Of a stretch of 64,000 bases of DNA, positions 1 through 64,000 are shown one piece after another. This DNA comes from a virus (Duplodnaviria; Heunggongvirae; Uroviricota; Caudoviricetes), in the IMG/VR virus record IMGVR_UViG_3300014204_000143; one strand, 5' to 3'. The notes beneath the pieces were generated by a model. It was not told where the DNA came from and did not search any database. It worked only from the letters and a program-made list of their open reading frames with translations. The position numbers and the translations under genes were made by a program. Numbering within the stretch: the first letter of the stretch is position 1; every line of letters begins with the position of its first letter.

Positions 1-414
1 TCGTCGACTAGTAGTTCAACTTCTTCGAGTACATCTAGTTCAACTTCATCGTCTACAAGTTCTTCAACTTCAAGTTCTACGTCTTCATCAACAAGTAGTT
101 CAACGTCTAGTTCTACTAGTAGCTCTACATCTTCATCAACTAGTAGTTCAACGTCTTCATCAACAAGTAGTTCTACCAGTTCTTCAACTTCAAGTTCAAC
201 AAGTTCTTCAACAAGTTCAACCTCTAGTTCGACAAGTAGTTCGACATCTAGTTCAACTAGTAGTTCTACGAGTTCGCTCCCAATAGAAATTGAAGACTGG
301 ATACCAAAGGCAGATATTGGAAAAAATACGTATCGAGGGAAAATACAAATAGATAGTTATGTAGGAAAAGGAGGTTATGAAAATATAAAAGCAGATTTAA
401 TAGATAGAATTTAA
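1..414 (+). CDS. C-terminal part of a Ser/Thr-rich (STSSS)n repeat protein; the 5' end lies outside the window
   Basis: Frame 1 is open from position 1 and reads STSSS repeats, then ...LPIEIEDWIPKADIGKNTYRGKIQIDSYVGKGGYENIKADLIDRI, ending at TAA 412-414. It resembles the C-terminus of the next gene. Confidence 0.55.
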   Translation, partial: SSTSSSTSSSTSSSTSSSTSSSTSSSTSSSTSSSTSSSTSSSTSSSTSSSTSSSTSSSTSSSTSSSTSSSTSSTSSSTSSSTSSSTSSSTSSLPIEIEDWIPKADIGKNTYRGKIQIDSYVGKGGYENIKADLIDRI

Positions 415-419
415 TAAAT

Positions 420-3275
420 ATGGCTACACTTTATTGGTACGGTGGTTCAGGAAATTTTAGTTCAGCATCAGGTCACTGGAGTACAAACTCTGGCAATGTT
501 CCTGCGGCTGACCACGTAGCACCAACATCAACAGATGATGTTATTTTTGATACTTCAAGTTCTGTAGCAGAAGCTGCTTATACTGTAACTATTGATGCAA
601 CTGCTAATTGTCAGAACTTTACAATGGATGGACCAAGTGCCACTGATGCCACTAAAGTAACTTGGGCTGGAAGTTCCACATTAAATATTTATGGAAATAT
701 TAATTTGAGTGGAGGTACGGCAGGAATTACTTCAACATATAGTGGTGGAATAAATATGGCCGCCACTAGTGGAACAAAAACTATTGATTTTAATTCTGTT
801 ATTCATCTAGGTCGTTTGTTGTTTGGTATATACGGTAGTGACTCCGCTACTTTTCAATTATCCAGAGATATTGAATTAGCATTTGTAGGTGGTGCTTCAT
901 CTTATTTTGGGTTAGATTATGGAGCGTTTGATGCTAATGGAAAAACGGTTACTCTTAATATCTCCTCTACGGATGGTATTAGAGGTCCAATAACATTTTA
1001 TAATTTAATTTTACTAGGGGTTGCAAGAAATGACAACAAAGTAACTTTAAATTCTAATATAACAGTTTCTAATACCCTAACAATAACTGGAGGTTCCGCT
1101 ATTAACCGTATTTTAGTGGAATCTAATACAATTGGAACTTCTAGAACGATAACTGCAGCTGCCATCTCAATCTCTAATGCCGATTTCCAAGATATTACTG
1201 GTGCTGGTGATGCAACTTGGGATATGTCTGCTATTACTGGGGGTTCTGGTAATTGTGGTGGAAACTCAATGAAAGCATTGGGTGATGCTGCCTTTACTAC
1301 CGCAGATACTTGGTACTGGCATGCTGATACTGGTAATGTTTCAGACTACACAAAATGGTATACAGAAACTAATGGTGGTGGCTCACAAATGGCTTCCACC
1401 TTAGTTCCACTACCTCAAGATACCTTAAGATTTGATGACAGTTCTTTTAATAGTGGTTCACAAACGATAACTCAGAACATGCCTCGTATTGGAAGTATTG
1501 ATTTTACAGGAGCGACTAATACACCCACATTTACAACCTCAACAGTGGCTTCAGTGTTTGGTTCTATTACCTTAATAAGTGGGATGACTTTGACGGCTTC
1601 AACTCAGGTATATACTTTTGAAGGAAGAAACAGTTATTTTTTAACAAATGCAGGAAAATCTTGGGGAAAAGCAATTATAATAAACGCCCCAAATGGTTCA
1701 TTAACATTAAAAGATGATTACAATTCTATTGCTTCAATAACTTTGACTAACGGTACTTTTAGTGCAGTAGATGGTGCTATAAATTCAAATGTTACTTTGA
1801 GTGCACTTTTATCAAATAATACTAATACTGGAAGAACACTTACAATGGGTTCTGGATTATGGACATTTTCTACAGAAGCAGTGAGTTTTGTTTTAATAAA
1901 TGCTACCAATCTTACTTTTACTTCTACTACCTCAACAATAAAACTTACAGCAGTTTTGACTGGTAATAGATTTTTTAGTGGAGGAGGATTAACTTTTGGA
2001 AACTTTTGGAATGCGACTACTGGTGCATATTCAATAATAATGTCAACTTCTGATTATTTCAACGACTTTAAAATAGACGCTGGTAGAGAAGTTAATTTTA
2101 CAAACTCAACAACAACAACTGTAAACACATTTACTGCTTTAGGAACATCTGGTTCACATATAGTAATTCATAACACTTCAGGAACAACTCACGCTACTCT
2201 TACTAAAGCAGGTGGGGGATTAATAACTGGTTGTGATTACATAGACATTCAAGAAATGACAGGGAGTCCTATTTCTACTTGGTATATAGGTTCGAATTCT
2301 ACTGACACTGGAAGCACTTGTACAAATATTTATTTAGAAAATACACCAACAACAACGTCAAGTAGTTCTAGTACATCAAGTTCAACTTCAAGTTCTACTA
2401 GCTCATCAACCTCAAGTTCAACGTCTAGCTCGACAAGTAGTTCTACAAGTTCTAGCACATCTAGTTCGACCTCAAGCAGTACATCTAGTTCAACATCAAG
2501 TAGCACTAGCTCATCGACTTCAAGTTCAACAAGTTCTTCGACTTCAAGTTCAACAAGTAGCTCGACTAGTTCTTCAACTTCAAGTTCGACTACTAGTTCT
2601 TCAACTTCGTCAAGTACGTCTAGTTCGACTTCAAGTTCTACAAGTTCTTCGACTTCAAGTTCTACGTCTAGCTCAACATCTAGTTCTACAAGTTCTTCAA
2701 CTTCGTCAAGTACGTCTAGTTCTACTTCAAGTTCTACAAGTTCTTCAACTTCAAGTTCTACGTCTAGTTCAACATCTAGTTCTACTAGCTCATCGACTTC
2801 AAGTTCTACGTCTAGTTCAACTAGTTCGACTTCAAGTTCTACTAGTTCTTCGACTTCAAGTTCTACGTCTAGCTCAACATCTAGTTCTACTTCAAGCTCT
2901 ACAAGTTCTTCAACCAGTAGTTCTACGTCTAGTTCAACTTCAAGTTCAACGTCTAGTTCGACTTCAAGCTCAACGTCTTCATCTACGAGTAGTTCTACTA
3001 GTTCATCAACTAGTTCTAGCACGTCTAGCTCAACATCTAGCTCAACTAGCTCATCAACCTCGAGTTCAACGTCTAGTTCAACTAGTTCAACATCTAGTTC
3101 GACTAGTAGTTCGACTAGTTCTTCAACGTCTAGTTCAACATCTAGCTCAACTAGTTCTTCAACTTCAAGTTCAACGTCTAGTTCGACGAGTTCTTTGCCT
3201 ATGGAATTTGGATTAACTCATCCATCTGGAAGTATAGGAATATTTACTCTTTATGGAAGCAAACCAAGATATTAA
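420..3275 (+). CDS. Putative tail fibre/adhesin. The N-terminal ~640 aa are Gly/Ser/Thr/Asn-rich and probably beta-rich; the C-terminal ~285 aa are near-perfect (STSSS)n.
   Basis: 951-aa ORF. Its composition and size fit phage fibre proteins. It is immediately followed by more structural-like genes. Confidence 0.55.
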   Translation: MATLYWYGGSGNFSSASGHWSTNSGNVPAADHVAPTSTDDVIFDTSSSVAEAAYTVTIDATANCQNFTMDGPSATDATKVTWAGSSTLNIYGNINLSGGTAGITSTYSGGINMAATSGTKTIDFNSVIHLGRLLFGIYGSDSATFQLSRDIELAFVGGASSYFGLDYGAFDANGKTVTLNISSTDGIRGPITFYNLILLGVARNDNKVTLNSNITVSNTLTITGGSAINRILVESNTIGTSRTITAAAISISNADFQDITGAGDATWDMSAITGGSGNCGGNSMKALGDAAFTTADTWYWHADTGNVSDYTKWYTETNGGGSQMASTLVPLPQDTLRFDDSSFNSGSQTITQNMPRIGSIDFTGATNTPTFTTSTVASVFGSITLISGMTLTASTQVYTFEGRNSYFLTNAGKSWGKAIIINAPNGSLTLKDDYNSIASITLTNGTFSAVDGAINSNVTLSALLSNNTNTGRTLTMGSGLWTFSTEAVSFVLINATNLTFTSTTSTIKLTAVLTGNRFFSGGGLTFGNFWNATTGAYSIIMSTSDYFNDFKIDAGREVNFTNSTTTTVNTFTALGTSGSHIVIHNTSGTTHATLTKAGGGLITGCDYIDIQEMTGSPISTWYIGSNSTDTGSTCTNIYLENTPTTTSSSSSTSSSTSSSTSSSTSSSTSSSTSSSTSSSTSSSTSSSTSSSTSSSTSSSTSSSTSSSTSSSTSSSTSSSTSSSTTSSSTSSSTSSSTSSSTSSSTSSSTSSSTSSSTSSSTSSSTSSSTSSSTSSSTSSSTSSSTSSSTSSSTSSSTSSSTSSTSSSTSSSTSSSTSSSTSSSTSSSTSSSTSSSTSSSTSSSTSSSTSSSTSSSTSSSTSSSTSSSTSSSTSSSTSSSTSSSTSSSTSSTSSSTSSSTSSSTSSSTSSSTSSSTSSSTSSSTSSLPMEFGLTHPSGSIGIFTLYGSKPRY
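2356..3195 (+). repeat. In-frame tandem repeat with a 15-nt period encoding (STSSS)n. Synonymous codons are shuffled between units.
   Basis: Direct reading: units such as agt tct acg tct agt, agc tca aca tct agt and so on. The protein repeat is perfect while the DNA repeat is degenerate. The same repeat type occurs at 1-290 and 5060-5225. Confidence 0.9.
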
Positions 3276-3276
3276 T

Positions 3277-3379
3277 AGCTAGTTTATCCCGCTGGGTTAG
3301 CATTAGTTATTTACAACTAGTTTATCCCATTGGGTTGACGTTAGTTATTTATAACTAATGTTATAATTAATAAATAAAG
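3277..3379 (+). promoter_or_regulatory. Two tandem copies of a ~38-bp element (TTTATCCC-N3-TGGGTT-N4-TTAGTTAT) followed by an extended -10 (TGTTATAAT at 3359-3367), ~20 nt upstream of ATG 3388
   Basis: Seen directly. The same element plus TGTTATAAT recurs at 11933-11991, upstream of ATG 12017. Confidence 0.45.
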
Positions 3380-3387
3380 TAAAAAAA

Positions 3388-4788
3388 ATGATAACAATTA
3401 GAGCCGACAATCTTATTCTTACAAAAAACTCTCCATATTCGTATTTGAATACCAATTATATTGCAGGTGTCACAGATATGGTGGTTGTTAATTGGATTGA
3501 TTTTAAACCAGATGACTACGTTTTAATTGGAGAATGGGGTTCAGAAAACACAGAAATTGTTCAAGTATCTTCTATAAAGGGGTCTACAAATACAATTACC
3601 CTTAAGGTTGCAAGTAAATTCTCTCATGCTGAAAGTACAAAAGTAACCATTATTAGATATAATATGGTGTTGTTTTATCACACAACAACTACCACATTTT
3701 CTACTGGAACTCACGTTAGACAAAAATCATATCTTGGAAATGATACTACTCAATTTGATATAACTAATCCAGCAGGAACAACATTTAGATATACTTGGGA
3801 CGGAACAGGAACTAATCCATTAATTGCAGACTTCGCAGTAATCGGAAATTCGGTTTATATTTCTGCTCAAAACTTTAATGCTAGCAATAATGGAACATTT
3901 GTTATAACAGGAAAAGGAACTAATTATTTTGAAGTTACTAATGCTTCTGGTGTAATTGAATCTAATAAAACAATTGGAACTGGTTCGGTTGCTATTAAAT
4001 CAGATAGACTTGCAATTGCCTCTGATAGTCAATTTACTGATATTTTTGATGATACTTATACAACTGGATATGGTTGGTATTTATTTTATAACTCTACCAC
4101 TGATACTGTAACTCAACAAAGTAATTATATCCCCTATAGTGGATTTGAAGAAGACTCAACCAAGAGTGTTCTCGACAGATTCTTTGATATTCTCTCTAAC
4201 TCTGAACAGAAACTTATTACAACTGATATGGCCTACTCGTGGATGAATGAGGGTTATTCTAAAATATATAATGCTCTCGGACTAGTTAATAAAGAATATA
4301 ACTCACCAAGTTCAGTTACAATCACAACTACTTCTGGAACAGCTGAGTATCTTATTTCTACTTATATGACAGATTTTGCAGATATTATTTCTGTTTATTG
4401 TGGCACTGAAGATAACGAAGTTGGAAATATATCACTAGACAAAATAGATGGTTGGAATTCCGAAACCGACAACACTGTTAAATATTTTATTCGAGGGAAT
4501 TATATTGGTTTTTCTCCAGTTCCAGCGGCGGCAACTGCTTATACAATTCGCTATGCCACGAAGTCAGCAACGGTCTCAAGCTATATTGATGAATTAAATT
4601 TACCAGATGGAAGTTTCTACTGCGTGACTGACTGGATGCTTTTTAGAGCCAGTATGAAGGCTAGTAGTATTGATGGAGCAATGCACAAAAACTTATTTGA
4701 TGAAGCTGTTAAGGTAATGCAATTAGTTTCTCACAAAAGAGACGCTAATCTAGATAGTTGGGGAATTGCTAATAACGCTAACGTTTAA
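3388..4788 (+). CDS. Structural (tail-fibre/baseplate-like) protein carrying one copy of the 'FDITNPAGTTFRYTWDGTG' repeat domain
   Basis: 466-aa ORF. Residues ~120-200 match the repeat domain found six times in ORF 6762..11708. Preceded by the promoter-like element. Confidence 0.5.
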   Translation: MITIRADNLILTKNSPYSYLNTNYIAGVTDMVVVNWIDFKPDDYVLIGEWGSENTEIVQVSSIKGSTNTITLKVASKFSHAESTKVTIIRYNMVLFYHTTTTTFSTGTHVRQKSYLGNDTTQFDITNPAGTTFRYTWDGTGTNPLIADFAVIGNSVYISAQNFNASNNGTFVITGKGTNYFEVTNASGVIESNKTIGTGSVAIKSDRLAIASDSQFTDIFDDTYTTGYGWYLFYNSTTDTVTQQSNYIPYSGFEEDSTKSVLDRFFDILSNSEQKLITTDMAYSWMNEGYSKIYNALGLVNKEYNSPSSVTITTTSGTAEYLISTYMTDFADIISVYCGTEDNEVGNISLDKIDGWNSETDNTVKYFIRGNYIGFSPVPAAATAYTIRYATKSATVSSYIDELNLPDGSFYCVTDWMLFRASMKASSIDGAMHKNLFDEAVKVMQLVSHKRDANLDSWGIANNANV

Positions 4789-4790
4789 TT

Positions 4791-5234
4791 ATGGCAGGTA
4801 GTAAAACAAAAAACTCTCAACGACTTACAATTCAATACTTCGAAGGTGTCAACGCTCAGGTTGGAAATAACTTATCTAAAACAACCGAACTCAGGCACGT
4901 CGAAAACGCCAGAAGTAATAAAATTGGAATCATCGAGAAGCGGACTGGTAAAACTTTAACAGGAGATGATGTGGATACATTAAGTGTCTACTCCTTGTTT
5001 TATTTTGATAACGCTGGAGCAACAAATACGGGACTCTATATGGTGATAGATTTCAATAATAGTACAACCACCTCATCGACTTCTTCAAGCACTTCAAGTT
5101 CAACTACGTTTACAAGTTCAACAAGTAGTTCTACTTCGTCTAGTACGTCATCGAGCACGTCTAGTTCGACTACCTTTACAAGTTCAACTTCATCGTCAAC
5201 ATCTTCATCAACTAGTTCAACAACTACTTTATAA
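4791..5234 (+). CDS. Small structural-module protein with a C-terminal STSSS-repeat tail
   Basis: 147-aa ORF. The C-terminal ~50 aa are STSSS/TTFTSS repeats. Tightly coupled to its neighbours. Confidence 0.45.
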   Translation: MAGSKTKNSQRLTIQYFEGVNAQVGNNLSKTTELRHVENARSNKIGIIEKRTGKTLTGDDVDTLSVYSLFYFDNAGATNTGLYMVIDFNNSTTTSSTSSSTSSSTTFTSSTSSSTSSSTSSSTSSSTTFTSSTSSSTSSSTSSTTTL

Positions 5235-5237
5235 AAT

Positions 5238-6761
5238 ATGTCAGCAAAATTATATTATTTAAATACATCAGGAGTTTGGACATTAATGACAGACCCAGAT
5301 TTGGCTGGTCTTGCTAGTGCTAGAGTCGACACAACGGTCGCTGAGGGGTGTTGCTTTATGGTAAACGGAACAAGTAACAACCTCTACATTATGGCAACTG
5401 GAACGACTGTAGTGCCTTCTACGACCGCTACAGGGCATCTGTACAACTCTCCAAAAGCAAGAAAGATAAACTACTATAAAGATAGACTCTACCTCGGAGA
5501 CTATACCGTTGGTTCAATTAGATATAAAAATGGAATTGCACTCTCTTCGAATCCAATGGGAATCCTCTCGCTTATAAATGAGGATGTTACCCCATCAGGT
5601 TCAACGGTTATAAAAGTAACCGATACAAAATATATTAGAACGACTGATTTGTTAGAAGTCTACAGAGGTTCTGTTAAAATAGCAACTTTAACGGTAACTA
5701 AAAAAACAGAAAGTTCTATTACGGCCACAGTTGTATTTGAAATAACTGTCCCAGCAACTACTACATTATTAAGTGCTGACGAACTCTGGGTAAGTGGAAC
5801 TTATAGCGGAACCAGATTGTTTAGATGGTGCGATAGATTTGCGAGTGGTGTTGATGTAAAAGAATATGACAGTTTTAGAATTACTTGTGACCAAAACGAA
5901 AGTATAAAAATGTTAGTTAATATCGGCGATGTTATGATTATTGGAACTGATAATAGTTTAGCCGCCTGGAACGGAACCAATCTTCAAAACTATGATATGG
6001 GAATCGGGTGTGTCAGTGAGAATGGTTATGTTAAACACGGTTATCTTTTCTTTATTCACTATACGGGTATCTATAGAACTTCAGGAGAAAGTCCTCAATT
6101 AATTTCTGATAAAATTAAACCATATATTGATGGAGCAACTAAAAGCGGACTAGAAAGTGCTTGTATGGGAAAGAAAGGTGACAGTATCTTTTGTTATATC
6201 GGAGATGTAACACTCTACAACGAAGATGGCAGTATCGATAAAACTCTAAGCAATGTTACTCTTGAATATAACTTACGACAAGGTAATTGGTTTGTACATA
6301 CTGGAATAGAAATAAAACAGTTCTGTACATACCCACAAGAAACTGATAGCACCTCACTTCAAATAATTGATAACAGTGATAGAAATATTTATGAATTCTT
6401 ATCTGGGGAAACCGACAATGGAACAGTGATTCCTTTTAGAATGGATACCGAAGAAATTAATTTTGGGGGTGAAATTGAAAGTTTATTCTCTTTAAGAAAA
6501 ATAATTTTAGAAGTTGAAAGAGGAACAAACATTCATATCTTTTTAAGTCTAGATGGTGGTGCTTGGTATGAATTAAAAACTACCGCCACTAAGGGAGCAA
6601 ATACAATCGCTATCACTGCCAAGGATGATAATAATAGTGCTCCTCCAAGATGTCGTCGTGTCAGAATAAGTATGCGACACAATGAAAAACAATTATGTAA
6701 AATAAGTAGACTCGCTTTAGAATATAGTTCAAGTATAGAAGAAGAAGAAAATAGAGCATAA
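5238..6761 (+). CDS. Hypothetical virion/tail protein
   Basis: 507-aa ORF inside the co-directional structural block. Its stop overlaps the next start (TAAATG at 6759-6764). Confidence 0.4.
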   Translation: MSAKLYYLNTSGVWTLMTDPDLAGLASARVDTTVAEGCCFMVNGTSNNLYIMATGTTVVPSTTATGHLYNSPKARKINYYKDRLYLGDYTVGSIRYKNGIALSSNPMGILSLINEDVTPSGSTVIKVTDTKYIRTTDLLEVYRGSVKIATLTVTKKTESSITATVVFEITVPATTTLLSADELWVSGTYSGTRLFRWCDRFASGVDVKEYDSFRITCDQNESIKMLVNIGDVMIIGTDNSLAAWNGTNLQNYDMGIGCVSENGYVKHGYLFFIHYTGIYRTSGESPQLISDKIKPYIDGATKSGLESACMGKKGDSIFCYIGDVTLYNEDGSIDKTLSNVTLEYNLRQGNWFVHTGIEIKQFCTYPQETDSTSLQIIDNSDRNIYEFLSGETDNGTVIPFRMDTEEINFGGEIESLFSLRKIILEVERGTNIHIFLSLDGGAWYELKTTATKGANTIAITAKDDNNSAPPRCRRVRISMRHNEKQLCKISRLALEYSSSIEEEENRA

Positions 6762-9700
6762 ATGACTCAAAAAAATTACAATTCAATAGATAATCCCTAC
6801 GATAGTTTTTTAAATCGTACCGATGCTGGAGCGTCAACCGTTGTTAATAGTGGTCAGGAATATGGAGGGACAACTTTTACCGATAGTGGAAATGGTGGTT
6901 CGGCTAGTCCCAATGGTTCTCCAGATGTTTCTAGTCCTAATGATGTTTCTGGGGGTTCGATTCAAGGTTCAAGTTTTCAAAGTATCTGGTTAAAGGACTG
7001 GATTAAATCAAGAAATTACAAACCGAAATCTGTCGGTTTTTATATTGACGGTAAAACTGGTTACGCTGAGTTTGTGAATGTTTATGTGAGTGGTAACATT
7101 CAAGCTTTGTCTGGTTTGATTGGTGGATTTACAATTGGAGCGACAAACTTATCGGCAACCTCTGGTGGAAATACTACAATTGTGTCTAGTGGCTCAACTG
7201 CCTTTAGTGCTGGACCAACTGGTGCTCCAACTTTTTATGTTACTCAGGCTGGAGTTTTAAATGCAACTGGGGCGATTATTTCTGGAACATTAACTGCCAC
7301 AACTGGTTATATTGGAGGTTGGTTAATTAATGCAACTAATTTATCGGCAACTGGAATAATCTTAGACTCTCTAAATCAGCAAATTAAAGTTGGTGCTACT
7401 GACCCAATTATAATTGATGGTTTATTAAAAGAAATTGAAAGTAGTAATTATGTTTCGGGTGCTTTTGGTGCTGGATTCCACTTAGATAGTAATTTATTTG
7501 AAGTTGGTAATATTTCGTGTCGAGGGATGATACGAACTTCTGTATTTCAAAAAGATTTAATTAATGTGATGGGTGGAAGTTTTGTTGTTCTTGATGGTGA
7601 TATTTTAGATACAACGATGACTGCACTTGACACCGCAACTATTACAACCAAAGGAACGGTCAATTTTTCAATCAATGATATATTAAGAATTAAAGAAGAT
7701 ATTGACGATGAATGGTTTAGAGTTACAAACGTTTCTGGACATCCAACTTATGTTGTCACAAGAGACTTGGCTGGAATGTATCCATCAAATACAAATCCAT
7801 GCTGGACAAAGGGATCAACTATTGTAAATTATAGACAGAGTGGAGATGGTGGAGTTTTTATGACAGCAACAGAAACGGATGCACCTTATCTTAGTATTTT
7901 TGACCATGCAGGTTCTCCGTGGACTACGATTAATACTAGACTTAGACTTGGTAATTTAAACGGATTTTTAGGTTACTCTTCTGACTTATATGGAATTGCA
8001 ATTGGAGAAACCAATTCATACTTAAAATATGATACCGACAATGGATTAAGAATTAAAGGAGATATTACAATTACAGGGGGGAATGCTTCTGTAACATTTT
8101 ATGAATCAACTGAACCAGTATCTGGAATGAAGGCTGGTGATTATTGGGTTGATTCAGATGACAATTCTCTTCATGTATATCAGGGAGGTGTATGGGTACT
8201 TGTTGCCGCATCGGGAGTTAAAGTTTTTTCTGCTGAACCAACCACTCCTTATCATGTTGGAGATTTATGGGCAAGCGGAGTCTTTCTTAAAATATGTAAT
8301 CATGAACTACTAACTGGTGTTTATAATCCTTTAGACTGGAGTTATGCTACTGGATATACCGATGATACTGTAGCAAATTCTAAAATAAAAACGTTTATTC
8401 AAACAACAATTCCAACTTCTATTTCTGCTGGAGATTTGTGGATTGATTCCGATGATGGAAACAAACTTTATCGTGCAACTAATGCGGGGGATACAACAAT
8501 TGGTCCAACGGCGTGGGTAGTTGTTCCAATTGACTTTGCTAATATAAATGGTGCAACTAAACCAGAAAATAATGCTACCGTTGGAGCTACTTGGGGAACA
8601 AATCTTGTAAACATTCCAGGAACATTGGGAACTCCAACTGGAACTGGTTTGTTTCTTTCTTCCACTCATTTAGGTTTCTATGATGCTCCAAATTGGAAAA
8701 CATATATGGATAGTTATGGGAATTTTTATTTAGGAGGGACTTCTGGTAAATTACAGTGGGTTGCTGGAACAAATACTCTCACAATTACTGGTATTATAAA
8801 TGCCGATAGTGGAACAATTGGAGGATTTACTCTTGGTGCTGATTATATTCGTGATTCTGCTAATGGTGTTGGATTAGCATCAACTGTTAGTGGTGGAGAC
8901 GATGTTAGGTTTTGGGCTGGAGATACTTTTGCCAATAGAGATATTGCTCCATTTAGAGTTTATGAATCTGGTAATGTAGTTATGGAGAGAATCACAGCTT
9001 CAAATATTCAAGCATATGATGCTATTGTAGATATAAATGGTGGAGGAGACTATTATGATTTATATGGTGCAGTTTTAAATGGTGCTAAAAAGATATTTAT
9101 TAGAAACGGTGAATATATTTTGACTTCACAACTAGATATTGCACAAGAAAATGTAAAAATTGAAGGACAGTCTCGTGATAAAACAATCATAACTAGAGCA
9201 AGAGGTGGTAATAATATTTATTTTTTATTGGGTGATGGAACTACTCAATGGGACGTAACTAATCCAGCAGGAACAACATTTAGATACACATGGAATGGTC
9301 AAGGTTATGAACCAGATTTTTCTAAACTAAAAGATGGCTATAATATATTGATAGAATCAAGTAGTGGAACTAGTTATCTTGATTATGATAATACTGGAAA
9401 TTTTTGTATTACTGGAACTGGAACTACTTATTTTGAAATTACTAATTCTTCTGGTGTTGTAGAAACTGGAAAAACAATTGGACTTGACGATACTAGTTAT
9501 ATAAAGATAAGACCAAAAGCTATATATGGTTATGCTACTGGTGGTGGTGGTGGAAACCTAACAGAATATACAGTTACTAATCCAGTTGGAACAACGTGGA
9601 GATACACCTATACTGGAGTTGGAGGAGACCCAGATATAACTACTAGAGTTAAGGTTGGAATGTTAGTTGATATGATTGATTCTTCATTTTCTACTAATAA

Positions 9701-11708
9701 TAAAGGGCTATATACAGTAACTGGAATTGGAACAGATTATTTTGAAGTTGACAAAGTCGCAGGAACGGCAGAAAGTAAATATTGTTCAGGCATTTATTTA
9801 TATTCTAGTGTTATTGGTGATTCCACATCACAGTTTGATATTACCTGTCTTGATAGTGTTAAAAAAATATTTAGATATACCTGGGACGGGACTGGAACAG
9901 ACCCAAACATATTACAGTTGACTCATGGTGAGAATATCTATATAAAAGCACAAAATTTTTCTTCAGTGAATAATGGTCATTTTGTAATTTTAAATCCAAC
10001 ATCAACTACTTTTGATATTCATAATGAGATTGGAGTTGCAGAAAATAATAAAACAATTGGTACGGGATATATTATAAAAGTTAATACTTATCTTGGAGAC
10101 TCTTCAACTCAGTTTGATATAACAAATCCATCAACTGGACTGTGGAGATACACTTGGGACGGAACAGGAAAGAACCCACACATAGAAGAACTCGTATCTG
10201 TTTATGATACTATGTATATTAATGGTTCAACTTTTGCATCAAATAATAGGGGAAAAAGAGTTTATGTTTATGCCGTTGGAACTGATTATTTTGAAATTAA
10301 AACAGAGACAGGAACGGTTGAATCTAATAAAATTCTTGGAACTGGATATATTGAACACGTGAAAGGATATGTAATAAATAATTGGGGAGAAAAAACTGAA
10401 GTTAGCAATCTCAAATTTATAGAATCTGGAAACTATCGTTATGGTTGTTTGGTTTCTTTAAATAGCTTAAGTATTCATCATACCGATTTTGATACGCAAG
10501 AATCTCAAAGCTCTTTAATGCCATGTATAGTTGATAGGAGTGGTAGTCTAACATTAAAAAATTCTTATCTTATTAGTTATTCTAATTGTGTAGTTAGATT
10601 TCCCTACTCAGGGAATGAAACTGTTATAAGCGAAAATCATTTTGAATCTTATTATGGTTCAAGTGTTTATGAAACAATGACTTCATATAGAATAGGTGGA
10701 AGTTCTTCTAGATTTGATATAACTAATACTGCTGGAGATACATGGAGATATACATGGGATGGTACAGGGACTGACCCTGGAATATCTACTGGCTGGAGTT
10801 TTTATGCAGTTATTGTTTATGCTGAAAATTTTACAGGAAGAAATAATGGAATCTTTCAAATAACAGATTCTGGGCTTAATTGGTTTGAAGTTACAAACAT
10901 AAATGGATATGCAGAAAACAACAAAACAATTGGAGAAGGTTATATAGAAAAAATGATTTCTGGAGGTTTTTATAAGTTTGTTTTTGAAAAAAATTATTGT
11001 TATCGTGGTATGTATAATTCTTCCAGTAGTTATATTGCAAATATTCCAGGGGCATTAAATATTGTTGGAGACGGAACAGTTATAAGAGATAATACATTTT
11101 TTGCACAACCTTCAAATTATACTCCAGCAGTCAGACTATTTGGAGTTAATAGTATTGTCACTGGAAATAAATTTAATAGTTATCCTGAAAACTATTCTGC
11201 AAATGGTGGTCTTGGTATTCATATTACAGCCAAAGGCAGTTGTGTTATAGAGAATAATATATTTAATGCCCTAAGCATTGGAATTCTTTTAGATTATTAT
11301 GAAACAGACAATGGTTGTGGTCATGCATCTACAAGCAACAATCTGTTTAATTTTGTGGTTGGAGAAACTAATGGTTATGGTATATCAATTCTTTCCCCAA
11401 TTTCAAAAATGGTAATTTCTGGAAATCATCAATATTGTGGAGCTTCTTTAATTGACCAACAGTATGGTTCTTCTAATTTAACAGTAATAAATAATATTGT
11501 TACTAATTCTGCCGCAGAAGCCTTTTTAATGCAAAGTCTAACATATTCTGTCTTTAGTAATAATCAAACAAAAGATTGTTATCTTGGATATGACATTTCT
11601 GGAGCAGATTATTGTACGATTTTGGGCAATATATCTCAGGGTAACGCAAATTCAGATGACGTTGCTGGTATTACAAACAGCGAAACGGCTCACAATTTAT
11701 TCTTATAA
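6762..11708 (+). CDS. Giant tail fibre/tailspike. It has six ~95-aa repeat domains (9230-10956) and a C-terminal right-handed parallel beta-helix-like region (NNIFNALSIGIL..., ISGNHQYCG..., ~10960-11708).
   Basis: 1648-aa ORF. The internal motif FDITNP-x-GT-x-RYTWDGTG...NNG-F...GTDYFE...NKTIG-GY recurs six times. The C-terminal periodic motifs are typical of pectate-lyase-like tailspikes. Confidence 0.6.
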   Translation: MTQKNYNSIDNPYDSFLNRTDAGASTVVNSGQEYGGTTFTDSGNGGSASPNGSPDVSSPNDVSGGSIQGSSFQSIWLKDWIKSRNYKPKSVGFYIDGKTGYAEFVNVYVSGNIQALSGLIGGFTIGATNLSATSGGNTTIVSSGSTAFSAGPTGAPTFYVTQAGVLNATGAIISGTLTATTGYIGGWLINATNLSATGIILDSLNQQIKVGATDPIIIDGLLKEIESSNYVSGAFGAGFHLDSNLFEVGNISCRGMIRTSVFQKDLINVMGGSFVVLDGDILDTTMTALDTATITTKGTVNFSINDILRIKEDIDDEWFRVTNVSGHPTYVVTRDLAGMYPSNTNPCWTKGSTIVNYRQSGDGGVFMTATETDAPYLSIFDHAGSPWTTINTRLRLGNLNGFLGYSSDLYGIAIGETNSYLKYDTDNGLRIKGDITITGGNASVTFYESTEPVSGMKAGDYWVDSDDNSLHVYQGGVWVLVAASGVKVFSAEPTTPYHVGDLWASGVFLKICNHELLTGVYNPLDWSYATGYTDDTVANSKIKTFIQTTIPTSISAGDLWIDSDDGNKLYRATNAGDTTIGPTAWVVVPIDFANINGATKPENNATVGATWGTNLVNIPGTLGTPTGTGLFLSSTHLGFYDAPNWKTYMDSYGNFYLGGTSGKLQWVAGTNTLTITGIINADSGTIGGFTLGADYIRDSANGVGLASTVSGGDDVRFWAGDTFANRDIAPFRVYESGNVVMERITASNIQAYDAIVDINGGGDYYDLYGAVLNGAKKIFIRNGEYILTSQLDIAQENVKIEGQSRDKTIITRARGGNNIYFLLGDGTTQWDVTNPAGTTFRYTWNGQGYEPDFSKLKDGYNILIESSSGTSYLDYDNTGNFCITGTGTTYFEITNSSGVVETGKTIGLDDTSYIKIRPKAIYGYATGGGGGNLTEYTVTNPVGTTWRYTYTGVGGDPDITTRVKVGMLVDMIDSSFSTNNKGLYTVTGIGTDYFEVDKVAGTAESKYCSGIYLYSSVIGDSTSQFDITCLDSVKKIFRYTWDGTGTDPNILQLTHGENIYIKAQNFSSVNNGHFVILNPTSTTFDIHNEIGVAENNKTIGTGYIIKVNTYLGDSSTQFDITNPSTGLWRYTWDGTGKNPHIEELVSVYDTMYINGSTFASNNRGKRVYVYAVGTDYFEIKTETGTVESNKILGTGYIEHVKGYVINNWGEKTEVSNLKFIESGNYRYGCLVSLNSLSIHHTDFDTQESQSSLMPCIVDRSGSLTLKNSYLISYSNCVVRFPYSGNETVISENHFESYYGSSVYETMTSYRIGGSSSRFDITNTAGDTWRYTWDGTGTDPGISTGWSFYAVIVYAENFTGRNNGIFQITDSGLNWFEVTNINGYAENNKTIGEGYIEKMISGGFYKFVFEKNYCYRGMYNSSSSYIANIPGALNIVGDGTVIRDNTFFAQPSNYTPAVRLFGVNSIVTGNKFNSYPENYSANGGLGIHITAKGSCVIENNIFNALSIGILLDYYETDNGCGHASTSNNLFNFVVGETNGYGISILSPISKMVISGNHQYCGASLIDQQYGSSNLTVINNIVTNSAAEAFLMQSLTYSVFSNNQTKDCYLGYDISGADYCTILGNISQGNANSDDVAGITNSETAHNLFL

Positions 11709-11715
11709 TAATAAT

Positions 11716-11934
11716 ATGGAAAAAAAATACATTAAAGATGGTGAAAAAATTTATGAAGTTAATAAAGAAATAGATAAAATATCCGAACTAAAAGAAATTG
11801 ATAAGAAAATAACCAAATTAAACGAGTTAGAGGCAATGAGAATTAAAGAGATTCATGACAGTTATGTGACTAAAATAGAACTTCTCCAAAGTAGAAAAAC
11901 TGAATTAATAAATACTAGAGAAACCCCATTATAG
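11716..11934 (+). CDS. Small coiled-coil protein (~72 aa)
   Basis: ATG at 11716 (MEKKYIKDGEKIYE...). The track ORF 11584..11934 shares this frame, but its upstream part overlaps the 1648-aa gene, so the internal start is preferred. Confidence 0.35.
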   Translation: MEKKYIKDGEKIYEVNKEIDKISELKEIDKKITKLNELEAMRIKEIHDSYVTKIELLQSRKTELINTRETPL

Positions 11935-11991
11935 TATAACTAATGTTATCCCCTTGGGTTGGCGTTAGTTATACATAACTAATGTTATAAT
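11933..11991 (+). promoter_or_regulatory. Single copy of the TTATCCC...TGGGTT...TTAGTTAT element plus extended -10 TGTTATAAT (11983-11991), upstream of ATG 12017
   Basis: Near-identical to 3316-3379. Palindromic arms ATAACTAA/TTAGTTAT flank the element. Confidence 0.45.
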
Positions 11992-12016
11992 TAACATATA
12001 AAGATAAATAAAATTT

Positions 12017-14680
12017 ATGGCTCAAAGATATTTTGCATGGTTTACTGATAACAAGGGAGTACTACAGTCAATGAGTGCTGATACTAAAGAAGAGGCACTG
12101 GCTGACGCAAATTCTAGGGGTTGGACACTTACTTCGGGTCAATATGGTGGCTGGCCAACAAAACCAACTAGTCCGACTCCAATAACTCAACCTCAGGTTC
12201 AACCAAAACCAATTGTTTCTAATCCTATAAATCAAGAAGAAACTCAAGTAACTCCTGAGTATGTTTATGATAACATTAACTCTGTAATGAATAAAAACGC
12301 AGTTAATCATTTATTCAAACAATATTACGGTCGTGATGCTACTCAGACAGAATTAGACTATTGGGAAAAGAAAACGACAGGAAGTCTAGAAGATAAATTA
12401 AGACCAAACGCTTATAAGTTCCCTAACGCACCAATTCATACAACTTCATATTCTGCTGATGGTAGACCAGCAACATCTAGTGGCGAAACCATAGTTCCTC
12501 CACCAGTTCAAGAAACAGAACCAACTCAACCAGAAGCAACTCAACCAATTATACAACCTCAAGACCCAACAGAAGTAGCCCAGTCTAATTTTAATTTTTC
12601 TGGTAGAACCGCTCTTGTTAAGTTTAGCGACGACCCTACTCCTAGTGGTGATGGCGACTCTAGCACTGTTTGGTTATTCGATACAATTACTAAAACATAT
12701 CGACCATTTCTTTCGATGGATGCTATTAATGCTATTTATGGAGATGATGCTCCAGAGTATATAGCTAACATAGAAACTCTCCCAACTACTGTTTTAAATA
12801 ATGATACGTGGAAAGGTTCGTTCTTGAGTGAAACTGAAGGATTTGATTCCGAAGGACTTGCTGGCGGAAAAAATATTTATGATGTTCTCTCTGTCTCTGG
12901 AGTTAAAACTATTTATAATAAAGTAAAAGACTATAACCTAGAGTCTTGGGCTGGTCAATTTGTTGACTTGATATTTTCAGAAGCCAAGGATAAAGGTGCT
13001 ATTACCGAAGAACAATTTAAAAAGTATTTAGAAGACCCAACACAACTAGCAGAATATATCAATGCAATTGCTTATGGTGGTTATACCGCCAAAGATGTTC
13101 TCGCAGATATGAAAGCTAAAGAATTAGGATTAAATATTAAACCAATCTCTTCTACTATACCAGCCGATAAATACGCTACAACGACTGAAGGACTGGAAGC
13201 AAAAAATAATAATCAAATTCAAACAGATGTCTCAACTTTAGGTTTAGACCAGAATTTATTTAATAATAAAGTTTCAGATATACCGATTGCATCTTTAACG
13301 AGCCTAATGCCAAACCTTGACTGGAATAGTGAAGAATTTAAAAATGCTGCTGAAGAAATTCAAGCCTCTTGGTATGACATTCAGTCACAACTTGCTTCGG
13401 CAACTAATGAACAAGAAAAGGCTGTCGCTGATGCTAACTTTGCTAAATTTAATTCTGATTTAGAAAAAACTTATGGAATCAAACTTAGCGATAACGCTGA
13501 TGAAGCTTGGGGACAACTTGAAACAATGTTTTCAGACTACGGTAAGGCTGGACTAGGTAACTCTGGTTTATTTAATGAAGCTATGGATACTTATACCGCT
13601 GGGGTTAGGCAGGCTGGTGATAGATTAAGAGATGAAAAAGCCGATAGTCAAACCACTGAAGAAATTAACTATCTATTAAAAAGTGGAACACCAGAACAGA
13701 TTGCTGCCTACGAAGCCTCTCATCCAGGTTTTGCCGACAAATATGGACTTAAACCAAGTGCTGAACAGCTTGCGTGGTGGAGTGATTCGTCTTTGGCAGA
13801 GAGATACCCAGATATGTCAGTCGAAGAACGAAATAAAATTAAAGGAATGATAATTGATGAAAATGGAAATTATAGGAGTAATCTTTATCAAACTCTTTAT
13901 ACAAATCAAAATAATCTCGCTGACCAGAAGAGAACGTATCAAGAAGGAAAATTAGCAGAACAGAGACAACAAGAAGCCAACAAAGTTGCTGATGTTTCTA
14001 CTGGAGCTACTATTCTGTATGACCAAAATATTCAAAATATGTTAGATTCAAATTCTTATGATTTAACTCCTGGAACGGTAACTCAAGATACAACGACTTC
14101 GCAAACTCCATTCTCAACTTCTTCGACTCCGCCAACAGGGGCAACATTAATTTCTGATAAAACAGAATATGATTCTCTGGTTGCTAATGGACTTACTGAG
14201 TCTCAGATATGGAGAGACCCAAATAGCGACAAAATTTATCGATTACCGACATCTACTACACCCACACAAACTACAACATCAACCACAAGTTCGTTAGGAA
14301 GACTTTTGGGTCCAACAGAATATGCACAATTAAGAAATCAATATGGTGTTTCTGATTCTAATTTTTCTCAATATTTTACTAGAGATGGAACAAATATCTA
14401 TTTAAAACCAACAGCACCAACTTCTTCAACACCTTCAACAAGTGCTGTTACTTCTGCGGCTGCCAACATTTCAAATTCTTTATCAGGAACAACAACTCCG
14501 ACAACAACCACTTCTAGTAGTAGTTCGTCTCCTTATTCAGAATATATGGGTCAATTTGGAACAACTAGAGTTTTTGGTTCAAGTAGAGAAGCTGTTGAGG
14601 CTGAGGCAAGAGCTGGTGGATTAAGTTTAACTGGTGCAACGTATAAAGGATATAATAATGGTACTTGGAGTTTAATTTAA
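12017..14680 (+). CDS. Large hypothetical virion protein with Pro/Thr/Gln-rich linkers
   Basis: 887-aa ORF with low-complexity P/T/Q-rich segments. Lies in the structural block behind the promoter-like element. Confidence 0.4.
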   Translation: MAQRYFAWFTDNKGVLQSMSADTKEEALADANSRGWTLTSGQYGGWPTKPTSPTPITQPQVQPKPIVSNPINQEETQVTPEYVYDNINSVMNKNAVNHLFKQYYGRDATQTELDYWEKKTTGSLEDKLRPNAYKFPNAPIHTTSYSADGRPATSSGETIVPPPVQETEPTQPEATQPIIQPQDPTEVAQSNFNFSGRTALVKFSDDPTPSGDGDSSTVWLFDTITKTYRPFLSMDAINAIYGDDAPEYIANIETLPTTVLNNDTWKGSFLSETEGFDSEGLAGGKNIYDVLSVSGVKTIYNKVKDYNLESWAGQFVDLIFSEAKDKGAITEEQFKKYLEDPTQLAEYINAIAYGGYTAKDVLADMKAKELGLNIKPISSTIPADKYATTTEGLEAKNNNQIQTDVSTLGLDQNLFNNKVSDIPIASLTSLMPNLDWNSEEFKNAAEEIQASWYDIQSQLASATNEQEKAVADANFAKFNSDLEKTYGIKLSDNADEAWGQLETMFSDYGKAGLGNSGLFNEAMDTYTAGVRQAGDRLRDEKADSQTTEEINYLLKSGTPEQIAAYEASHPGFADKYGLKPSAEQLAWWSDSSLAERYPDMSVEERNKIKGMIIDENGNYRSNLYQTLYTNQNNLADQKRTYQEGKLAEQRQQEANKVADVSTGATILYDQNIQNMLDSNSYDLTPGTVTQDTTTSQTPFSTSSTPPTGATLISDKTEYDSLVANGLTESQIWRDPNSDKIYRLPTSTTPTQTTTSTTSSLGRLLGPTEYAQLRNQYGVSDSNFSQYFTRDGTNIYLKPTAPTSSTPSTSAVTSAAANISNSLSGTTTPTTTTSSSSSSPYSEYMGQFGTTRVFGSSREAVEAEARAGGLSLTGATYKGYNNGTWSLI

Positions 14681-14688
14681 AATAATAT

Positions 14689-15255
14689 ATGGACTTACCA
14701 CAAAATACACAATATAAAAGTGATTATGTTTCTAAACTGATGCCTCTTGTTAGTGCGATTACGGCTAAAGGAAAACAAACATCACAACCAACCCAGCAAA
14801 CTTCATTGCCTCGTATTTCGGGTACACCAAGTTCACTCTCTCAATTTCCTATCACAACTCCTTATGGTGGAAGTACAAACTATGAACCAGGTGGAACTCA
14901 CGGGGGGATAGATATAGGAACACCAACAGGAACTTCACTTCCAGCAATTCAAGGAGGAACAGTGACGGATGTTGTTACTGGAAAAGGATGGACTCCAAAA
15001 ACACCTTCTTATGGGAATACAATTACGGTAAAAGACAATGAGGGAAATTTATGGAGATACTCACATTTGTCAGACGCTTACGTTAAGGTTGGCGATACAG
15101 TTAATACTGGTCAAGCAATTGGAACAAGTGGTTATTCAGGTTCAACATATAGTGCAAAAAATCCGAATAGTCCTGGTCCGCACGTAGATATAAGGTTGCT
15201 CAAAAACTTATCTGGAAGGTATGTTGAAGAAAATCCCCAGCAATATATACGGTAA
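14689..15255 (+). CDS. Peptidase M23 (LytM-like) domain protein, a candidate virion-associated peptidoglycan hydrolase
   Basis: HxxxD motif (THGGIDIG) followed by Gly-rich beta strands and ...GPHVDIR, as in M23 endopeptidases. Confidence 0.55.
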   Translation: MDLPQNTQYKSDYVSKLMPLVSAITAKGKQTSQPTQQTSLPRISGTPSSLSQFPITTPYGGSTNYEPGGTHGGIDIGTPTGTSLPAIQGGTVTDVVTGKGWTPKTPSYGNTITVKDNEGNLWRYSHLSDAYVKVGDTVNTGQAIGTSGYSGSTYSAKNPNSPGPHVDIRLLKNLSGRYVEENPQQYIR

Positions 15256-15268
15256 CAAATAATAAACA

Positions 15269-17140
15269 ATGGAATATCAACTAACAAATAACGGTAAACA
15301 ATCTAAAGCGTTTGCTGTTAAAACAATTTTAAAAAGTAAAGAGTTAAGAAATGTTATTAGTGAAGGAATGAAAGCTTCTCCTGGTAGCACTAAAAGACAG
15401 AAAGCCTACAAACTCTTATCAACCCTCAATAAATCTGGGAGTAATTTTTATTCTGATGGTATGGGAGGTGCTCCAACTGGTTTCAATCCTTTTGCTTATA
15501 AGAACGTTAGAGAGACCATTGCTGGACCAACAACTCAACAACCAACCTCACAGTCTGTTTCAATGGGAGAACAAGTTCCAGAACCTGTAGATTACAGCAA
15601 ACGAACAATATTTATTAAGAGTGCCGACCCAAAGCAATACGTATCACCTGCATCGCAGTCAACATCGACATTAATGTCTGGGATGTCTTATGACCCTAAT
15701 GCAAACAATACAACAACTCCTGGTTCAACTCCAGAAACTTCAACAACGGGCACAACTTCTTCAACGACCAATATCACTCTTCCGAGTTCTTATTCTGATA
15801 CGTCAACAACTAGTGGAATGTCTTCATCAAGACTACTTGATTTAAAAAATTCTGGGTTAGGTGCAACTGGTTTAAGAATCGCCGTTATGGCAGACCCAAC
15901 CTTATTGGATGACTTAGGGTTACCACAAGATGTGATTGATTCATTCCCAACTGAATCACTGGCTGAACAAAAGAAAACACTTCAAAATAGTTTATTAAAA
16001 AAATATAGAATTGAATCATTAGAAGACGGTCTGATTAATAAATACAAACAGAACGCCAACATTACAACCGACTTGAGAAATTACCTTGCTGAGACTGATA
16101 CCTATTTTAAGAGTATTGATAAACTCTATAATAAAACATTGGAACAGTCGGCCTATATGGATACAAGTAATCCAGAAGTAGCAAAAAGAGTTAATAATTA
16201 CACCAACTATTTACAGATACTTAGAAACAAACAAAATGACAGAAATGTTTCTTTTATTGAGATGGCTGGAGACCAAGTAGAAAAACAGTTAGAAGCGTTA
16301 AAGTTTGAGTATAAGACAAAGTATGACCAATTCTCAAGAGAATATAATACTGAAGCAGAATTAACAACCGAAACATATAATGACTACAAAAAAATAATTG
16401 AGGAGATGACTTCTAATTTAGATGAACAACAGGTGGTATTAAAAATGAATCAAGAGCTAAAATTGGGTGCTGATGGGTGGAATGGGTGGACAATTAAAGA
16501 CCTAACATCAAAAGATGAGGCTAAAAGAACGGCTCAAGAAATGAAAGATAGCGGGAGTAATTATTATGATATTGATGCAACTATTAGTAAGTTTAAAATA
16601 ACTCCAGCAGAAAAGAAATCTATCTATTATAACCTTGGGATAACAGAACCGAAAACTACAACGACAACAAATTGGACGAGACTAGAAGAACTTATGAATA
16701 GTTCAGAGGGACAGAAAAAGTCTGATGCAGAACTTTTACAGTGGTTAAAAGAAAAGAATGATGAAGAAAAACTAGGAGTTACGGCAGATGCAGATTATAC
16801 AAGTAAAATTAAGACAAGAATAGTTCCTGAACCAGATATAAAAAAAGACGTGTATGACATGATAGCAACCGAAGGAATGTCTGGTCCTCAAATAATGACA
16901 ATTCTTTCATCTGTTCCAGAAATAAAACTTAAACAAGCGGTTATAAATACTATATCTGAACTTAGAAAATTAGGATATACAGAAAAAGATTTAAAAGAAC
17001 AACTTAAATTAGATAACGCCACTTTAAAAACTGGAGGAGTTCCAGAAACTTGGTTTAAAGAAGGTTGGAATTTAGGAGCAACTGCAAGTAAAAAATTTCC
17101 AAATAGTATCAAAAGTTTAATAAATTATTTTAAAAAATAA
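15269..17140 (+). CDS. Hypothetical structural-module protein
   Basis: 623-aa ORF, co-directional and tightly packed. Confidence 0.4.
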   Translation: MEYQLTNNGKQSKAFAVKTILKSKELRNVISEGMKASPGSTKRQKAYKLLSTLNKSGSNFYSDGMGGAPTGFNPFAYKNVRETIAGPTTQQPTSQSVSMGEQVPEPVDYSKRTIFIKSADPKQYVSPASQSTSTLMSGMSYDPNANNTTTPGSTPETSTTGTTSSTTNITLPSSYSDTSTTSGMSSSRLLDLKNSGLGATGLRIAVMADPTLLDDLGLPQDVIDSFPTESLAEQKKTLQNSLLKKYRIESLEDGLINKYKQNANITTDLRNYLAETDTYFKSIDKLYNKTLEQSAYMDTSNPEVAKRVNNYTNYLQILRNKQNDRNVSFIEMAGDQVEKQLEALKFEYKTKYDQFSREYNTEAELTTETYNDYKKIIEEMTSNLDEQQVVLKMNQELKLGADGWNGWTIKDLTSKDEAKRTAQEMKDSGSNYYDIDATISKFKITPAEKKSIYYNLGITEPKTTTTTNWTRLEELMNSSEGQKKSDAELLQWLKEKNDEEKLGVTADADYTSKIKTRIVPEPDIKKDVYDMIATEGMSGPQIMTILSSVPEIKLKQAVINTISELRKLGYTEKDLKEQLKLDNATLKTGGVPETWFKEGWNLGATASKKFPNSIKSLINYFKK

Positions 17141-17143
17141 TTA

Positions 17144-20100
17144 ATGGCACTTACTAATCCCTTTGCTTATTCAAGTCAGAAACCAATTGACTTATCTCCA
17201 AGAATAAGTAATCTACCAAAAATTAAACCAACAACGCCAACTCCGTCATCATTTATAAGTGGTGACCCTTTTGCGTTAAAAACACCCCCAGTTACTTCTT
17301 CGGCAGTTAAACCTGCACCAGATGACGCCTTTAATTTAAAAGAAGCACCAAATACAACCGCACCACTTTCTTATCCATCTGTAGTTAAAAACATTACGAC
17401 TCCAACGGTTACTCCAAAAGCACCAATAACAACTGATTATACTAAACCATTTCAATTACCAGTAGTCACTCAAACTTTAAAGACTACTCCAGTTTCAGAT
17501 ATAATGACAGGAATGAGTCAACCTAGACAAGACTTAATTGAAAGAGCAACTAAATTTAGTACAACGCTAGATTTACCAAAAGTTAATCAATTATCAAATA
17601 ATACGTTTATAAAAAATAATATTCTTCCAGAAAATACTATTATTGGTAAAAATTCATTTGAAAAATATAATTTACCAGAATCGTTTATTAGTAAAAAAAA
17701 TAAAGAAGGAATTAAGTTTAAAAGCGAAAGTAAAGTAAAAGATATTATTGACTCTTTAAAATTAGGTTCATTAAATATTAAAGAACTTTCTAAAAATTAT
17801 TTTTTAGATACTCTACCTAAATTTGTCAAGATGGTTTTTGACGTAAATTCGACTCAAGATATAATAAATAACCCATTACTTAAAGAGAGTGAAAAAAAAG
17901 ATATTATAAAATCAGTAGAAAACGAGTCTAGTCAAATTGTTAACGTGACACAACCAATTTATGATAAACAAAAAATAAAATTTGAGGAATTTAAAAGAAA
18001 TAATCCACAATTAGTTATGTCAGAATATCCTGGTTATGGATTTGAAGATTCTATATATGATACTTTAAAAAATAATCCAAAATTAATTTTAGACCCAAAG
18101 TTTATAGCAAATGCCGCTGCTAAATCTGCTGGATATACTGTTGCTGTAATGGTTCCAGCTGTGCTTGGGACATTAACTACTGGAAATATTGCAAGTGGAA
18201 CACTTCTAAGTACTATTGCATTAATTCCTTCGTTATCACAAGATTTAACAGAAGAAGCAAAAATAAATGGAGCAACTGACGAACAAGCTGCTATTATTGG
18301 TGCAACAATTGGTCCAGTTATAGCTAAGTTAGAAAATGTTGGAGAGTTAGCTATTTTATCTAGACTGTCATCTGCTTTTAAAACTTCTTTTTTACAAAAT
18401 GTTACGAAAGACGTTGTAGCTGTTACTACTAAACAATTGGCTAAACGTGGAGTTAAAGATTTTGGGAAGACTGAGATACTTGAAATTTTAGAAGAAAATT
18501 TACAACAAATAGCTGGAAACGCTGCAATTAAAACCATCAACGAAAATCGAGAAATATTTAGCGGGTTAGATTATACTACGATAGAAACTGCAATAGCAAG
18601 CATCCCAATGGCAATGTTTGGTGCAAGTTCGTCTTTTGTTGGTTCATATTTGGGTAAAAAATCTAAACAATATCAAGAAGCATCTCCAGAAGAAAAAACA
18701 AGGATATTAAATGAACTTGTTCCTGCCTTATCTGTTCAAAACCTATCCGAACAACAACCAGAAACTCTACCAAAAATAACACCTACAGTCACCCCACAGA
18801 ATGCCCCTGTGACCTCACAGAATGCCCCAGGTGAGGCGATAACACCAAACGTGATTAAAGTTACCTTGCCAGAAAAAAAGATAATAGATATTGATAAAAT
18901 ATCTGATTTAAATAAACAACTTAGTATTAATAATACCAATAAATTTAGAAATGAAACAATTAACGGTTTAAATGAAAATCAAAGAGTTGAAGGAAAGCTT
19001 TTTGATAATTTAAAAAAATCATTAGTGTTTGATAAAAACATAAAAGAATACAATGTTGTTCCTATTTATAGAGCAACAAAAAATAATTCAATTATTCCTG
19101 GAGACTTTGTTACAACAAATAAAGAATTGGCGGTTAAAAAATATATAAATCAAAGAAATGGTTCAAGTTTAAAAACTCTAAATGTTCCTATAAATAACTT
19201 AGTTAAAACACTTGGTCTTAAAAGTGAATTTTTATATTATCCAAAAAATAAAGTTACCTTGCCAGTAGTTAAGTCAGAAAAAATTAATGTTCCCAATACT
19301 CCAAAAGAAATTAAAAAGACTTATTATAATCCAACAGAAGATGTTACTATTTATAGAGTTAAAGAAGATAACACAATTGAAACAAAAATAGTTAAAGGTA
19401 GAGATGTTGATAATTACATAAGACAAGAAACTTGGTCAACTACAAAACCAAAATCTGTAAGTGCTAAAAAAATAATAGGCAAAGTTCCTTCACCGATTAT
19501 AAAAAGAAAAGAAACAACTCTACTCAAAGATAGAATCAAAAATTTTGCTAGAGGTGTTAAAAAAGGTGGCACGTGGTCAAGAGAAAGAATTAACAATACC
19601 TATACTAAATTAAATAGTATTATTAACGATTCTAATTTAGAGGCAAAAGATAAACTTAAGTTTAATACAGAAAAAAATAGAATTTTACGTTCGGCAAATC
19701 CAGAAACTGCCTTTATTAACATAAGTAAACCTTTGTTTGAAAAGATAACGGAATATGAAGAGGGAACTGCTAAAAAATATTATATTAATAAAATAGGTAA
19801 ATTAATAAAATCAACCGTTTCTAAAAATAACTCTTCTGGAATTTTAACTGGAAAATATGGATATTATCAACCAACTATTGATTTTATTTATAATAATTCA
19901 AAATTGACAAGCAAAGATATAGGTAACAGGATAAACGAGTTATCTATAAAAGAGAAGATAACAAATGAAGAGTCTGCAGAACTTATAATGTTAGAAATGA
20001 TACCAACGATAGACATGGACTCAAATCAATTAGAAAGTATTTATAACACATTAAAAGAACAACTCTTAATTGGAAGACAAGAACAAAGTTTAAAAGACTT

Positions 20101-22222
20101 TAATAAAGAAACAGATAAACAGATTTCTAAAGATACTGCAATTAATTTATTATCTAAAGATACTGCCAGAAGACACGTTCAAGAAAACAACTTTGGAACA
20201 TTTAAAAAGTTTTTCTTAGGTGCTAGGGATTTCATGAATATGAATGAAAGCCTTGAAGCTTTGTTAGATATGTTAGACACTGCTGATAAAAATACAGGAG
20301 AATTTGGAGGATTTTTTGTTAGATTACATGACAAAATGTTAGAAGCACAAGACTCTAGAGAGGGTGGAGTTAATAAAGTAATAGGAGTAGTTTCAAATAA
20401 GGTTAGAGATTTGTATGGAACTAAAGGACTAGAAAAATTATTTAGAGATAATAAAACAAAAAAAATATTTGTTGTTGATGAATGGTTTACTCAAAATGAA
20501 CTAGCTAAACGTTATCAAGAATTACAAGACCCATCACTTAAAGAAACATTTGATAAAATGGGTTATACAGAAGAAAAGATAAAAGCAATTAAAGAAAATC
20601 TAGACCCTAATTTAAAAGAATTTTCAGATTGGTTACAGTCAGAATTTTATCCAAAATATCATAAAAGAGCAAATACAACGTACAAAAGACTTTATGGTAC
20701 AAACATGCCACAAAGGAAATTTTATTCTAATTTAAAAAGAGTTGGTTATGATAATGATGAGATTAGTTTGTTATCTCAAGATATTCAAACTAGAGCATCT
20801 GCGTCTAGTGGTGCTACTAAAGCAAGAAAAGGAAGTACACTAGAATTAAAGAAACAAGACATAATGACTAATCTCGAAAATTATATTGGTCAGATGGAAC
20901 ACTTTATTTCAATGTCAGATATTGCTTCAGAGATTCAGATGTTAATTAAAGACCCAGAAATAGCAAAGTTAATAAAAAGAAATCAGGGAACAAACTTCTA
21001 TGAGATACTAACAGACACAGTCAATGATACTATAAATAATTATGCTTCTGGAAAAACATTTAGTGCGTTAGATAAATTTAGAGGAAATACAGCACTAGGA
21101 CAAACTAGTATTAGTCTTTTAATTTTCATTAAACAGTTTTCTGGTTTACCTGCAATGTGGCAACACACTGGGATAAAAGATATTATAAAATATACTACTG
21201 AATTTTTATCAAATCCTAAAAAAGCAGTTGCCGAATTAAAAGAAAGTAACCTTTATAAAGAGAGGGGAGAGACTATCAGTAGAGATTTAAAGTTAGCATT
21301 AACAAAAAATCTTGAAGAAAAAATTTCTCACAAAATAACACTAAGAGATGTTTTATCATTTTTTACCAGGACTGGTGACCAAGGTGCAATTGCTCTTGGT
21401 GGATATGCTTACTATAAAAAAGTTTTAGCAGAAACGGGAAGTAAAGAAAAAGCATTATCAGCATTTAATAAGGAATATAACCGTTCTCAACAGAGTGGTT
21501 TAATTCAATATCAAAGTTTTTTAGAAAGGTCTGGTGGTTCTGTAATAAAATTATTTACAACATATTTAAGTTCTGAAAAAAGTTATTCCTCTATAATGAG
21601 AAGTAATTTAAGAAATTTTAAAGCTGGAAGAATAAGTCCAAAACAATTTGTTAAAACAATTTTTATTCAAAATATATTAATTCCGACTATTTTTCAATTT
21701 ATTAGTAACGCATTTAAGTGGGATTGGGACGAACAACTATGGGCGATAATAATGGCTCCATTTAGAGGTTATATTGCTGTTAGAAATATTGTTCAAAGTA
21801 TATATAGTGCTTATAAAAAATATCCATGGTGGAAAGAAGACCTTACTGGAATACCTGCTGTTGGTATTTTTTTTGATGCAATAGATGCTGCATTTAAAAT
21901 AAAAAAAGACATCATGAAAGATGCGACTGGAGATATTATTTTAGATATTGCAAATATAATAGATGCTCCAGCAACTTCATTTACTGGTGCTGATGTTTCA
22001 AAAGCTGTAAAATTAGTAACACAAATGATGAAAGCAAGTAAAAATCATTTATATCTACTTGGTTTTTCAGATTATGCTCTAGAAGGAAAATCTAGTTCAT
22101 CAACTAAAATTCCATCGTCTATTAAAACTAATGAAAAATATAAAAAATATGAGGATAAATATAAATCGTATAATGATAAATACAAATCTTACAGTGAAAA
22201 ATATAAAAATTATGGACAGTAA
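17144..22222 (+). CDS. Putative tape-measure / internal virion protein
   Basis: 1692-aa ORF, Lys-rich, predicted helical. It has hydrophobic Gly/Ala-rich segments (e.g. GYTVAVMVPAVLGTLTTGNIASGTLLSTIALIP) typical of tape-measure proteins. It follows the fibre genes and the M23 peptidase. The C-terminus carries KYK(S/N)Y repeats. Confidence 0.35.
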   Translation: MALTNPFAYSSQKPIDLSPRISNLPKIKPTTPTPSSFISGDPFALKTPPVTSSAVKPAPDDAFNLKEAPNTTAPLSYPSVVKNITTPTVTPKAPITTDYTKPFQLPVVTQTLKTTPVSDIMTGMSQPRQDLIERATKFSTTLDLPKVNQLSNNTFIKNNILPENTIIGKNSFEKYNLPESFISKKNKEGIKFKSESKVKDIIDSLKLGSLNIKELSKNYFLDTLPKFVKMVFDVNSTQDIINNPLLKESEKKDIIKSVENESSQIVNVTQPIYDKQKIKFEEFKRNNPQLVMSEYPGYGFEDSIYDTLKNNPKLILDPKFIANAAAKSAGYTVAVMVPAVLGTLTTGNIASGTLLSTIALIPSLSQDLTEEAKINGATDEQAAIIGATIGPVIAKLENVGELAILSRLSSAFKTSFLQNVTKDVVAVTTKQLAKRGVKDFGKTEILEILEENLQQIAGNAAIKTINENREIFSGLDYTTIETAIASIPMAMFGASSSFVGSYLGKKSKQYQEASPEEKTRILNELVPALSVQNLSEQQPETLPKITPTVTPQNAPVTSQNAPGEAITPNVIKVTLPEKKIIDIDKISDLNKQLSINNTNKFRNETINGLNENQRVEGKLFDNLKKSLVFDKNIKEYNVVPIYRATKNNSIIPGDFVTTNKELAVKKYINQRNGSSLKTLNVPINNLVKTLGLKSEFLYYPKNKVTLPVVKSEKINVPNTPKEIKKTYYNPTEDVTIYRVKEDNTIETKIVKGRDVDNYIRQETWSTTKPKSVSAKKIIGKVPSPIIKRKETTLLKDRIKNFARGVKKGGTWSRERINNTYTKLNSIINDSNLEAKDKLKFNTEKNRILRSANPETAFINISKPLFEKITEYEEGTAKKYYINKIGKLIKSTVSKNNSSGILTGKYGYYQPTIDFIYNNSKLTSKDIGNRINELSIKEKITNEESAELIMLEMIPTIDMDSNQLESIYNTLKEQLLIGRQEQSLKDFNKETDKQISKDTAINLLSKDTARRHVQENNFGTFKKFFLGARDFMNMNESLEALLDMLDTADKNTGEFGGFFVRLHDKMLEAQDSREGGVNKVIGVVSNKVRDLYGTKGLEKLFRDNKTKKIFVVDEWFTQNELAKRYQELQDPSLKETFDKMGYTEEKIKAIKENLDPNLKEFSDWLQSEFYPKYHKRANTTYKRLYGTNMPQRKFYSNLKRVGYDNDEISLLSQDIQTRASASSGATKARKGSTLELKKQDIMTNLENYIGQMEHFISMSDIASEIQMLIKDPEIAKLIKRNQGTNFYEILTDTVNDTINNYASGKTFSALDKFRGNTALGQTSISLLIFIKQFSGLPAMWQHTGIKDIIKYTTEFLSNPKKAVAELKESNLYKERGETISRDLKLALTKNLEEKISHKITLRDVLSFFTRTGDQGAIALGGYAYYKKVLAETGSKEKALSAFNKEYNRSQQSGLIQYQSFLERSGGSVIKLFTTYLSSEKSYSSIMRSNLRNFKAGRISPKQFVKTIFIQNILIPTIFQFISNAFKWDWDEQLWAIIMAPFRGYIAVRNIVQSIYSAYKKYPWWKEDLTGIPAVGIFFDAIDAAFKIKKDIMKDATGDIILDIANIIDAPATSFTGADVSKAVKLVTQMMKASKNHLYLLGFSDYALEGKSSSSTKIPSSIKTNEKYKKYEDKYKSYNDKYKSYSEKYKNYGQ

Positions 22223-22912
22223 TTAATCCGCCCAAAAAAACGGAGTAGTGGTTGTGCTCGTACTGGTCGTAGTGCTTGTAGAGATATACTTCCCATTACA
22301 AACAGGACATTTCCAGAGGAACCATTTATTTGGTTCCTCTTTTGGGTCAAACTTAAGATGTATTTTAGCTCCACAAACAGGGCAATGATAAATTGGAAAG
22401 TTTTTTTTACACGTTTCCTTCTTTTTTGTATATGACTTTTGATAACAATCACGACTACAATATTTCTGTCTTTTTTTACCAGGGATAAATTCTTTACCGC
22501 ACCTTACACAAACTCTTTTGTTTTTTTCTACGTCCTTTTTAGGGACATACGATATTTCAAGATTTTCAATATCGTTATTATCCCGATTACCATCAATGTG
22601 TTTGAATCTTGTGCCTCTGCCAACAACACCATTATGATATTCCCACGTTGCTCTTGCCAGAGTTACTTTATCAGTAGTCCTTAACCATTGTCCATCGGGT
22701 TGTTTTGAATATTTATACCCATTAAATATAATAAAATCAAACTTTACCTTATTAGACATTTCCATCCCGAGTCTTCTCATCTTTATCCAGACAGAATTAT
22801 AGTTGAGTTTGAGTTCTCTTGTTGCCTCTTTAAGACTCGTTCCTTTCTTATATAACTCGTATATTTTTTTGATGTCTTCTTTTGTTATTATTTTTCTTTT
22901 AATCTCCCCCAT
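22223..22912 (-). CDS. HNH endonuclease with N-terminal HTH and C-terminal CxxC zinc ribbons (homing-endonuclease-like)
   Basis: HIDGNRDNNDIENL is an HNH core; the N-terminus has TSLKEATRELKLNYNSVW (HTH); the C-terminus has multiple CxxC pairs. Confidence 0.5.
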   Translation of the reverse strand: MGEIKRKIITKEDIKKIYELYKKGTSLKEATRELKLNYNSVWIKMRRLGMEMSNKVKFDFIIFNGYKYSKQPDGQWLRTTDKVTLARATWEYHNGVVGRGTRFKHIDGNRDNNDIENLEISYVPKKDVEKNKRVCVRCGKEFIPGKKRQKYCSRDCYQKSYTKKKETCKKNFPIYHCPVCGAKIHLKFDPKEEPNKWFLWKCPVCNGKYISTSTTTSTSTTTTPFFWAD

Positions 22913-22921
22913 TTATTTATT

Positions 22922-23293
22922 TTAACTGTTTCCCATATGATTATATTCGTTTGCAATCCCACCCTGTAATTTCTTGAGTGAGTTTAAGTATCCATCAATG
23001 TTTGTTAGGTGACGTTTAATTAAATCAGCACTATAATGTTCGTCAGTAGCATCAATTAGTTTGTCTGCTTTAGCGACTGAAATTGCTTTACCACTTTCGC
23101 TATCAGTGCTATTAACAATTTCTACCGCCTTCTTGTTTAATGCTCGTTCTGTTTCAGCCCCCATCATATTGTATCCAGAGAAATAGTTGCTAAGTCTAAC
23201 AAGCAACACACCAACTTGTTCTGCTGATGTGATACCTGCTTTATAGTCATCTAAAAACTGTTGATATTCTTTTTGATAATTTTCTTTTTCCAT
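22922..23293 (-). CDS. Hypothetical protein
   Basis: 123-aa ORF. Confidence 0.35.
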   Translation of the reverse strand: MEKENYQKEYQQFLDDYKAGITSAEQVGVLLVRLSNYFSGYNMMGAETERALNKKAVEIVNSTDSESGKAISVAKADKLIDATDEHYSADLIKRHLTNIDGYLNSLKKLQGGIANEYNHMGNS

Positions 23294-23294
23294 T

Positions 23295-23681
23295 TTATTT
23301 TAATTTAATTATAATTTCTTTTAAATACTCAATCGTTTCCCGTAACCACTTAACACTATTAACACAGGGAACGTGTTTATTATTTTCTAAATATTCCCGT
23401 TGCCACTCTCCACGTTTTTTAAAGATTCTATCTCTTAATTCTTCTGGAGTTAATTTACCAACCGAGTTGTGCATATTATTGTGATGTTCTGTGCACATCG
23501 GAACTCCATTAAGGACATCGTAGGCAAGATTCTTTGAAGCACTTCTAGGGACTATGTGGTGCATCTGAGAGGCACTCCTGCCACATATTTCACACTTATC
23601 ACCCCACATCAACCAGCAGGCTTCGTGCCATAACTTATCGGCTAAATCAGATAGGTATTTTTTATTTGATGACTTAATCAC
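23295..23681 (-). CDS. HNH endonuclease
   Basis: CEICGRS...QMHHIVPRS...NGVPMCTEHHNNMHN: CxxC...HH...CxxHH HNH zinc-finger nuclease signature. Confidence 0.65.
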   Translation of the reverse strand: MIKSSNKKYLSDLADKLWHEACWLMWGDKCEICGRSASQMHHIVPRSASKNLAYDVLNGVPMCTEHHNNMHNSVGKLTPEELRDRIFKKRGEWQREYLENNKHVPCVNSVKWLRETIEYLKEIIIKLK

Positions 23682-23799
23682 GTTTTACTTTTTTATCATA
23701 AGGTATATCATTGCCAATCAAAAAAATATTGACAATAGTCTAAGGTTGAACCCAATACATATAACGGTTAATAACAAAGCATATTGAAAGTCTTTCATA

Positions 23800-24036
23800 T
23801 TATTTAATTAAGTTTTTTATTTTATTCCAGTCTATTTTTTTACCACACCACGGACAATAATTATACTTTGTAATACAAGACCTTCTTCCATCTAAAAAAG
23901 TTATGTTTCCTCTATTATAATTAATAAAATAAATTAACTCTGATAAATTCATTCTATTCTTAAGATCATATTCGTGATTTTCACAAATATCACAATCACA
24001 ATCTTTAAGTTTATTTGATGATTTTACTAATCCCAT
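23800..24036 (-). CDS. Small Zn-ribbon protein
   Basis: CDCDIC...CPWCGKK motifs. Overlaps the sbcC-like start by 26 nt. Confidence 0.3.
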   Translation of the reverse strand: MGLVKSSNKLKDCDCDICENHEYDLKNRMNLSELIYFINYNRGNITFLDGRRSCITKYNYCPWCGKKIDWNKIKNLIK

Positions 24037-26116
24037 TTGCTTTTACTATTATTATTTTATCTTCAAAAATATCTTTAACTGCTGGTAAGTGACTAATAAC
24101 CAACAACTGACTAACTTCTTCTTTAAGGTTGGTTGCTACCTCAATAAACTTTTCCGAAGACTCGTCATCTAGTGAAATAAATAGTTCGTCTAATAGTCTA
24201 AAACCAAACTTACTTAAAGAAGCCAGTCCTTCAGAAATAGACGCCTTAATCTTTACTTTTTCTCCTCCAGAGTAATTATCATATTCCATCTCTTCACCGA
24301 CATCATTAATAACCGTGATAAACAAACCATCCTTAGCCGAACCATCAGTAATATTATCCTTTTGAGTGCTTAATGTAATTCTAAAATCAGAAGTTTTAGA
24401 AAGTGCCTCGTTAATCTTATCCTCTAATTTAGGAAGACTCCACTCAATCAGAATATCCTGAATCCCAGTTGAACCGAACGCATCCTTTAACATTTTTAAA
24501 CCCTCTACTTTATTAGTTAACTCTTTTATTTCTTTTTCTAACACGTTTACTTCTTCGGTTTTAAGTTCAATTCTTTTATTAGCGTCATCGAGTCTAGTGT
24601 TTTGTTCACTTAAAAAAAGTTTATCGTTTTCTAGTAAAGTTATTTCTGAATTTATTTTATTTAGTTCACTTTCAATTTTAACGAGTTCATTTTCTTGTAA
24701 AATTAGACTGTCTAATTCTTCTTCAATCAAAGTTATTTTATCTTTTCTTTCTAGGATGTCTTTAAATAACTTATTACTTTCTTCGTTTATATTCTTTATA
24801 TTTAACTCAATACTAATCTTTTCTTGGTCAAACTTTATCTTTTCTTTAGTGGTTGATTCGACTGAGGTTAATAGAAATCTATATCTTTCAAAATCAAGTT
24901 TAGGTTCTTCTCCAATTGCCTTTAGTTTAAGATTATAGTCACTCATCATATTCATATAATCATTCTTCTCATTTTCAATCTGTTCTAGCTTGCCATTAAA
25001 AAAATCAATTTGTTTTTGTTTCTGTTCTCCAAATACGGGACACTCTTTTTTGAGGTCAGGACATTGCATAACTTCTTTTTTCTTTAACTCTTCAATCTGA
25101 TTTTCATAGTTTTTTTCTTCGCTATCAAAATCACGTCTAACTGGAACTGCTTGCAAGAGTTCAGACTTCTTACTTTGCCAAACATCATATTTGTCTTTTA
25201 TAACCTTTAAATTTTCAAGGTCTTGTTTGTCAATATCTAAATTAACAAAAGCAAGTCCCATCTTTTCCAAATCTTTACTAGAGTATTCAGAGAGTTTGTT
25301 GGTTAATTCTCCAATCCTAAGTTCATCAACGCTTATTTTTTCTTTTAATTCCTTATCGGTTGATTTTAGGTTGTCAATTTTGTTTTTAATTACTCCTAAT
25401 GAATTAAAGTTATTGGTTAACTCAGACTTATTTTTATTAAGTTTGTCTAACTGAAGTAAGACTTTTTCTACCTTCGGTTTGACATCTTTAAGACTTTCAA
25501 CCAAAACATTATCTTGAGAGATTCCCTGACCAATTAAATCTCTTTTAGTTTCAGACGACAAGAGCGTATCCTTTGAGTCTTTTAGCATATCTCTGGCTCG
25601 CTTATAGTCTTCATCAAAACTCTCTGCCTTAATTATCTCTAACAATATTTCTTTTCTTTTGTTAGCAGTTTGAGACACAAAAGACTCTGATGTATCTTGA
25701 GGATAGAGTGCCGAATTAATAAACAACAAATAGGAACACTTGATAATATTTTTCTCTAAATGTTCTTGGATGTTCTTCTTACCAGCAACCATTACAGGAA
25801 TAAACTTATCGCCAATTTTTTCTAGGACAGACAACTCGTGTTTTCCTTTAGTAGTAACTGTTCTAATTATTTTATAAACAGTCTCACCGTCTCTTAAGTC
25901 TAACTCAACAGTTGTCGACTCTTTTCCTTTATGAATCAAGAATCTAGAATTGCCACGGCCTTCATTAAATAAACAGAACAGAATTGCTTCCACCAAAGAA
26001 CTTTTACCAGAACCACTCGCACCTTCTACCGACAAACTAAATTCATCGTTAAATTCAATCTCAGTGCTAACGTGTGATAAAAAGTTATTAAGTTTTATTC
26101 TTTTTAATAGTATCAT
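24011..26116 (-). CDS. sbcC: SbcC/Rad50-like SMC-family ATPase
   Basis: N-terminal Walker A GASGSGKSSLVEAILFCLF, a long central coiled coil, and the C-terminal ABC signature YSGGEKVK plus Walker B LLDELF. Confidence 0.8.
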   Translation of the reverse strand: MILLKRIKLNNFLSHVSTEIEFNDEFSLSVEGASGSGKSSLVEAILFCLFNEGRGNSRFLIHKGKESTTVELDLRDGETVYKIIRTVTTKGKHELSVLEKIGDKFIPVMVAGKKNIQEHLEKNIIKCSYLLFINSALYPQDTSESFVSQTANKRKEILLEIIKAESFDEDYKRARDMLKDSKDTLLSSETKRDLIGQGISQDNVLVESLKDVKPKVEKVLLQLDKLNKNKSELTNNFNSLGVIKNKIDNLKSTDKELKEKISVDELRIGELTNKLSEYSSKDLEKMGLAFVNLDIDKQDLENLKVIKDKYDVWQSKKSELLQAVPVRRDFDSEEKNYENQIEELKKKEVMQCPDLKKECPVFGEQKQKQIDFFNGKLEQIENEKNDYMNMMSDYNLKLKAIGEEPKLDFERYRFLLTSVESTTKEKIKFDQEKISIELNIKNINEESNKLFKDILERKDKITLIEEELDSLILQENELVKIESELNKINSEITLLENDKLFLSEQNTRLDDANKRIELKTEEVNVLEKEIKELTNKVEGLKMLKDAFGSTGIQDILIEWSLPKLEDKINEALSKTSDFRITLSTQKDNITDGSAKDGLFITVINDVGEEMEYDNYSGGEKVKIKASISEGLASLSKFGFRLLDELFISLDDESSEKFIEVATNLKEEVSQLLVISHLPAVKDIFEDKIIIVKANGISKIIK

Positions 26117-26378
26117 TTATTTGATTTAATATTTCTTGTGACTCTTTAAAACTAATTGGGGTTGCCTTAACGTATTCAATATAACTAGCTCGCTCTTCAT
26201 CACCGATATCTTCTAGTTCGTTAATCTTTTCGATTAAGTTATTCTTTGCTTTTTCGATGTCTTCTTTGGTTGCCACCCATTCGATATAGGTCGGATAACT
26301 AAGTGTGCATAGATGAAACTTTTCTCCACATTTAGGGCAGGTTACATCGTGGAGTTGTTTTGTATATTCTTTATTCAT
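26088..26378 (-). CDS. Small CxxC protein
   Basis: 96-aa ORF with a CPKCGEKF motif. Confidence 0.3.
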   Translation of the reverse strand: MNKEYTKQLHDVTCPKCGEKFHLCTLSYPTYIEWVATKEDIEKAKNNLIEKINELEDIGDEERASYIEYVKATPISFKESQEILNQINDTIKKNKT

Positions 26379-26384
26379 AATTAT

Positions 26385-27209
26385 TTAATTGTTAATGTCT
26401 ATATTAACATCAGGTATTTCAACTTCCTCGTCTTCTAATTTTAAACTATCTATTAAATCAGTAAACGACAAAGAATCATAATCTGATTCCCAGTCATCTA
26501 TAAAAAACAATTTATCTGGTATAGAACTACAAACTCCAAATAGAATTGGGTCTCTCATTGCTGATTTTTCTTCGTTAGAAATAGTTTCTTTCTTTTCTTT
26601 TTTTTCTTCAATTTTTTCACTGTAATAATGATAGATTACATATTTATCAAATATTTTTAGCGAATCTATTTTTTTCTTTTTTTCTAGAATATCGTCTGGA
26701 ATAACGTTTGTATATTTATCAAAATCTGTATCAGAGATGTGTCCTCCTCTTATATCATTTTTATGTTTATCAACTATACTTTTTAAAACATACATTTTAA
26801 TTCCAGCACCACGTATCTCAGATAATCTTACTTCCTCTGCTAATTGTTTTAAAAACTTTTCAGCGAACACATTATGTCCAAGTTTAATATATTTGTTTGC
26901 AAGTTTTTCTATTTTTTTTATTCTTCGTTCATATCTAAATTTACCGAGCAAACTCATTTTATTTTTTTTAATATATTTAAATACTAAAATTGGATTGAGT
27001 CCTTCTTTCTTTTCAAAGTTTAACGTTGTTCCTCCACTACTAATATAAATACCAGTCCCAGAAACATTCCAACCATAAAATGTAATTGAGTTGCTGTTAA
27101 TTATAGCACCACTATCACTTGTGGTTGCACTAGACAAAATTCTAGTCGGAACTGTTCCCCTAATAGAGGTGTTGTCAACTATTTTTTTAGATTTTTTATT
27201 AGTTTTCAT
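26385..27209 (-). CDS. Hypothetical protein
   Basis: 274-aa ORF with no recognisable motif. Confidence 0.35.
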   Translation of the reverse strand: MKTNKKSKKIVDNTSIRGTVPTRILSSATTSDSGAIINSNSITFYGWNVSGTGIYISSGGTTLNFEKKEGLNPILVFKYIKKNKMSLLGKFRYERRIKKIEKLANKYIKLGHNVFAEKFLKQLAEEVRLSEIRGAGIKMYVLKSIVDKHKNDIRGGHISDTDFDKYTNVIPDDILEKKKKIDSLKIFDKYVIYHYYSEKIEEKKEKKETISNEEKSAMRDPILFGVCSSIPDKLFFIDDWESDYDSLSFTDLIDSLKLEDEEVEIPDVNIDINN

Positions 27210-27726
27210 TTAATTTAGTAATTACTTCTTGTTGTGTTTTTGTTATATTTATTTCTTCGCTATACGCCTGTGCAATTCTAGCAAGCACATAAGCATCGCA
27301 AAGATTATCGTCATTAAAAGACATCCCCCAGCGTTTATAAGTTTCTAGAAGCACCATCTCTTTCTTGGCATTACCCTTTTCACAAGCAAACTTTTTTAGT
27401 GATGTCGGAGCGACTATAATAAATTTGTGTTTGTTATTATAGAAGTTCTCTCGGAGTCTATAATTTAAGTATCCCAACTGAACTAAAGCACTTGTATTTC
27501 TTGCCATAAACGCCAGACCCTCCATTGCAATTAACTTCGGACAAACGTCTTCGTCAATATCAACTCTCTTAATAATATCTAAGATTCTTTCAAGTTCATT
27601 AATCACATCTTTACCACGAGGTTTACTACTAATAAGTTCCTGATAAACAATCTCATCATCTTTTAAATAAACAATACCAGTTCCAGTCAATGATGGGTCA
27701 ATTCCTATGTAAAGATTATTTGACAT
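27199..27726 (-). CDS. ruvC: RuvC-family Holliday junction resolvase
   Basis: N-terminal IGIDPSLTGTGIV matches the RuvC catalytic-Asp motif (GIDPG..TGYG); the C-terminal DAYVLARIA matches the RuvC DAADALAIA motif. Confidence 0.65.
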   Translation of the reverse strand: MSNNLYIGIDPSLTGTGIVYLKDDEIVYQELISSKPRGKDVINELERILDIIKRVDIDEDVCPKLIAMEGLAFMARNTSALVQLGYLNYRLRENFYNNKHKFIIVAPTSLKKFACEKGNAKKEMVLLETYKRWGMSFNDDNLCDAYVLARIAQAYSEEINITKTQQEVITKLNEN

Positions 27727-28309
27727 CGTTCATTACATCCTCCGCTTCTTCAATTATACCATCTTCAACATTTGAGATTTCATTATTATCTGGTGCAATT
27801 TCTTCGTCGGCTTCAATTCCTGGGTCAAGCGCTTCTTCAATATCTTCACATATTGTATTTAAAGTAAGCATCACTGAAGTTTTCCAGTTGGTTATTTCAG
27901 CACCACCCAACTGTTGTGGTGGCATTAACATTTCTGGTTTAATGTTCTCTAAAACATCTTTAAGTTCTCTAAGAGATTCAGGAGTAAAACTAACTTCAAT
28001 TTCGACCTTACTTAATTCTTGAACTTCATCATTTATTTTTTTAAGTTCAACATCTCTTAATTCTTGTTTTTTAGATACTTGAGCTGAACTGTCTTCTGGT
28101 TTCTGTTCAAACTCTTTGGATTTTTCATTAAACTCTTTCTTTTTAATTTCAATAATGGCTTCAGTATCAACGACAACTTCTTCTCTAAATTTTCTAATTG
28201 CTTTAAAAGCTGACCTCAATTCTTTTAATGTCTTTTTGTTGTCAATCCCAAGTGCGGACAAACCGACGATTGCGGATGCTTTGTCAAATGTTGTTTTTAG
28301 TGTAATCAT
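27716..28309 (-). CDS. Highly acidic hypothetical protein
   Basis: 197 aa. The C-terminal third is ~40% Asp/Glu (EDIEEALDPGIEADEEIAPDNNEISNVEDGIIEEAEDVMNDVK). Confidence 0.35.
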   Translation of the reverse strand: MITLKTTFDKASAIVGLSALGIDNKKTLKELRSAFKAIRKFREEVVVDTEAIIEIKKKEFNEKSKEFEQKPEDSSAQVSKKQELRDVELKKINDEVQELSKVEIEVSFTPESLRELKDVLENIKPEMLMPPQQLGGAEITNWKTSVMLTLNTICEDIEEALDPGIEADEEIAPDNNEISNVEDGIIEEAEDVMNDVK

Positions 28310-28317
28310 AGTTTTAT

Positions 28318-29325
28318 TTATTTAATTAATTTATAAATTTCTAAAAGTAATTCAACGTCTAATTTATTTCTCTTTCCATAAAGTTCTAAAAGTTTTTCTA
28401 GTGGGAGTTCTAATAAGTTACCATCTTCTATATCTATCGTTTCTCTCGCTTTCGGAAATCTCTCAACGTAAATTCTAGCTTCAAACTTCTTAAGATATTC
28501 TTTTATTAAGTCTTTGTCTATTTTTTTGTCTGTTATAGTTACTTTAACAATTGAGTCTTCTGTAATTGATTCTAGGTCACTTTGTTTTGGGTCAACTAAC
28601 CCATAAATCCTTCTCCCAGGTAATTTAATAAAAGAAGTTTCCAAAGTGTCTTCGTTAAGTTTCATAATCCATTTTTGAGTTTCATTTACTTCCTGATTAA
28701 AAACACTTCCAAGAACTACTGTTTTATCTTTGTTTGAAAATTGATGAACGTGACCAGCGATAACGAGTTTGTATTTACTTTCTAATTCTGATTTTGATAA
28801 GATAACCTCATTAAAATTACAAGTGTTTATTCCAGAAGAAGTATTGATGTCAGAGATAGAGTGGTGCAAGAATAAAACTTCATTTGTTTTTAAACTCTTA
28901 CTAATAATCTTACTAGCGTCTTGGTAGTCTTTAGCACCAAGTTCTGGACTAGTTAGATAAGGTAAGAAGTCAAACTTACCAACTCTAGCAATTCCTTTTG
29001 TAAAGATATGCCATTTAGTATTTTTAACTTCAGACAGAAAGTCTAAAGCTGTTGTACCATCGCCATTCTTGCAGTGATTGCCTGAGATAATATAAACATC
29101 TTTACCATTAAACTTTTCAATAAAATTAACCAATTTAGAAATAGTATAAGAAGAGTTTGTTTTTGAGTTAAGCAGGTCACCCAGAAAAACAATCTTATCG
29201 CAGTCTTTGAATTGCTCGACTATAAAATCAAGAATTTCATTTTCTTCGTTGATTCTCTTATCTTCAATATATCTCGAATAAGATAAGTATGGTTTAAAAT
29301 GTAGGTCTCCAATTATTCCAATCAT
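28318..29325 (-). CDS. sbcD: SbcD/Mre11-like calcineurin-fold metallophosphoesterase nuclease
   Basis: Phosphoesterase motifs GDLH(F), VFLGDLLN, SGNHC and GHVH in canonical order. Confidence 0.55.
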   Translation of the reverse strand: MIGIIGDLHFKPYLSYSRYIEDKRINEENEILDFIVEQFKDCDKIVFLGDLLNSKTNSSYTISKLVNFIEKFNGKDVYIISGNHCKNGDGTTALDFLSEVKNTKWHIFTKGIARVGKFDFLPYLTSPELGAKDYQDASKIISKSLKTNEVLFLHHSISDINTSSGINTCNFNEVILSKSELESKYKLVIAGHVHQFSNKDKTVVLGSVFNQEVNETQKWIMKLNEDTLETSFIKLPGRRIYGLVDPKQSDLESITEDSIVKVTITDKKIDKDLIKEYLKKFEARIYVERFPKARETIDIEDGNLLELPLEKLLELYGKRNKLDVELLLEIYKLIK

Positions 29326-30518
29326 TTTATAGATAAATTAATTTCATGAGTTGCGACTATTCCACGTTTAGGTGATAAAGCTATGAGTGTTTGTGAAACA
29401 GAACTCTTTAATCCTAGAACCTCTTCAGCAAATCCATCGTGGTCTAACCACGTACCACTTACTATACACCTAAAGTTATTCCAAGTAAAAGCAATAGAGC
29501 TGTGTACGTGTCCTAGTAACATATACTCCCAGGATTCTTCAAGACTTCCACTCCACCTTTGACCACGTTCTTTAATCCCATAAAACGGTAGATTCATCCA
29601 ACTCTTAATCTGATTACCATGAACCATTAGAAATCCCCTATCATAAATAGTCATGACATTTTTCCAGTCCCAACTAATATTCCAGTCTATCTTTTTATTT
29701 TTTACAAGTGATAGTTTTAAAGTTTCTGCAAAGATTGTATCAAAATTTAAGTCTTTAGAAGAAAACTTAGTGACATTGCCGTGGTTACCAGGGCAAGTAT
29801 AGATATGTATTTTTTTAAAATGTTTTGAAAGATTATTAAAGAGTTTACAGAATGTTGGAATCCCATAACTAAAAATCTGGTCCATCAAAAAGAATGACTG
29901 TTCGTAAGCCTGTTGTGGATATATCTGTTGACCGTCAACAATATCACCAGTAATTGCAATATAGAGTTCATCAATATTAGAAGCTAACCGTCTCATTCTA
30001 GTTATCTCTACAATAGCTTCGTAGAGCACTTCTACCTTTTTTTCTAATACATCTATCGGATACTTTCCAATATGAACGTCTGTCAAATGAAGGACTAAAG
30101 ACTCCTTGTGTTTGCTACTATCTGCTGATGGAAAATATAAGTCTTCGTAGTCGTAGTCCATCTTAGGAACTATCTCTTTCAAAATGTCTATTATCATTTC
30201 GTTACCAGCCTTATCGTTCAACATTTTTCTAAACAACAAATCCTTCTCTTTATTTCTTATCTTATCTTTTTCATTGTTGATTAGATTTTCTGGATTTAAT
30301 TCTATTCCATTAAGATGTTCTAACCAAACTTTTTTAAATTCTTGTGTCGTTATTTTTTTACCACATTCTTTTTCATAATAAACGCATAATCGTGCGTAGG
30401 AATTATCTGGCTTTTGTAGTTTGAGAGAGACGACAAGTTCTTTCTCTTCGGGTGTCATTTTATTTTTATTTATACGTCTACTTAATTTTTGGCGGTTGAG
30501 TATAATAGATAGGAACAA
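29322..30518 (-). CDS. Second calcineurin-like metallophosphoesterase (Mre11 / DNA-repair exonuclease family)
   Basis: HLTDVHIG, ITGDIVDG, CPGNHGN and LGHVH motifs. The start overlaps the upstream gene's stop by 4 nt. Confidence 0.55.
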   Translation of the reverse strand: MFLSIILNRQKLSRRINKNKMTPEEKELVVSLKLQKPDNSYARLCVYYEKECGKKITTQEFKKVWLEHLNGIELNPENLINNEKDKIRNKEKDLLFRKMLNDKAGNEMIIDILKEIVPKMDYDYEDLYFPSADSSKHKESLVLHLTDVHIGKYPIDVLEKKVEVLYEAIVEITRMRRLASNIDELYIAITGDIVDGQQIYPQQAYEQSFFLMDQIFSYGIPTFCKLFNNLSKHFKKIHIYTCPGNHGNVTKFSSKDLNFDTIFAETLKLSLVKNKKIDWNISWDWKNVMTIYDRGFLMVHGNQIKSWMNLPFYGIKERGQRWSGSLEESWEYMLLGHVHSSIAFTWNNFRCIVSGTWLDHDGFAEEVLGLKSSVSQTLIALSPKRGIVATHEINLSIK

Positions 30519-30637
30519 ATAAACCCATCAAATGCTCAACCAACAACAACTAACTAAACAACCGACTAGCCGTATGTACTTCACCTTGCAGTTGGTACAC
30601 ACGAACTAGCTAGTCGCTACTTACTCGATATGTGATT

Positions 30638-31129
30638 CTATTGATTAGTATAATCAACGGAAGGTAAGTCTTCTACTTCTTCGGTAACTCCAAAAGTATT
30701 TTCTAATAATTTTGCAGTTGGATGCTCTTTAATCCACTCTTCATTTATCTTATCTGGACTTGCATAAACTTTAATATCTTTGAATGGTAATGGTTGTTTT
30801 CCTTTAATCAAACCAGCAAGTTTAATTTGGACATATTGACCAAGTTGGACAAGAATCATTTGTCTATCAATTGATGCTTTTCCAGATACTGTAAATTTGT
30901 GGAGTTCTTCGTTGGCAATTCCTGGGGTTCCATCATTGATATATTCTTGACCAATCTTCAAATCAATATCATAAAGATATTGGTGATTTTTATTTAAATC
31001 CTTGTCTGCTCTTCGATTAACAAAAGTTCCTTCGAGACAATCTCCAACCTTTGTAAATTTAAAGAACTTTCTACCATCTAAATCTCCACCTTCTTCAAGT
31101 GAATCTGCTTCTGTAAACATTGATTCCAT
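30638..31129 (-). CDS. Hypothetical protein
   Basis: 163-aa ORF. Confidence 0.35.
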   Translation of the reverse strand: MESMFTEADSLEEGGDLDGRKFFKFTKVGDCLEGTFVNRRADKDLNKNHQYLYDIDLKIGQEYINDGTPGIANEELHKFTVSGKASIDRQMILVQLGQYVQIKLAGLIKGKQPLPFKDIKVYASPDKINEEWIKEHPTAKLLENTFGVTEEVEDLPSVDYTNQ

Positions 31130-31144
31130 AATTTTTTTATTTAA

Positions 31145-31831
31145 CTATTTAGTTTTTTCTTCTTCCAATAATCCGTCACAAACTTCAGTCTTGAAGTCTG
31201 TTCCATATTTGTTTAATAACCAACCAAGAAATACTTTTTGTCCATCTTCAGTAAGAATACCGTCGCCGTTAGTGATTTCTAATTTTCTAAATGTTTTTTC
31301 AGGTTCTTTTAGAAATGCCTGAACAAATTTCTCTTTGATGTTCATAGTTTTATTATTTAATTGATTTATAATTTCTATTCTTCCACAATATCCTTCTGCT
31401 CCCCATTCACCATTAGCATGACCTTTATTTATATCCCACCCACATCCATAACCTGGAATATTTTTACCACGACCTATTTTACCGTCATCTCTTTTAATTG
31501 TTGCAATATCTCCTTCAATGTCAAAAACAGTTCCAGTATATGTTCCACCAGCATTATAAATTCCTTTTATTCTATCACCTACTTTTAATGTTATTTTTTC
31601 AAATTGTTCATCTGCATATTCAAGATATGACCAAGAGCAAGAAGCAGCTCTTCTACTACTATCAACTTTACCAGTTTCTGCAAAATAAAAACATGGGTTA
31701 CTTGTATTGTCATCTAGATAAAGTTTTACTACATCACCCCTTTTAAATGGTTCACAAACACTAACTATAACACGGAACTTTCTATTTACATCAATTCCTA
31801 ATTCTGTAGCTGTTTTATTTGGTTCAAACAT
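31145..31831 (-). CDS. Hypothetical protein whose N-terminal domain is paralogous to ORF 40031..40987
   Basis: MFEPNKTATELGIDVNRKFRVIV here versus NTFEPNKTATELGIDLTRKFRVVV in the 318-aa ORF. Confidence 0.45.
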   Translation of the reverse strand: MFEPNKTATELGIDVNRKFRVIVSVCEPFKRGDVVKLYLDDNTSNPCFYFAETGKVDSSRRAASCSWSYLEYADEQFEKITLKVGDRIKGIYNAGGTYTGTVFDIEGDIATIKRDDGKIGRGKNIPGYGCGWDINKGHANGEWGAEGYCGRIEIINQLNNKTMNIKEKFVQAFLKEPEKTFRKLEITNGDGILTEDGQKVFLGWLLNKYGTDFKTEVCDGLLEEEKTK

Positions 31832-31858
31832 ATATTTTTTATTTTAATTTATACTCCT

Positions 31859-31906
31859 AGTTTAACATACTAAAAACACCTTGTCAAGTAGTAAACTGTG
31901 GACAAC
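31859..31906 (-). promoter_or_regulatory. Sigma70-like promoter on the minus strand (TTGACA-17 nt-TAAACT) with an upstream TTGTCCACA (DnaA-box-like) site, driving ORF 31145..31831
   Basis: Reverse complement of 31859-31887 reads TTGACAAGGTGTTTTTAGTATGTTAAACT. The element is near-identical to 47029-47076 and, inverted, to 47451-47497. Confidence 0.5.
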
Positions 31907-32619
31907 TATTTTCCAGCAACCAAATTACCAGCCCTTAAAAGTGAATTAAATGTTCCTGCATCAGTCCACCATCCCCCCAATACATGACTCCCCATAGATC
32001 CATTTTTAACAAAGTAATTATTAACATCGGTAATTTCTAATTCACCTCTGCCTGATGGTTTTAGCGTTTTGATTACATCCCATACTTCTTTGTTGTAGAA
32101 ATATAAACCAGTGACAGCTAAATTACTTTTTGGGTCTTCTGGTTTTTCTTCAATACAGACAACTTTGCCATCTTCATTTATCTCAGCTACTCCGAATCTT
32201 TGTGGGTCATCAACTATCTTTAAAAAAATATTGGCGGAGTCGGATGTGCTTTGAAAATTTCTAACAAACCCAGCAATGTCATCCTCATAAATGTTATCCC
32301 CAAGAATAACAGCGACATCTTCGTCTCCAGCAAAACGCTCACACAGTCCCAACGCTTCTGCAATCCCTCCAGCCTCTTCTTGAACCTCATAAGAAAACTT
32401 AGCACCGAATGATTTACCAGAACCAAGCAAGTCTAAAAAGTTACCAGCGTTCCCCTTACCAGAAACAATCATGATTTCATTTATCCCTGACTTTGTTAGA
32501 GTTTCGATTGGATAATAAATCATCGGTTTGTCATACACTGGCAGTAAATGCTTGTTAAAAATACGAGTGCATTCACCCAGCCTACTACCAGTCCCTCCTG
32601 CGAGAATAATTCCCTTCAT
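31906..32619 (-). CDS. rmlA: Glucose-1-phosphate thymidylyltransferase (RmlA-like sugar nucleotidyltransferase, short form)
   Basis: MKGIILAGGTGSRL...LLPVYDKPMIYYPIETL..., ...EEKP..PKSNLAVTGLYFY and ...GELEITD.. match the RmlA family along the whole length. Confidence 0.8.
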   Translation of the reverse strand: MKGIILAGGTGSRLGECTRIFNKHLLPVYDKPMIYYPIETLTKSGINEIMIVSGKGNAGNFLDLLGSGKSFGAKFSYEVQEEAGGIAEALGLCERFAGDEDVAVILGDNIYEDDIAGFVRNFQSTSDSANIFLKIVDDPQRFGVAEINEDGKVVCIEEKPEDPKSNLAVTGLYFYNKEVWDVIKTLKPSGRGELEITDVNNYFVKNGSMGSHVLGGWWTDAGTFNSLLRAGNLVAGK

Positions 32620-32623
32620 AGTT

Positions 32624-33115
32624 TTATTTTTTATTAGTTAAAATATACAACTTTATTTTTTGTATAATGTTTTTAAATTTATATGCTATAATTCTCCACC
32701 ATGTCCAATAAGAAACAACTTCAGCATAAGTTTTTTCTATTATATCTTTATCTATTCCTTTAAATAATTCTTTTTTAATAAAATCAACTACAGCTTTTGG
32801 TAATATTTCTTTATAATCTTCTCCACCCAAAAGAGTCCAATAACACATACTTCCTTCTAATATTGATGGTTCATAAATTTCGTGAATCCAAATCCCTCTC
32901 CATCTTTTTCCTTCTAATAATTTTAAAAGTCTAGCTGGACTATCTACTTGACTAAAATCTGGAGTTATTCCAAAGTCGCTTTTATTAAAGAACGCCTCTT
33001 CAGCTGTTATTATTTTTTTACCGTGCGGATTACCTTCATAATTTTTTGGTATATAAAACTCGATAGACTCTAAGTCTTTTTTTCTTGATGGAGTTAATTT
33101 AAATTTTTTTAACAT
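32624..33115 (-). CDS. Hypothetical protein
   Basis: 163-aa ORF. No cupin/RmlC motifs recognised. Confidence 0.35.
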   Translation of the reverse strand: MLKKFKLTPSRKKDLESIEFYIPKNYEGNPHGKKIITAEEAFFNKSDFGITPDFSQVDSPARLLKLLEGKRWRGIWIHEIYEPSILEGSMCYWTLLGGEDYKEILPKAVVDFIKKELFKGIDKDIIEKTYAEVVSYWTWWRIIAYKFKNIIQKIKLYILTNKK

Positions 33116-33307
33116 AATTTTATTCTATTTCTTTTCCTATTTTAAATATTTTTACTAGTTCGAATTCATCAAAGTCTTCAAAATAACCTGCCTTAATTTT
33201 AGCATCTCTGTCATCTTCTGCATAAATATCTTTTGTTATTTCTCTTCCATTACCTGTCATTGTTGGATACCTAAGTAATACTCTATAAACATTCATAGTT
33301 TTATTTT

Positions 33308-34216
33308 TTATTTAATTAAGTCTTCTATATCTATTCCGTGAGTTTGATACCACCAATCTCTATCTTTATCTTTATTGTTTTCTTTTAATCTATTGTATTT
33401 TAACAATATTTTATTTTGCCTATTAATTTCTTCTTTAAAAAATGGAATATCAAAATCATTGTTACTTTTATATAACTCTCTCAATATTTTTCTTAATACG
33501 TATCCTTGTTTAGTGTTACTTGGTTTATATCCAGCCTCAATTATTTTTAAAGCACATTCTTTTAATAAATCTATTTTATTATTTTTTATAATTCCATTAA
33601 CAATACTATCTAGTCTTTCATATCCAAATCCAACATCTATACATGTTCCAAGTGGATTAACAATATTACCAATTTCTATTCCTTTGTGATAAAATTCTGT
33701 ACAATATCCCCCAATATTACCATCTGACCAAAGACACTCGTTATCAATTTTAACTTTTATTTTATGTTTTTTATAAAAGTTATCCCATTCTTTTTTATCT
33801 TGATGAACAGTTGCGTGGTCTATTTTAATGCCAATTCTTTTCATAAATTCAACAAAAAAATCAATTGCCATTTCTACCGACATATCCCTAAAAGAAAACA
33901 ATCCAATCATATTAAAATATGCTAAATGAGTTCCATCTCCAATTTCATTAAAATCATTTAACCTAATACAACTTTGGATATTAGCTCTTGTGCCATAATA
34001 ATTAGTATCAATAAAATTACTTTTAAACTGTTGCATTCCAGCTGGACAAAATAAGGTTGTAGTATCATAAGGAGAAACAGAATTATTAACACTAAATGGT
34101 ATGTTGTTTTCTCTACAAAGTTCACTATAGATTTTTATTATATCCATATTCTTAATTAAGTCTTCTATTTTTTTCGTTAAGAAGCATTTGTTTAATCTTA
34201 CCATCATCAAAGGCAT
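33308..34216 (-). CDS. Alanyl-tRNA synthetase catalytic-core homologue. It is truncated and lacks the tRNA-recognition, editing and C-Ala domains.
   Basis: Block-by-block match to the AlaRS N-terminus: SPYDTTTLFCPAGMQQFK (DPTLLFTNAGMNQFK), QSCIR (QRCVR), HLAYFNMIGLFSFRD (HHTFFEMLGNFSFGD), ECLWSDGNIGGYCTEFYH ([20 protein letters not shown]), IEIGNIV (IEIWNIV) and IDVGFGYERL (VDTGMGLERI). Confidence 0.65.
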   Translation of the reverse strand: MPLMMVRLNKCFLTKKIEDLIKNMDIIKIYSELCRENNIPFSVNNSVSPYDTTTLFCPAGMQQFKSNFIDTNYYGTRANIQSCIRLNDFNEIGDGTHLAYFNMIGLFSFRDMSVEMAIDFFVEFMKRIGIKIDHATVHQDKKEWDNFYKKHKIKVKIDNECLWSDGNIGGYCTEFYHKGIEIGNIVNPLGTCIDVGFGYERLDSIVNGIIKNNKIDLLKECALKIIEAGYKPSNTKQGYVLRKILRELYKSNNDFDIPFFKEEINRQNKILLKYNRLKENNKDKDRDWWYQTHGIDIEDLIK

Positions 34217-35519
34217 TCAACGCCCAGTCAAGATAATAACTTGGTAACTTAGTCACGTGCGTTCCTTTAAACTTTCCAAATGGGATAATGTCACCTTTTG
34301 AATACTCAACTTCAACCTTATTTTTATAATCTGTATTCTCTAAATCTATATTATTAAAAAAGTCAAAACCAGTTAGAAAACTAGAATTACTTTTTAATCT
34401 CGGTAAACCATTAACAAAAATAATTGAAAATGTTTCTATCCTGCCAAACTTATTAACATTTCCACACAAATCTATTACTCTCGCTATTTTTTTATCTGGT
34501 GCAATACGCAGAACTCTTCCTATCATTTGTTGAAAAAGTGCTATTGATTGAGTTGGTCTAGCAAGAATACAACAGTCAAGTTCTGGGAAGTCATAACCAA
34601 CTGTCATTGTCTGGCAATTGGATACAACTTTTATTTCTCCTTCCTTAAACTGTCTTAATATTTCTGCTCGTTCTTTCTTTGGAGTTTCTGCTGAAATAGT
34701 CCCTGAACTAATTCCAATTAAATTAAGCCTATCTCTTAAACTTTCGGCTTCAGCCACAGATGATAAAAAAACTAAAATGTGTTTTGAATTTTCTTTTTCA
34801 ATACATCGTTTGACAACCTCAACTATTTCTACGCTTTCATTATATATTTTTAAAGACTTTTCATCAAACCCCAAACCAGTCGAATTTAATTTAATCTGAC
34901 TCCTGTCATATCCTTGGTAAATTGAATATTCAACTGGACAAAGAAATCCCTGTTCATACAAATCTGAAATCTGGGTCAAGTGAATTATCTTTTTAAAAAG
35001 TTTTGGACGAGTACGATTTAAAAACTTAGCCACTACCGATAACATTCCAGAGTTCATATCTCGATAAGAGTGCATCCGATATGGGGTAGCTGTGAGTCCA
35101 ATCACTTTCCCACCAAAGAAATCAATCATTTGTTTATACATTCCAAATTTAGCGTTGGTGAGTTGAGCTTCATCTATTAAGAGGTGAGAAAAATCATTAA
35201 ACAGTTCTTTCTTCTTATAAATACTCCCAACCGTAGCGAAGGTAATTTTACCGATGTCTTTGCGACCCATCGAGGCTGAATAAATTCCAATGTCGGTTTC
35301 TCCATAAGCCAACATCTTTTCGTAATTTTGTTCTAGAAGTTCTTTTGATGGTTGGAGAATTAAAATATTTCCATCTAATTGTCTGGCGATATTAGCGATG
35401 ATTAAAGATTTTCCTGAGGCAGTTGGAGCAACAATAATAGCACCTTCGTTTAAATTGCTATTCATGAATTCTACACCAGCTTTTACGGCTTCTTCTTGAT
35501 ATGGTCTAAGTTTATACAT
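34152..35519 (-). CDS. Superfamily-2 DNA/RNA helicase (DEAD/DEAH-like, restriction-enzyme res-subunit-like fold)
   Basis: Motif I APTASGKS, motif II LLIDEAQ, motif III GLTATP, motif VI QMIGRVLR. Confidence 0.75.
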   Translation of the reverse strand: MYKLRPYQEEAVKAGVEFMNSNLNEGAIIVAPTASGKSLIIANIARQLDGNILILQPSKELLEQNYEKMLAYGETDIGIYSASMGRKDIGKITFATVGSIYKKKELFNDFSHLLIDEAQLTNAKFGMYKQMIDFFGGKVIGLTATPYRMHSYRDMNSGMLSVVAKFLNRTRPKLFKKIIHLTQISDLYEQGFLCPVEYSIYQGYDRSQIKLNSTGLGFDEKSLKIYNESVEIVEVVKRCIEKENSKHILVFLSSVAEAESLRDRLNLIGISSGTISAETPKKERAEILRQFKEGEIKVVSNCQTMTVGYDFPELDCCILARPTQSIALFQQMIGRVLRIAPDKKIARVIDLCGNVNKFGRIETFSIIFVNGLPRLKSNSSFLTGFDFFNNIDLENTDYKNKVEVEYSKGDIIPFGKFKGTHVTKLPSYYLDWALNAFDDGKIKQMLLNEKNRRLN

Positions 35520-35747
35520 TTATAATTTATTTAAATCAATGTCGTCTAGCTTGACTCCGAGTTTAATAAAGTGTCTAATTTTTTTTACACGTTCATAGTC
35601 CTTAATCCTATCAAACACATAATTAAGTCCGATAATTGATTTTGGTAGTAAGAGTCCCATTCTAACATAAATCTTAATCCTCTCAGAAGACACTCCACAT
35701 TTTTTTGCTAATTCTTTAGTTGTCATGCAGTCATCAACATCTAACAT
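35520..35747 (-). CDS. Small HTH DNA-binding protein
   Basis: MTTKELAKKCGVSSERIKIYVRMGLL is an HTH of the MerR / excisionase-like type. Confidence 0.4.
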   Translation of the reverse strand: MLDVDDCMTTKELAKKCGVSSERIKIYVRMGLLLPKSIIGLNYVFDRIKDYERVKKIRHFIKLGVKLDDIDLNKL

Positions 35748-35757
35748 ATTATTTAAT

Positions 35758-36660
35758 TTATTTATTATTCCAGCGTTCTTTCAAAATAATTCTATTATTA
35801 TCTATCATTTTTCTAATTTCTGGTTCATTTTTAATCTTGCTCATTGAACATCCTCCAACATGAAGCGTTCTAAACTCAGACGTTCTATAGGTTTCATAAC
35901 CCAACATTCTCATTTCTTTCCAAAGATTTCTATCCTCACCAAATCCAACTTTATAATCTTCATCATAAAATTGATAACCATCTCTTAGGTTAGAAATTTT
36001 ATTTGCTAATTCTTTAGTAAACATAAAGAAACTTCCCATTTCTGCTCCTGGTTCTTTAATATCTTTGTGTGGAAGATTTATTTGTTCTTTTTTTAAATTG
36101 ATTGATTTGTAAAAATCAAGTCTTCCTTTTTCATTTAAACAATCTGTCTGATAACACGATTTTATAAGATTGCTCATAAGGGCTCCAATTGGTTTTTCAA
36201 ATTGAGGATTATTAGATTCAAAATCTTTTATCATACTCTCAACCCAACCATCCCAAACTACAATATCATTATTGGCAGCAACTATATAAGGACACCTAGA
36301 AAGTGCTATTCCTTGATTCATTGCCTTTCCAAATCCTAAATTATCTGTATTTTTAATTAGAATATCTGCTTGTGCAAAATATTCAGATGGTGTAAAAAAT
36401 TCATCTCTCTCGGTAAATTTCCATGAACAGTTTGGATTTAAAAATTCATCTAATACTTCATCATCAGTTAGTCTACTTCCATTATCAATAATGATATATT
36501 CTACTAATTCTCTTGGTGTGTTTTCCAGCATTCTTTTTAAACAAATAGAAGCTATCATCCAAGTTTCATATTTACCATATTTACCACAATGTTCTGGTAA
36601 AAACCAACTTGGAATAACAATACTTACTTTCTTTTTATTTTTTTCAAAATTATTTCCCAT
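35758..36660 (-). CDS. Family-2 glycosyltransferase
   Basis: KVSIVIPSW... then YIIIDNGS... then NLGFGKAMNQG...ANNDIV, the GT-A/GT2 hallmark order. Confidence 0.6.
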   Translation of the reverse strand: MGNNFEKNKKKVSIVIPSWFLPEHCGKYGKYETWMIASICLKRMLENTPRELVEYIIIDNGSRLTDDEVLDEFLNPNCSWKFTERDEFFTPSEYFAQADILIKNTDNLGFGKAMNQGIALSRCPYIVAANNDIVVWDGWVESMIKDFESNNPQFEKPIGALMSNLIKSCYQTDCLNEKGRLDFYKSINLKKEQINLPHKDIKEPGAEMGSFFMFTKELANKISNLRDGYQFYDEDYKVGFGEDRNLWKEMRMLGYETYRTSEFRTLHVGGCSMSKIKNEPEIRKMIDNNRIILKERWNNK

Positions 36661-36671
36661 AGTTCTTTTAA

Positions 36672-37208
36672 TTAAAGTTTTTTAGATTGACTGTTTATTT
36701 TTTTCCAAAAATCATCGTTTTCTTTTAACCATTTTTTAGTTTCTTCACTATCTTCAATTACTACATTTATTATTGATAGCAGTATACATTCTAACCTATA
36801 TCCCATAATTGGTAAGTCTTTTAAAAGATAGTTTAAAACTTCTTTTTTATAACTATCAAATGTAAATTCATAATCGGAAGATGTGTCTTCAAATTCTTTT
36901 TCCAATGCTTCTAACTCTTGATTAAGTCCATTGCATTTACTTGTACATTTTTTAATTCTAAATACAGTTTCTTCGTCGTTTACTTCGTATGTAAGACTTT
37001 GACTCTCCCAAAAATTATATGGAGATGGGGTTTCATAAAAAAGATAGTCAATTAAATATAAAGTAAGTGTATACCTACCGTAATCTCCTTCTCCATTTCC
37101 TCTGATAAATATTCCTCCTTCAGATAAACCAAGAGGAAATCTGTATCCCAATGATCTATTTTCGTCTTCAGTTATTTTTACGTCAACTCCATCTATTAAT
37201 TTATACAT
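36672..37208 (-). CDS. Hypothetical protein
   Basis: 178-aa ORF. Confidence 0.35.
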   Translation of the reverse strand: MYKLIDGVDVKITEDENRSLGYRFPLGLSEGGIFIRGNGEGDYGRYTLTLYLIDYLFYETPSPYNFWESQSLTYEVNDEETVFRIKKCTSKCNGLNQELEALEKEFEDTSSDYEFTFDSYKKEVLNYLLKDLPIMGYRLECILLSIINVVIEDSEETKKWLKENDDFWKKINSQSKKL

Positions 37209-37217
37209 ATTTATTTA

Positions 37218-37556
37218 TTAAAGCTGAAAATACTTATAAGACAATTTTCCACAATAAACACATTCTTTAATTTCTACTACATAACAATTATTATTATCCC
37301 CTAAGGTTTTTATTTTTATTGTCTTGTATTTATGGTCTTCTTCTTTTTCACACAATAATTTTTTATTTTTAAAATCTACAATATTATCAAGTAATTCTTT
37401 AATGTTATAATCATCTGCAATATCTAATGGTCTCCATCCTTCATTTAATACTTCAATAATTTCTTTATTTAAATCATCATCATTAAAGGAAAAAATTTTG
37501 TATTTTGTGTCATCTTCTTTAAGAATAGATTCTTTTTTTAAGGGTTTATAGTACAT
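37218..37556 (-). CDS. Hypothetical protein
   Basis: 112-aa ORF. Confidence 0.35.
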   Translation of the reverse strand: MYYKPLKKESILKEDDTKYKIFSFNDDDLNKEIIEVLNEGWRPLDIADDYNIKELLDNIVDFKNKKLLCEKEEDHKYKTIKIKTLGDNNNCYVVEIKECVYCGKLSYKYFQL

Positions 37557-37568
37557 AATTTTATTTAA

Positions 37569-39408
<1,840 letters not shown>

Positions 39409-39508
39409 TTATTTTAGTTTAATAAATATTTTACAGACAATCAACGTAAGCAATCCCAAAAAAATCATTGGAAGAGTTACTATTAAAATCATCTTTAAAA
39501 TTAACATA

Positions 39509-39769
39509 CTAATTAATAACAGCAATAATGTTATCAATGTGAATATAGGAATACTTATCATTCTCATAAGTAAATTCCCCAAGAGCGTGTTCATGAAAGA
39601 CAATCAAACTTCCAACTTTTAAATTTTTAAACTTTTCGTTTGTTGTTTCTGGCAGACTAGTTATTTCCCCAATCGATTTATGTTCCTCACTTTGAGATAG
39701 AACAAGTCCAGAAGTTGTTTCGTTTTTTTTGATTTTGACAAGCACGTTGTCGTTTAGTGGTGTAATCAT
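39509..39769 (-). CDS. groES: Co-chaperonin GroES (Hsp10)
   Basis: MITPLNDNVLVK...TTSGLVL...VGSLIVF..., ~86 aa, directly upstream of groL. The internal Met at 39769 is preferred over the longer track ORF. Confidence 0.75.
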   Translation of the reverse strand: MITPLNDNVLVKIKKNETTSGLVLSQSEEHKSIGEITSLPETTNEKFKNLKVGSLIVFHEHALGEFTYENDKYSYIHIDNIIAVIN

Positions 39770-39780
39770 AGTTTTAAGAG

Positions 39781-39972
39781 TTAAATAAAATAGTTTATAG
39801 TTTTTAAAATAAGAACAATTAGACCAGCAATAACTCCAACACAAATCACGGCAAAAATAAAACGTTCAGAATCACTTACCAGATACTCGTCCCAAAAAAC
39901 TGACAAAAAAAATTTTATTGGTTTATCTTTTTTTTCATTTAATTTCTTATACAACTTTACATACTTGTTCAT
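39781..39972 (-). CDS. Small membrane protein
   Basis: 63 aa with one hydrophobic helix (ICVGVIAGLIVLIL). Confidence 0.3.
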   Translation of the reverse strand: MNKYVKLYKKLNEKKDKPIKFFLSVFWDEYLVSDSERFIFAVICVGVIAGLIVLILKTINYFI

Positions 39973-40030
39973 AATTTTTTATTTAATTAATTTATTGGAG
40001 CCTATGAACTTCATAAGCTCTGTAAACTAA

Positions 40031-40987
40031 CTAACAATTACAACAACTCTTTTTATCTATTTCTTCACAAATACATTCAACAACTTCTTTATCAAAATTC
40101 TCTAAGTTACCCTTGTCTAAAAGGTAAGTAAGCACAACTTTAGCACCGTTGTCTGTAATAACACCTCTGTCGTCTAGAATCCCAGCTTTTGTTCTGGATT
40201 TTCTTGGTTCTCCCATAAAAATCTGGGAGAATGTTGTCAATGGATTTTCCATAGTTTTATTATTATTTATTAAACTTTTATTATTTAAAAATGCTTTAAC
40301 GCTAACAAATTTGCGATTATTATTATATTCAGCACCACTCCACTTAGTGGTTCCAAAATGAATCAGTCTATCTCCTTTACCAACATCTACTACAATATAA
40401 GTATCTGTTCCATATGTTTCCCACCCATTTTCTAATTTAGTCGGGTTAGCTCCACTAGCCCATTTATAGTTAGTATTATTCTCTAACCACTCACAAATAT
40501 TATCCCAGTCTTCACTTGTTTCGCATAGAAACACGTAATCGGTAACATCATTTTTTTCTGCATAAACCTCATCTGCATATTCAAGTTGACTCCAATAAGC
40601 ACAACACGCCCACTTTTCTTCTGTGGGGTGTTTTTCACGATTACTTCTATTGGCGGTTAAATTCCAGAAATAAGGTTTTTCAGAAGTATCATCTAGGTCT
40701 ATCTCAAGAATATCTCCAATTTTTACACTCCACATTAGGTTTTCAACAACAACTCTAAATTTTCTAGTTAAGTCTATTCCTAATTCTGTAGCTGTTTTAT
40801 TTGGTTCAAATGTATTATTAACTAATTTTAATTCATCTTCGGTATGCCAACCAAAAACACAAACATCAACTCCCATAATAAGATATTCATTTCCTTTTAT
40901 TTCTTGTATTATTCCCTTAAAAGTTAAACCGTCATTATTTTTTTCTGCATAAACATAATCTCCTACTTTAAACATATATTTAATCAA
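40031..40987 (-). CDS. Hypothetical protein, paralogue of 31145..31831 over the FEPNKTATELGID domain. C-terminus is Cys-rich.
   Basis: Shared 25-aa near-identical block. Ends ...KKSCCNC. Confidence 0.45.
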   Translation of the reverse strand: MIKYMFKVGDYVYAEKNNDGLTFKGIIQEIKGNEYLIMGVDVCVFGWHTEDELKLVNNTFEPNKTATELGIDLTRKFRVVVENLMWSVKIGDILEIDLDDTSEKPYFWNLTANRSNREKHPTEEKWACCAYWSQLEYADEVYAEKNDVTDYVFLCETSEDWDNICEWLENNTNYKWASGANPTKLENGWETYGTDTYIVVDVGKGDRLIHFGTTKWSGAEYNNNRKFVSVKAFLNNKSLINNNKTMENPLTTFSQIFMGEPRKSRTKAGILDDRGVITDNGAKVVLTYLLDKGNLENFDKEVVECICEEIDKKSCCNC

Positions 40988-41146
40988 TTACTGGTAAATT
41001 TTTTAAAAACCTATCCAATATAAGCACGGGTCTGACCATTCATAAATTTCAGGAACTCTTTATATTTTTTATTACCCTCACGCTTACCGAGAAGAGTTCT
41101 AAATGTATCTGCAATACAGTCGAAAGGGATTACAGAAACGAAGTCT

Positions 41147-41758
41147 TTAATTGTTATTTTTTTTGTCATTTAATTTAACGTTATTTTTAGTTATATCACT
41201 TACAATTTTTATTGTTCCGTCTGGTAACATTACTTCGTCACCAACTTTAAATAAATAAACGTATCCATATTCCTTAACTATCTCTTGTTTAAAAATATTA
41301 TGTATAAAATTTTTAATGTCTTGAGATGTTTTTTTGTCTATTATTTTTCCTTTTCCAAAAAGTATCAATTCGGGTATTACAAAGTCTCCAAACATTTCAT
41401 CAAATTGTTTTTCCCAATTTGTATTTATAAAATACTCCCAATAACCCAGCCTCTGACCTTCTTCTCGCCATTGTGAGACTCCTTGGGGGATGTTAACTTC
41501 TTTAATACCATCTCCTTTATAGCACATAACATCCTTAATTTCAAAACAATCAGTGCAATAATTTCCATAATCTGTTTCAAACCAAGTCTCCATACATTCG
41601 CTATTAAAATCACATAACATTTTACCGCATTTATCACAATAGATTCCATCGTTTCCACTTTCTTTAAGTTTTTTTAATAACTCACTATCTGGATGTAATT
41701 CATCAGAAATATGGCTATGAATTATTGGTTCTTTATATGAATATTCTTTTTCAGTCAT
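41147..41758 (-). CDS. Cys-rich hypothetical protein
   Basis: 203 aa with multiple CxxC motifs (CDKCGKMLCD..., CTDC...). Confidence 0.35.
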   Translation of the reverse strand: MTEKEYSYKEPIIHSHISDELHPDSELLKKLKESGNDGIYCDKCGKMLCDFNSECMETWFETDYGNYCTDCFEIKDVMCYKGDGIKEVNIPQGVSQWREEGQRLGYWEYFINTNWEKQFDEMFGDFVIPELILFGKGKIIDKKTSQDIKNFIHNIFKQEIVKEYGYVYLFKVGDEVMLPDGTIKIVSDITKNNVKLNDKKNNN

Positions 41759-42593
41759 TTTAGCATTAAATTATTTATTATTAAATATTTTGAAAGTAAA
41801 GATTGCTCCTGTTATAAACATACATAATCCTAATATAACAAAAGAGATAACTCTATTTATCATTCCATAATCAAACAAACAAAACCCAGTATAAAGGAAA
41901 GATGGAGTAAGAAGTACATATATAATTTCAAGAACCAACATAACTGTATCCTTTATCATTTTAATAAGTTTAAATTAGTTAGTTCACTCTCAAGAATATC
42001 ACACAAACAACTCAAGGCTTCTAAATCACAGAGTTTATCTTTTTTATAGTCTTTGAGGATTCTTTTAAAGATTGAATACCTTTTAACCACTCTTTTATTT
42101 ATTTCTTTTTCGGTCATTTTAGTATTGTTAACTTATTTAAGAATAATATTATTTAATTTCTTTTCAACACCTATCCAGTCGTCTTCGCCATAATCGCAAC
42201 TATCAATCCATTCAATATCGTGACAAATATCTGCCATAAGATTAAGTATTTTTGCAACTTTTTTTCTAGATTCACGATGTTTATCTCTTTCTGGTTTTTT
42301 ATAAAAGCTATCGGCAATATCGTTTAATTTTGAATATGCGTAATCGTGTGAACCTCCTGACATAGTTTTTTAGTTTAATATTGTTAAATTTATAAATTGT
42401 TTGCTTTATTCTTCTAAAAGTTTTACATATTCTTCAAAAGATAATTTCGGATATACTGGCTTTTCAAATAATTCTTTCATAAAATTATTAAGAGTTCCTT
42501 GTGTTAAATACTTTTCATTTTCAATCTTTTCTATTTGTTCAATATCTTTTGATATACTATCTTCAAGGGCTTCGCATATAAGTTTTTCTATAC

Positions 42594-43025
42594 TCATTTT
42601 AAAATCGTTAAATTTATAAATTGTTTCCCGAACTCTTTTGCCCGTAAATAGTCTTCTTCGGTATCACCGCCGTATAAATCGAATCGTCCGTCATTTTCTG
42701 GGGCGGTTCTGTCATCACAGAAGTAGGTTTTACCTCTGATAATGACCACAGATCCGAGTTCATACCTTCTCGGACAAGCGACTGAGTGATTACTTCGGGG
42801 TGACTGTCCCATAGCGTTGATGCAAGTCTTGTTAGGGCAAGTCTCAAGTTTTGAATACATTGTAACATAGGCGTTTATACTTTCAAATTTTAAGTTATTA
42901 GTGACTTTAGGGATTGGCATTGCTAGTGGGTCTGGATAACACTCTTTAAATTCTTTTAAGAAAAACAATGATGTGAAAAGTAGGATATTGGTCATTGTTA
43001 GGATCAGGATGATGTAGTATTTCAT
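42594..43025 (-). CDS. Secreted 3D-domain / lytic-transglycosylase-like cell-wall hydrolase (start moved to MKYYIILIL...)
   Basis: N-terminal signal/TM helix. C-terminal ...VACPRRYELGSVVIIRGKTYFCDDRTAPENDGRFDLYGG resembles the 3D (MltA-like) domain. The annotated N-terminal MVNSHLRNK is a translation of the upstream repeat element. Confidence 0.5.
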   Translation of the reverse strand: MKYYIILILTMTNILLFTSLFFLKEFKECYPDPLAMPIPKVTNNLKFESINAYVTMYSKLETCPNKTCINAMGQSPRSNHSVACPRRYELGSVVIIRGKTYFCDDRTAPENDGRFDLYGGDTEEDYLRAKEFGKQFINLTILK

Positions 43026-43032
43026 TTTATTT

Positions 43033-43080
43033 CTTAGATGGCTATTTACCATCGGTTAATTTATTATTTTATCAGCGATT
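43033..43080 (-). promoter_or_regulatory. Family-D element copy 1 (TTAACCGATGGTAAATAGCCATCTAAG... on the minus strand), ending 8 nt before ATG 43025
   Basis: One of four copies at 43033, 43365, 43501 and 44009. Contains the palindrome GATGG-N7-CCATC. Confidence 0.45.
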
Positions 43081-43358
43081 TTTAATAATCTTTCGATTTC
43101 TTGCTCTGATTGTTTTATGTTTTGTTTTTCTTGTTCGATCCCTTCAAATATTTCATTGGGGGACATATAATCAGCAAAGTCATTTTTTATCACGCACCTT
43201 GGGGAGGGTGGGTTGATAATCTGGTGAGGTGCGTAATTTTTGTTATATTCTTTCCAAGATGTCTTAAAGTCGCAACGAGCACATTCAGCAACTAAACTAT
43301 GTAGGATTATATGATAACCACATCTGGGACATTCACCACTTTTTAGTTCTTCTTTCAT
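43056..43358 (-). CDS. Small Zn-ribbon / coiled-coil protein, paralogue of 44032..44229
   Basis: CPRCGY...CARC, and C-terminal IERLLKIADKIIN versus IEKLLSIADKIIN in the paralogue. Confidence 0.4.
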   Translation of the reverse strand: MKEELKSGECPRCGYHIILHSLVAECARCDFKTSWKEYNKNYAPHQIINPPSPRCVIKNDFADYMSPNEIFEGIEQEKQNIKQSEQEIERLLKIADKIIN

Positions 43359-43364
43359 ATATTT

Positions 43365-43380
43365 CTTAGATGGCTATTTA
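43365..43380 (-). promoter_or_regulatory. Family-D element copy 2 (truncated: TAAATAGCCATCTAAGAAATAT), ending 6 nt before ATG 43358
   Basis: Lacks the left palindrome arm but keeps the ATG-proximal core. Confidence 0.4.
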
Positions 43381-43391
43381 ATAATTTGGTA

Positions 43392-43494
43392 ATGTTGATA
43401 ATTTAATTCTCATTTGTAATTCTGTTTCAAATGTGTAAAAAATTACACCACCTATTGTTATTACATATCCTAAAATTAAATCTTCTGTTTTCAT
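43392..43494 (-). CDS. Unlisted mini-ORF (~33 aa, hydrophobic) just downstream of element copy 3
   Basis: ATG at 43494 (minus): MKTEDLILGYVITIGGVIFYTFETELQMRIKLS. It sits in the same position relative to the repeat as the other genes. Confidence 0.3.
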
Positions 43495-43500
43495 AATGTT

Positions 43501-43525
43501 TTAGATGGCTATTTACCATCGGTTA
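43501..43525 (-). promoter_or_regulatory. Family-D element copy 3
   Basis: TAACCGATGGTAAATAGCCATCTAAAACATT on the minus strand, then ATG at 43494. Confidence 0.4.
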
Positions 43526-43526
43526 G

Positions 43527-43739
43527 TTAATAAATTGAATAAGGTTTATCTTTATTTCCCCAACCTTTAGGGAAGTTTAACCTTTCTTGTTTAATTTTTT
43601 CTTTCAATTCGTCTTTCCATCTTTTCTCAATATAGCCAAGCATTTCATCTCTAGTGAGCCAATCTGTAGTATAAGCATCAACTACCGTAGACCATTGACG
43701 ATATTTATTATCTTTTTTTCTAAATTTTATACATCTCAT
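43527..43739 (-). CDS. Hypothetical small protein
   Basis: 70-aa ORF. Confidence 0.3.
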   Translation of the reverse strand: MRCIKFRKKDNKYRQWSTVVDAYTTDWLTRDEMLGYIEKRWKDELKEKIKQERLNFPKGWGNKDKPYSIY

Positions 43740-43743
43740 ATAT

Positions 43744-44004
43744 TTATTCTTTAATTAGTTCTTTTAATTTTGATGAAATGGTGTCTATTAATTCCTCTCT
43801 GGTGTTAAATTCGTGAACATTTATATCTTTAATTTCTTCCACAATCATCTTTATAAGTGAGATTTGGCGAGAGGAGATGAATTGTTTAAGATTTTTTCTA
43901 ATTGTTTCGTGTCCTTGTGATTCTGCATCTAATTCATAATCAGGGAATCTATCCTCAAATTCCTTCTTACCTTCCTCTATAAAGTTTTTAATTTTTTCTT
44001 CCAT
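43744..44004 (-). CDS. Hypothetical small protein (start moved to MEEKIKNF)
   Basis: The annotated MVNSHLRY prefix is repeat-derived. The true ATG at 44004 lies 5 nt after element copy 4. Confidence 0.4.
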   Translation of the reverse strand: MEEKIKNFIEEGKKEFEDRFPDYELDAESQGHETIRKNLKQFISSRQISLIKMIVEEIKDINVHEFNTREELIDTISSKLKELIKE

Positions 44005-44008
44005 ATAT

Positions 44009-44065
44009 CTTAGATGGCTATTTACCATCGGTTAATTTATTATTTTATCAGCGATTGATAATAAT
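44009..44065 (-). promoter_or_regulatory. Family-D element copy 4 (extended ~57 bp, identical to copy 1, including the 3' end of the upstream paralogous gene)
   Basis: cttagatggctatttaccatcggttaatttattattttatcagcgatt is shared with 43033-43080. Confidence 0.45.
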
Positions 44066-44229
44066 TTCTCGATTTCTTGATTGGCGGTATCAATTTTCCA
44101 TTTCTCAAGAGTGATTGCCGAATAAATCTCATTGGGCGATTTACAATCACTTTTATTATAAGTAATCTGCTTATCTCTATCTTCTAGATTGATATTGCTA
44201 TATTTTTGGTAAAATTCGTGAAGTTTCAT
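44032..44229 (-). CDS. Small coiled-coil protein, paralogue of 43056..43358
   Basis: C-terminal EIEKLLSIADKIIN. Confidence 0.4.
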   Translation of the reverse strand: MKLHEFYQKYSNINLEDRDKQITYNKSDCKSPNEIYSAITLEKWKIDTANQEIEKLLSIADKIIN

Positions 44230-44231
44230 AA

Positions 44232-44522
44232 TTATTTAGTTAAAAGTTCAGGATTTTCAAAAATCTTTTTTATCTTCTCCATATTATCTAAGTTTATTTT
44301 ATCTTTTAATTTTTCTAATTCATTAAAACTTCTAAGCTTATTGATAAAATCTTTACTCATTTTTTTGGTGACATCTATTGCTCGTAATTCATATACCTTA
44401 CCATTACATTTATTGCAATCGCAAAATAAGTGTGTTTTTCTACTAAAAATATTTGGAATTTCTTCCCAATAATTTCCATTTGGGCAAAATTCATATTTTC
44501 CATTTAAACTAAATCTTTTCAT
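44232..44522 (-). CDS. Small Zn-finger protein
   Basis: CPNGNY...HLFCDCNKCNG. Confidence 0.3.
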   Translation of the reverse strand: MKRFSLNGKYEFCPNGNYWEEIPNIFSRKTHLFCDCNKCNGKVYELRAIDVTKKMSKDFINKLRSFNELEKLKDKINLDNMEKIKKIFENPELLTK

Positions 44523-44803
44523 AATTTTGTTTTAGTTAAAAATTTAATAAACGACTCCCAATGTCTCTGACTTAATAAATCACATTCTTGACTTTCATCG
44601 ACATCGAAAACTTTTAAATTTTCTTTGGTATCTTTATTCATACAATTCTCTTCTAAATACTGAAAAACTTTATGAATAAACGAAAATTCTACTTTTTTAT
44701 TGTCAAAAACTTTCTCGACAGATTTGAATCTTCGTCTTTGTTCCTGACACCAAGCCTCCCATTCGGAGCTGTTAGTGATTGTGTTGTAAAATGATTCGTT
44801 CAT
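44519..44803 (-). CDS. Hypothetical small protein
   Basis: 94-aa ORF with 4-nt overlaps at both ends. Confidence 0.3.
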   Translation of the reverse strand: MNESFYNTITNSSEWEAWCQEQRRRFKSVEKVFDNKKVEFSFIHKVFQYLEENCMNKDTKENLKVFDVDESQECDLLSQRHWESFIKFLTKTKL

Positions 44804-45039
44804 ATTATTTTAATTATTGGCTCTAACTTTTCAATTTTTATAACAGTAGTTTTTTTTCTTAAAAAATCCCAATAATCATTTTTACATACTGCTATTTTAG
44901 CAACACTAACTTCTTTTTTACCACCAACAACGCAAGAATATATTTTTAATACAATACCCATAAATTCTTCTTTTTTATTTCCAAAGCCAGCTGGTAATGT
45001 ATGTATCCATTTTACTCCTTGTCCAACTTTTATTTTCAT
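44800..45039 (-). CDS. Hypothetical small protein
   Basis: 79-aa ORF. Confidence 0.3.
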   Translation of the reverse strand: MKIKVGQGVKWIHTLPAGFGNKKEEFMGIVLKIYSCVVGGKKEVSVAKIAVCKNDYWDFLRKKTTVIKIEKLEPIIKII

Positions 45040-45115
45040 ATTATTTTAATTATTGGCTCGATTATCACTTAGACAGAAAGCCTGAAATCACCTAACGGCT
45101 CTGTTACCAAATTTA

Positions 45116-45313
45116 TTATTGAATTGATTGTATTTCTAAATTAAAGTTTTTTGCAATTCTATATAATGCTACCATCATTACATCCATATCCATTTTAGTT
45201 TCATATTTATCTTCATCTATACAACGCGTAGTCTTATTTTCACTTTTTTGTAATCCTTTTGCAAAATCCCATAATGCTGATACCAATTCTTCTTGTTTAT
45301 TTATATTTTTCAT
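45116..45313 (-). CDS. Hypothetical small protein
   Basis: 65-aa ORF. Confidence 0.25.
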   Translation of the reverse strand: MKNINKQEELVSALWDFAKGLQKSENKTTRCIDEDKYETKMDMDVMMVALYRIAKNFNLEIQSIQ

Positions 45314-45340
45314 AATATTATTTTACTATTTTAATTTATT

Positions 45341-45429
45341 TGGAGGTCTTGGTTGGGAGTCGAACCCAAATACCTTGTATGTGGCTGTTCCTAACCACTA
45401 CGCTCTATCCAAATTGAGCTACCAAGACC
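45341..45429 (-). tRNA. tRNA gene (isotype unresolved, possibly His-like with a G-1 nucleotide). The anticodon region is unusually long.
   Basis: Reverse complement reads G-GTCTTGG TA GCTC AATTTGGATA GAGC ... TTGGG TTCGACT CCCAA CCAAGAC C. There is a perfect 7-bp acceptor stem, a canonical D-arm and a TPsiC arm (GGGTTCGACTCCC). The segment between the D-arm and T-arm is ~9 nt longer than standard. Confidence 0.6.
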
Positions 45430-45465
45430 ACGTTGTCCCAACCAACTTGGCTGAGACAAAGTTGT

Positions 45466-45750
45466 TTATAACTCGATTCTATTTCGTAAATCATCAATAA
45501 TATCATTTATTCTTTCAACGAAATCAATATCTTTTTGGATTTCCTCAGCTAATTTACATTCTCTTACTCCTCTGTCTTCGTGGACATCTTTTAGTGTTTC
45601 TGATGTCAAAACACTTGATAATTGTAATGTCAAAGAAGCAACATTTTCATCTAATCTCTGGAGTTCTTTATCAAAATTTGACATTACTTTTTTGATTTCT
45701 GGTGTTTTGCCAATTTCCTGACCTGTGAAAGTTTGTTCAAAATTTTTCAT
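45466..45750 (-). CDS. Hypothetical protein preceded by a family-C element
   Basis: 94-aa ORF. Element copy at 45758-45787. Confidence 0.35.
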   Translation of the reverse strand: MKNFEQTFTGQEIGKTPEIKKVMSNFDKELQRLDENVASLTLQLSSVLTSETLKDVHEDRGVRECKLAEEIQKDIDFVERINDIIDDLRNRIEL

Positions 45751-45757
45751 ATTTTTT

Positions 45758-45787
45758 TATTTATCCCCTACTTAAATTTGAGAGGCT
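45758..45787 (-). promoter_or_regulatory. Family-C element copy 1 (TTTATCCCCTACTTAAATTTGAGAGGC, degenerate hairpin)
   Basis: Matches 60065-60097 and 60629-60660. Lies 8 nt upstream of ATG 45750. Confidence 0.4.
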
Positions 45788-45825
45788 ATTTTACTATTTT
45801 AATTTTTTGACCGACCATATAAATT

Positions 45826-46521
45826 TTACATACTAATAAATCTACCTAATTTATTTCTTTTTGAATTATATTTTTTAGAAAACACCTTATCTAAGTCTAA
45901 ACATTTTAGTATTCTATATCTAGCTGTTTCATACGGTATATTATATTTTTTTACCCAATACATAAGAGGTTTAGTTATTCCTTTATATGTTATTAGATTA
46001 TTGCATCTTTTATTACTTGCCTGTTCGCTCATTGTTACCCATTGACAATTTTTTTTAGAATAATTACCACTATTATCAATTCTATCTATAGACGTTTTCC
46101 TATCTCCATATTTTTTGGAATGCTTTGTATAACTTTCATACATATCATTTTTAAATTCTTCAAAGTTTTTCCACTCACATTTTATATTCCGTCCACCATA
46201 ATTTTTATAAGATATTGAATTTTTATTACAGGTTCTTGATTTTATAGCATACCATATATTATAAAATCTAGTCTTAGACATATTATGTTTTTTCCATTTG
46301 TATTTTAAACATCCACAACTTTTAGTATTTCCATTTATAAGATATGCTGTCTTTACTATTGCTTTATTTCCACAATCACACTTACAAACCCAATACGCAT
46401 TTCTGTTTTTTATGTGTGAAAATTTTATTGCTGTTAATTTATTAAATTTTTTTCCAGTAATATTTTTAATATTTTTATTCATATTCTTGTTCTTTTTTAT
46501 CTCTAAACAATATCCCCTCAC
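45826..46521 (-). CDS. Cys-rich protein with an HNH_3-like homing-endonuclease signature
   Basis: CKCDCGN...CGC at the N-terminus; ...SIDRIDNSGNYSKKNCQWVTMSEQASNK resembles the H-N-N motif of phage HNH_3 endonucleases. Confidence 0.4.
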   Translation of the reverse strand: MRGYCLEIKKNKNMNKNIKNITGKKFNKLTAIKFSHIKNRNAYWVCKCDCGNKAIVKTAYLINGNTKSCGCLKYKWKKHNMSKTRFYNIWYAIKSRTCNKNSISYKNYGGRNIKCEWKNFEEFKNDMYESYTKHSKKYGDRKTSIDRIDNSGNYSKKNCQWVTMSEQASNKRCNNLITYKGITKPLMYWVKKYNIPYETARYRILKCLDLDKVFSKKYNSKRNKLGRFISM

Positions 46522-46625
46522 CTGTGTCGTTTGCTAATTTTAGTTTGTTCATAGTTTTATTTTTTTTAATTATATCTTTTAAGAAATAAGGATAAAAAGC
46601 GGGTGTTAACATATTTATTTGTTAA

Positions 46626-47003
46626 TTAAAATATTTTTTCTAAAATTACTCTTATCCAATATGACATAAAATATGCACGAAGTTCAGTATCGTCTTTTCC
46701 TAAATCTCTAGCTTTTATCATATTGTCTAAATAATGTTGTAACTCGTGACATAAATAAGCAATACTTTGTGGAGATTTATCAAAGGTTTTTATCCAAATA
46801 AGATTATTATGTTTTCCATTATTATCAACAATAGAAAAACATTGTCCCTGTATATTCTCCCATGAATAAGGAACTACAAACTCCATATCTTTTCTGCCAC
46901 TTTCTTTTTTAAATATTTTAACTATTTCGTCAGCGTGACAATTTATTATAAGATGTAATGAATTTTCAAATAAATCTTTTTCAAAATAATAATAATTTTT
47001 CAT
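46626..47003 (-). CDS. Small HExxH-motif protein (putative Zn-metallopeptidase-like, ImmA/IrrE or SprT-like)
   Basis: LCHELQHYLD contains HExxH. It is the first gene behind promoter copy B2. Confidence 0.35.
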   Translation of the reverse strand: MKNYYYFEKDLFENSLHLIINCHADEIVKIFKKESGRKDMEFVVPYSWENIQGQCFSIVDNNGKHNNLIWIKTFDKSPQSIAYLCHELQHYLDNMIKARDLGKDDTELRAYFMSYWIRVILEKIF

Positions 47004-47028
47004 AAAACTTTGTTAATAACCTATAAAC

Positions 47029-47076
47029 AGTTTAACATACTAAAAACACCTTGTCAAGTGGTAATCTGTGGATAAC
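47029..47076 (-). promoter_or_regulatory. Sigma70-like promoter on the minus strand (TTGACA-17-TAAACT) with an exact DnaA-box 9-mer (TTATCCACA, seen as ctgtggataa on plus) 10 nt upstream of the -35
   Basis: Reverse complement: GTTATCCACAGATTACCACTTGACAAGGTGTTTTTAGTATGTTAAACT. Drives 46626..47003. Confidence 0.55.
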
Positions 47077-47136
47077 TTATAAATCAATTAGTTAAAAACG
47101 AATGTTATACTTAAATTATAATTAAATAAAATCAAA

Positions 47137-47418
47137 ATGGAACAAAATCTTTACAGCACTAGAGACTTAATTGAGGCCGCCTCCTTAATCGCTCTAAAAT
47201 TTCCCATGGTAAATATCGACTACCAGTCAGAAGACACAAAACTTGTCGGTTACTTCGTTTTTGAAGATAGTCCAGAATTACAAGAAATGGTTATCAAATC
47301 TTTATCAAAGCAATTAGCCTTTGAGCCGAGAGAATTTAATAGTATTATTAAAAGTCTCAAAGCTCAATTAGCCAATACAAAAAAAAGTCCGAGTAGTAAA
47401 TATTCGGGGAGCTACTAA
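47137..47418 (+). CDS. Hypothetical protein (first plus-strand gene after the divergence point)
   Basis: 93-aa ORF. Confidence 0.35.
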   Translation: MEQNLYSTRDLIEAASLIALKFPMVNIDYQSEDTKLVGYFVFEDSPELQEMVIKSLSKQLAFEPREFNSIIKSLKAQLANTKKSPSSKYSGSY

Positions 47419-47450
47419 GAAACTCTTTAGTTTTTTTTATTACGTTTGAC

Positions 47451-47497
47451 TTATCCACAGGACATATCTTGACAAGGTGTTTTTGTTGTAGTATAAT
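47451..47497 (+). promoter_or_regulatory. Consensus sigma70 promoter (TTGACA 47469-47474, 17-nt spacer, TATAAT 47492-47497) with an exact DnaA box TTATCCACA (47451-47459) upstream. It drives the tRNA-like locus.
   Basis: Seen directly: ttatccacag gacatatc TTGACA aggtgtttttgttgtag TATAAT. Confidence 0.6.
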
Positions 47498-47643
47498 GGT
47501 AGTGATTTCTTCGAAATCAAAAAAACTATTTCAGTAATCATCCAGTTCTCATACTTCTGGATGGTTATAGTGGGTTAGAAAAGTAGCAATTCGCAAGCCC
47601 CATAAGCTTGAGACACAGGTGCAAATCCTGTACCCGCCACCAA

Positions 47644-47736
47644 GCCACTTAGTAGTTTAATGGTAGAAAAACCAGAGGAAAAACACCCAGCGTAAGCTCG
47701 TGGAGATTGTTGGTTCGAGTCCAACTAGTGGCCCCA
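47644..47736 (+). tRNA. tRNA-like gene (~93 nt incl. encoded CCA). It has a canonical T-arm and acceptor stem, with a long D/anticodon/variable region (type II tRNA, or one carrying an insert).
   Basis: 5' GCCACTT pairs with 3' TAGTGGC (6/7). T-arm GTTGG TTCGAGT CCAAC is canonical, then discriminator C and CCA. The D-loop region AGTTTAATGGTAG contains the conserved GG. The anticodon stem could not be folded confidently by eye. Confidence 0.45.
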
Positions 47737-47834
47737 ATAATTAGGCATAAAAAACATGAAAAAGTTTGTAAAAAGTTCATTGGGTTGTTTTTATATAAGT
47801 TGCGTCATGTCTTCTTAAATGCCTAAACAGCCCA

Positions 47835-48143
47835 GTGATTTTTTTATATAACAAAATAATTATGAATCTAATAGAACACCGCCGACAAATTTATGACACT
47901 ATTGACAACATGTTTCAGGTGACAATGACTCCTGAACAGCTTAAGATTATTTCTAATTGCCTTAAACGTTACGCTATCCACTATTCGGAATCGGCTATCA
48001 AAACGATTCACGAACTGACTGAAGCCTTAGCGTCTAGAAAAGAGTCAAAAAAACAACCAAAACAAGTAAAAAAAGAAATTAAAAGAGTTCCTGTGATGGA
48101 AAAAACACCAGTTTATCCAAGAATAAGGTGTGCTAGATATTAG
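47835..48143 (+). CDS. Hypothetical protein
   Basis: 102-aa ORF (the true start may be the internal MNLIEH). Confidence 0.3.
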   Translation: MIFLYNKIIMNLIEHRRQIYDTIDNMFQVTMTPEQLKIISNCLKRYAIHYSESAIKTIHELTEALASRKESKKQPKQVKKEIKRVPVMEKTPVYPRIRCARY

Positions 48144-48269
48144 GGGTGTCAATCAACGAATGTTATAATTAAAGTGCAGTTGATTAAATACATTTAATTA
48201 TAACGCTTTGAAAAGCTGGTTCAACTGCAAATGTAGCCAGCTACTCATAGCGTTTTTAATTATAAAAAC

Positions 48270-48767
48270 ATGTCGTTAATAGAAGTTAAGACCCTAAATA
48301 AGTATATAATACCAAGTTTTTCTGGAGAAAATAAATATATAATTTATTTTTTAATTAGTAATGAAACCATTGTTTATGTAGGTCAAACAGAGTGTGGTTT
48401 AAGAAGAATTGGCGGACATTTTGGGTTTAAAGATTTTGATAGTTTTACATTTACTCCAGCACCATCAGATAAAAACGAAAGATTAAAATTAGAGGAACAA
48501 TATATTTTAAAATACCAACCAAAGTATAATAAAATAACTGAAAGAAAAACATTAATTTCAAAAGGATATATATCAATTGATTGTGCAATTAAAAAATATT
48601 ATAATAATCTATCTAATAAATTAAAATATAACGATTTCAAGAAATGGTTAATTGGTTTAGAAGTTAGCCTTGACTGTATAAAATTAAAATCTCGTGACGG
48701 GTGGGGCAAAATAGACATCTTTTTTATAAAATCAGAGTTAGAAAAAGAAATTAAAAAATTAATCTAA
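48270..48767 (+). CDS. GIY-YIG nuclease (homing-endonuclease-like)
   Basis: KYIIYFLISNETIVYVGQTECGLRRIGGH...ERLKLEEQYILKYQPKYN carries GIY...YIG, R, E and N in the canonical spacing. Confidence 0.6.
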   Translation: MSLIEVKTLNKYIIPSFSGENKYIIYFLISNETIVYVGQTECGLRRIGGHFGFKDFDSFTFTPAPSDKNERLKLEEQYILKYQPKYNKITERKTLISKGYISIDCAIKKYYNNLSNKLKYNDFKKWLIGLEVSLDCIKLKSRDGWGKIDIFFIKSELEKEIKKLI

Positions 48768-48772
48768 ATAAT

Positions 48773-49912
48773 ATGGAAAACGAAATTGAAATTGAAAAAG
48801 ATTTAAAAGGAGGAATAGACGACCTTATCGATAATATTGTTATAAATACTCGTCAGAATATTGACATGTTCTTATTAGAAGAAAAACCAGCAGAATTAAT
48901 GGCTCTATATGATTTTTATTATTATACTGCCAAGTGGCAAAAAACTAATCAACCAAGGGCAACAATTAGTTATGTTATGAAAGGTTTAAAATGGGGAGAA
49001 ACAAAAGTTAGAAAAAATAAAAAAATATTAATAAGATTAGGGCTAATAAGAGATTTTAGAGCTGTAGATAAAAAAACTGGAAAAATAAATGGCTGGTATA
49101 TAAAAGTTTGTTATATTTGGAGTAAAGAAAACCTATTAAATAGAATAAAAACCACCCTCTCAAAAATCCAACAGGTGGTTTACGAGGGGACAAATGCTTT
49201 AAGTGATTCTAATTTAAATGCTTTAAGTGATTCTGTAAATTTTCAGAACAACGCCGATTTAGCAGTACCCAACGTTTCTCCTAGTTCAACCTCGGAAGAA
49301 AATTTACCTTCACCTTCTTATAAGTGGGGTTTAAACTCGGCTAGTGCTACTTCTGCTGTTCCTGCTCCTCAACAAGATAATACTCCTCAACTTTCTTCTA
49401 CTACAACTTCTCAACATACGTCTATTCAACTATGCAGTCCAGTTAAACCTTCTTCAAAACAAGACTCTCTAGCTAAAAAGCCTCTAGCCTCATCGAAAAA
49501 TCCACCAAAAATTTTTTCAACCGAGGAAATCGAACGCTTCAAAAAGCTTCGTGCCGAAGAAGTCCAATGCTTCAACCTCGTCAGGCAGGACTTAACACCA
49601 TCACTAGAAACCCAGAAGTCACCAATTTACGACCCGACATTTGATTTTAATAGAGAAATGTTAAAGTTAGAGAATGACAAACAGGTACACGTTCGGATTA
49701 TTGCTTTGTTTTGGTATGCCAAGGGGACAACTTTTGAAAACGAAGGACAGTATAAAGCCCAATTTAGACGTTTGCTAAAGGGGGCTAGTCAACTAAAGCA
49801 CTACTCTTTCGATAAAATATTGAAAGCAATGGTGAGTGCTAGCGAAGAAAGTAAAAAAGTTGGTTATGACTGGGGACTTGAAACAGCGATTAAAAAGATT
49901 GATAAGGTCTAA
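48773..49912 (+). CDS. Hypothetical protein with N- and C-terminal globular parts separated by an S/T/P-rich disordered linker. Possibly a replication-initiation or DNA-binding protein.
   Basis: 379-aa ORF with a winged-helix-like N-terminus (KGLKWGETKVRKNKKILIRLGLIRDFR). No firm motif. Confidence 0.25.
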   Translation: MENEIEIEKDLKGGIDDLIDNIVINTRQNIDMFLLEEKPAELMALYDFYYYTAKWQKTNQPRATISYVMKGLKWGETKVRKNKKILIRLGLIRDFRAVDKKTGKINGWYIKVCYIWSKENLLNRIKTTLSKIQQVVYEGTNALSDSNLNALSDSVNFQNNADLAVPNVSPSSTSEENLPSPSYKWGLNSASATSAVPAPQQDNTPQLSSTTTSQHTSIQLCSPVKPSSKQDSLAKKPLASSKNPPKIFSTEEIERFKKLRAEEVQCFNLVRQDLTPSLETQKSPIYDPTFDFNREMLKLENDKQVHVRIIALFWYAKGTTFENEGQYKAQFRRLLKGASQLKHYSFDKILKAMVSASEESKKVGYDWGLETAIKKIDKV

Positions 49913-50067
49913 CCCCCTCCCAACGTGCCACTAGACGCACCACAATCAATTCTACGGCGTTTAAATCCTGTTTATGTCCAATCTACCACAAAGCACCATA
50001 CTCTTGTCCTGGGGCAAATTAGACACATTACAGGTCAAATCTAAAATTAACAAAAAAAATTAACAAA

Positions 50068-50313
50068 GTGTCTATGATTAAACTCATCATCAATCCTTTA
50101 ACGACAATGACTAAAAAGGTTGGAAGGCTAGCCATTGTTGGATATTTAAAGGCAAATAAAATTCCATTCGAAGTCGAGGAAAAAAATGTCCGCAAAGAGA
50201 AGTTTATTGTTGACAAAGATGAATATAATATCGATGATGTTGTTTCGAGAGAATACTTATATAAAATAATCGGAAAAAGAGTTAAGAGTGGTAATCTAAA
50301 CCCAACAAAGTAA
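50068..50313 (+). CDS. Hypothetical small protein
   Basis: 81-aa ORF. Confidence 0.3.
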   Translation: MSMIKLIINPLTTMTKKVGRLAIVGYLKANKIPFEVEEKNVRKEKFIVDKDEYNIDDVVSREYLYKIIGKRVKSGNLNPTK

Positions 50314-50403
50314 CTTATCCCCAGATTTTGTCAATAAAGAATTGACAGCCACTTTGAAATAGGTAATTATGAAAGCATAAAATAAAAATAACCAAAATTT
50401 AAA

Positions 50404-50979
50404 ATGAAAAAAGATAAATTGGAGATTGTCGCTCCACATTTCAAGAAGTCACAAGAAGTTACTAAAGAGAATCTCACGTTAATTTCTGATGTTATGTTTG
50501 CCATGGTTGATATATGCCAGAAGCTAGAAGAAGACAAAATAGTTTCTGATGCTTATGCTTTAGCCCATTGTCAAGTCGAATCAGAAACTCCGTTGAGATT
50601 TTTTGTTTTTAATATTACCAATCCAGAAATTTCAATGCTAATCGGCACCGATATTTCTCCTGTCATTATTAATCCATGTATTGTCAATCACACTAAAGTT
50701 TTTGTAGAAAAAGCAGAAGCGTGTTTGAGTGCGGCTGGGTATGGTGGAGCAATTGTTAAGAGGTTTAATAAAGTGACGGTAGAATTTAATGAACTTCAAA
50801 CCGACGATGATAAAACTTTCTATATGGGTGAAAGACGAACGATGAATCTAAGTGGAAAACTTTCTCAAATTTTTCAACACGAGATAGACCACTTCTTAGG
50901 TAGATACATATTTGAAGACGATATTATGGAAAGTATTGCCGAGATAATGGAAAAAGATAAAAAAAAGAAAGAGAAATAA
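50404..50979 (+). CDS. def: Peptide deformylase
   Basis: EACLSAAGYGG (EGCLS motif II) and QHEIDHFLG (HEXXH motif III). Confidence 0.75.
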   Translation: MKKDKLEIVAPHFKKSQEVTKENLTLISDVMFAMVDICQKLEEDKIVSDAYALAHCQVESETPLRFFVFNITNPEISMLIGTDISPVIINPCIVNHTKVFVEKAEACLSAAGYGGAIVKRFNKVTVEFNELQTDDDKTFYMGERRTMNLSGKLSQIFQHEIDHFLGRYIFEDDIMESIAEIMEKDKKKKEK

Positions 50980-51127
50980 TAAGAACGGATATGATTAAAG
51001 AGTTTATAATAGGAATATTATTATCCTCAGAAATGGCAAAATTAGAAGGAGAATCTTTTGATTTTGAATTTACATTAAGAAAAGTATTAAACGAAATAAA
51101 CGAAAACGAAAATTAAATAAAAAATTT

Positions 51128-52132
51128 ATGCGAAAATTAGTAACAGTTCAAAAGGTATTAGAAAAAAAATCAATAGAAGGAGCCGATAGAATTGAGGCAG
51201 TAAGGATTAATGGTTGGTGGGTAGTGACACAAAAAGACCAATTTAAAGTTGGCGAGTATTGTATTTATTTTGAGGTGGATTCGTTTTTGCCAATTAAACC
51301 AGAATTTGAATTTCTTTTAAATGGTAAGTCGCCTAAAAAAATGCTATACAAAGGAAAAGAAGTTGAGGGTATTAGGTTGAAAACAATTAAGTTAAAAGGA
51401 CAGCTGAGCCAGGGCTTAGTAATGCCAATTACCGAAACGATGATAATAAAAGAAATTGATGAAGATTTGTCAGATTATTTTGGAGTTATATTATACGAAC
51501 AACCAGTCCCACCACAACTTCAAGGATATGCTAAGGGCAATTTTCCAGGATTTATTCCAAAGACTGATGAAGAAAGAATACAAAATATGACGGAAATTTT
51601 TAATAATTATGTCGCCACAGAAAAGATTGATGGCACTTCTGCAACATATTATAAAAAAGACGGGGTATTTGGGGTTTGTAGTAGAAATTTAGAATTAGTT
51701 AAAGGGGAAAGTATTTATTGGAGAATCGCAGAAAAATATAATTTAGAAAATATAATTCCAGACGGGTTATGTTTTCAGGGGGAAATAATAGGAGAGGGTA
51801 TTCAAGGAAATCCTTTAAAGCAAACTGGTCAAGATATTTATTTTTTCAATGTCTATAATATTGAAAGCAATACTTATTTAGATTTTGATGAATTTCTAAA
51901 TATTTGTGAAAAATTAAATCTTAAAACTGTTCCAATTATAAATGACAATTTTTCTTTGCCAAAAAATGTTGATGATATGTTATGGTTTGCAGAAGGGTTT
52001 GCAGAAGGAAAAAGTTTATTGAATCCAAACGTAGAACGAGAAGGCGTTGTCGTCAGAAGTAAAAACAAAATAAATGGCGAAAGGATTTCTTTTAAAGCCA
52101 TTTCAAATACTTATTTATTAAATGAAAAATAA
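51128..52132 (+). CDS. ATP-dependent RNA ligase (Rnl2/DRB0094-like nucleotidyltransferase)
   Basis: Ligase motif I ATEKIDGTSATYY (KxDG), ...FQGEIIGEGIQGN and motif IV-like EGVVVRS. Confidence 0.6.
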   Translation: MRKLVTVQKVLEKKSIEGADRIEAVRINGWWVVTQKDQFKVGEYCIYFEVDSFLPIKPEFEFLLNGKSPKKMLYKGKEVEGIRLKTIKLKGQLSQGLVMPITETMIIKEIDEDLSDYFGVILYEQPVPPQLQGYAKGNFPGFIPKTDEERIQNMTEIFNNYVATEKIDGTSATYYKKDGVFGVCSRNLELVKGESIYWRIAEKYNLENIIPDGLCFQGEIIGEGIQGNPLKQTGQDIYFFNVYNIESNTYLDFDEFLNICEKLNLKTVPIINDNFSLPKNVDDMLWFAEGFAEGKSLLNPNVEREGVVVRSKNKINGERISFKAISNTYLLNEK

Positions 52133-52146
52133 TTAATTATAAAACT

Positions 52147-52746
52147 ATGTTTGGATTTAGTAAAAAACAAAAAGAAATAGAATTCATCACAAAACAACAA
52201 ATTGATGAAATTGTTGCTTCGTTAACTGATTTTATGGTAAAGAGTGAACTACCACTAGTTGATTTTTCCGAGGGCGATACGCTTAGGTGGAAAGTAACAA
52301 AAGACACATATAAACCGTCTTGGGATATACTAAAAGAAATCAACGATCTTAAATGTGAAAATGGTCAAAGAAAACGTGAAAATAAAGAACTAAAAGACGA
52401 AATCAATGTCTTAAATTCTAATAACGATTTTCTACGTAACGAAATTAAAAAAATAAATGAACAATGTGTCCGATACGATGAAAATTTCAAAAGAATCAAA
52501 GACGAGTTTTATGTGCCTGACTATTTAGTAACTACTGGTGAGGCGACTGGACATCAAAATATTTTAAAGTCGGAGGCTGTTAGTTTTGATAAATTAAATA
52601 GTGGAGCTTTTAAAATGATTGTTAACGGAGAACTTAGTTTTGGTGGGATAGACACACATCATACTTCCAAAGAAAATTACGAAAACCATAAATCATTAAT
52701 TGATAAGTGGAAAAAAGAAATCAATAATAACAAACCAAAAAAATAA
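52147..52746 (+). CDS. Hypothetical coiled-coil protein
   Basis: 199-aa ORF. Confidence 0.3.
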   Translation: MFGFSKKQKEIEFITKQQIDEIVASLTDFMVKSELPLVDFSEGDTLRWKVTKDTYKPSWDILKEINDLKCENGQRKRENKELKDEINVLNSNNDFLRNEIKKINEQCVRYDENFKRIKDEFYVPDYLVTTGEATGHQNILKSEAVSFDKLNSGAFKMIVNGELSFGGIDTHHTSKENYENHKSLIDKWKKEINNNKPKK

Positions 52747-53640
52747 ATGGAGAGCAGTCCAAAAAAAATAGAAAGCTTGTCGCTAGATAATGGATTGAAA
52801 AAAAGATTTGAAGAAGAAAAACATAAGATTGTTAGAATATCAGAAATAGCCATCCCAAAACTAGCAGAGCCTATCTCTACTGGTATTTTGGGTTTAGATA
52901 ATATTTTTCATGGTGGATTTAGACCAGGTGAATTAGTGATTATTGGTGGGGTTAGTGGTAACGGAAAAAGTTTACTCACTCTTCAACTTATTAAAAATTA
53001 TTCTAACGTTGGTCAGAAAGTTTTATTCTTTAGCTTTGAAGAGCCTGTTGACAGAATCAGATGGCGACTAGAAAGAATGGGTGGCGACAATGAAAACCTT
53101 GAGTGTTATGTGCCGAAGTCATTAAAAGACGGAACGGTTAATTGGATAGAAGAGAAAGTAATTGATGCTATTTGTAATCACTCGATTGAAATTTTTATTA
53201 TCGATAATCTTGATTTTTTAACAGTTGAGACTGGATTTAGAAATGACGATAAGTGGGCGATGCAGTCTAGAATTATTGGAATGTTAAAAAGGATTGCGAA
53301 TAATTACAAAGTGATTGTTATTTTAAATGTCCACGTCAAAAAGAATCGAGATAGTGACCTGCCTACAATGGAAGACATTTGGGGTTCGGGTGATATTTTC
53401 AAATTATCTGACACAGTTATTTTTATTCATCGTATTATGGAAGGAAATAAATTGTTTAAAAATAGTGGAGAGTCAAAACCAACCAATGAAAGTTTTATTT
53501 ATGTCAAGAAGAATCGGTTGTGGGGAGAGTTATCTTCGTTTAGAATGATTTATGATAATGGGGAATTAAAATATAAAGAGCCAGATGCACCAGTCGAACC
53601 TGCAATTAATCTTGAAGACGTCTCTAAAATGTTTGAATAA
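52747..53640 (+). CDS. DnaB-like helicase C-terminal-domain / RecA-fold ATPase
   Basis: LGLDNIFHGGFRPGELVIIGGVSGNGKSLLTLQL (Walker A in DnaB context), Walker B ...IFIIDNLDF, and only 297 aa (no N-terminal DnaB domain). Confidence 0.6.
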   Translation: MESSPKKIESLSLDNGLKKRFEEEKHKIVRISEIAIPKLAEPISTGILGLDNIFHGGFRPGELVIIGGVSGNGKSLLTLQLIKNYSNVGQKVLFFSFEEPVDRIRWRLERMGGDNENLECYVPKSLKDGTVNWIEEKVIDAICNHSIEIFIIDNLDFLTVETGFRNDDKWAMQSRIIGMLKRIANNYKVIVILNVHVKKNRDSDLPTMEDIWGSGDIFKLSDTVIFIHRIMEGNKLFKNSGESKPTNESFIYVKKNRLWGELSSFRMIYDNGELKYKEPDAPVEPAINLEDVSKMFE

Positions 53641-53645
53641 TAAAT

Positions 53646-54398
53646 ATGGAAGAATTAAAAAAAATATTAGAAGTATGCCTAAAAGATACTTGTGATATTG
53701 TAAAAAAACATATTGATACTCATAAGGTTTATTATTATAATCCTAAAAAATTTTCAGAAAGAAGTGAAATTGTCTTATATAAAAACGTTAAAGATGACGA
53801 CCTAAATTCAATAATAAAATCTGAATTATTATATAAAAATTACTGGGAGTCTTGTAAAGGAAATACAAGAAAGTTAATTAGTGACTTTATAGAAACGATT
53901 GACAAAGACTGGGTGAAGTCAACACGTTTAGAATATTTAAAAAAACTTGAAAGAGCAATCCAAATCGATATAACACAGACAAAATTTCTAATCAACAAAA
54001 ACAGAATACTTGGCTATGATTTTATTAACAGTGTTTTAGAGGAACTTTTTGAACGCATAGAAAAAAAATACAAAAAAGTGTCCATTGAGCTCGCCTTCCT
54101 AAAAAGTGGTAAAGAAAAATTAGATGACTTTATCTCTAGGGATATAATTAGAAGGTGTCGAGAAGTCCCGATTGAAGATTTGGTTGATGTTCCAATCATT
54201 AATGCAGGTAATGGTAGAAAAAAATGTCGCTGTCCCTTTCATAGTGAGAAAACCGCCTCGTTTGTAATTTATAAAGAAAATACTTATCACTGTTTTGGGT
54301 GCAACGAAAGTGGAAAGAATGCCGTTGATTTTATTATGAAAAAAAATAAGTATTCGTTTGGGGAGGCGATTGAATTTTTAAAAAGATACTCATGTTAA
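53646..54398 (+). CDS. Primase-type CHC2 zinc-finger protein with the Zn finger at the C-terminus and no TOPRIM domain
   Basis: CRCPFHSEKTASFVIYKENTYHCFGCNESGKNAVDF matches the DnaG zinc-binding domain (CPFH.E.TPSF.V....YHCFGCG..G). Confidence 0.65.
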   Translation: MEELKKILEVCLKDTCDIVKKHIDTHKVYYYNPKKFSERSEIVLYKNVKDDDLNSIIKSELLYKNYWESCKGNTRKLISDFIETIDKDWVKSTRLEYLKKLERAIQIDITQTKFLINKNRILGYDFINSVLEELFERIEKKYKKVSIELAFLKSGKEKLDDFISRDIIRRCREVPIEDLVDVPIINAGNGRKKCRCPFHSEKTASFVIYKENTYHCFGCNESGKNAVDFIMKKNKYSFGEAIEFLKRYSC

Positions 54399-54745
54399 AA
54401 ATGATAAAAATATTCTCGGTGCTTCTGGCTAATTCTGACAGACAAGAATTGTGGTTGGGTCAGGCTGATACGTTAGAAGATGCAATTGATAAAGCAAGAA
54501 TAACTATCAGAGAAAAATTAGAAGATGAAGAGGATATGGGAGTATTTATGTATAACAGTATGATTATTAATGTAGTGACAAGCGAATGTGAGTTAGAGAG
54601 TCCCGAAGATGATATGCCAAGTAAAAACGATATTATGAACTTAATAATTAAACATAAGGATAAAAAAATGTTTAAAGAGTTTGATAGTATTTTTACCACC
54701 GAAGAATTGAGATATTTAAAAGATAAATTAAAAATAAAAAAATGA
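54392..54745 (+). CDS. Hypothetical protein
   Basis: 117-aa ORF. Confidence 0.3.
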   Translation: MLKMIKIFSVLLANSDRQELWLGQADTLEDAIDKARITIREKLEDEEDMGVFMYNSMIINVVTSECELESPEDDMPSKNDIMNLIIKHKDKKMFKEFDSIFTTEELRYLKDKLKIKK

Positions 54746-54957
54746 AAAAAGAACTAACACAAAAAGAATTTGAATCACTAAAAAAAGCAGGATACACTGG
54801 TGAAAATAACATTGGAGATATGATAGAATTTTTGGGTCACGATTGTTATGATATTGATCACGTTGATAGACATCATTGGAAAGTTGAAAGTGAACGAGAG
54901 TTTACCGCCGAAGAAATGATTGATGCATTAGATTTAGCAATTAAAGATAACCTATAA
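54742..54957 (+). CDS. Hypothetical small protein
   Basis: 71-aa ORF. Confidence 0.3.
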   Translation: MKKELTQKEFESLKKAGYTGENNIGDMIEFLGHDCYDIDHVDRHHWKVESEREFTAEEMIDALDLAIKDNL

Positions 54958-55223
54958 TGAAAATACTTAAATTTAGTACATCGTGGTGTCCTTCGTGTAT
55001 CGCTATGAAACATAAAGTTGAAGACGTAGAAAAAGAAACTGGGGTTGTGGTTGAACATCTTGACGCTGATAAAGAAACTGAAAAAGTTGAACAGTATAAC
55101 ATCAACGAACTGCCAGCTTTTATTTTTGTAGATGACGATGGCAACGAACTTTATCGAGCACACGGGATTATTCCAAAATTAAAATTGATAGAGTTAATAA
55201 ATAAATATGCAACTAATAAATAA
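54957..55223 (+). CDS. Thioredoxin/glutaredoxin-like protein
   Basis: KFSTSWCPSCIAMK carries WCxxC. 88 aa. Confidence 0.7.
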   Translation: MKILKFSTSWCPSCIAMKHKVEDVEKETGVVVEHLDADKETEKVEQYNINELPAFIFVDDDGNELYRAHGIIPKLKLIELINKYATNK

Positions 55224-55452
55224 AAATAATAAACAGTGTCATATTGAAATAGAATTATACGATTGTTATGGGTTTGGAGATATGATATTAAATCAGCTAT
55301 TAAACAACTCACTGAAACTAGAAAAACAATACAGGTGGATGAGTTGTAAAAATTTAAATAAAACCATTAGTGCTATTGGTTTATTTAAATTAAATGACAA
55401 TCAGTTTGAAATGCTAGAGGTTAAAGACATTAACAAAATAATAAATAAATAA
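55207..55452 (+). CDS. Hypothetical small protein
   Basis: 81-aa ORF. Confidence 0.3.
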   Translation: MQLINKNNKQCHIEIELYDCYGFGDMILNQLLNNSLKLEKQYRWMSCKNLNKTISAIGLFKLNDNQFEMLEVKDINKIINK

Positions 55453-55454
55453 AA

Positions 55455-57011
55455 ATGCAACAAGAAGAAAAAGATAAACTTACAGTAGAAAAAATTAATC
55501 AGGAACTTACAGAGGATTTAATAAAAAAAGACAAAGAAGAATTATTAAAAGAAAAAGTAAAGTTAGATGCTAGAAATAAATTAGAAGAATGTCTAAAGGC
55601 TGATGGTTTTATGATTCTGTTTAATAGTAAACACCTGGTAGTGGAAACTCCAATTGATACAAGATTTAGATTAGACCATTCAACAACTCGTGTTAGTTTT
55701 TCAAGTGATGATATTATGCAGAGCGTTGATGCTTGTGTGACTCAACTCGGTGTAAAACTAGAACCAGCACCAATTGTGGTTGTTCCTCCAAAGGTAGAAA
55801 CTCCTAGAAAGCCCTTAAAGATAGCCATTATTACACACTTTAATCAAATGCAGGAGTCATATTCTCCAGCAAAAGCAGTTAAAAACCAAATCAAAATTCT
55901 ACAAAAGTTTGGTCACGAAGTTGTCTTTTTTACCCAAGAAGGTAGCACTGTCGATGTCGGTTGTGAAATGAGAGCAAAAGTACCAAAGTTTAAAAGAGTT
56001 AAAGGTGTAATTAATAGTGAAGCCAAACAAAAAATGATTGATATGCTCCGAGAAGAATTAACAAATGATTTTGACTTGGCAATTACTCACGACTTTTATC
56101 TTGATGATTGTATTACTTATCGAGAGGCGATTAAAGAATGTGGAGTTGATATACCTTGGTTGCATTGGGCAAGAAGTGGTGTCGGTCATAAGATTGATTG
56201 TTATGCTCCAAATACTCACTGGGTTTATATGAACTACGCTGACACTCAAAGATTTTCTAACAACATCAGTGTTCCTCAAGAAGATATACGTGTAGTCTTT
56301 AACGAAAAAGACCCATCGCTGTTTTTTAAGTGGGACCCGATTACAACGATGATTTCAAACAGAATGCGACTCTGGGAAAAAGATATTATCCAAACTTATC
56401 CTATCTGCACTACCCGTATGGATGCAAAAGGACTGAATGAAGTTTTAAAAGTTTTCTCGTGTTTAAAAAGACTCGGTAAAAAGGTTTGTTTGGTTATCTG
56501 TAATTCAAATGGTAGAAAAAGAATTGAAGAAATAAATGCAAAGATAGAATATGCTAAAACTTTAGGACTAGTTCACGGTGAAGATTTTATTTTTACCAAT
56601 CAACTTGCCAACGAAGAATATCAAATTGAAAGTGAAATTCCAAATAAGGTCGTTGCAGAATTATTGTTGATTTCTAATTTGTTTATCTTTCCTACGGTGG
56701 CTGAAGTTTGTTCTAATATTTTATTAGAGGCTTCGATGTCTAAGAATCTTTTGGTCTTAAATTCTGACTTACCAAATTTGTTTGACTTTGCTGACAGTGG
56801 TGCAGTTTTGTCTTATCCCTTTTCTTCTAATATTAGCCTTCATTATCAAAGTAAAGACCAAGAATCTTATGACAGACTAACTAAACAAATTATCGGACAA
56901 CTTGAAAGCAATAAATCCGATAGACAGTTTAGACACGTTTGGTCAAAGCATAATCTAGAAACTATTTATCGAGATATGTTAGAACCCGTAATTTATGAAT
57001 TAATAAAATGA
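55455..57011 (+). CDS. Hypothetical protein, possibly a GT-B-like glycosyltransferase
   Basis: 518 aa. The central IAIITHFNQMQESYSPAKAVKNQIKILQKFGHEVVFF resembles GT4-type N-terminal Rossmann starts. This is weak. Confidence 0.25.
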   Translation: MQQEEKDKLTVEKINQELTEDLIKKDKEELLKEKVKLDARNKLEECLKADGFMILFNSKHLVVETPIDTRFRLDHSTTRVSFSSDDIMQSVDACVTQLGVKLEPAPIVVVPPKVETPRKPLKIAIITHFNQMQESYSPAKAVKNQIKILQKFGHEVVFFTQEGSTVDVGCEMRAKVPKFKRVKGVINSEAKQKMIDMLREELTNDFDLAITHDFYLDDCITYREAIKECGVDIPWLHWARSGVGHKIDCYAPNTHWVYMNYADTQRFSNNISVPQEDIRVVFNEKDPSLFFKWDPITTMISNRMRLWEKDIIQTYPICTTRMDAKGLNEVLKVFSCLKRLGKKVCLVICNSNGRKRIEEINAKIEYAKTLGLVHGEDFIFTNQLANEEYQIESEIPNKVVAELLLISNLFIFPTVAEVCSNILLEASMSKNLLVLNSDLPNLFDFADSGAVLSYPFSSNISLHYQSKDQESYDRLTKQIIGQLESNKSDRQFRHVWSKHNLETIYRDMLEPVIYELIK

Positions 57012-57421
57012 AATTAAAAGAGTTTATAATCGATGAAGTCTGGTGGACTGTTGATGATATTTTTAAAGATGTTAAATATTTTTTTAGAAGACATCTCTGG
57101 AAACTTATTAAAGGATATTACCCAGAAGATATTTGGAATCTCGGCTATTACTTTTCTTATCACATTCCTTTTATGCTCCGTAATTTTATTGAGTCCAATA
57201 GATGCGGTTATCCTTGCAATACTACCCAAGAAGAATGGGAAAAAAAATTACAGAGTGTCCTTTACAAACTTGAGTCAATTAAACGTTATGAATCACAAGC
57301 CCCAGATAAGTGTAAAGAATATGACTGGGAAAAAGATTTAAAAGAAGAAGAGACTGCAGAAGAAGAATTTGTTAAGGGGTGGCACGAACTTGGGGATATA
57401 ATTTTTAAACTTTGGGATTAA
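57008..57421 (+). CDS. Hypothetical protein
   Basis: 137-aa ORF. Confidence 0.3.
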   Translation: MKLKEFIIDEVWWTVDDIFKDVKYFFRRHLWKLIKGYYPEDIWNLGYYFSYHIPFMLRNFIESNRCGYPCNTTQEEWEKKLQSVLYKLESIKRYESQAPDKCKEYDWEKDLKEEETAEEEFVKGWHELGDIIFKLWD

Positions 57422-57574
57422 TATGAAAAAAAAAGAAACTCCAAAAATGTCTTATCTGGCTTGTCCTTATTGTGATGGCATAATTCATGCAATATCGCTC
57501 GAAGATTTTATTTGCGAGCACTGCAAGAAGTCCCTTAAGTTTGAAGATGCATTTAAAAATATTAAATTAAAAAA

Positions 57575-57949
57575 ATGTTAGAGTTAGGACAATTTCTTAG
57601 TGGAAGGTGTGAAAATTATGAAACTAAAGAGTGGGTTGATGCTCTGATTGATTATTTGTTAGAAAAAATTAAAATAGTATATGTTAACAAATATCATAAA
57701 ATTTTTGATGAAGTAGACGACCTAGACAATATTGAATTAAAAGGGATTATTGTCAGTTCATATTATTGGGGAGATGATGAAAAAGAAATTAAAAAACCAA
57801 ACCTTAAATTCAAGGGACTAAAACAAGAAATTCAATGGTATAAATATCCTGGTCGGGGTCAAACGTCAAAATATAAATATACAGACTTAGAATGGATTGA
57901 CTGGTTTAATAAAGCACTTAAAATAATTAGGAAAAATAATAAATATTAA
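57575..57949 (+). CDS. Hypothetical protein
   Basis: 124-aa ORF. Confidence 0.3.
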   Translation: MLELGQFLSGRCENYETKEWVDALIDYLLEKIKIVYVNKYHKIFDEVDDLDNIELKGIIVSSYYWGDDEKEIKKPNLKFKGLKQEIQWYKYPGRGQTSKYKYTDLEWIDWFNKALKIIRKNNKY

Positions 57950-57950
57950 A

Positions 57951-58826
57951 ATGAAAAATGTTCTTATAACTGGATACCGAGGTTTTGTCGGTCGAAGTCT
58001 CTGCACTCAACTCGCTTGTCAAGGAATTACCCATAGCGGATATGACTTGCTTGATGGCGATGATATTCGTGATAAGTTTACGCTTGATACTAAATTTATG
58101 AATGGTAATTTTGATAGCGTGATTCATCTGGCGGCTTTAACTGGAGTCCCACGGAGCGACGAGTATTATGAAGAATATTTTAGCACCAACGTTGTCGGGA
58201 CACAGAACGTGGTGAATCTAGCAAAAAAATATGGAGTCAAAAATATAATCTTTTATAGTTCATCTTCTGTCTATGGTGGAGCAACTAATGAAAAAGGAAT
58301 CAGTGAGAGTTTTCAACTTCGTCCAATTTCTACTTATGGAATTACAAAAAAAACTGGCGAAGATATTATAAAAAATAGCGGACTCAACTGGGCAATTGTT
58401 CGGCCATTTACGATTTATGGTGAGCAAGGAAAACCATTTGCAGTGATTAAGAAGTGGATTAATCAGATTAAGGCTGGACAACCTATCACGTTTTATGGTG
58501 ATGGCACATCTTCACGAGGGTATACTTACATTAAAGACATTGTTAAAACCACGATTGACTTACTAAACAAAATGGAATCAGGGATGGGGGCTGACATTTA
58601 TAACGTAGGAGGATCTGAAAATATAACCCTTAACGAACTTTATCAAATTTTTGAAGAAGTCTGTAAGCGTAAGAAAATAAAAATTGAAAGAGTGAATAAA
58701 GAGAGACCCGACTATGATATAGCAAACTCCTTTGCTGATGTGACTAAAGCAAAACTTTTACTGGGATATGAACCTAAGGGAAATTTTAAAGAAGCCACGA
58801 GAGCGATACTGGAGGCTGAACTGTAG
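57951..58826 (+). CDS. NAD-dependent sugar epimerase/dehydratase/reductase (extended SDR)
   Basis: N-terminal ITGYRGFVGRSL (GxxGxxG), YSSSSVYGG and YGITK (YxxxK). Confidence 0.8.
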   Translation: MKNVLITGYRGFVGRSLCTQLACQGITHSGYDLLDGDDIRDKFTLDTKFMNGNFDSVIHLAALTGVPRSDEYYEEYFSTNVVGTQNVVNLAKKYGVKNIIFYSSSSVYGGATNEKGISESFQLRPISTYGITKKTGEDIIKNSGLNWAIVRPFTIYGEQGKPFAVIKKWINQIKAGQPITFYGDGTSSRGYTYIKDIVKTTIDLLNKMESGMGADIYNVGGSENITLNELYQIFEEVCKRKKIKIERVNKERPDYDIANSFADVTKAKLLLGYEPKGNFKEATRAILEAEL

Positions 58827-58829
58827 ATT

Positions 58830-58918
58830 GATTGCGACATTTTAAAGCGTTGATTGCGACATTTTATTCTTAAATTTTAATGCCAGTCAATGTTTAAGCC
58901 ATTTAATTGCGACATTTT
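58830..58918. repeat. Three direct copies of ATTGCGACATTTT (58830, 58853, 58905) in the convergent intergenic region
   Basis: Seen directly: ttgATTGCGACATTTTaaagcgttgATTGCGACATTTTattc...ttaATTGCGACATTTTtaa. Confidence 0.7.
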
Positions 58919-58922
58919 TAAG

Positions 58923-58975
58923 GAAAAAAAATAGACTGGAAAGTGTTTTTAAGTCCTGCTCCAGTCTATTTTTGT
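58923..58975. terminator. Bidirectional rho-independent terminator between convergent genes
   Basis: aaaaaaaa ATAGACTGG-[21 nt]-CCAGTCTAT ttttg: a 9-bp stem flanked by an A-run and a T-run. Confidence 0.65.
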
Positions 58976-59005
58976 ATTGGTTGTAAGGTTAAAGCTTACT
59001 TGTGG

Positions 59006-59266
59006 TTATCTTTTCCAACTAACTCCGTGTTTGTAAAACCCTGTTGCAAAAGTTGTAAATAACCACGCTATTGTGCCAAGTAAACTGTAAAAAGTATAAA
59101 AGACTATATCTCTATCAAAAGTATCTCTTGATGATGATGGATATTGTTTTTTAAAATATCCATTCATTGCTCCAACATTAAACCAGACACAAATAAAATA
59201 GATAAATATAATCAATACCGTTGTCATAGATTTACTTTGTAAGGTTGATGAACGGTAAAGTAGCAT
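59006..59266 (-). CDS. Small integral membrane protein
   Basis: 86 aa, two hydrophobic helices. Overlaps the SPFH gene's 3' end. Confidence 0.35.
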   Translation of the reverse strand: MLLYRSSTLQSKSMTTVLIIFIYFICVWFNVGAMNGYFKKQYPSSSRDTFDRDIVFYTFYSLLGTIAWLFTTFATGFYKHGVSWKR

Positions 59267-60056
59267 TTGGAATCATTTGTCCTGGTAATTTTCCGTCCCA
59301 TTTTTCGATAGACTTTAGTGCTACATAGTCTGCACCACCTTGACTGCTAATAGCCTGTGCCTGAATTTTGATTGCTTCGGCTTCACCTTTTGCTTGAGCT
59401 ATTCTCTGTTCCGCTTCATATTTACTTTGTTCTAGTTTATTTTTAGCCGCCAAAGCATCTTGTTCGGCAGTTACCTTTGCTTCGATAGCCTTGTTAAAAG
59501 ATTCTGAAAAATCAAAATTGATGATGTTGACTTGGTCAATAATAATTCCATAAGGTATCATTTTTTCTGAAAGAGTTGTTTTAATTTCGTCTCTGACAAC
59601 CTCTCGCTTAGTGATAAGCTCTTCGGCAGTATATTTTGATGTTGCCGCCTTAACGCTTTCTTGTAATGCTGGGTCAATTAGTCTTGACTTATAATCGATA
59701 CCAACTGATTTATAAATTGATAAAGCATAGTCAGGACTAAGATTAAAATTGACTGCTAATTTAGAACTGACAGTCTGTAAATCTTTGCTAGCCGCACTTG
59801 CCTCGACTTCGTCTTTTTGAACTTTAACGTCCATTTTAACAATTTTTTCAATATAAGGAACTTTTAAATTAAATCCCTCACCGACCGTTGAAATAGCCGC
59901 CCCAAATCTAACCCTAACACCTCTTTCGCCAGCATTAACGATTGACCACGAGCCAAATAAAACTGGTAACAACACAAAGAAAAATATTATAGTTGACATA
60001 ATAATTCTGCCAACGTAAACTTTTCCATCCCTTTCACTCACAAAAAAATTTTTCAT
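59232..60056 (-). CDS. SPFH/Band-7 (prohibitin/HflC-like) membrane protein
   Basis: N-terminal TM helix, then ...VNAGERGVRVRFGA...GFNLKVPYIEKIVKMDVKVQ... and a long Ala/Glu/Gln-rich coiled coil, typical of the SPFH domain. Confidence 0.75.
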   Translation of the reverse strand: MKNFFVSERDGKVYVGRIIMSTIIFFFVLLPVLFGSWSIVNAGERGVRVRFGAAISTVGEGFNLKVPYIEKIVKMDVKVQKDEVEASAASKDLQTVSSKLAVNFNLSPDYALSIYKSVGIDYKSRLIDPALQESVKAATSKYTAEELITKREVVRDEIKTTLSEKMIPYGIIIDQVNIINFDFSESFNKAIEAKVTAEQDALAAKNKLEQSKYEAEQRIAQAKGEAEAIKIQAQAISSQGGADYVALKSIEKWDGKLPGQMIPNATLPFINLTK

Positions 60057-60064
60057 AGTTTTAT

Positions 60065-60097
60065 TTTATCCCCTACTTAAATTTGAGGGGTTAATTT
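60065..60097 (-). promoter_or_regulatory. Family-C element copy 2 (TTTATCCCCTACTTAAATTTGAGGGGTTAATTT), 8 nt upstream of ATG 60056
   Basis: Perfect 5-bp inverted repeat CCCCT/AGGGG with an 11-nt loop. Confidence 0.45.
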
Positions 60098-60364
60098 ATA
60101 ATAGTCATTTTTTTTATCCCAAAGATATAATCCTTGTGGCATGGTAAATTTTTTACCAAGAGAAATATTTCCACTTTTCATTGAAAAACTTTCTCCTTTT
60201 TCAATTTTTATGAGGTTTAATTTTTCATCAAAAAACAAATCAATTCTATCTGAGTTTATTATTTTTTGTGAAGCCAACGATATTGAGATATTCACTATCT
60301 TTTCTCTCTGTATAACTCTAATCCCAAAATAATGTGTTCTTTTATTTATAAATTTTTTAAACAT
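60077..60364 (-). CDS. Hypothetical protein
   Basis: 95-aa ORF. Confidence 0.3.
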   Translation of the reverse strand: MFKKFINKRTHYFGIRVIQREKIVNISISLASQKIINSDRIDLFFDEKLNLIKIEKGESFSMKSGNISLGKKFTMPQGLYLWDKKNDYYKLTPQI

Positions 60365-60368
60365 AGAA

Positions 60369-60620
60369 TTAAAATTTAAGTTTACAATTTTTTATATGGC
60401 TTACTAAACTAACTGGATAAAATTTTATACCTTTATCCCACTCAACAAATTTAGTATCAGCCATTCTAGTAAAACAATCAAGGCAAATAAGGTTTTCTCG
60501 CTGACTTATGTGGGTAACTAATTCCCATATTTTTTTAGGAACCAAGAAATCAATTGAATATTCTCTATGGCAAAGTGAACATATTTGTCTGTGTGGTTTA
60601 CGTTCATCAGATTTTTTCAT
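60369..60620 (-). CDS. Small Zn-finger protein
   Basis: CSLCHREY...CLDCF. Confidence 0.3.
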   Translation of the reverse strand: MKKSDERKPHRQICSLCHREYSIDFLVPKKIWELVTHISQRENLICLDCFTRMADTKFVEWDKGIKFYPVSLVSHIKNCKLKF

Positions 60621-60628
60621 GTTTTTTA

Positions 60629-60660
60629 TTTATCCCCTACTTAAATTTGAGGGGTTAATT
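60629..60660 (-). promoter_or_regulatory. Family-C element copy 3, 8 nt upstream of ATG 60620
   Basis: Identical core to copy 2. Confidence 0.45.
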
Positions 60661-61099
60661 TTTTATTTGATAAATATCTTTTTTGATTAGCAATGATTCT
60701 GGTTGCGTTTTCTTTGTAGTAGCACTTGACACATAGTCCATTTCCTTTGTGTTTTCTTTTGACAGTTCCACATTTTTTACACTTTTTGTATCTTATAGAC
60801 CAAACTAGTTTTGAATTTATTATACACTCTTTTGAGCAAAATGAATAGGTGTTACTTTTTTCTTTCTGATAAAGTTTTCCACAAAGTTTGCAGGTGTAAT
60901 ATTTTCTTTCACGTTTGATATTCAAGTCTTTTGTGATTAAAAATATTCGCTGTTTTGAAAGACTAAACATATCCCCAATCATCTGTAACGATTTTCCCCT
61001 CGAACGTATAAGTCTTATTTTAGCGTCTCTCTCGGAATTATCAACGACTTGGTTATTTTTTAACCCCTGAATTTTTAGTTTTACTTCTTCTTCTGTCAT
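60641..61099 (-). CDS. Sigma-70 region-4-like HTH protein with C-terminal Cys-rich Zn ribbons (putative transcription regulator)
   Basis: GKSLQMIGDMFSLSKQRIFLITKDL resembles sigma region 4.2; then CKLCGK...CSKEC...CKKCG...CVKC. Confidence 0.4.
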   Translation of the reverse strand: MTEEEVKLKIQGLKNNQVVDNSERDAKIRLIRSRGKSLQMIGDMFSLSKQRIFLITKDLNIKRERKYYTCKLCGKLYQKEKSNTYSFCSKECIINSKLVWSIRYKKCKKCGTVKRKHKGNGLCVKCYYKENATRIIANQKRYLSNKKLTPQI

Positions 61100-61394
61100 A
61101 TTTTTTAGTTAAAGCTTTGATAATTTTTTTACTTACTTTTTCGAATTCTTTAAAGTCAAGTTTATTGTGTGGAAAGTCTTTTACTTTAATTTCATTTCCC
61201 GTAATACTAACCTCCCAATTTATTTGAATATTTAATTCATAATTAAACGTATCTGTATTTCTGTATTCGTTTATTTCTGCGTATATTTCTGAACAACCTT
61301 TAGTATACATCAATTTCTGCCAGCATTTATTACAATTAGGATAAATAATTTTGTTAGGTTTGAATTCTTCCCACTCATTGATTTTTGTTTTCAT
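61053..61394 (-). CDS. Hypothetical protein
   Basis: 113-aa ORF. Confidence 0.3.
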   Translation of the reverse strand: MKTKINEWEEFKPNKIIYPNCNKCWQKLMYTKGCSEIYAEINEYRNTDTFNYELNIQINWEVSITGNEIKVKDFPHNKLDFKEFEKVSKKIIKALTKKYDRRRSKTKNSGVKK

Positions 61395-61520
61395 ATTACT
61401 TTATTGTTAATTATTAAAGACCACCATATTATAAAATTTACTAAAGCGATTATTGCTAAGACTATATTAATCCACCAGTCTTTAATTATTTTAATCATAT
61501 TAATAAATAAATTGAAAGAG

Positions 61521-62900
61521 TTATCCTTTAATCACACCCAAAGGGCTTAATTCTACTAATATCTCAACTAAATCTTTTTGATTTTCCATCACGTCTTTGA
61601 TATTTTTATATGAACTTGTTGCCTCGTCTAAATCATCAGCAGTTCTAATTCCGTGGACAATTCCTTGGTCTTCTAATATTTTAATTTCATTTTCTAAGTT
61701 AAGGCTTTTTATTGCTTGTCCTCGTCCCATACATCTACCAGCTCCGTGCGAGCAAGAATTAAAACTTTCTGGATTACCTTTTCCTTTTACAATATAAGAA
61801 TTAGAACCCATTGACCCAGGGATTATTCCGATTGTGTCTTCTGTGGCAAGTGTCGCTCCTTTCCTATGAACCATTACATTTGTTCCAAAATGATTTTCCA
61901 TTCGAGCGTAATTGTGAGCGATGTTTATCATTGGCTCTGTTTTAAATCTTTTTGTTCCTTTATATACTAAATTTTTATACTCTTCTACACTTTTTTCCCC
62001 TCTTTTTTTTAGTTCGTCTAGAACTTTTTTGTCCGTAAATTCCCAATTACATCTTGCACATTTTGGATATTGACTGATAGCAAGTAACTTGTAACCACAT
62101 TTAGGACAACCGTCTCTATATATTTTTTCAAGTCTATCGCATTCATCAATAACTGAATTAAACTGTTTATTAAAGATGTTAATAATTCTCTCCATCATCA
62201 ACTTTCTATTAGCCAAAGCAAACTCAACACAATAATTCATTTCTCTAATATATGCTTTACCCTCTTCGCTATCAATTGGTAAAAAAGCTAAGTCAAATTC
62301 TTTAGGAACTTCACTGTGCCATTTTTCGTTTAATTCTTTAGCTATTTTATTATAATGGTCAGCTACTTGTTTTCCTAAATTTCTTGAACCACTATGAATC
62401 ATAATCCAAATATGTCCGTCAGAACCTTTTTGAATTTCGATGAAGTGATTGCCACCGCCAAGAGTTCCAATAGATAAACAAGCATTGTTAAACTCTTGAT
62501 TACAGATTTTTAAATCATCTGACAATTCTGGCATTAATCTGCTTTGATAAGACTCGTATTCTTTATGTTTATTGAACCCAACAGGAATAGCCCTTCTAAT
62601 TTCACCAATTATTTTTTTAAGGGTATCTTTGTCTAATTCAGTTAAAGAAGTCTTAACTGCACAAAGCCCGCACCCAGCGTCTGACCCGACCATTGACGGA
62701 CAGACTACACCTTTTAATGCAACCACTCCTCCAATAGGCATTCCAAATTTAGAGCAATGACAATCTAGCATTATTGCTACGTGGTGAAATGCAAATGGTA
62801 ATTTTACTAGATTATCAATTTGTGTCATAGCACTTTCTTCTATTTCTGGACACCAACTAAAAACTGGGATTTTGTTTTTTTCTTTTTTAAATTTTTTCAT
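61521..62900 (-). CDS. rtcB: RtcB-family RNA ligase (3'-phosphate/5'-OH) with an inserted CxxC zinc ribbon
   Basis: CPSMVGSDAGCG, GGNHFIEIQ, HSGSRNLG and SCSHGAGRCMGRGQA are RtcB core motifs. CPKCGYKLLAISQYPKCARC is an insert. Confidence 0.8.
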   Translation of the reverse strand: MKKFKKEKNKIPVFSWCPEIEESAMTQIDNLVKLPFAFHHVAIMLDCHCSKFGMPIGGVVALKGVVCPSMVGSDAGCGLCAVKTSLTELDKDTLKKIIGEIRRAIPVGFNKHKEYESYQSRLMPELSDDLKICNQEFNNACLSIGTLGGGNHFIEIQKGSDGHIWIMIHSGSRNLGKQVADHYNKIAKELNEKWHSEVPKEFDLAFLPIDSEEGKAYIREMNYCVEFALANRKLMMERIINIFNKQFNSVIDECDRLEKIYRDGCPKCGYKLLAISQYPKCARCNWEFTDKKVLDELKKRGEKSVEEYKNLVYKGTKRFKTEPMINIAHNYARMENHFGTNVMVHRKGATLATEDTIGIIPGSMGSNSYIVKGKGNPESFNSCSHGAGRCMGRGQAIKSLNLENEIKILEDQGIVHGIRTADDLDEATSSYKNIKDVMENQKDLVEILVELSPLGVIKG

Positions 62901-63087
62901 AATGTTTTAATAAATAAATTGAAAGAGTTAAATCTCGTCTACATCCATAATGTCAAAACTATCACAAACATATTCTTTAGGGAGTTTAACTATCCTGCTA
63001 ACTTTTTTAATGGCTTCGTCTTCGTCTTTAGCTTTAATGTTTACGTCGTATCGAAGAGAAATTTTAAATGTTTTATTTGTCGACATA

Positions 63088-63519
63088 TTATTCTTTTAAA
63101 AGTTTAGCTAAATCTTTATTATCAAACCTATTTCCAATTACCTTTATATTTCTTTCTTCAGCCAAACTAATTTGTTCATGATCATCATCATCGTCAGATA
63201 TTTTATCTATATACCAACCAAAACAAGTTATCCAATCTGATACACGCCCCTCTAAACTTATTTCGAATGCTCCAAATTTTACCAACCCTTTTTTAAAATC
63301 CCAATAATATTCACAACCATCAACAATATCATTTTCGTAAATACATTTTCCTTCTATATCCTTAAAGTCTAATTTTTCTCCAACGGTTTTTTCTTCTACC
63401 AAATGGTCATTGCCTGAAACATCTTTTATCCAACATCTTTTATCTAGTGTTTTAAAAAAGTATCCATAAACAAACTTATCACCACCTTTTATTTTTGCTC
63501 TGAATTTTATTTGTCGCAT
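63088..63519 (-). CDS. YopX-like phage protein
   Basis: Begins MRQIKFRAK...GYFF, the characteristic YopX-family N-terminus. C-terminal DDDDHE acidic patch. Confidence 0.45.
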   Translation of the reverse strand: MRQIKFRAKIKGGDKFVYGYFFKTLDKRCWIKDVSGNDHLVEEKTVGEKLDFKDIEGKCIYENDIVDGCEYYWDFKKGLVKFGAFEISLEGRVSDWITCFGWYIDKISDDDDDHEQISLAEERNIKVIGNRFDNKDLAKLLKE

Positions 63520-63535
63520 AATATTTAAAAATTAA

Positions 63536-63727
63536 TTAAAGAGTTGACTTTTTAAGTCCCCAATACCATCCAAGGCAACATCCGATTGGCAGTATCATCA
63601 GTATAGGGTAAATAAAATAATCTAAAAGAGTTTTTTGAGTGCCCTTTATAAACATTTCCCAGTATAGAAAATTACCAAGAAGATAAAAGGCGATAAAGAC
63701 GATTAAAATTGCTAGGTCTCTGGTCAT
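63536..63727 (-). CDS. Small membrane protein
   Basis: 63 aa, two hydrophobic helices. Confidence 0.3.
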   Translation of the reverse strand: MTRDLAILIVFIAFYLLGNFLYWEMFIKGTQKTLLDYFIYPILMILPIGCCLGWYWGLKKSTL

Positions 63728-64000
63728 ATAATTATAAGTTTTTAATTATTCCAGCTACAAGCAATTCAAAGTGAGTTCCAAGTAAAAATGAAGCACCAAC
63801 AAAGATATAATCTTGTGAAGCATATAATACGAGACAAAGACATGTGGCAACAATGACTAATGATAAATAATTAAACATAAATTAAAATTAATTAAAGAGT
63901 TTACCAACTAGCAATATACTCATATTCACAATTACTAGCATTGGGTTCGGCTAATATCTTTTCTAATTCAACTATTGTTTGTTTTATATCTTTGTAATAA

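Follow-up and report, generated by a model that had tools for sequence, protein, structure and literature searches.

Three predicted promoters of an uncultivated phage each carry a DnaA box at a fixed upstream position, in a layout that recurs among phages

An uncultivated 93-kb phage carries three strong predicted promoters, each with one perfect or near-perfect DnaA box at a fixed place upstream. The box always has the orientation 5'-TTATCCACA-3' on the nontemplate strand and ends 8 to 10 bp upstream of a consensus -35 element. Many phages were shown to have this layout with the same orientation and spacing, and relatives keep it at orthologous positions. The reading that the three elements are promoters of the host sigma70-type RNA polymerase, each with a predicted high-affinity DnaA site near -49 at which DnaA probably assists, has in our judgment about an even chance of being right.

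The window, which is the whole 64-kb stretch of DNA analyzed, contained all three copies at the positions originally predicted. Copy 1 (31859-31906, minus strand) consists of the box TTGTCCACA (31897-31905) and a G, followed by 8 nt, the -35 element TTGACA (31882-31887), a 17-nt spacer that opens with AGGTGTTTTT, and the -10 hexamer TAAACT (31859-31864) within the extended -10 sequence TGTTAAACT. Copy 2 (47029-47076, minus strand) has AGTTATCCACAG, which includes the expected exact box TTATCCACA (47067-47075); 8 nt then lead to TTGACA (47052-47057), a 17-nt spacer and TAAACT (47029-47034). In copy 3 (47451-47497, plus strand), the box TTATCCACA (47451-47459), a G and 8 nt precede TTGACA (47469-47474), a 17-nt spacer and TATAAT (47492-47497). 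Both the exact box and the perfect core claimed for this copy were seen, the core matching the promoter consensus at 12 of 12 positions, and transcription is inferred to start near 47504. In every copy, TT[A/G]TCCACAG ends 8 nt 5' of the exact 16-mer TTGACAAGGTGTTTTT, the 9-mer lies 9 nt from the -35 element (the G plus 8 variable nucleotides), and a TAnAnT hexamer follows the -35 element after 17 nt. Copies 1 and 2 also have TG at -15/-14. All three cores have the makeup of sigma70-type promoters (a -35 element close to TTGACA and a TAnnnT -10 element, 17 ± 1 nt apart).

The copies lie in noncoding DNA, each oriented toward a gene or a tRNA. Copy 1 begins directly after the stop codon of an RmlA-like gene (31906-32619), within a 74-nt gap ahead of the gene at 31145-31831, and heads an operon encoding proteins of 228 and 163 aa, an exonuclease, SbcD and, farther on, SbcC. 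Copy 2 is the first promoter of a leftward block that comprises a 125-aa gene (46626-47003), an HNH gene, tRNA-Pro and many small genes. Copy 3 would first yield a tRNA-Met (CAT; 47569-47642, plus strand), encoded 72 nt downstream, and beyond it lies a rightward replication module with a replication-initiator-like gene (48773-49912, plus strand) that has a DnaD/replisome-organizer N-terminal domain. A weak tRNA-like sequence (47646-47731) follows the tRNA-Met. The switch between the gene blocks of the two strands is where copies 2 and 3 are found, as had been proposed, but a plus-strand ORF of 93 aa (47137-47418) intervenes. This ORF has a weak DUF5659 match and an extended -10 element of its own (TGTTATACT, at about 47105-47113), and its homologues occupy the same strand-switch position in all relatives found. 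An AlphaFold model of the 93-aa protein (pLDDT, 77) gave no significant fold match in the PDB and no helix-turn-helix.

Copies 1 and 2 are identical at 45 of 48 nucleotides. Copies 2 and 3 are the two halves, 375 nt apart, of a 34-nt inverted repeat with 82% complementarity. The 16-mer TTGACAAGGTGTTTTT occurs three times exactly and seven times with up to three mismatches, against 2.6 expected. The near identity of copies 1 and 2 and the exact 16-mer common to all three would fit paralogous duplicates of one promoter cassette, with the box a functionless passenger. Between copies 2 and 3, however, the identities fall into blocks: 10 of 10 nucleotides in the box and the following G, 2 of 8 in the variable stretch before the -35 element, 16 of 16 in the -35 element and the next 10 nt, 2 of 7 in the remainder of the spacer and 4 of 6 in the -10 element. 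Because the box and the -35 block were kept while the nucleotides between them diverged, constraint rather than recent duplication is indicated. The architecture also recurs with unrelated spacers in independent clusters of viral contigs and at orthologous sites in relatives (see below), and the unrelated flanks and spacers of those instances argue against one mobile cassette. We therefore regard a passenger box as very improbable.

The 9-mer by itself is not enriched. With up to one mismatch, it had 25 matches in the window, compared with 22.2 ± 4.5 expected. Only two exact copies exist there, and both are promoter coupled. Promoter coupling, not the abundance of the 9-mer, is the striking feature. 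Further copies were sought in a relaxed scan of the window and 6.6 kb of adjoining sequence from the 92.7-kb source contig, and none was convincing (12 matches versus a shuffle mean of 8.1). The sequence TTATCCCC, found at 3322, 11946, 45761 and 50315, was considered as a degenerate box and rejected, the occurrences being halves of CCCC...GGGG hairpins or promoterless. A possible fourth promoter, related and boxless, lies at 45865-45893 on the minus strand (TAGATA, AGGTGTTTTC..., TATAAT). It has in common with the others the spacer motif AAGGTGTTTT, which occurs 5 times versus 0.54 expected. The conserved spacer sequence AGGTGTTTTT is specific to this phage and probably marks a second, phage-specific control site.

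The identity of the box as a predicted DnaA site draws on several features. The boxes of copies 2 and 3 match exactly the R-type consensus TTATCCACA, the best-binding type of DnaA box (PMC5835720). With its flanks, the box of copy 2 is AGTTATCCACAG, the same 12-mer as R4 of E. coli oriC (12 of 12 positions). The copy 1 box, TTGTCCACA, has a G at position 3 and falls outside the strict consensus TT(A/T)TNCACA (bioRxiv 10.1101/866236). In a related viral contig, L413, two boxes stand head to tail 3 nt apart, a typical DnaA arrangement; DnaA boxes occur in pairs 3 bp apart in T5-like phages (bioRxiv 10.1101/866236). The universal consensus, the R4 match, the tandem pair of L413 and the preference for A at the free position of the box (below) all favor the predicted DnaA-box identity. 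The favored consensus base and the conservation of the box in relatives are what selection for an R-type box would leave.

The box-promoter layout recurs widely in the IMG/VR collection, which was searched with TTGACA and the 12-mer fixed. The pattern AGTTATCCNCAG-N8/9-TTGACA matched 118 loci, and the free box position was A in 87% of the N8 class and 97% of the N9 class. In the forward orientation, AGTTATCCACAG-N8/9-TTGACA gave 108 matches in 92 independent clusters, 82 of which had TAnnnT at 16 to 18 nt; with the box reverse-complemented, the same pattern gave 74 matches in 25 clusters, only 5 with a -10 element. Since TTGACA was fixed, the apparent strength of the -35 elements is partly due to the search method. 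Of 131 promoter-like sites in those loci that had not been selected for a box, 15 had a forward box with no more than one mismatch that ended 8 to 10 nt short of the -35 element; a box in reverse orientation showed no spacing peak at the same sites. Exact boxes among the unselected promoters were followed by an exact TTGACA at 11 sites and by variants matching 5 of 6 positions at 6.

In a spacing-free sample of at least 120 loci, the gaps between box and -35 element at sites with a -10 element clustered, among the matches listed, at N7-9, N16-20 and N27, and the troughs were nearly empty. A protein touching its partner from a single helix face would be expected to give such a periodicity of about 10 bp, seen again among the matches listed. 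Together with the single orientation (82 versus 5 clusters with a -10 element), this one-face spacing is the pattern of class I-type promoters. A second box within 70 nt upstream was present at 1 to 3 of 96 sites, and a second box 12 nt upstream was not found as a general feature of these sites. An A-rich tract lies 5' of the box in the IMG/VR instances. The phages bearing the motif have almost no proteins in common, and in other phages the box-promoter also precedes portal and other genes. No match to the exact element TCCACAG-N8-TTGACAAGGTG was found in IMG/VR. Sixty single matches to the 16-mer alone were set aside as chance, none having the box.

Box-promoters were also kept at the same gene positions in relatives (L194, L413 and L415 to L418), with an exact box at each site and with the sequence between the blocks changed. 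The contig L194 has a syntenic box-promoter ahead of homologues of the 163-aa protein, SbcD and SbcC, as in the operon of copy 1, and the operon proteins of the two phages are 29 to 41% identical. The ortholog of copy 2 in L413 reads AAGTTATCCACAGttacccacTTGACA-17-TACCAT and precedes a five-tRNA array. The ortholog of copy 3 in L415 to L418 reads cacTTATCCACAggtgaagacTTGACA-17-TAGGCT and lies directly 3' of the homologous 93-aa gene. The box is not obligatory: a good but boxless promoter occupies the copy 2 position of L415, and at the copy 3 position of L413 TTATCCCCA is 22 nt away, within a hairpin. A search with the 379-aa initiator found no close relatives, only a shuffled N-terminal domain common to small phages; the same search yielded L069, the first outside example of the layout. 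No cultured-phage relatives or hosts were found, and the motif is absent from Lactococcus phage 38502, which has the same initiator domain. The coupled operator-promoter of the original prediction is well supported by the same layout, orientation and spacing in about 90 independent viral contigs and at orthologous positions in distant relatives. The promoter class is apparently widespread among phages and apparently undescribed; no description of the layout was found in the literature searched, the coverage of which was incomplete.

A phage-encoded mimic of DnaA, one of the binders originally proposed, is not supported. No DnaA domain was found by Pfam scans of 60 window proteins (25 of 29 weak families listed), the 93-aa neighbor shows no DNA-binding fold, and the near absence of common proteins among motif-bearing phages argues against a phage-encoded binder. 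It is quite unlikely that the box is no DnaA site at all but an UP-like element read by the RNA polymerase of some host clade, or else the site of a small regulator. The element does lie where UP elements and alpha-CTD sites lie, after an A-rich tract, and similar chromosomal promoters stand ahead of small noncoding RNAs in AT-rich bacterial genome fragments (L109, from Ca. Staskawiczbacteria, and L074/L094). These are the only likely real promoters among the metagenome and genome matches, too few to name a host; the other matches to the pattern there were mostly coincidences in coding sequence or repeat families, such as the C terminus of an IS630 transposase (L089), and were discarded. Rfam found nothing besides tRNAs among the RNAs downstream of the chromosomal promoters and those of the relatives. 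Coincidence is, however, an unlikely explanation for a 12-of-12 match to R4 and for the choice of exactly the universal consensus by about 90 lineages. The 12-mer also occurs in tandem 12-bp, DnaA-typical arrays of other viral contigs, as well as in the 3-nt-spaced pair of L413, and a phage-encoded regulator is hard to reconcile with so few common proteins and a 93-aa neighbor in which no DNA-binding fold was found.

If the box is a DnaA site, we infer that host DnaA would bind it tightly regardless of its bound nucleotide, so that the box would be occupied from the moment of phage DNA entry. On that face of the helix, DnaA would be placed to contact RNA polymerase, at either its alpha C-terminal domain or region 4 of sigma, and the contact would most likely aid recruitment of the polymerase or open-complex formation, giving very strong, host-species-independent promoters. 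Promoters boosted in this way would serve the first transcripts, tRNAs, and replication and recombination operons. Transcription from copy 3 would cross the initiator gene and with it the likely origin, as transcription from lambda pR does. It is possible, and we put this forward only tentatively, that in a large, unrecognized group of uncultivated phages DnaA serves as a transcription cofactor tied to a set position, with an always-occupied R-type box around -49, -59 or -69, or that the unit doubles as a transcription-primed, DnaA-assisted origin.

Among the closest parallels are class I activator-dependent promoters, in which sites of fixed orientation are placed about one helical turn apart upstream of the -35 element. 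CRP, for example, acts at -61.5, -71.5 and -82.5, and the core elements are normally poor. The phage promoters differ in that the positions are about -49, -59 and -69, the proposed activator is a replication initiator, and activation itself is hypothetical. The suboptimal core expected of a class I-type promoter was not found either, the cores being consensus or near-consensus. A consensus -35 element with a near-consensus -10 element usually makes an activator unnecessary, which counts against activation by DnaA.

In lambda, host DnaA aids a phage promoter, pR, whose transcript crosses an origin-bearing initiator gene, and DnaA is documented to contact RNA polymerase and to stimulate pR (references cited in PMC3985674). 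The arrangement of pR and ori-lambda is repeated in copy 3 and in the initiator gene with the repeats inside it. Unlike the phage unit, whose lone consensus box has a set place upstream and which also heads nonreplication operons, lambda has weak, nonconsensus DnaA sites downstream of its promoters, two of them downstream of pO (PMC3985674). Conserved consensus boxes away from the origin are found in the first-step-transfer region of lytic T5-like phages, where host DnaA is proposed to bind and the boxes are proposed to stop DNA injection; these, however, are eight boxes with pairs 3 bp apart in inverted repeats, and they are not coupled to promoters (bioRxiv 10.1101/866236).

The known E. coli promoters point the other way. 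The mioC promoter has one strong box, TTTTCCACAgg, upstream of its -35 element and in the same orientation to transcription as the phage boxes, and by binding there DnaA both regulates the promoter and is itself titrated (PMC5835720). That mioC, with this box orientation, is repressed by DnaA and titrates about eight DnaA monomers (PMC5835720) counts against activation, and it raises the alternative that DnaA acts negatively, repressing or throttling strong phage promoters, or that the box mainly soaks up DnaA and shuts off host initiation, possibly with RNA polymerase and DnaA stabilizing each other on the DNA. Consensus promoters are usually under repression, and many phage copies with several R-type boxes each would titrate DnaA. 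Yet the mioC box, as read here, abuts the -35 element (about 2 nt) and is joined by several weaker boxes, whereas the phage gap is 8 to 10 nt and the box single. Moreover, mioC is chromosomal with a weak -35 element, the promoters described here are phage borne with consensus -35 and -10 elements, and the helical periodicity of the phage sites (among the matches listed) is not described for mioC. In the E. coli dnaA promoter region, a consensus box likewise controls transcription, but it is reversed (cCTGTGGATAAat) and tens of base pairs upstream of p2, and repression requires DnaA-ATP and extra sites (PMC5835720). The arrangement of mioC and dnaA, a box overlapping or abutting the core with extra DnaA sites, was therefore not what was found at the phage promoters, given their 9-nt gap and the rarity of a second box (1 to 3 of 96 sites).

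Geometry also bears on negative action. At oriC, DnaA filaments extend from the TT end of the box, and growth in that direction would lead away from these promoters. Neither the strict orientation nor the periodicity of about 10 bp would be expected of titration or steric repression; titration of DnaA, as first suggested, leaves the fixed orientation and spacing unexplained. It is hard to see how an always-occupied box that lowers early expression would be selected in about 90 lineages. On balance, negative action by DnaA appears unlikely.

The same elements could be transcription-primed origins, at which DNA opening or an R-loop would form and the adjacent DnaA would load the helicase, resembling the promoter-dependent origins of T4 or the R1-DUE arrangement of oriC. 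The DUE of oriC lies on the ACA side of R1, and the unwound -10 region here is likewise on the ACA side of the box. Copies 2 and 3 lie at the strand switch and the cumulative GC-skew minimum, adjoining the replication module, and four boxes with no more than one mismatch fall within 670 bp (46790-47459), two of them inside a coding region, versus about 0.26 expected in that length. The GC-skew minimum is, however, confounded by gene orientation; an initiator, a helicase and a primase are among the phage's own products; and ordinary operons, portal genes included, follow copy 1 and many of the box-promoters of other phages. GC content falls to 15 to 17% at 46.4 to 47.05 kb, but a check for an AT-rich unwinding element near the copies found none distinct beyond the 17 to 25% GC of the intergenic DNA and no discrete repeat type. 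The linker region of the initiator gene, in contrast, has an iteron-like pair of exact 19-nt direct repeats (49192-49210 and 49216-49234) and an inverted repeat forming a hairpin (about 49149-49180). These repeats at 49.15 to 49.23 kb are more likely than copies 2 and 3 to be the phage origin and make an origin role of the box-promoters less likely, one that we consider decidedly unlikely. The suggestion that the elements mark early promoters near an origin is right only in part. The replication module does begin between copies 2 and 3 and is flanked by them at its start, but the operon behind copy 1, 15 kb distant, encodes nucleases, promoters of this type stand before portal and other genes in further phages, and the better origin candidate is within the initiator gene.

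The preferred reading, in which DnaA assists these promoters, is amenable to work with DnaA and RNA polymerase of E. coli or B. subtilis because box and core promoter are canonical. Few chromosomal genes are known to have DnaA boxes at their promoters, mostly as repressive sites, and lambda pR is a special case. In the present set, about 90 independent phage lineages place one consensus box at a set distance from a consensus promoter and in a set orientation to it, and the spacing is helically periodic among the matches listed. If DnaA binds, phages have repeatedly recruited the DNA-binding protein with near-identical specificity in all bacteria, and the layout would offer a portable promoter design for synthetic biology and phage engineering as well as a simple signature by which early promoters could be recognized in the genomes of uncultivated phages. 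Early expression of these phages would then be linked to the replication machinery of the host. As a cofactor, DnaA would make ordinary promoters into superpromoters, independent of the host, for early genes, tRNAs and replication operons, and whether it acts as a cofactor or in an origin, either would amount to a general, undescribed role of DnaA in phage gene expression.

The three elements, each a DnaA-box-like 9-mer joined to a sigma70-type promoter, lie exactly where the original prediction placed them, at 31859-31906 (minus, copy 1), 47029-47076 (minus, copy 2) and 47451-47497 (plus, copy 3). Every copy consists of TT[A/G]TCCACA, a G, 8 variable nucleotides, TTGACA, a 17-nt spacer and a -10 hexamer, which is TAAACT with an upstream TG in copies 1 and 2 and TATAAT in copy 3. 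The 16-mer TTGACAAGGTGTTTTT occurs three times in the window, with 7 matches at up to 3 mismatches versus 2.6 expected, and no additional copies of the element were found across the window and 6.6 kb of adjoining contig. By itself the 9-mer shows no enrichment (at up to one mismatch, 25 matches versus 22 expected), but both exact 9-mers in the 64 kb stand at an identical offset from the same 16-mer. The coupling of the box to the promoter, not the frequency of the box, is the significant feature.

The 74-nt gap occupied by copy 1 separates an RmlA-like gene from a 228-aa gene, the first of an exonuclease/SbcD/SbcC operon. Copies 2 and 3 are indeed divergent at the strand-switch region, where they form a 34-nt inverted repeat with a 93-aa gene (47137-47418, plus) between them. 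Downstream of copy 3, after 72 nt, comes tRNA-Met, with the replication module beyond it; behind the tRNA-Met, 47646-47731 (plus) holds a weak tRNA-like sequence (22 bits, under the Rfam threshold). A comparison of copies 2 and 3 shows no change in the box (10/10) or in the -35 plus 10 nt (16/16), whereas the 8 nt separating box and -35 (2/8) and the 7 nt ahead of the -10 (2/7) have diverged. The spacer sequence AGGTGTTTTT is perfectly kept in all three copies. Counting its recurrence in a fourth promoter-like site, AAGGTGTTTT occurs 5 times versus 0.54 expected; that site (45865-45893, minus; TAGATA-17-TATAAT, without a DnaA box) is located in the 3' end of an HNH endonuclease gene, which a tRNA-Pro(AGG) of 89 nt adjoins (45341-45429, minus). 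Other phages do not conserve the spacer motif, so its role may be that of a phage-specific operator or a determinant of promoter strength.

The earliest example outside the window was taaatagTTATCCCCAGtttcaccacTTGACA-17-TATAAT in an unrelated 32.8-kb phage contig (L069). Searching IMG/VR with AGTTATCCNCAG-N8/9-TTGACA, where N8 or N9 counts the nucleotides between the box pattern and the -35, returned 118 loci. The base left free by the pattern was A in 87% (N8) and 97% (N9) of the sites, and a -10 signal appeared at the correct distance (T 55%, A 63%, T 61%); flanks and spacers were unrelated to one another. Forward boxes collapsed to 92 clusters, and 82 of these had a -10. When the box was reverse-complemented and the spacing left unchanged, 74 hits fell into 25 clusters (31 hits from one family), with TAnnnT at 16-18 nt in only 5. 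Such a reverse-orientation arrangement, CTGTGGATAACT-N8-TTGACAggcttgctaccatccagctctgcaagcgagcg, is common to more than 30 near-identical viral contigs of 47-50% GC (IMG/VR loci L340-L412, for example L359, L363 and L373).

The same geometry emerged from 131 TTGACA-16..18-TAnnnT sites in the fetched loci that had not been chosen for a box: in 15 of them, a forward box (up to one mismatch) was separated from the -35 by 8, 9 or 10 nt, and reverse boxes had no preferred position. A further sample of at least 120 loci allowed any gap of 0-30 nt between box and TTGACA. Among the matches listed, a proper -10 accompanied N7 in 7 of 7 clusters, N8/9 in 17 loci, N16-20 in 17 clusters and N27 in 3 clusters, with troughs at N10-15 (2) and N21-26 (1), which gives a period near 10 bp. 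Promoter sites nearly always have just one box, and a promoter with a coupled box mostly has the exact consensus as its -35.

Distant relatives of the window phage occur among the contigs with the motif. In the 89-kb contig L194, aacTTATCCACAgcttagcacTTGACA-17-TATAAT precedes a 124-aa gene, a homologue of the 163-aa protein in the window, SbcD (41% identical to that of the window) and SbcC, and it occupies the copy 1 position. Proteins homologous to the 93-aa protein (44-66% identity) mark a strand switch in every case. The copy 3 ortholog directly follows the homologous gene in L415-L418, which have an internal leftward copy as well, and the copy 2 ortholog in L413, AAGTTATCCACAGttacccacTTGACA-17-TACCAT with an extra box 3 nt upstream, drives five tRNAs. 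The box is not obligatory at these positions: L415 has TTGACA-17-TAGAAT without a box in place of copy 2, and the copy 3 position of L413 has TTATCCCCA at a distance of 22 nt, inside a hairpin. In relatives and two bacterial fragments, box-promoters are followed by tRNA arrays or short terminator-ended non-coding RNAs (L413, 8115-8531 and 9220-9395; L415, 5320-5465; L109, ~3995-4045; L074, 3660-4040); these non-coding RNAs matched no Rfam family. Two AT-rich bacterial fragments, one from a Candidatus Staskawiczbacteria MAG, carry similar chromosomal promoters before small non-coding RNAs, which hints at a possible host clade.

The 12-mer AGTTATCCACAG equals box R4 of E. coli oriC, flanks included, a sequence for which over 5,000 genomes gave matches. 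The same 12-mer was found in 12-bp tandem arrays of other viral contigs. Phages with this promoter type have almost no proteins in common, which points to a host factor. The phage-encoded DnaA mimic once proposed gained no support: of 60 window proteins scanned, none showed a DnaA-like domain; the 93-aa protein had no significant PDB match and has a predicted beta-alpha-beta-beta-alpha-alpha fold. The best binder among consensus boxes is TTATCCACA (PMC5835720). On these grounds, host DnaA is probably the ligand of the box.

The window (GC ~31%) corresponds to most of ENA contig ERZ27247350:k141_1632479 (92,733 bp), read on the reverse strand, and no relatives were found among cultured phages. 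It encodes structural proteins, including an SU10-type adaptor, as well as GroEL, GroES, an RmlA-like nucleotidyltransferase, SbcCD nuclease, peptide deformylase, thioredoxin, RNA ligase and RtcB; the last two (51128-52132; 61521-62900), beside phage tRNAs, suggest tRNA repair or processing. Shine-Dalgarno sequences are essentially absent, and A/T-rich leaders such as TTAATTAAATAAAA precede start codons, a style shared by L074, an AT-rich MAG fragment with a similar promoter.

Several other repeats were observed. An 87%-identical pair directly upstream of structural genes (3322-3388 and 11946-12012, plus) has TTGACG/TTGGCG, a 21-nt spacer with a perfect 8+8 palindrome (TTAGTTAT..ATAACTAA) and then TGTTATAAT. 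An over-long spacer enclosing a dyad is the layout of MerR-type promoters, and the pair may be a late-gene switch; a 75-aa MerR_1 HTH protein is encoded at 35520-35747 (minus), and L413 and L415 have one each. The hairpin CCCCT-ACTTAAATTTG-AGGGG occurs at 45739-45808, 60044-60113 and 60608-60677, 13-14 nt before minus-strand gene starts, and is a candidate 5'-UTR element, processing site or terminator. Repeats with the hairpin GATGG-CTATTTA-CCATC run across the beginnings of small, paralogous early genes (43028-43103, 43360-43380, 43495-43570, 44004-44079). Long 12-nt-periodic Ser/Thr-rich coding repeats (1-300, 2330-3200, 5060-5225) lie in a 951-aa protein (gene 420-3275) and its neighbours, and ~90-nt modules recur in 466-aa and 1648-aa structural proteins (3746-3978, 9241-10934).

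The replication genes encode a DnaB-like helicase, a primase zinc-ribbon protein and a 379-aa initiator-like protein (48773-49912, plus) whose N-terminal domain is of the phage replisome organizer type (DnaD-like). The linker of its gene holds, at 49149-49234 (plus), a pair of exact 19-nt direct repeats (AAATGCTTTAAGTGATTCT, repeating every 24 nt) beside an inverted repeat (AAACCACC...GGTGGTTT), and a Ser/Thr/Pro/Gln-rich stretch comes next. Lambda-like origins classically lie in such a linker, and the repeats are a candidate lambda-style iteron origin. They make it less likely that the box-promoters themselves act as the origin, as does the presence of this promoter type before portal and other genes in other phages. 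The idea of early promoters near an origin thus holds in part: the candidate origin is in the initiator gene, and copy 3 reads through it, as pR does in lambda.

DnaA has a tight hold on a consensus R-type box whichever nucleotide state it is in (PMC5835720), and so it would sit on the box from the moment of phage DNA entry. The recurrent geometry and the orthologs bear out a coupled operator-promoter; the strict orientation, the 8-10 nt gap and the positions one or two helical turns away argue against mere titration and steric blocking and for contact with polymerase. The main objection to a positive role lies in core elements that match the consensus as they stand and in mioC, the nearest analogue in E. 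coli, which is repressed. The mioC box has the same orientation, although it abuts the -35 and is backed by further boxes. The box of E. coli dnaA p2, unlike ours, is inverted and farther away. Repression or throttling of these promoters by DnaA is the main rival. Given the geometry, and since references cited in PMC3985674 document both that DnaA contacts polymerase and that it stimulates lambda pR, we favour a positive role.

Descriptions of DnaA boxes cover chromosomal promoters, lambda and the injection-stop region of T5; we did not find this promoter layout in the literature searched. The box-promoters would represent a known kind of promoter, controlled by DnaA. Their layout is of interest because it is widespread, has a distinctive geometry and is easily tested with standard DnaA and RNA polymerase. 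Serving as a helper that is universal and always available, DnaA would make these promoters very strong, and they would serve the first leftward and rightward transcripts, the tRNAs and the replication and recombination operons.

Follow-up and report, generated by a model that had tools for sequence, protein, structure and literature searches.

A 93-nt tRNA-like RNA gene without an anticodon arm directly follows an initiator-type tRNA-Met gene in an uncultured phage

An uncultured, AT-rich phage of large size (at least 92.7 kb) carries, one base downstream of an initiator-type tRNA-Met(CAU) gene (element 1), a 93-nt RNA gene that has the upper half of a tRNA but no anticodon arm (element 2). 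Lacking this arm, element 2 cannot decode. Our preferred, still tentative, reading is that it derives from a tRNA and may have been retained as a cleavage module through which RNase P releases the 3' end of the tRNA-Met. The analysis covers a 64 kb stretch of the phage DNA, referred to below as the window.

Layout of the RNA locus

The locus would constitute a small, self-contained stable-RNA operon with a sigma-70 promoter, a leader, tRNA-Met(CAU), a 1-base spacer, the 93-nt element and a terminator-like hairpin:

47451-47497, plus strand: promoter module, with the -35, the -10 and an upstream box read from the sequence
47503-47568, plus strand: leader that folds into two stable hairpins, one at 47503-47519 and one at 47534-47568
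47569-47642, plus strand: element 1, tRNA-Met(CAU), 74 nt, initiator-type (ARAGORN, Rfam and family alignment)
47643, plus strand: spacer A, the one base that separates the tRNA-Met CCA from element 2
47644-47736, plus strand: element 2, a 93-nt tRNA-derived RNA gene with no anticodon arm (sequence, ARAGORN, Rfam and shuffles)
47764-47852, plus strand: terminator-like long stem-loop, core stem 47777-47787 with 47828-47838

Within the promoter module, CTTGACAAGGTGTTTTT carries the -35 box TTGACA (47469-47474), a 17-nt spacer and the -10 box TATAAT (47492-47497). The first-pass annotation had placed the RNAs downstream of a perfect-consensus promoter, and this promoter is indeed the only 12/12 sigma-70 match in the 64 kb window, with a chance expectation of 0.06. 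Seven nt 5' of CTTGACAAGGTGTTTTT lies TTATCCACAG, which is identical to the DnaA-box consensus. A second copy of the module occupies 47042-47075 on the minus strand, and its core recurs at 31872-31888. Transcription would start from the perfect promoter, at a site predicted from the position of the -10 box.

Folding against shuffled sequences delimits the RNA unit by the leader and the terminator-like hairpins. The leader, the second hairpin of which abuts the 5' end of tRNA-Met, has a minimum free energy of -19.1 kcal/mol (z = -5.66), and none of 200 shuffles was as stable. For the terminator-like stem-loop, the corresponding values were -29.6 kcal/mol, z = -4.51 and 0 of 200. It was missed by a simple terminator scan because its loop is long. 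The stem-loop is followed by a run of seven U (47839-47845) and resembles an intrinsic terminator; it would end the two-gene RNA unit ahead of the following ORF, the ATG of which is at 47862.

Element 1 is an initiator-type tRNA-Met of a widespread phage family

Element 1 is called tRNA-Met(CAU) by ARAGORN at default settings and scores 50.5 bits on the Rfam tRNA model RF00005 (gathering score 29), with a cloverleaf that includes a 5-bp anticodon stem and a 7-nt loop. The first-pass annotation had read the bases of both elements correctly, including the end of the upstream one (CCTGT ACCCGCC A CCA, that is, CCUGU, the acceptor strand ACCCGCC, discriminator A73 and an encoded CCA), but had found no 5' acceptor strand for it. 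This strand exists: it is AGUGGGU at 47569-47575, six of the seven positions of which pair. It was overlooked because A1 and C72 are mismatched and U3·G70 is a wobble; an initiator-type 1:72 mismatch can thus hide an acceptor stem from a human reader. The earlier view of two structured, CCA-terminated RNAs, one standard-like and the other aberrant, holds, but with the roles reversed. ARAGORN and Rfam call an ordinary tRNA at the upstream element but not at the downstream one; therefore, the non-standard member is the 93-nt element, and the tRNA is 47569-47642.

Further features of element 1 are an A11:U24 pair in the D-stem (Rfam alignment), the pairs A29-U41, G30-C40 and C31-G39, the anticodon loop CCCAUAA with C33 where U33 is usual, the T-loop UGCAAAU, and the D-loop AGUAGCA, which lacks GG. 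The A1·C72 mismatch together with A11:U24 marks element 1 as initiator-type. It resembles bacterial initiator tRNA-fMet in the CAU anticodon, the unpaired 1:72, A11:U24 and A73, and shares with E. coli tRNA-fMet a purine-rich T-loop (xxCAAAU). In contrast to initiator tRNA-fMet, it lacks the three consecutive G-C pairs at 29-31/39-41, has C33 for U33 and G55 for U55, and has no GG pair in the D-loop. From these sequence features we propose that element 1 may provide the phage with its own initiator-like tRNA, with a loop that is unusual at C33. Peptide deformylase is encoded by the same phage (50404-50979).

An alignment of 14 distinct phage sequences (element 1 and 13 others) with the CCCAUAA loop and the UGCAAAU T-loop defines a tRNA-Met family in which covariation backs 17 of the 20 pairs. 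Position 1:72 is mismatched in 12 of the 14 members, A-U occurs at 11:24 in 10, and the pairs 29:41 and 31:39 are variable. In one GenBank phage record matched by blastn, the matching stretch is annotated as tRNA-Met. The family, initiator-type with C33 and G55, occurs widely in phages and may merit separate study.

Element 2 has the upper half of a tRNA

Element 2 is built from the following parts, all on the plus strand:

47644-47652: 5' strand of the acceptor stem, with U47650 bulged in the 8-bp reading
47653-47654: U8 and A9, read from the sequence
47655-47672: D-arm, consisting of GUUU (47655-47658), the 10-nt loop AAUGGUAGAA and AAAC (47669-47672)
47673-47708: centre, non-tRNA, purine-rich and A-rich (folding and deletion scan)
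47709/47710-47725/47724: T-arm, GUUGG-UUCGAGU-CCAAC, with the loop UUCGAGU
47725/47726-47732: 3' strand of the acceptor stem, followed by the discriminator C47733 and CCA (47734-47736)

The acceptor strands are GCCACU(U)/(U)AGUGGC, and the conserved bases U8, A14, A15, G18, G19, A21, U48, G53, U54, U55, C56, A58 and C61 are all present. We searched for upper halves under strict conditions, namely a 5-bp T stem, a TTCRANY loop, at least six of seven acceptor pairs, and NCCA. Element 2 is the sole match in the window, and no match occurred in 300 Markov shuffles of the window. The earlier description of 47644-47736 as a 93-nt unit with a T-arm, an acceptor stem and an encoded CCA is correct. The intact upper half is partly a matter of ascertainment, as element 2 was first found by its T-arm and CCA.

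The tRNA finders place element 2 at the margin. ARAGORN does not call it at default settings or at -ps95, but does so at -ps90 and -ps80; on the Rfam tRNA model it scores 22 bits against a threshold of 29 (E = 0.039 in a 501-nt search). Thus, default tRNA finders call one gene at this locus and miss its tRNA-shaped neighbor. The tRNA-like fold can be read with a 7-bp acceptor and a 5-bp T stem, including a U·U mismatch (-15.6 kcal/mol), or as 8/4 with the bulged U47650 (-13.0 kcal/mol). The minimum-energy fold is 9/3-like. A competing fold in which the T-arm is broken reaches -23 kcal/mol, so that the tRNA-like fold is 7-10 kcal/mol worse than this competitor; the overall z is -1.24.

The 8/4 reading brings to mind the irregular 8/4 tRNAs (PMC5389517). 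If eight acceptor pairs (with one bulge) and a 4-bp T stem do form, element 2 would have a 12-bp acceptor branch as these have. Like 8/4 tRNAs and allo-tRNAs, it is phage-encoded, lies beside another tRNA in one predicted transcript, and is possibly unused in translation. However, the long D-stem of allo-tRNAs ends in a tetraloop, and these RNAs also possess a long variable arm and a genuine 7-nt anticodon loop (PMC5389517), whereas element 2 has a D-arm of 4 bp with a GG-containing loop of 7-10 nt, and lacks an anticodon loop.

The centre of element 2 contains no anticodon arm and no intron

The centre has a GC content of 49%, compared with about 29-30% in the surrounding genome. An imperfect direct repeat is formed by GAAAAAC-CAG (47667-47676) and GAAAAACACCCAG (47678-47690). 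Two weak pairings compete, one between CAGAG (47673-47677) and CUC(G)UG (47697-47702), with 5 bp, a bulged G and a 19-nt loop, and the other a small AGC-GUAA-GCU hairpin. The minimum free energy of the 39 nt from 47670 to 47708 is -5.1 kcal/mol, that of their shuffles averages -4.5 kcal/mol, and 37% of the shuffles were as stable. Neither the ARAGORN drawing nor the folding of the centre yielded a 5-bp anticodon stem with a 7-nt loop that carries U33 and a purine at position 37.

The first-pass annotation had suggested that element 2 might be a tRNA with an intron or insert. Among 795 variants carrying contiguous deletions of 3-32 nt, three were callable as tRNAs, with three different anticodons; this rate is the same as in shuffled centres (median about 2 callable variants, range 0-177). 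The intron mode of ARAGORN (-i) produced nothing new for element 2. An intron or insert is therefore not supported. For the second suggestion, a type II tRNA, the length of 93 nt fits. A possible variable arm would be the weak AGC-GUAA-GCU or a CUC-GUG-GAG hairpin, but then 14-17 A-rich, unpaired nt are left for the anticodon arm, and no canonical anticodon arm can be drawn alongside a long variable arm.

It is similarly very improbable that element 2 is a non-canonical decoder, be it type II-like or 8/4, with an 8-nt 'aaaa' loop that reads quadruplets or shifts the frame, or that it becomes a normal tRNA after excision and religation at the RNA level by RtcB or an RNA ligase. The calls at -ps90 and -ps80 agree with such a decoder, as do the type II-like length, the -ps80 cloverleaf (labeled 'tRNA-?') with its 8-nt loop GAAAAACA and long variable arm, the RNA ligases encoded by the phage, and the long-arm tRNAs of other phage arrays (tRNA-Ile(UAU) of about 90-95 nt in L005-L011). 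However, the anticodon stem in that cloverleaf has two mismatches in five pairs and its loop lacks U33 and purine 37, while ARAGORN at -ps80 makes 22-40 calls in shuffled windows and 27 in the real one. In addition, the centre folds like random sequence, and no excision gives a canonical tRNA more often than in the shuffled controls.

A tmRNA-like RNA, or the tRNA-like domain of a split tmRNA, had been suggested as well, and an RNA that combines an acceptor stem and a T-arm but lacks the anticodon arm does bear a superficial resemblance to it. We consider this reading to have next to no probability: no tmRNA is detected by ARAGORN at default settings or by any Rfam tmRNA family at E up to 10, position 3:70 is C-G and not G·U, and there is neither a resume codon nor a tag reading frame. 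The only tmRNA call came from ARAGORN at -ps80; it spans the promoter and tRNA-Met, and its tag is unidentified. A search of the window for antisense targets of the single-stranded centre gave matches of at most 11 nt (E about 0.4).

Element 2 as a candidate RNase P cleavage module

RNase P recognizes the acceptor/T minihelix plus RCCA, and it alone separates some polycistronic tRNA operons of E. coli. Because this enzyme recognizes the upper half with NCCA and element 2 starts one base past the CCA of tRNA-Met, a cleavage module is the most economical interpretation. The substrate features seen in element 2 are the acceptor/T minihelix, G at +1, the encoded CCA and the 1-nt spacer. RNase P would cut at 47643/47644 and thereby detach tRNA-Met from a structured 3' tail of about 200 nt; the 1-nt trailer that remains would be trimmed by exonucleases. 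Once released, the 93-mer would play no part in translation.

The module would have originated from a former tRNA, at the place where related phage arrays have tRNA-Thr directly after tRNA-Met; it would have kept the acceptor helix, the D/T elbow and the NCCA end, and lost the anticodon arm. In three other phages, tRNA-Thr(UGU) follows tRNA-Met at a distance of 1-4 nt, and the 1-nt spacer recurs between the two in L019 and L046. The likeness of element 2 to tRNA-Thr, its putative ancestor, consists only of this genomic position and the pairs G1-C72 and C2-G71.

A parallel in arrangement is mascRNA, a tRNA-like RNA with a reduced anticodon arm that defines the 3' end of MALAT1 by RNase P cleavage. 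In both cases, a tRNA-shaped upper half directly follows another RNA; for element 2, the cleavage is predicted. We know of no phage tRNA operon for which processing by a degenerate tRNA partner has been demonstrated. If the upper half is kept for RNase P maturation of tRNA-Met, element 2 would be a bacterial-virus counterpart of mascRNA/MALAT1, and a dead tRNA gene would have been reused as a processing signal.

Some considerations weaken the case for a processing module. Given the more stable competing fold and the overall z of -1.24, RNase P may see no tRNA shape in element 2. Furthermore, RNase E cuts the 3' trailers of many tRNAs, and such a module is therefore dispensable in principle.

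Decay of a tRNA array and searches for homologs

The same data can be read as simple decay. Element 2 would then be a plain pseudogene, a dead tRNA of a collapsing array that is carried along in the tRNA-Met transcript and has no role; we regard this as possible but doubtful. It is consistent with the failure at default ARAGORN and at the Rfam threshold, the lack of an anticodon arm, the thermodynamically weak tRNA-like fold and the imperfect direct repeat, which suggests slippage. Should element 2 be no more than a remnant, this would be an ordinary tRNA operon of a phage, and the value of the observations would be practical.

The genomic context also agrees with decay. Distant relatives that have RNA ligase, Band_7 and GroEL in common with this phage encode 15-20 canonical tRNAs per 21-kb locus, whereas the source phage has only three tRNA-type genes in the 74 kb examined, suggesting that the array has shrunk. 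No further tRNAs were found in the 10 kb beyond the start of the window. Homing endonuclease genes flank the region (HNH, 45826-46521; GIY-YIG, 48270-48767). As for synteny, the 165-aa neighbor is a mobile GIY-YIG-like protein, the 379-aa neighbor has one domain only in common with other phage proteins, and the gene neighborhoods of the RNA ligase relatives (58-65% identity) differ.

Element 2 has no homolog in any of the collections searched (phage records, IMG/VR, JGI metagenomes and species genomes), which also fits a pseudogene. Blastn against 50,697 phage records matched the tRNA-Met part only, and megablast with 16 kb gave no match. In IMG/VR, an exact 21-mer of element 2 had 0 matches, and a pattern of D-arm, gap and T-loop had eight, namely seven long tRNA-Ile(UAU) genes and the unrelated, aberrant L012. 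A stricter pattern gave two unrelated matches in the JGI metagenomes, and a T-arm plus acceptor pattern two chance matches inside coding sequence in 185,579 species genomes. The other contigs of the same phage are 99.95-100% identical and hence offer no usable population variation for element 2.

Other observations are at odds with a pseudogene. The core bases, the T-arm, eight acceptor pairs and the CCA are all intact while the anticodon arm is wholly gone, and since no single deletion restores a tRNA, several events must all have struck this one arm. In addition, the base composition of the centre (49% GC) has not drifted towards the genomic value of about 30%, and the same pattern occurs a second time in this genome.

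A second aberrant tRNA-like gene and possible roles in trans

The second case is the following gene:

45341-45429, minus strand: element 3, an aberrant CCA-ending tRNA-like gene, 89 nt (ARAGORN, local Rfam search and folding)

Its acceptor stem has 8 bp (GGUCUUGG/CCAAGACC), the D-arm is canonical with a 10-nt loop, and the T-arm is UUGGG-UUCGACU-CCCAA. In the anticodon-like arm, a 9-bp stem that contains a bulged A closes a 6-nt loop, and ARAGORN labels the gene 'tRNA-Pro(AGG)' via a mismatched stem. On the Rfam tRNA model it scores 38 bits in a local search; the whole-window run missed it. The minimum free energy is -32.5 kcal/mol (z = -3.53). A search of IMG/VR with an element 3 pattern gave 0 matches.

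Elements 2 and 3 share one build: an 8-bp acceptor stem, a 10-nt D-loop, an oversized loop and an encoded CCA, as well as a stem of 2+3 bp whose 3' strand has one bulged purine. Simple decay predicts neither 8-bp acceptor stems nor, in element 2, a centre with 49% GC. Unlike element 2, however, element 3 follows no tRNA, which counts against a cis-acting module and hints at a common trans-acting role.

In such a role, both RNAs would be non-decoding, L-shaped, CCA-ended tRNA mimics with 8-bp acceptor stems. The proposed partners are an anticodon-independent synthetase, for example the 302-aa AlaRS-like protein of the phage (33308-34216, minus strand), or acceptor-targeting host toxins or defense enzymes, for which the RNAs would be substrates or decoys. 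Of the identities suggested at first pass, a tRNA mimic is the only one that survives, as a non-decoding tRNA-like RNA with a putative function; action in trans nevertheless appears unlikely to us. The shared unusual build is in line with it, as is the gene content of the phage, which encodes RtcB, RNA ligases and peptide deformylase in addition to a homolog of the AlaRS catalytic core (PF01411, E = 7e-21), for which the best solved-structure match is AlaRS. Irregular 8/4 tRNAs that are chargeable yet unused in translation are known from bacteria and phages (PMC5389517). However, elements 2 and 3 lack G3·U70, which AlaRS requires, including viral mini-AlaRS (PMC10036535). In three other viral contigs, the region within 10 kb of the AlaRS-like homolog contains neither a tRNA nor a tRNA-like RNA, and these homologs show no synteny with the source phage. 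The weak tRNA-like fold of element 2 and the lack of homologs of either RNA in the searches described above also argue against mimicry.

A more far-reaching version, that elements 2 and 3 are the first of a class of phage tRNA mimics that gave up the anticodon arm and act in trans within an RNA-repair and translation-takeover set, is less probable still. On this reading, the set would comprise RtcB, RNA ligase, the initiator-like tRNA and peptide deformylase in addition to the two RNAs. Phage tRNAs are currently viewed as counter-measures against tRNA-targeting host defenses (PMC10264068), and trans-acting elements 2 and 3 would extend this picture to RNA decoys or non-ribosomal aminoacyl carriers.

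Two further systems can be compared with element 2, whether it serves as an RNase P module or otherwise. RNA C and RNA D of phage T4 are longer than element 2. Like element 2, they are small stable RNAs from a tRNA gene region, and their role is unknown (PMC3014915), a precedent that is compatible with mimics acting in trans. The second system is YrlA, which is non-decoding, mimics the D/T elbow and acceptor of a tRNA, and occurs, as does element 2, in phages with RNA-repair genes, but the ends of YrlA RNA lie in the Ro-binding stem and not in an acceptor stem. Searching 47400-47900 with Rfam at E up to 10 did not bring up YrlA, and tblastn with the TROVE, PNKP and RlaP proteins of L045 and L046 gave no match in the window. 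In L045, a distant relative of the source phage, a Ro60/TROVE protein gene adjoins a sub-threshold YrlA match.

The locus is a phage tRNA operon in which an initiator-type tRNA is followed by a tRNA derivative without an anticodon arm, a variant of kinds already known, namely phage tRNA and pseudo-tRNA genes and irregular tRNAs.

47569-47642 (+), element 1, the upstream RNA gene, tRNA-Met(CAU)
47644-47736 (+), element 2, the downstream RNA gene of 93 nt, without an anticodon arm

Element 1 is an initiator-type tRNA-Met

The base sequence in the first-pass annotation was borne out on reading the bases. The upstream element had been described as non-standard, with no matching 5' acceptor strand. 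However, the strand exists (AGUGGGU, 47569-47575) and pairs with ACCCGCC, with the exceptions of an A1·C72 mismatch and a U3·G70 wobble, and both ARAGORN and Rfam call a tRNA there, namely tRNA-Met(CAU) by ARAGORN, with 50.5 bits on the Rfam tRNA model (gathering score 29). An unpaired 1:72 and A11:U24 are initiator hallmarks of bacterial tRNA-fMet, and element 1 has both, together with A73. In contrast to tRNA-fMet, it lacks the three G-C pairs beside the anticodon loop and has A-U, G-C, and C-G instead. Position 33 is C, not U, the T-loop is UGCAAAU (G55), and the D-loop is devoid of GG.

A scan of IMG/VR with the pattern CCCATAA-N12-18-GGTGCAAATCC returned 23 stretches, most of which were tRNA genes within phage tRNA arrays. 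An alignment of 14 distinct sequences, element 1 included, contained compensatory changes at 17 of the 20 pairs of the family cloverleaf. In the consensus, 1:72 is unpaired (mismatched in 12 of the 14 members), and 11:24 is A-U in 10 of the 14. The scan and the alignment indicate that element 1 belongs to a tRNA-Met family that is widespread in phages and bears initiator features. The family, which is represented in the IMG/VR stretches L014-L035 (for example, L016:344-373, L023:6524-6554, and L032:8117-8190), spans GC-rich and AT-rich phages and is characterized by the loop CCCAUAA (C33), the UGCAAAU T-loop (G55), a GG-less D-loop, and A11:U24. Its odd elbow (no G18-G19, G55) may reflect a different D/T interaction. 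It has been proposed that changes in the anticodon loop let phage tRNAs evade anticodon nucleases of the host, for example VapC, a nuclease that cuts initiator tRNA (PMC10264068); the anticodon loop of element 1 would fit this proposal.

Element 2 retains the upper half of a tRNA and lacks an anticodon arm

The downstream gene had been taken for the tRNA-like one of the two. This holds for its T-arm, acceptor, and CCA, which are intact, but the gene fails default ARAGORN and reaches 22 bits on the Rfam tRNA model. Given that the upstream element passes and element 2 fails, the two roles had been swapped. The acceptor strands of element 2 are GCCACU(U) and (U)AGUGGC, followed at the 3' end by a discriminator C and an encoded CCA, and U8, A9, and U48 are in place. 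The best reading of the D-arm is GUUU (47655-47658) paired with AAAC (47669-47672) around a 10-nt loop, AAUGGUAGAA, that carries A14, A15, G18, G19, and A21. The T-arm, GUUGG-UUCGAGU-CCAAC, keeps G53, U54, U55, C56, A58, and C61. Between the 7-bp acceptor stem and U8 there are two extra bases, AG (47651-47652), which can pair with C47725 and U47726, resulting in an 8-bp acceptor (U47650 bulged) and a 4-bp T stem; this 8/4 arrangement occurs in irregular tRNAs of bacteria and phages (PMC5389517). In a strict upper-half search, element 2 was the sole site in the window, and there was none in 300 Markov shuffles of the window. Thus, element 2 certainly descends from a tRNA.

The Rfam tRNA alignment leaves 28 bases unaligned at the expected anticodon arm, and no such arm is contained in the 36-39 nt that link the D-arm to the T-arm, where the best fold has -5.1 kcal/mol, compared to a shuffle mean of -4.5. 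ARAGORN calls element 2 at the lowered thresholds -ps90 and -ps80. The -ps80 drawing has mismatches at two of five stem pairs and an 8-nt loop, GAAAAACA, and the call carries little weight because shuffled windows yield 22-40 calls at this setting. An intron or a single insertion masking a normal tRNA was ruled out by a deletion scan of the centre, in which each segment of 3-32 nt was removed: only 3 of the 795 variants were callable, with three different anticodons, similar to shuffled centres (median about 2). The centre is A-rich, with an imperfect direct repeat, GAAAAAC-CAG and then GAAAAACACCCAG, and can form either a 5-bp stem (bulged G, 19-nt loop) or a small GNRA hairpin. Overall stability is unremarkable (z = -1.24), and the tRNA-like folds (-13 to -15.6 kcal/mol) are weaker than a non-tRNA fold (-23 kcal/mol). 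Element 2 cannot decode, and that it might act as an odd kind of decoder after all is highly improbable. A tmRNA-like domain can practically be discounted, as no tmRNA model matches element 2 and 3:70 is C-G.

The 3' end of the tRNA-Met (GCCACCA, 47636-47642) and the 5' acceptor strand of element 2 (GCCACUU, 47644-47650) form a direct repeat, and the 3' acceptor strand of element 2 (47726-47732) can pair with either copy at six of seven positions. Pairing with the tRNA-Met copy in the precursor would leave the CCA end of the tRNA-Met inside a helix.

Promoter and apparent transcription unit

As annotated, a perfect sigma-70 consensus, TTGACA-17-TATAAT, lies upstream at 47469-47497; it is the sole one in the window (0.06 expected by chance). 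This promoter belongs to a phage promoter module that occurs three times and is composed of TT(A/G)TCCACAG, 7 nt, and CTTGACAAGGTGTTTTT.

47451-47484 (+), promoter module copy
47042-47075 (-), promoter module copy
31872-31888 (-), promoter module copy

In two copies, the TT(A/G)TCCACAG part matches the DnaA-box consensus TTATCCACA exactly, and both minus-strand copies have an extended -10 (TGTTAAACT) in place of TATAAT. Two copies point outward, around a 93-aa ORF (47137-47418). The transcript would begin near 47504. The leader contains two stable hairpins (z = -5.66), and a long hairpin with a U-run follows 3' of element 2 (47764-47852, z = -4.51); therefore, elements 1 and 2 appear to form their own transcription unit. 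The -10 region (47488-47502, GTAGTATAATGGTAG) and the D-arm of element 2 (47652-47666, GTAGTTTAATGGTAG) are identical at 14 of 15 positions, probably by coincidence.

Origin and possible role of element 2

No homologues of element 2 or of element 3, a second aberrant tRNA-like gene, were found in GenBank phages, IMG/VR, JGI metagenomes, or GTDB genomes. In three other phage contigs (L019, L045, and L046), a tRNA-Thr(UGU) gene lies 1-4 nt past tRNA-Met, the position that element 2 takes here. It has G1-C72 and C2-G71, which are typical of tRNA-Thr. Beyond position and these two pairs, no further likeness to tRNA-Thr was found, so that descent from tRNA-Thr is only a plausible inference.

Element 2 keeps the tRNA part read by RNase P, the 3' trimming enzymes, and the CCA-adding enzyme, and starts one base past the CCA of the tRNA-Met. 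These two features lead us to favour, tentatively and at less than even probability, a role in cis-processing: RNase P would cut at 47643/47644 and free the tRNA-Met with a 1-nt trailer, and the remainder of the old tRNA in element 2 would then be free to decay. In E. coli, some polycistronic tRNA operons are separated by RNase P alone; the proposed processing resembles these operons as well as MALAT1/mascRNA. A rival reading, that element 2 is a plain pseudogene, is conceivable but rather unlikely.

The retained part is also a target of anticodon-independent binding proteins, and element 2 could be a trans-acting mimic. Element 3 is relevant here.

45341-45429 (-), element 3, CCA-ending tRNA-like gene of 89 nt, 'tRNA-Pro(AGG)' by ARAGORN, Rfam tRNA score of 38 bits (local search)
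33308-34216 (-), homologue of the AlaRS core, 302 aa (PF01411, E = 7e-21)

Element 3, which has a small minus-strand ORF on either side, was missed by the whole-window Rfam run. Its acceptor stem has 8 bp and its D-arm is canonical, with 10 nt in the loop; the T-arm is good, and the gene ends in CCA. In the anticodon-like arm, the best pairing gives a 9-bp stem, interrupted by a single bulged A, that closes a loop of 6 nt. In a comparison of two sequences only, without covariation support, elements 2 and 3 share the 8-bp acceptor stem, the 10-nt D-loop, the encoded CCA, a 2+3-bp stem with a single purine bulge on the 3' strand and an oversized loop, and a short variable region. This shared build speaks for a mimic, as does the AlaRS-core homologue, but G3·U70 is absent, and on the three other viral contigs with an AlaRS-like homologue, no tRNA-like gene accompanies it within 10 kb. 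Altogether, a mimic is unlikely. The 302-aa protein matches the catalytic core of the class II alanyl-tRNA synthetase; among solved structures, its best matches are AlaRS, and the alignment covers the motif regions, ending where the tRNA-recognition domain begins. No AlaRS is known to be as short, and the protein is much shorter even than the viral mini-AlaRS. Homologues with 54% identity are present on three IMG/VR contigs, one of 205 kb, on which synteny is not shared and tRNAs are absent within 10 kb.

A lone tRNA-like element on a 66-kb viral contig (L012:5655-5746) combines normal acceptor, D, and T arms with a bulged 8-bp stem and 15-nt loop where the anticodon arm is expected, and its CCA is not encoded; its build, though not its sequence, is similar to that of elements 2 and 3.

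Genomic context

The window (GC about 31%) is part of a 92,733-bp metagenomic contig (ENA ERZ27247350 k141_1632479), and its predicted genes are of the kinds carried by large tailed phages.

Window, large structural ORFs
Window, SbcCD-like nuclease genes
Window, DnaB-like helicase and primase
Window, nucleotide-sugar enzymes
37804-39405 (-), GroEL
45826-46521 (-), HNH homing endonuclease gene
48270-48767 (+), GIY-YIG-like homing endonuclease gene
50404-50979, peptide deformylase
51128-52132, RNA ligase of the DRB0094 type
61521-62900 (-), RtcB homologue, 459 aa

The two endonuclease genes flank the tRNA region on both sides. Homing endonuclease genes likewise bracket tRNA clusters in other large phages, and the arrangement is consistent with frequent rearrangement of the region. 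The alignment of RtcB with that of a related phage (L044, 392 aa) splits into two blocks, and partial matches to NCBIfam models of intein-containing RtcB were obtained, pointing to an insert of about 67 aa.

No close relative was found among GenBank phages, and other assemblies yielded only near-identical copies of this phage. The phages closest to it in RNA ligase sequence (58-65% identity) have the RtcB, Band_7, and GroEL modules in common with it, in a different gene order. Two of these relatives have 15 and 20 canonical tRNAs, in each case within 21 kb; this phage has three tRNA-type genes in 74 kb.

On L045 (2138-2237 and 2510-3910), a 99-kb phage contig that is distantly related and belongs to the same ENA project series, a Ro60 (TROVE) gene adjoins a sub-threshold match (34 bits) to YrlA, a Y RNA-like RNA, with PNKP, RlaP, RNA ligase, Fic, and a 15-tRNA array nearby; tblastn with the TROVE protein gave no match in the window. 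Some tRNA-Ile(UAU) genes in other phage tRNA arrays measure about 90-95 nt and have a long extra arm, which is not expected in isoleucine tRNAs.

L005:6045-6138, tRNA-Ile(UAU), long extra arm
L006:8040-8131, tRNA-Ile(UAU), long extra arm
L007:6958-7052, tRNA-Ile(UAU), long extra arm
L008:10581-10675, tRNA-Ile(UAU), long extra arm
L009:2086-2175, tRNA-Ile(UAU), long extra arm
L010:3313-3407, tRNA-Ile(UAU), long extra arm
L011:6426-6519, tRNA-Ile(UAU), long extra arm

In several of these genes, the arm is a short hairpin whose stems covary and whose loop, CAGAUUA or CAGAUAA, is conserved.
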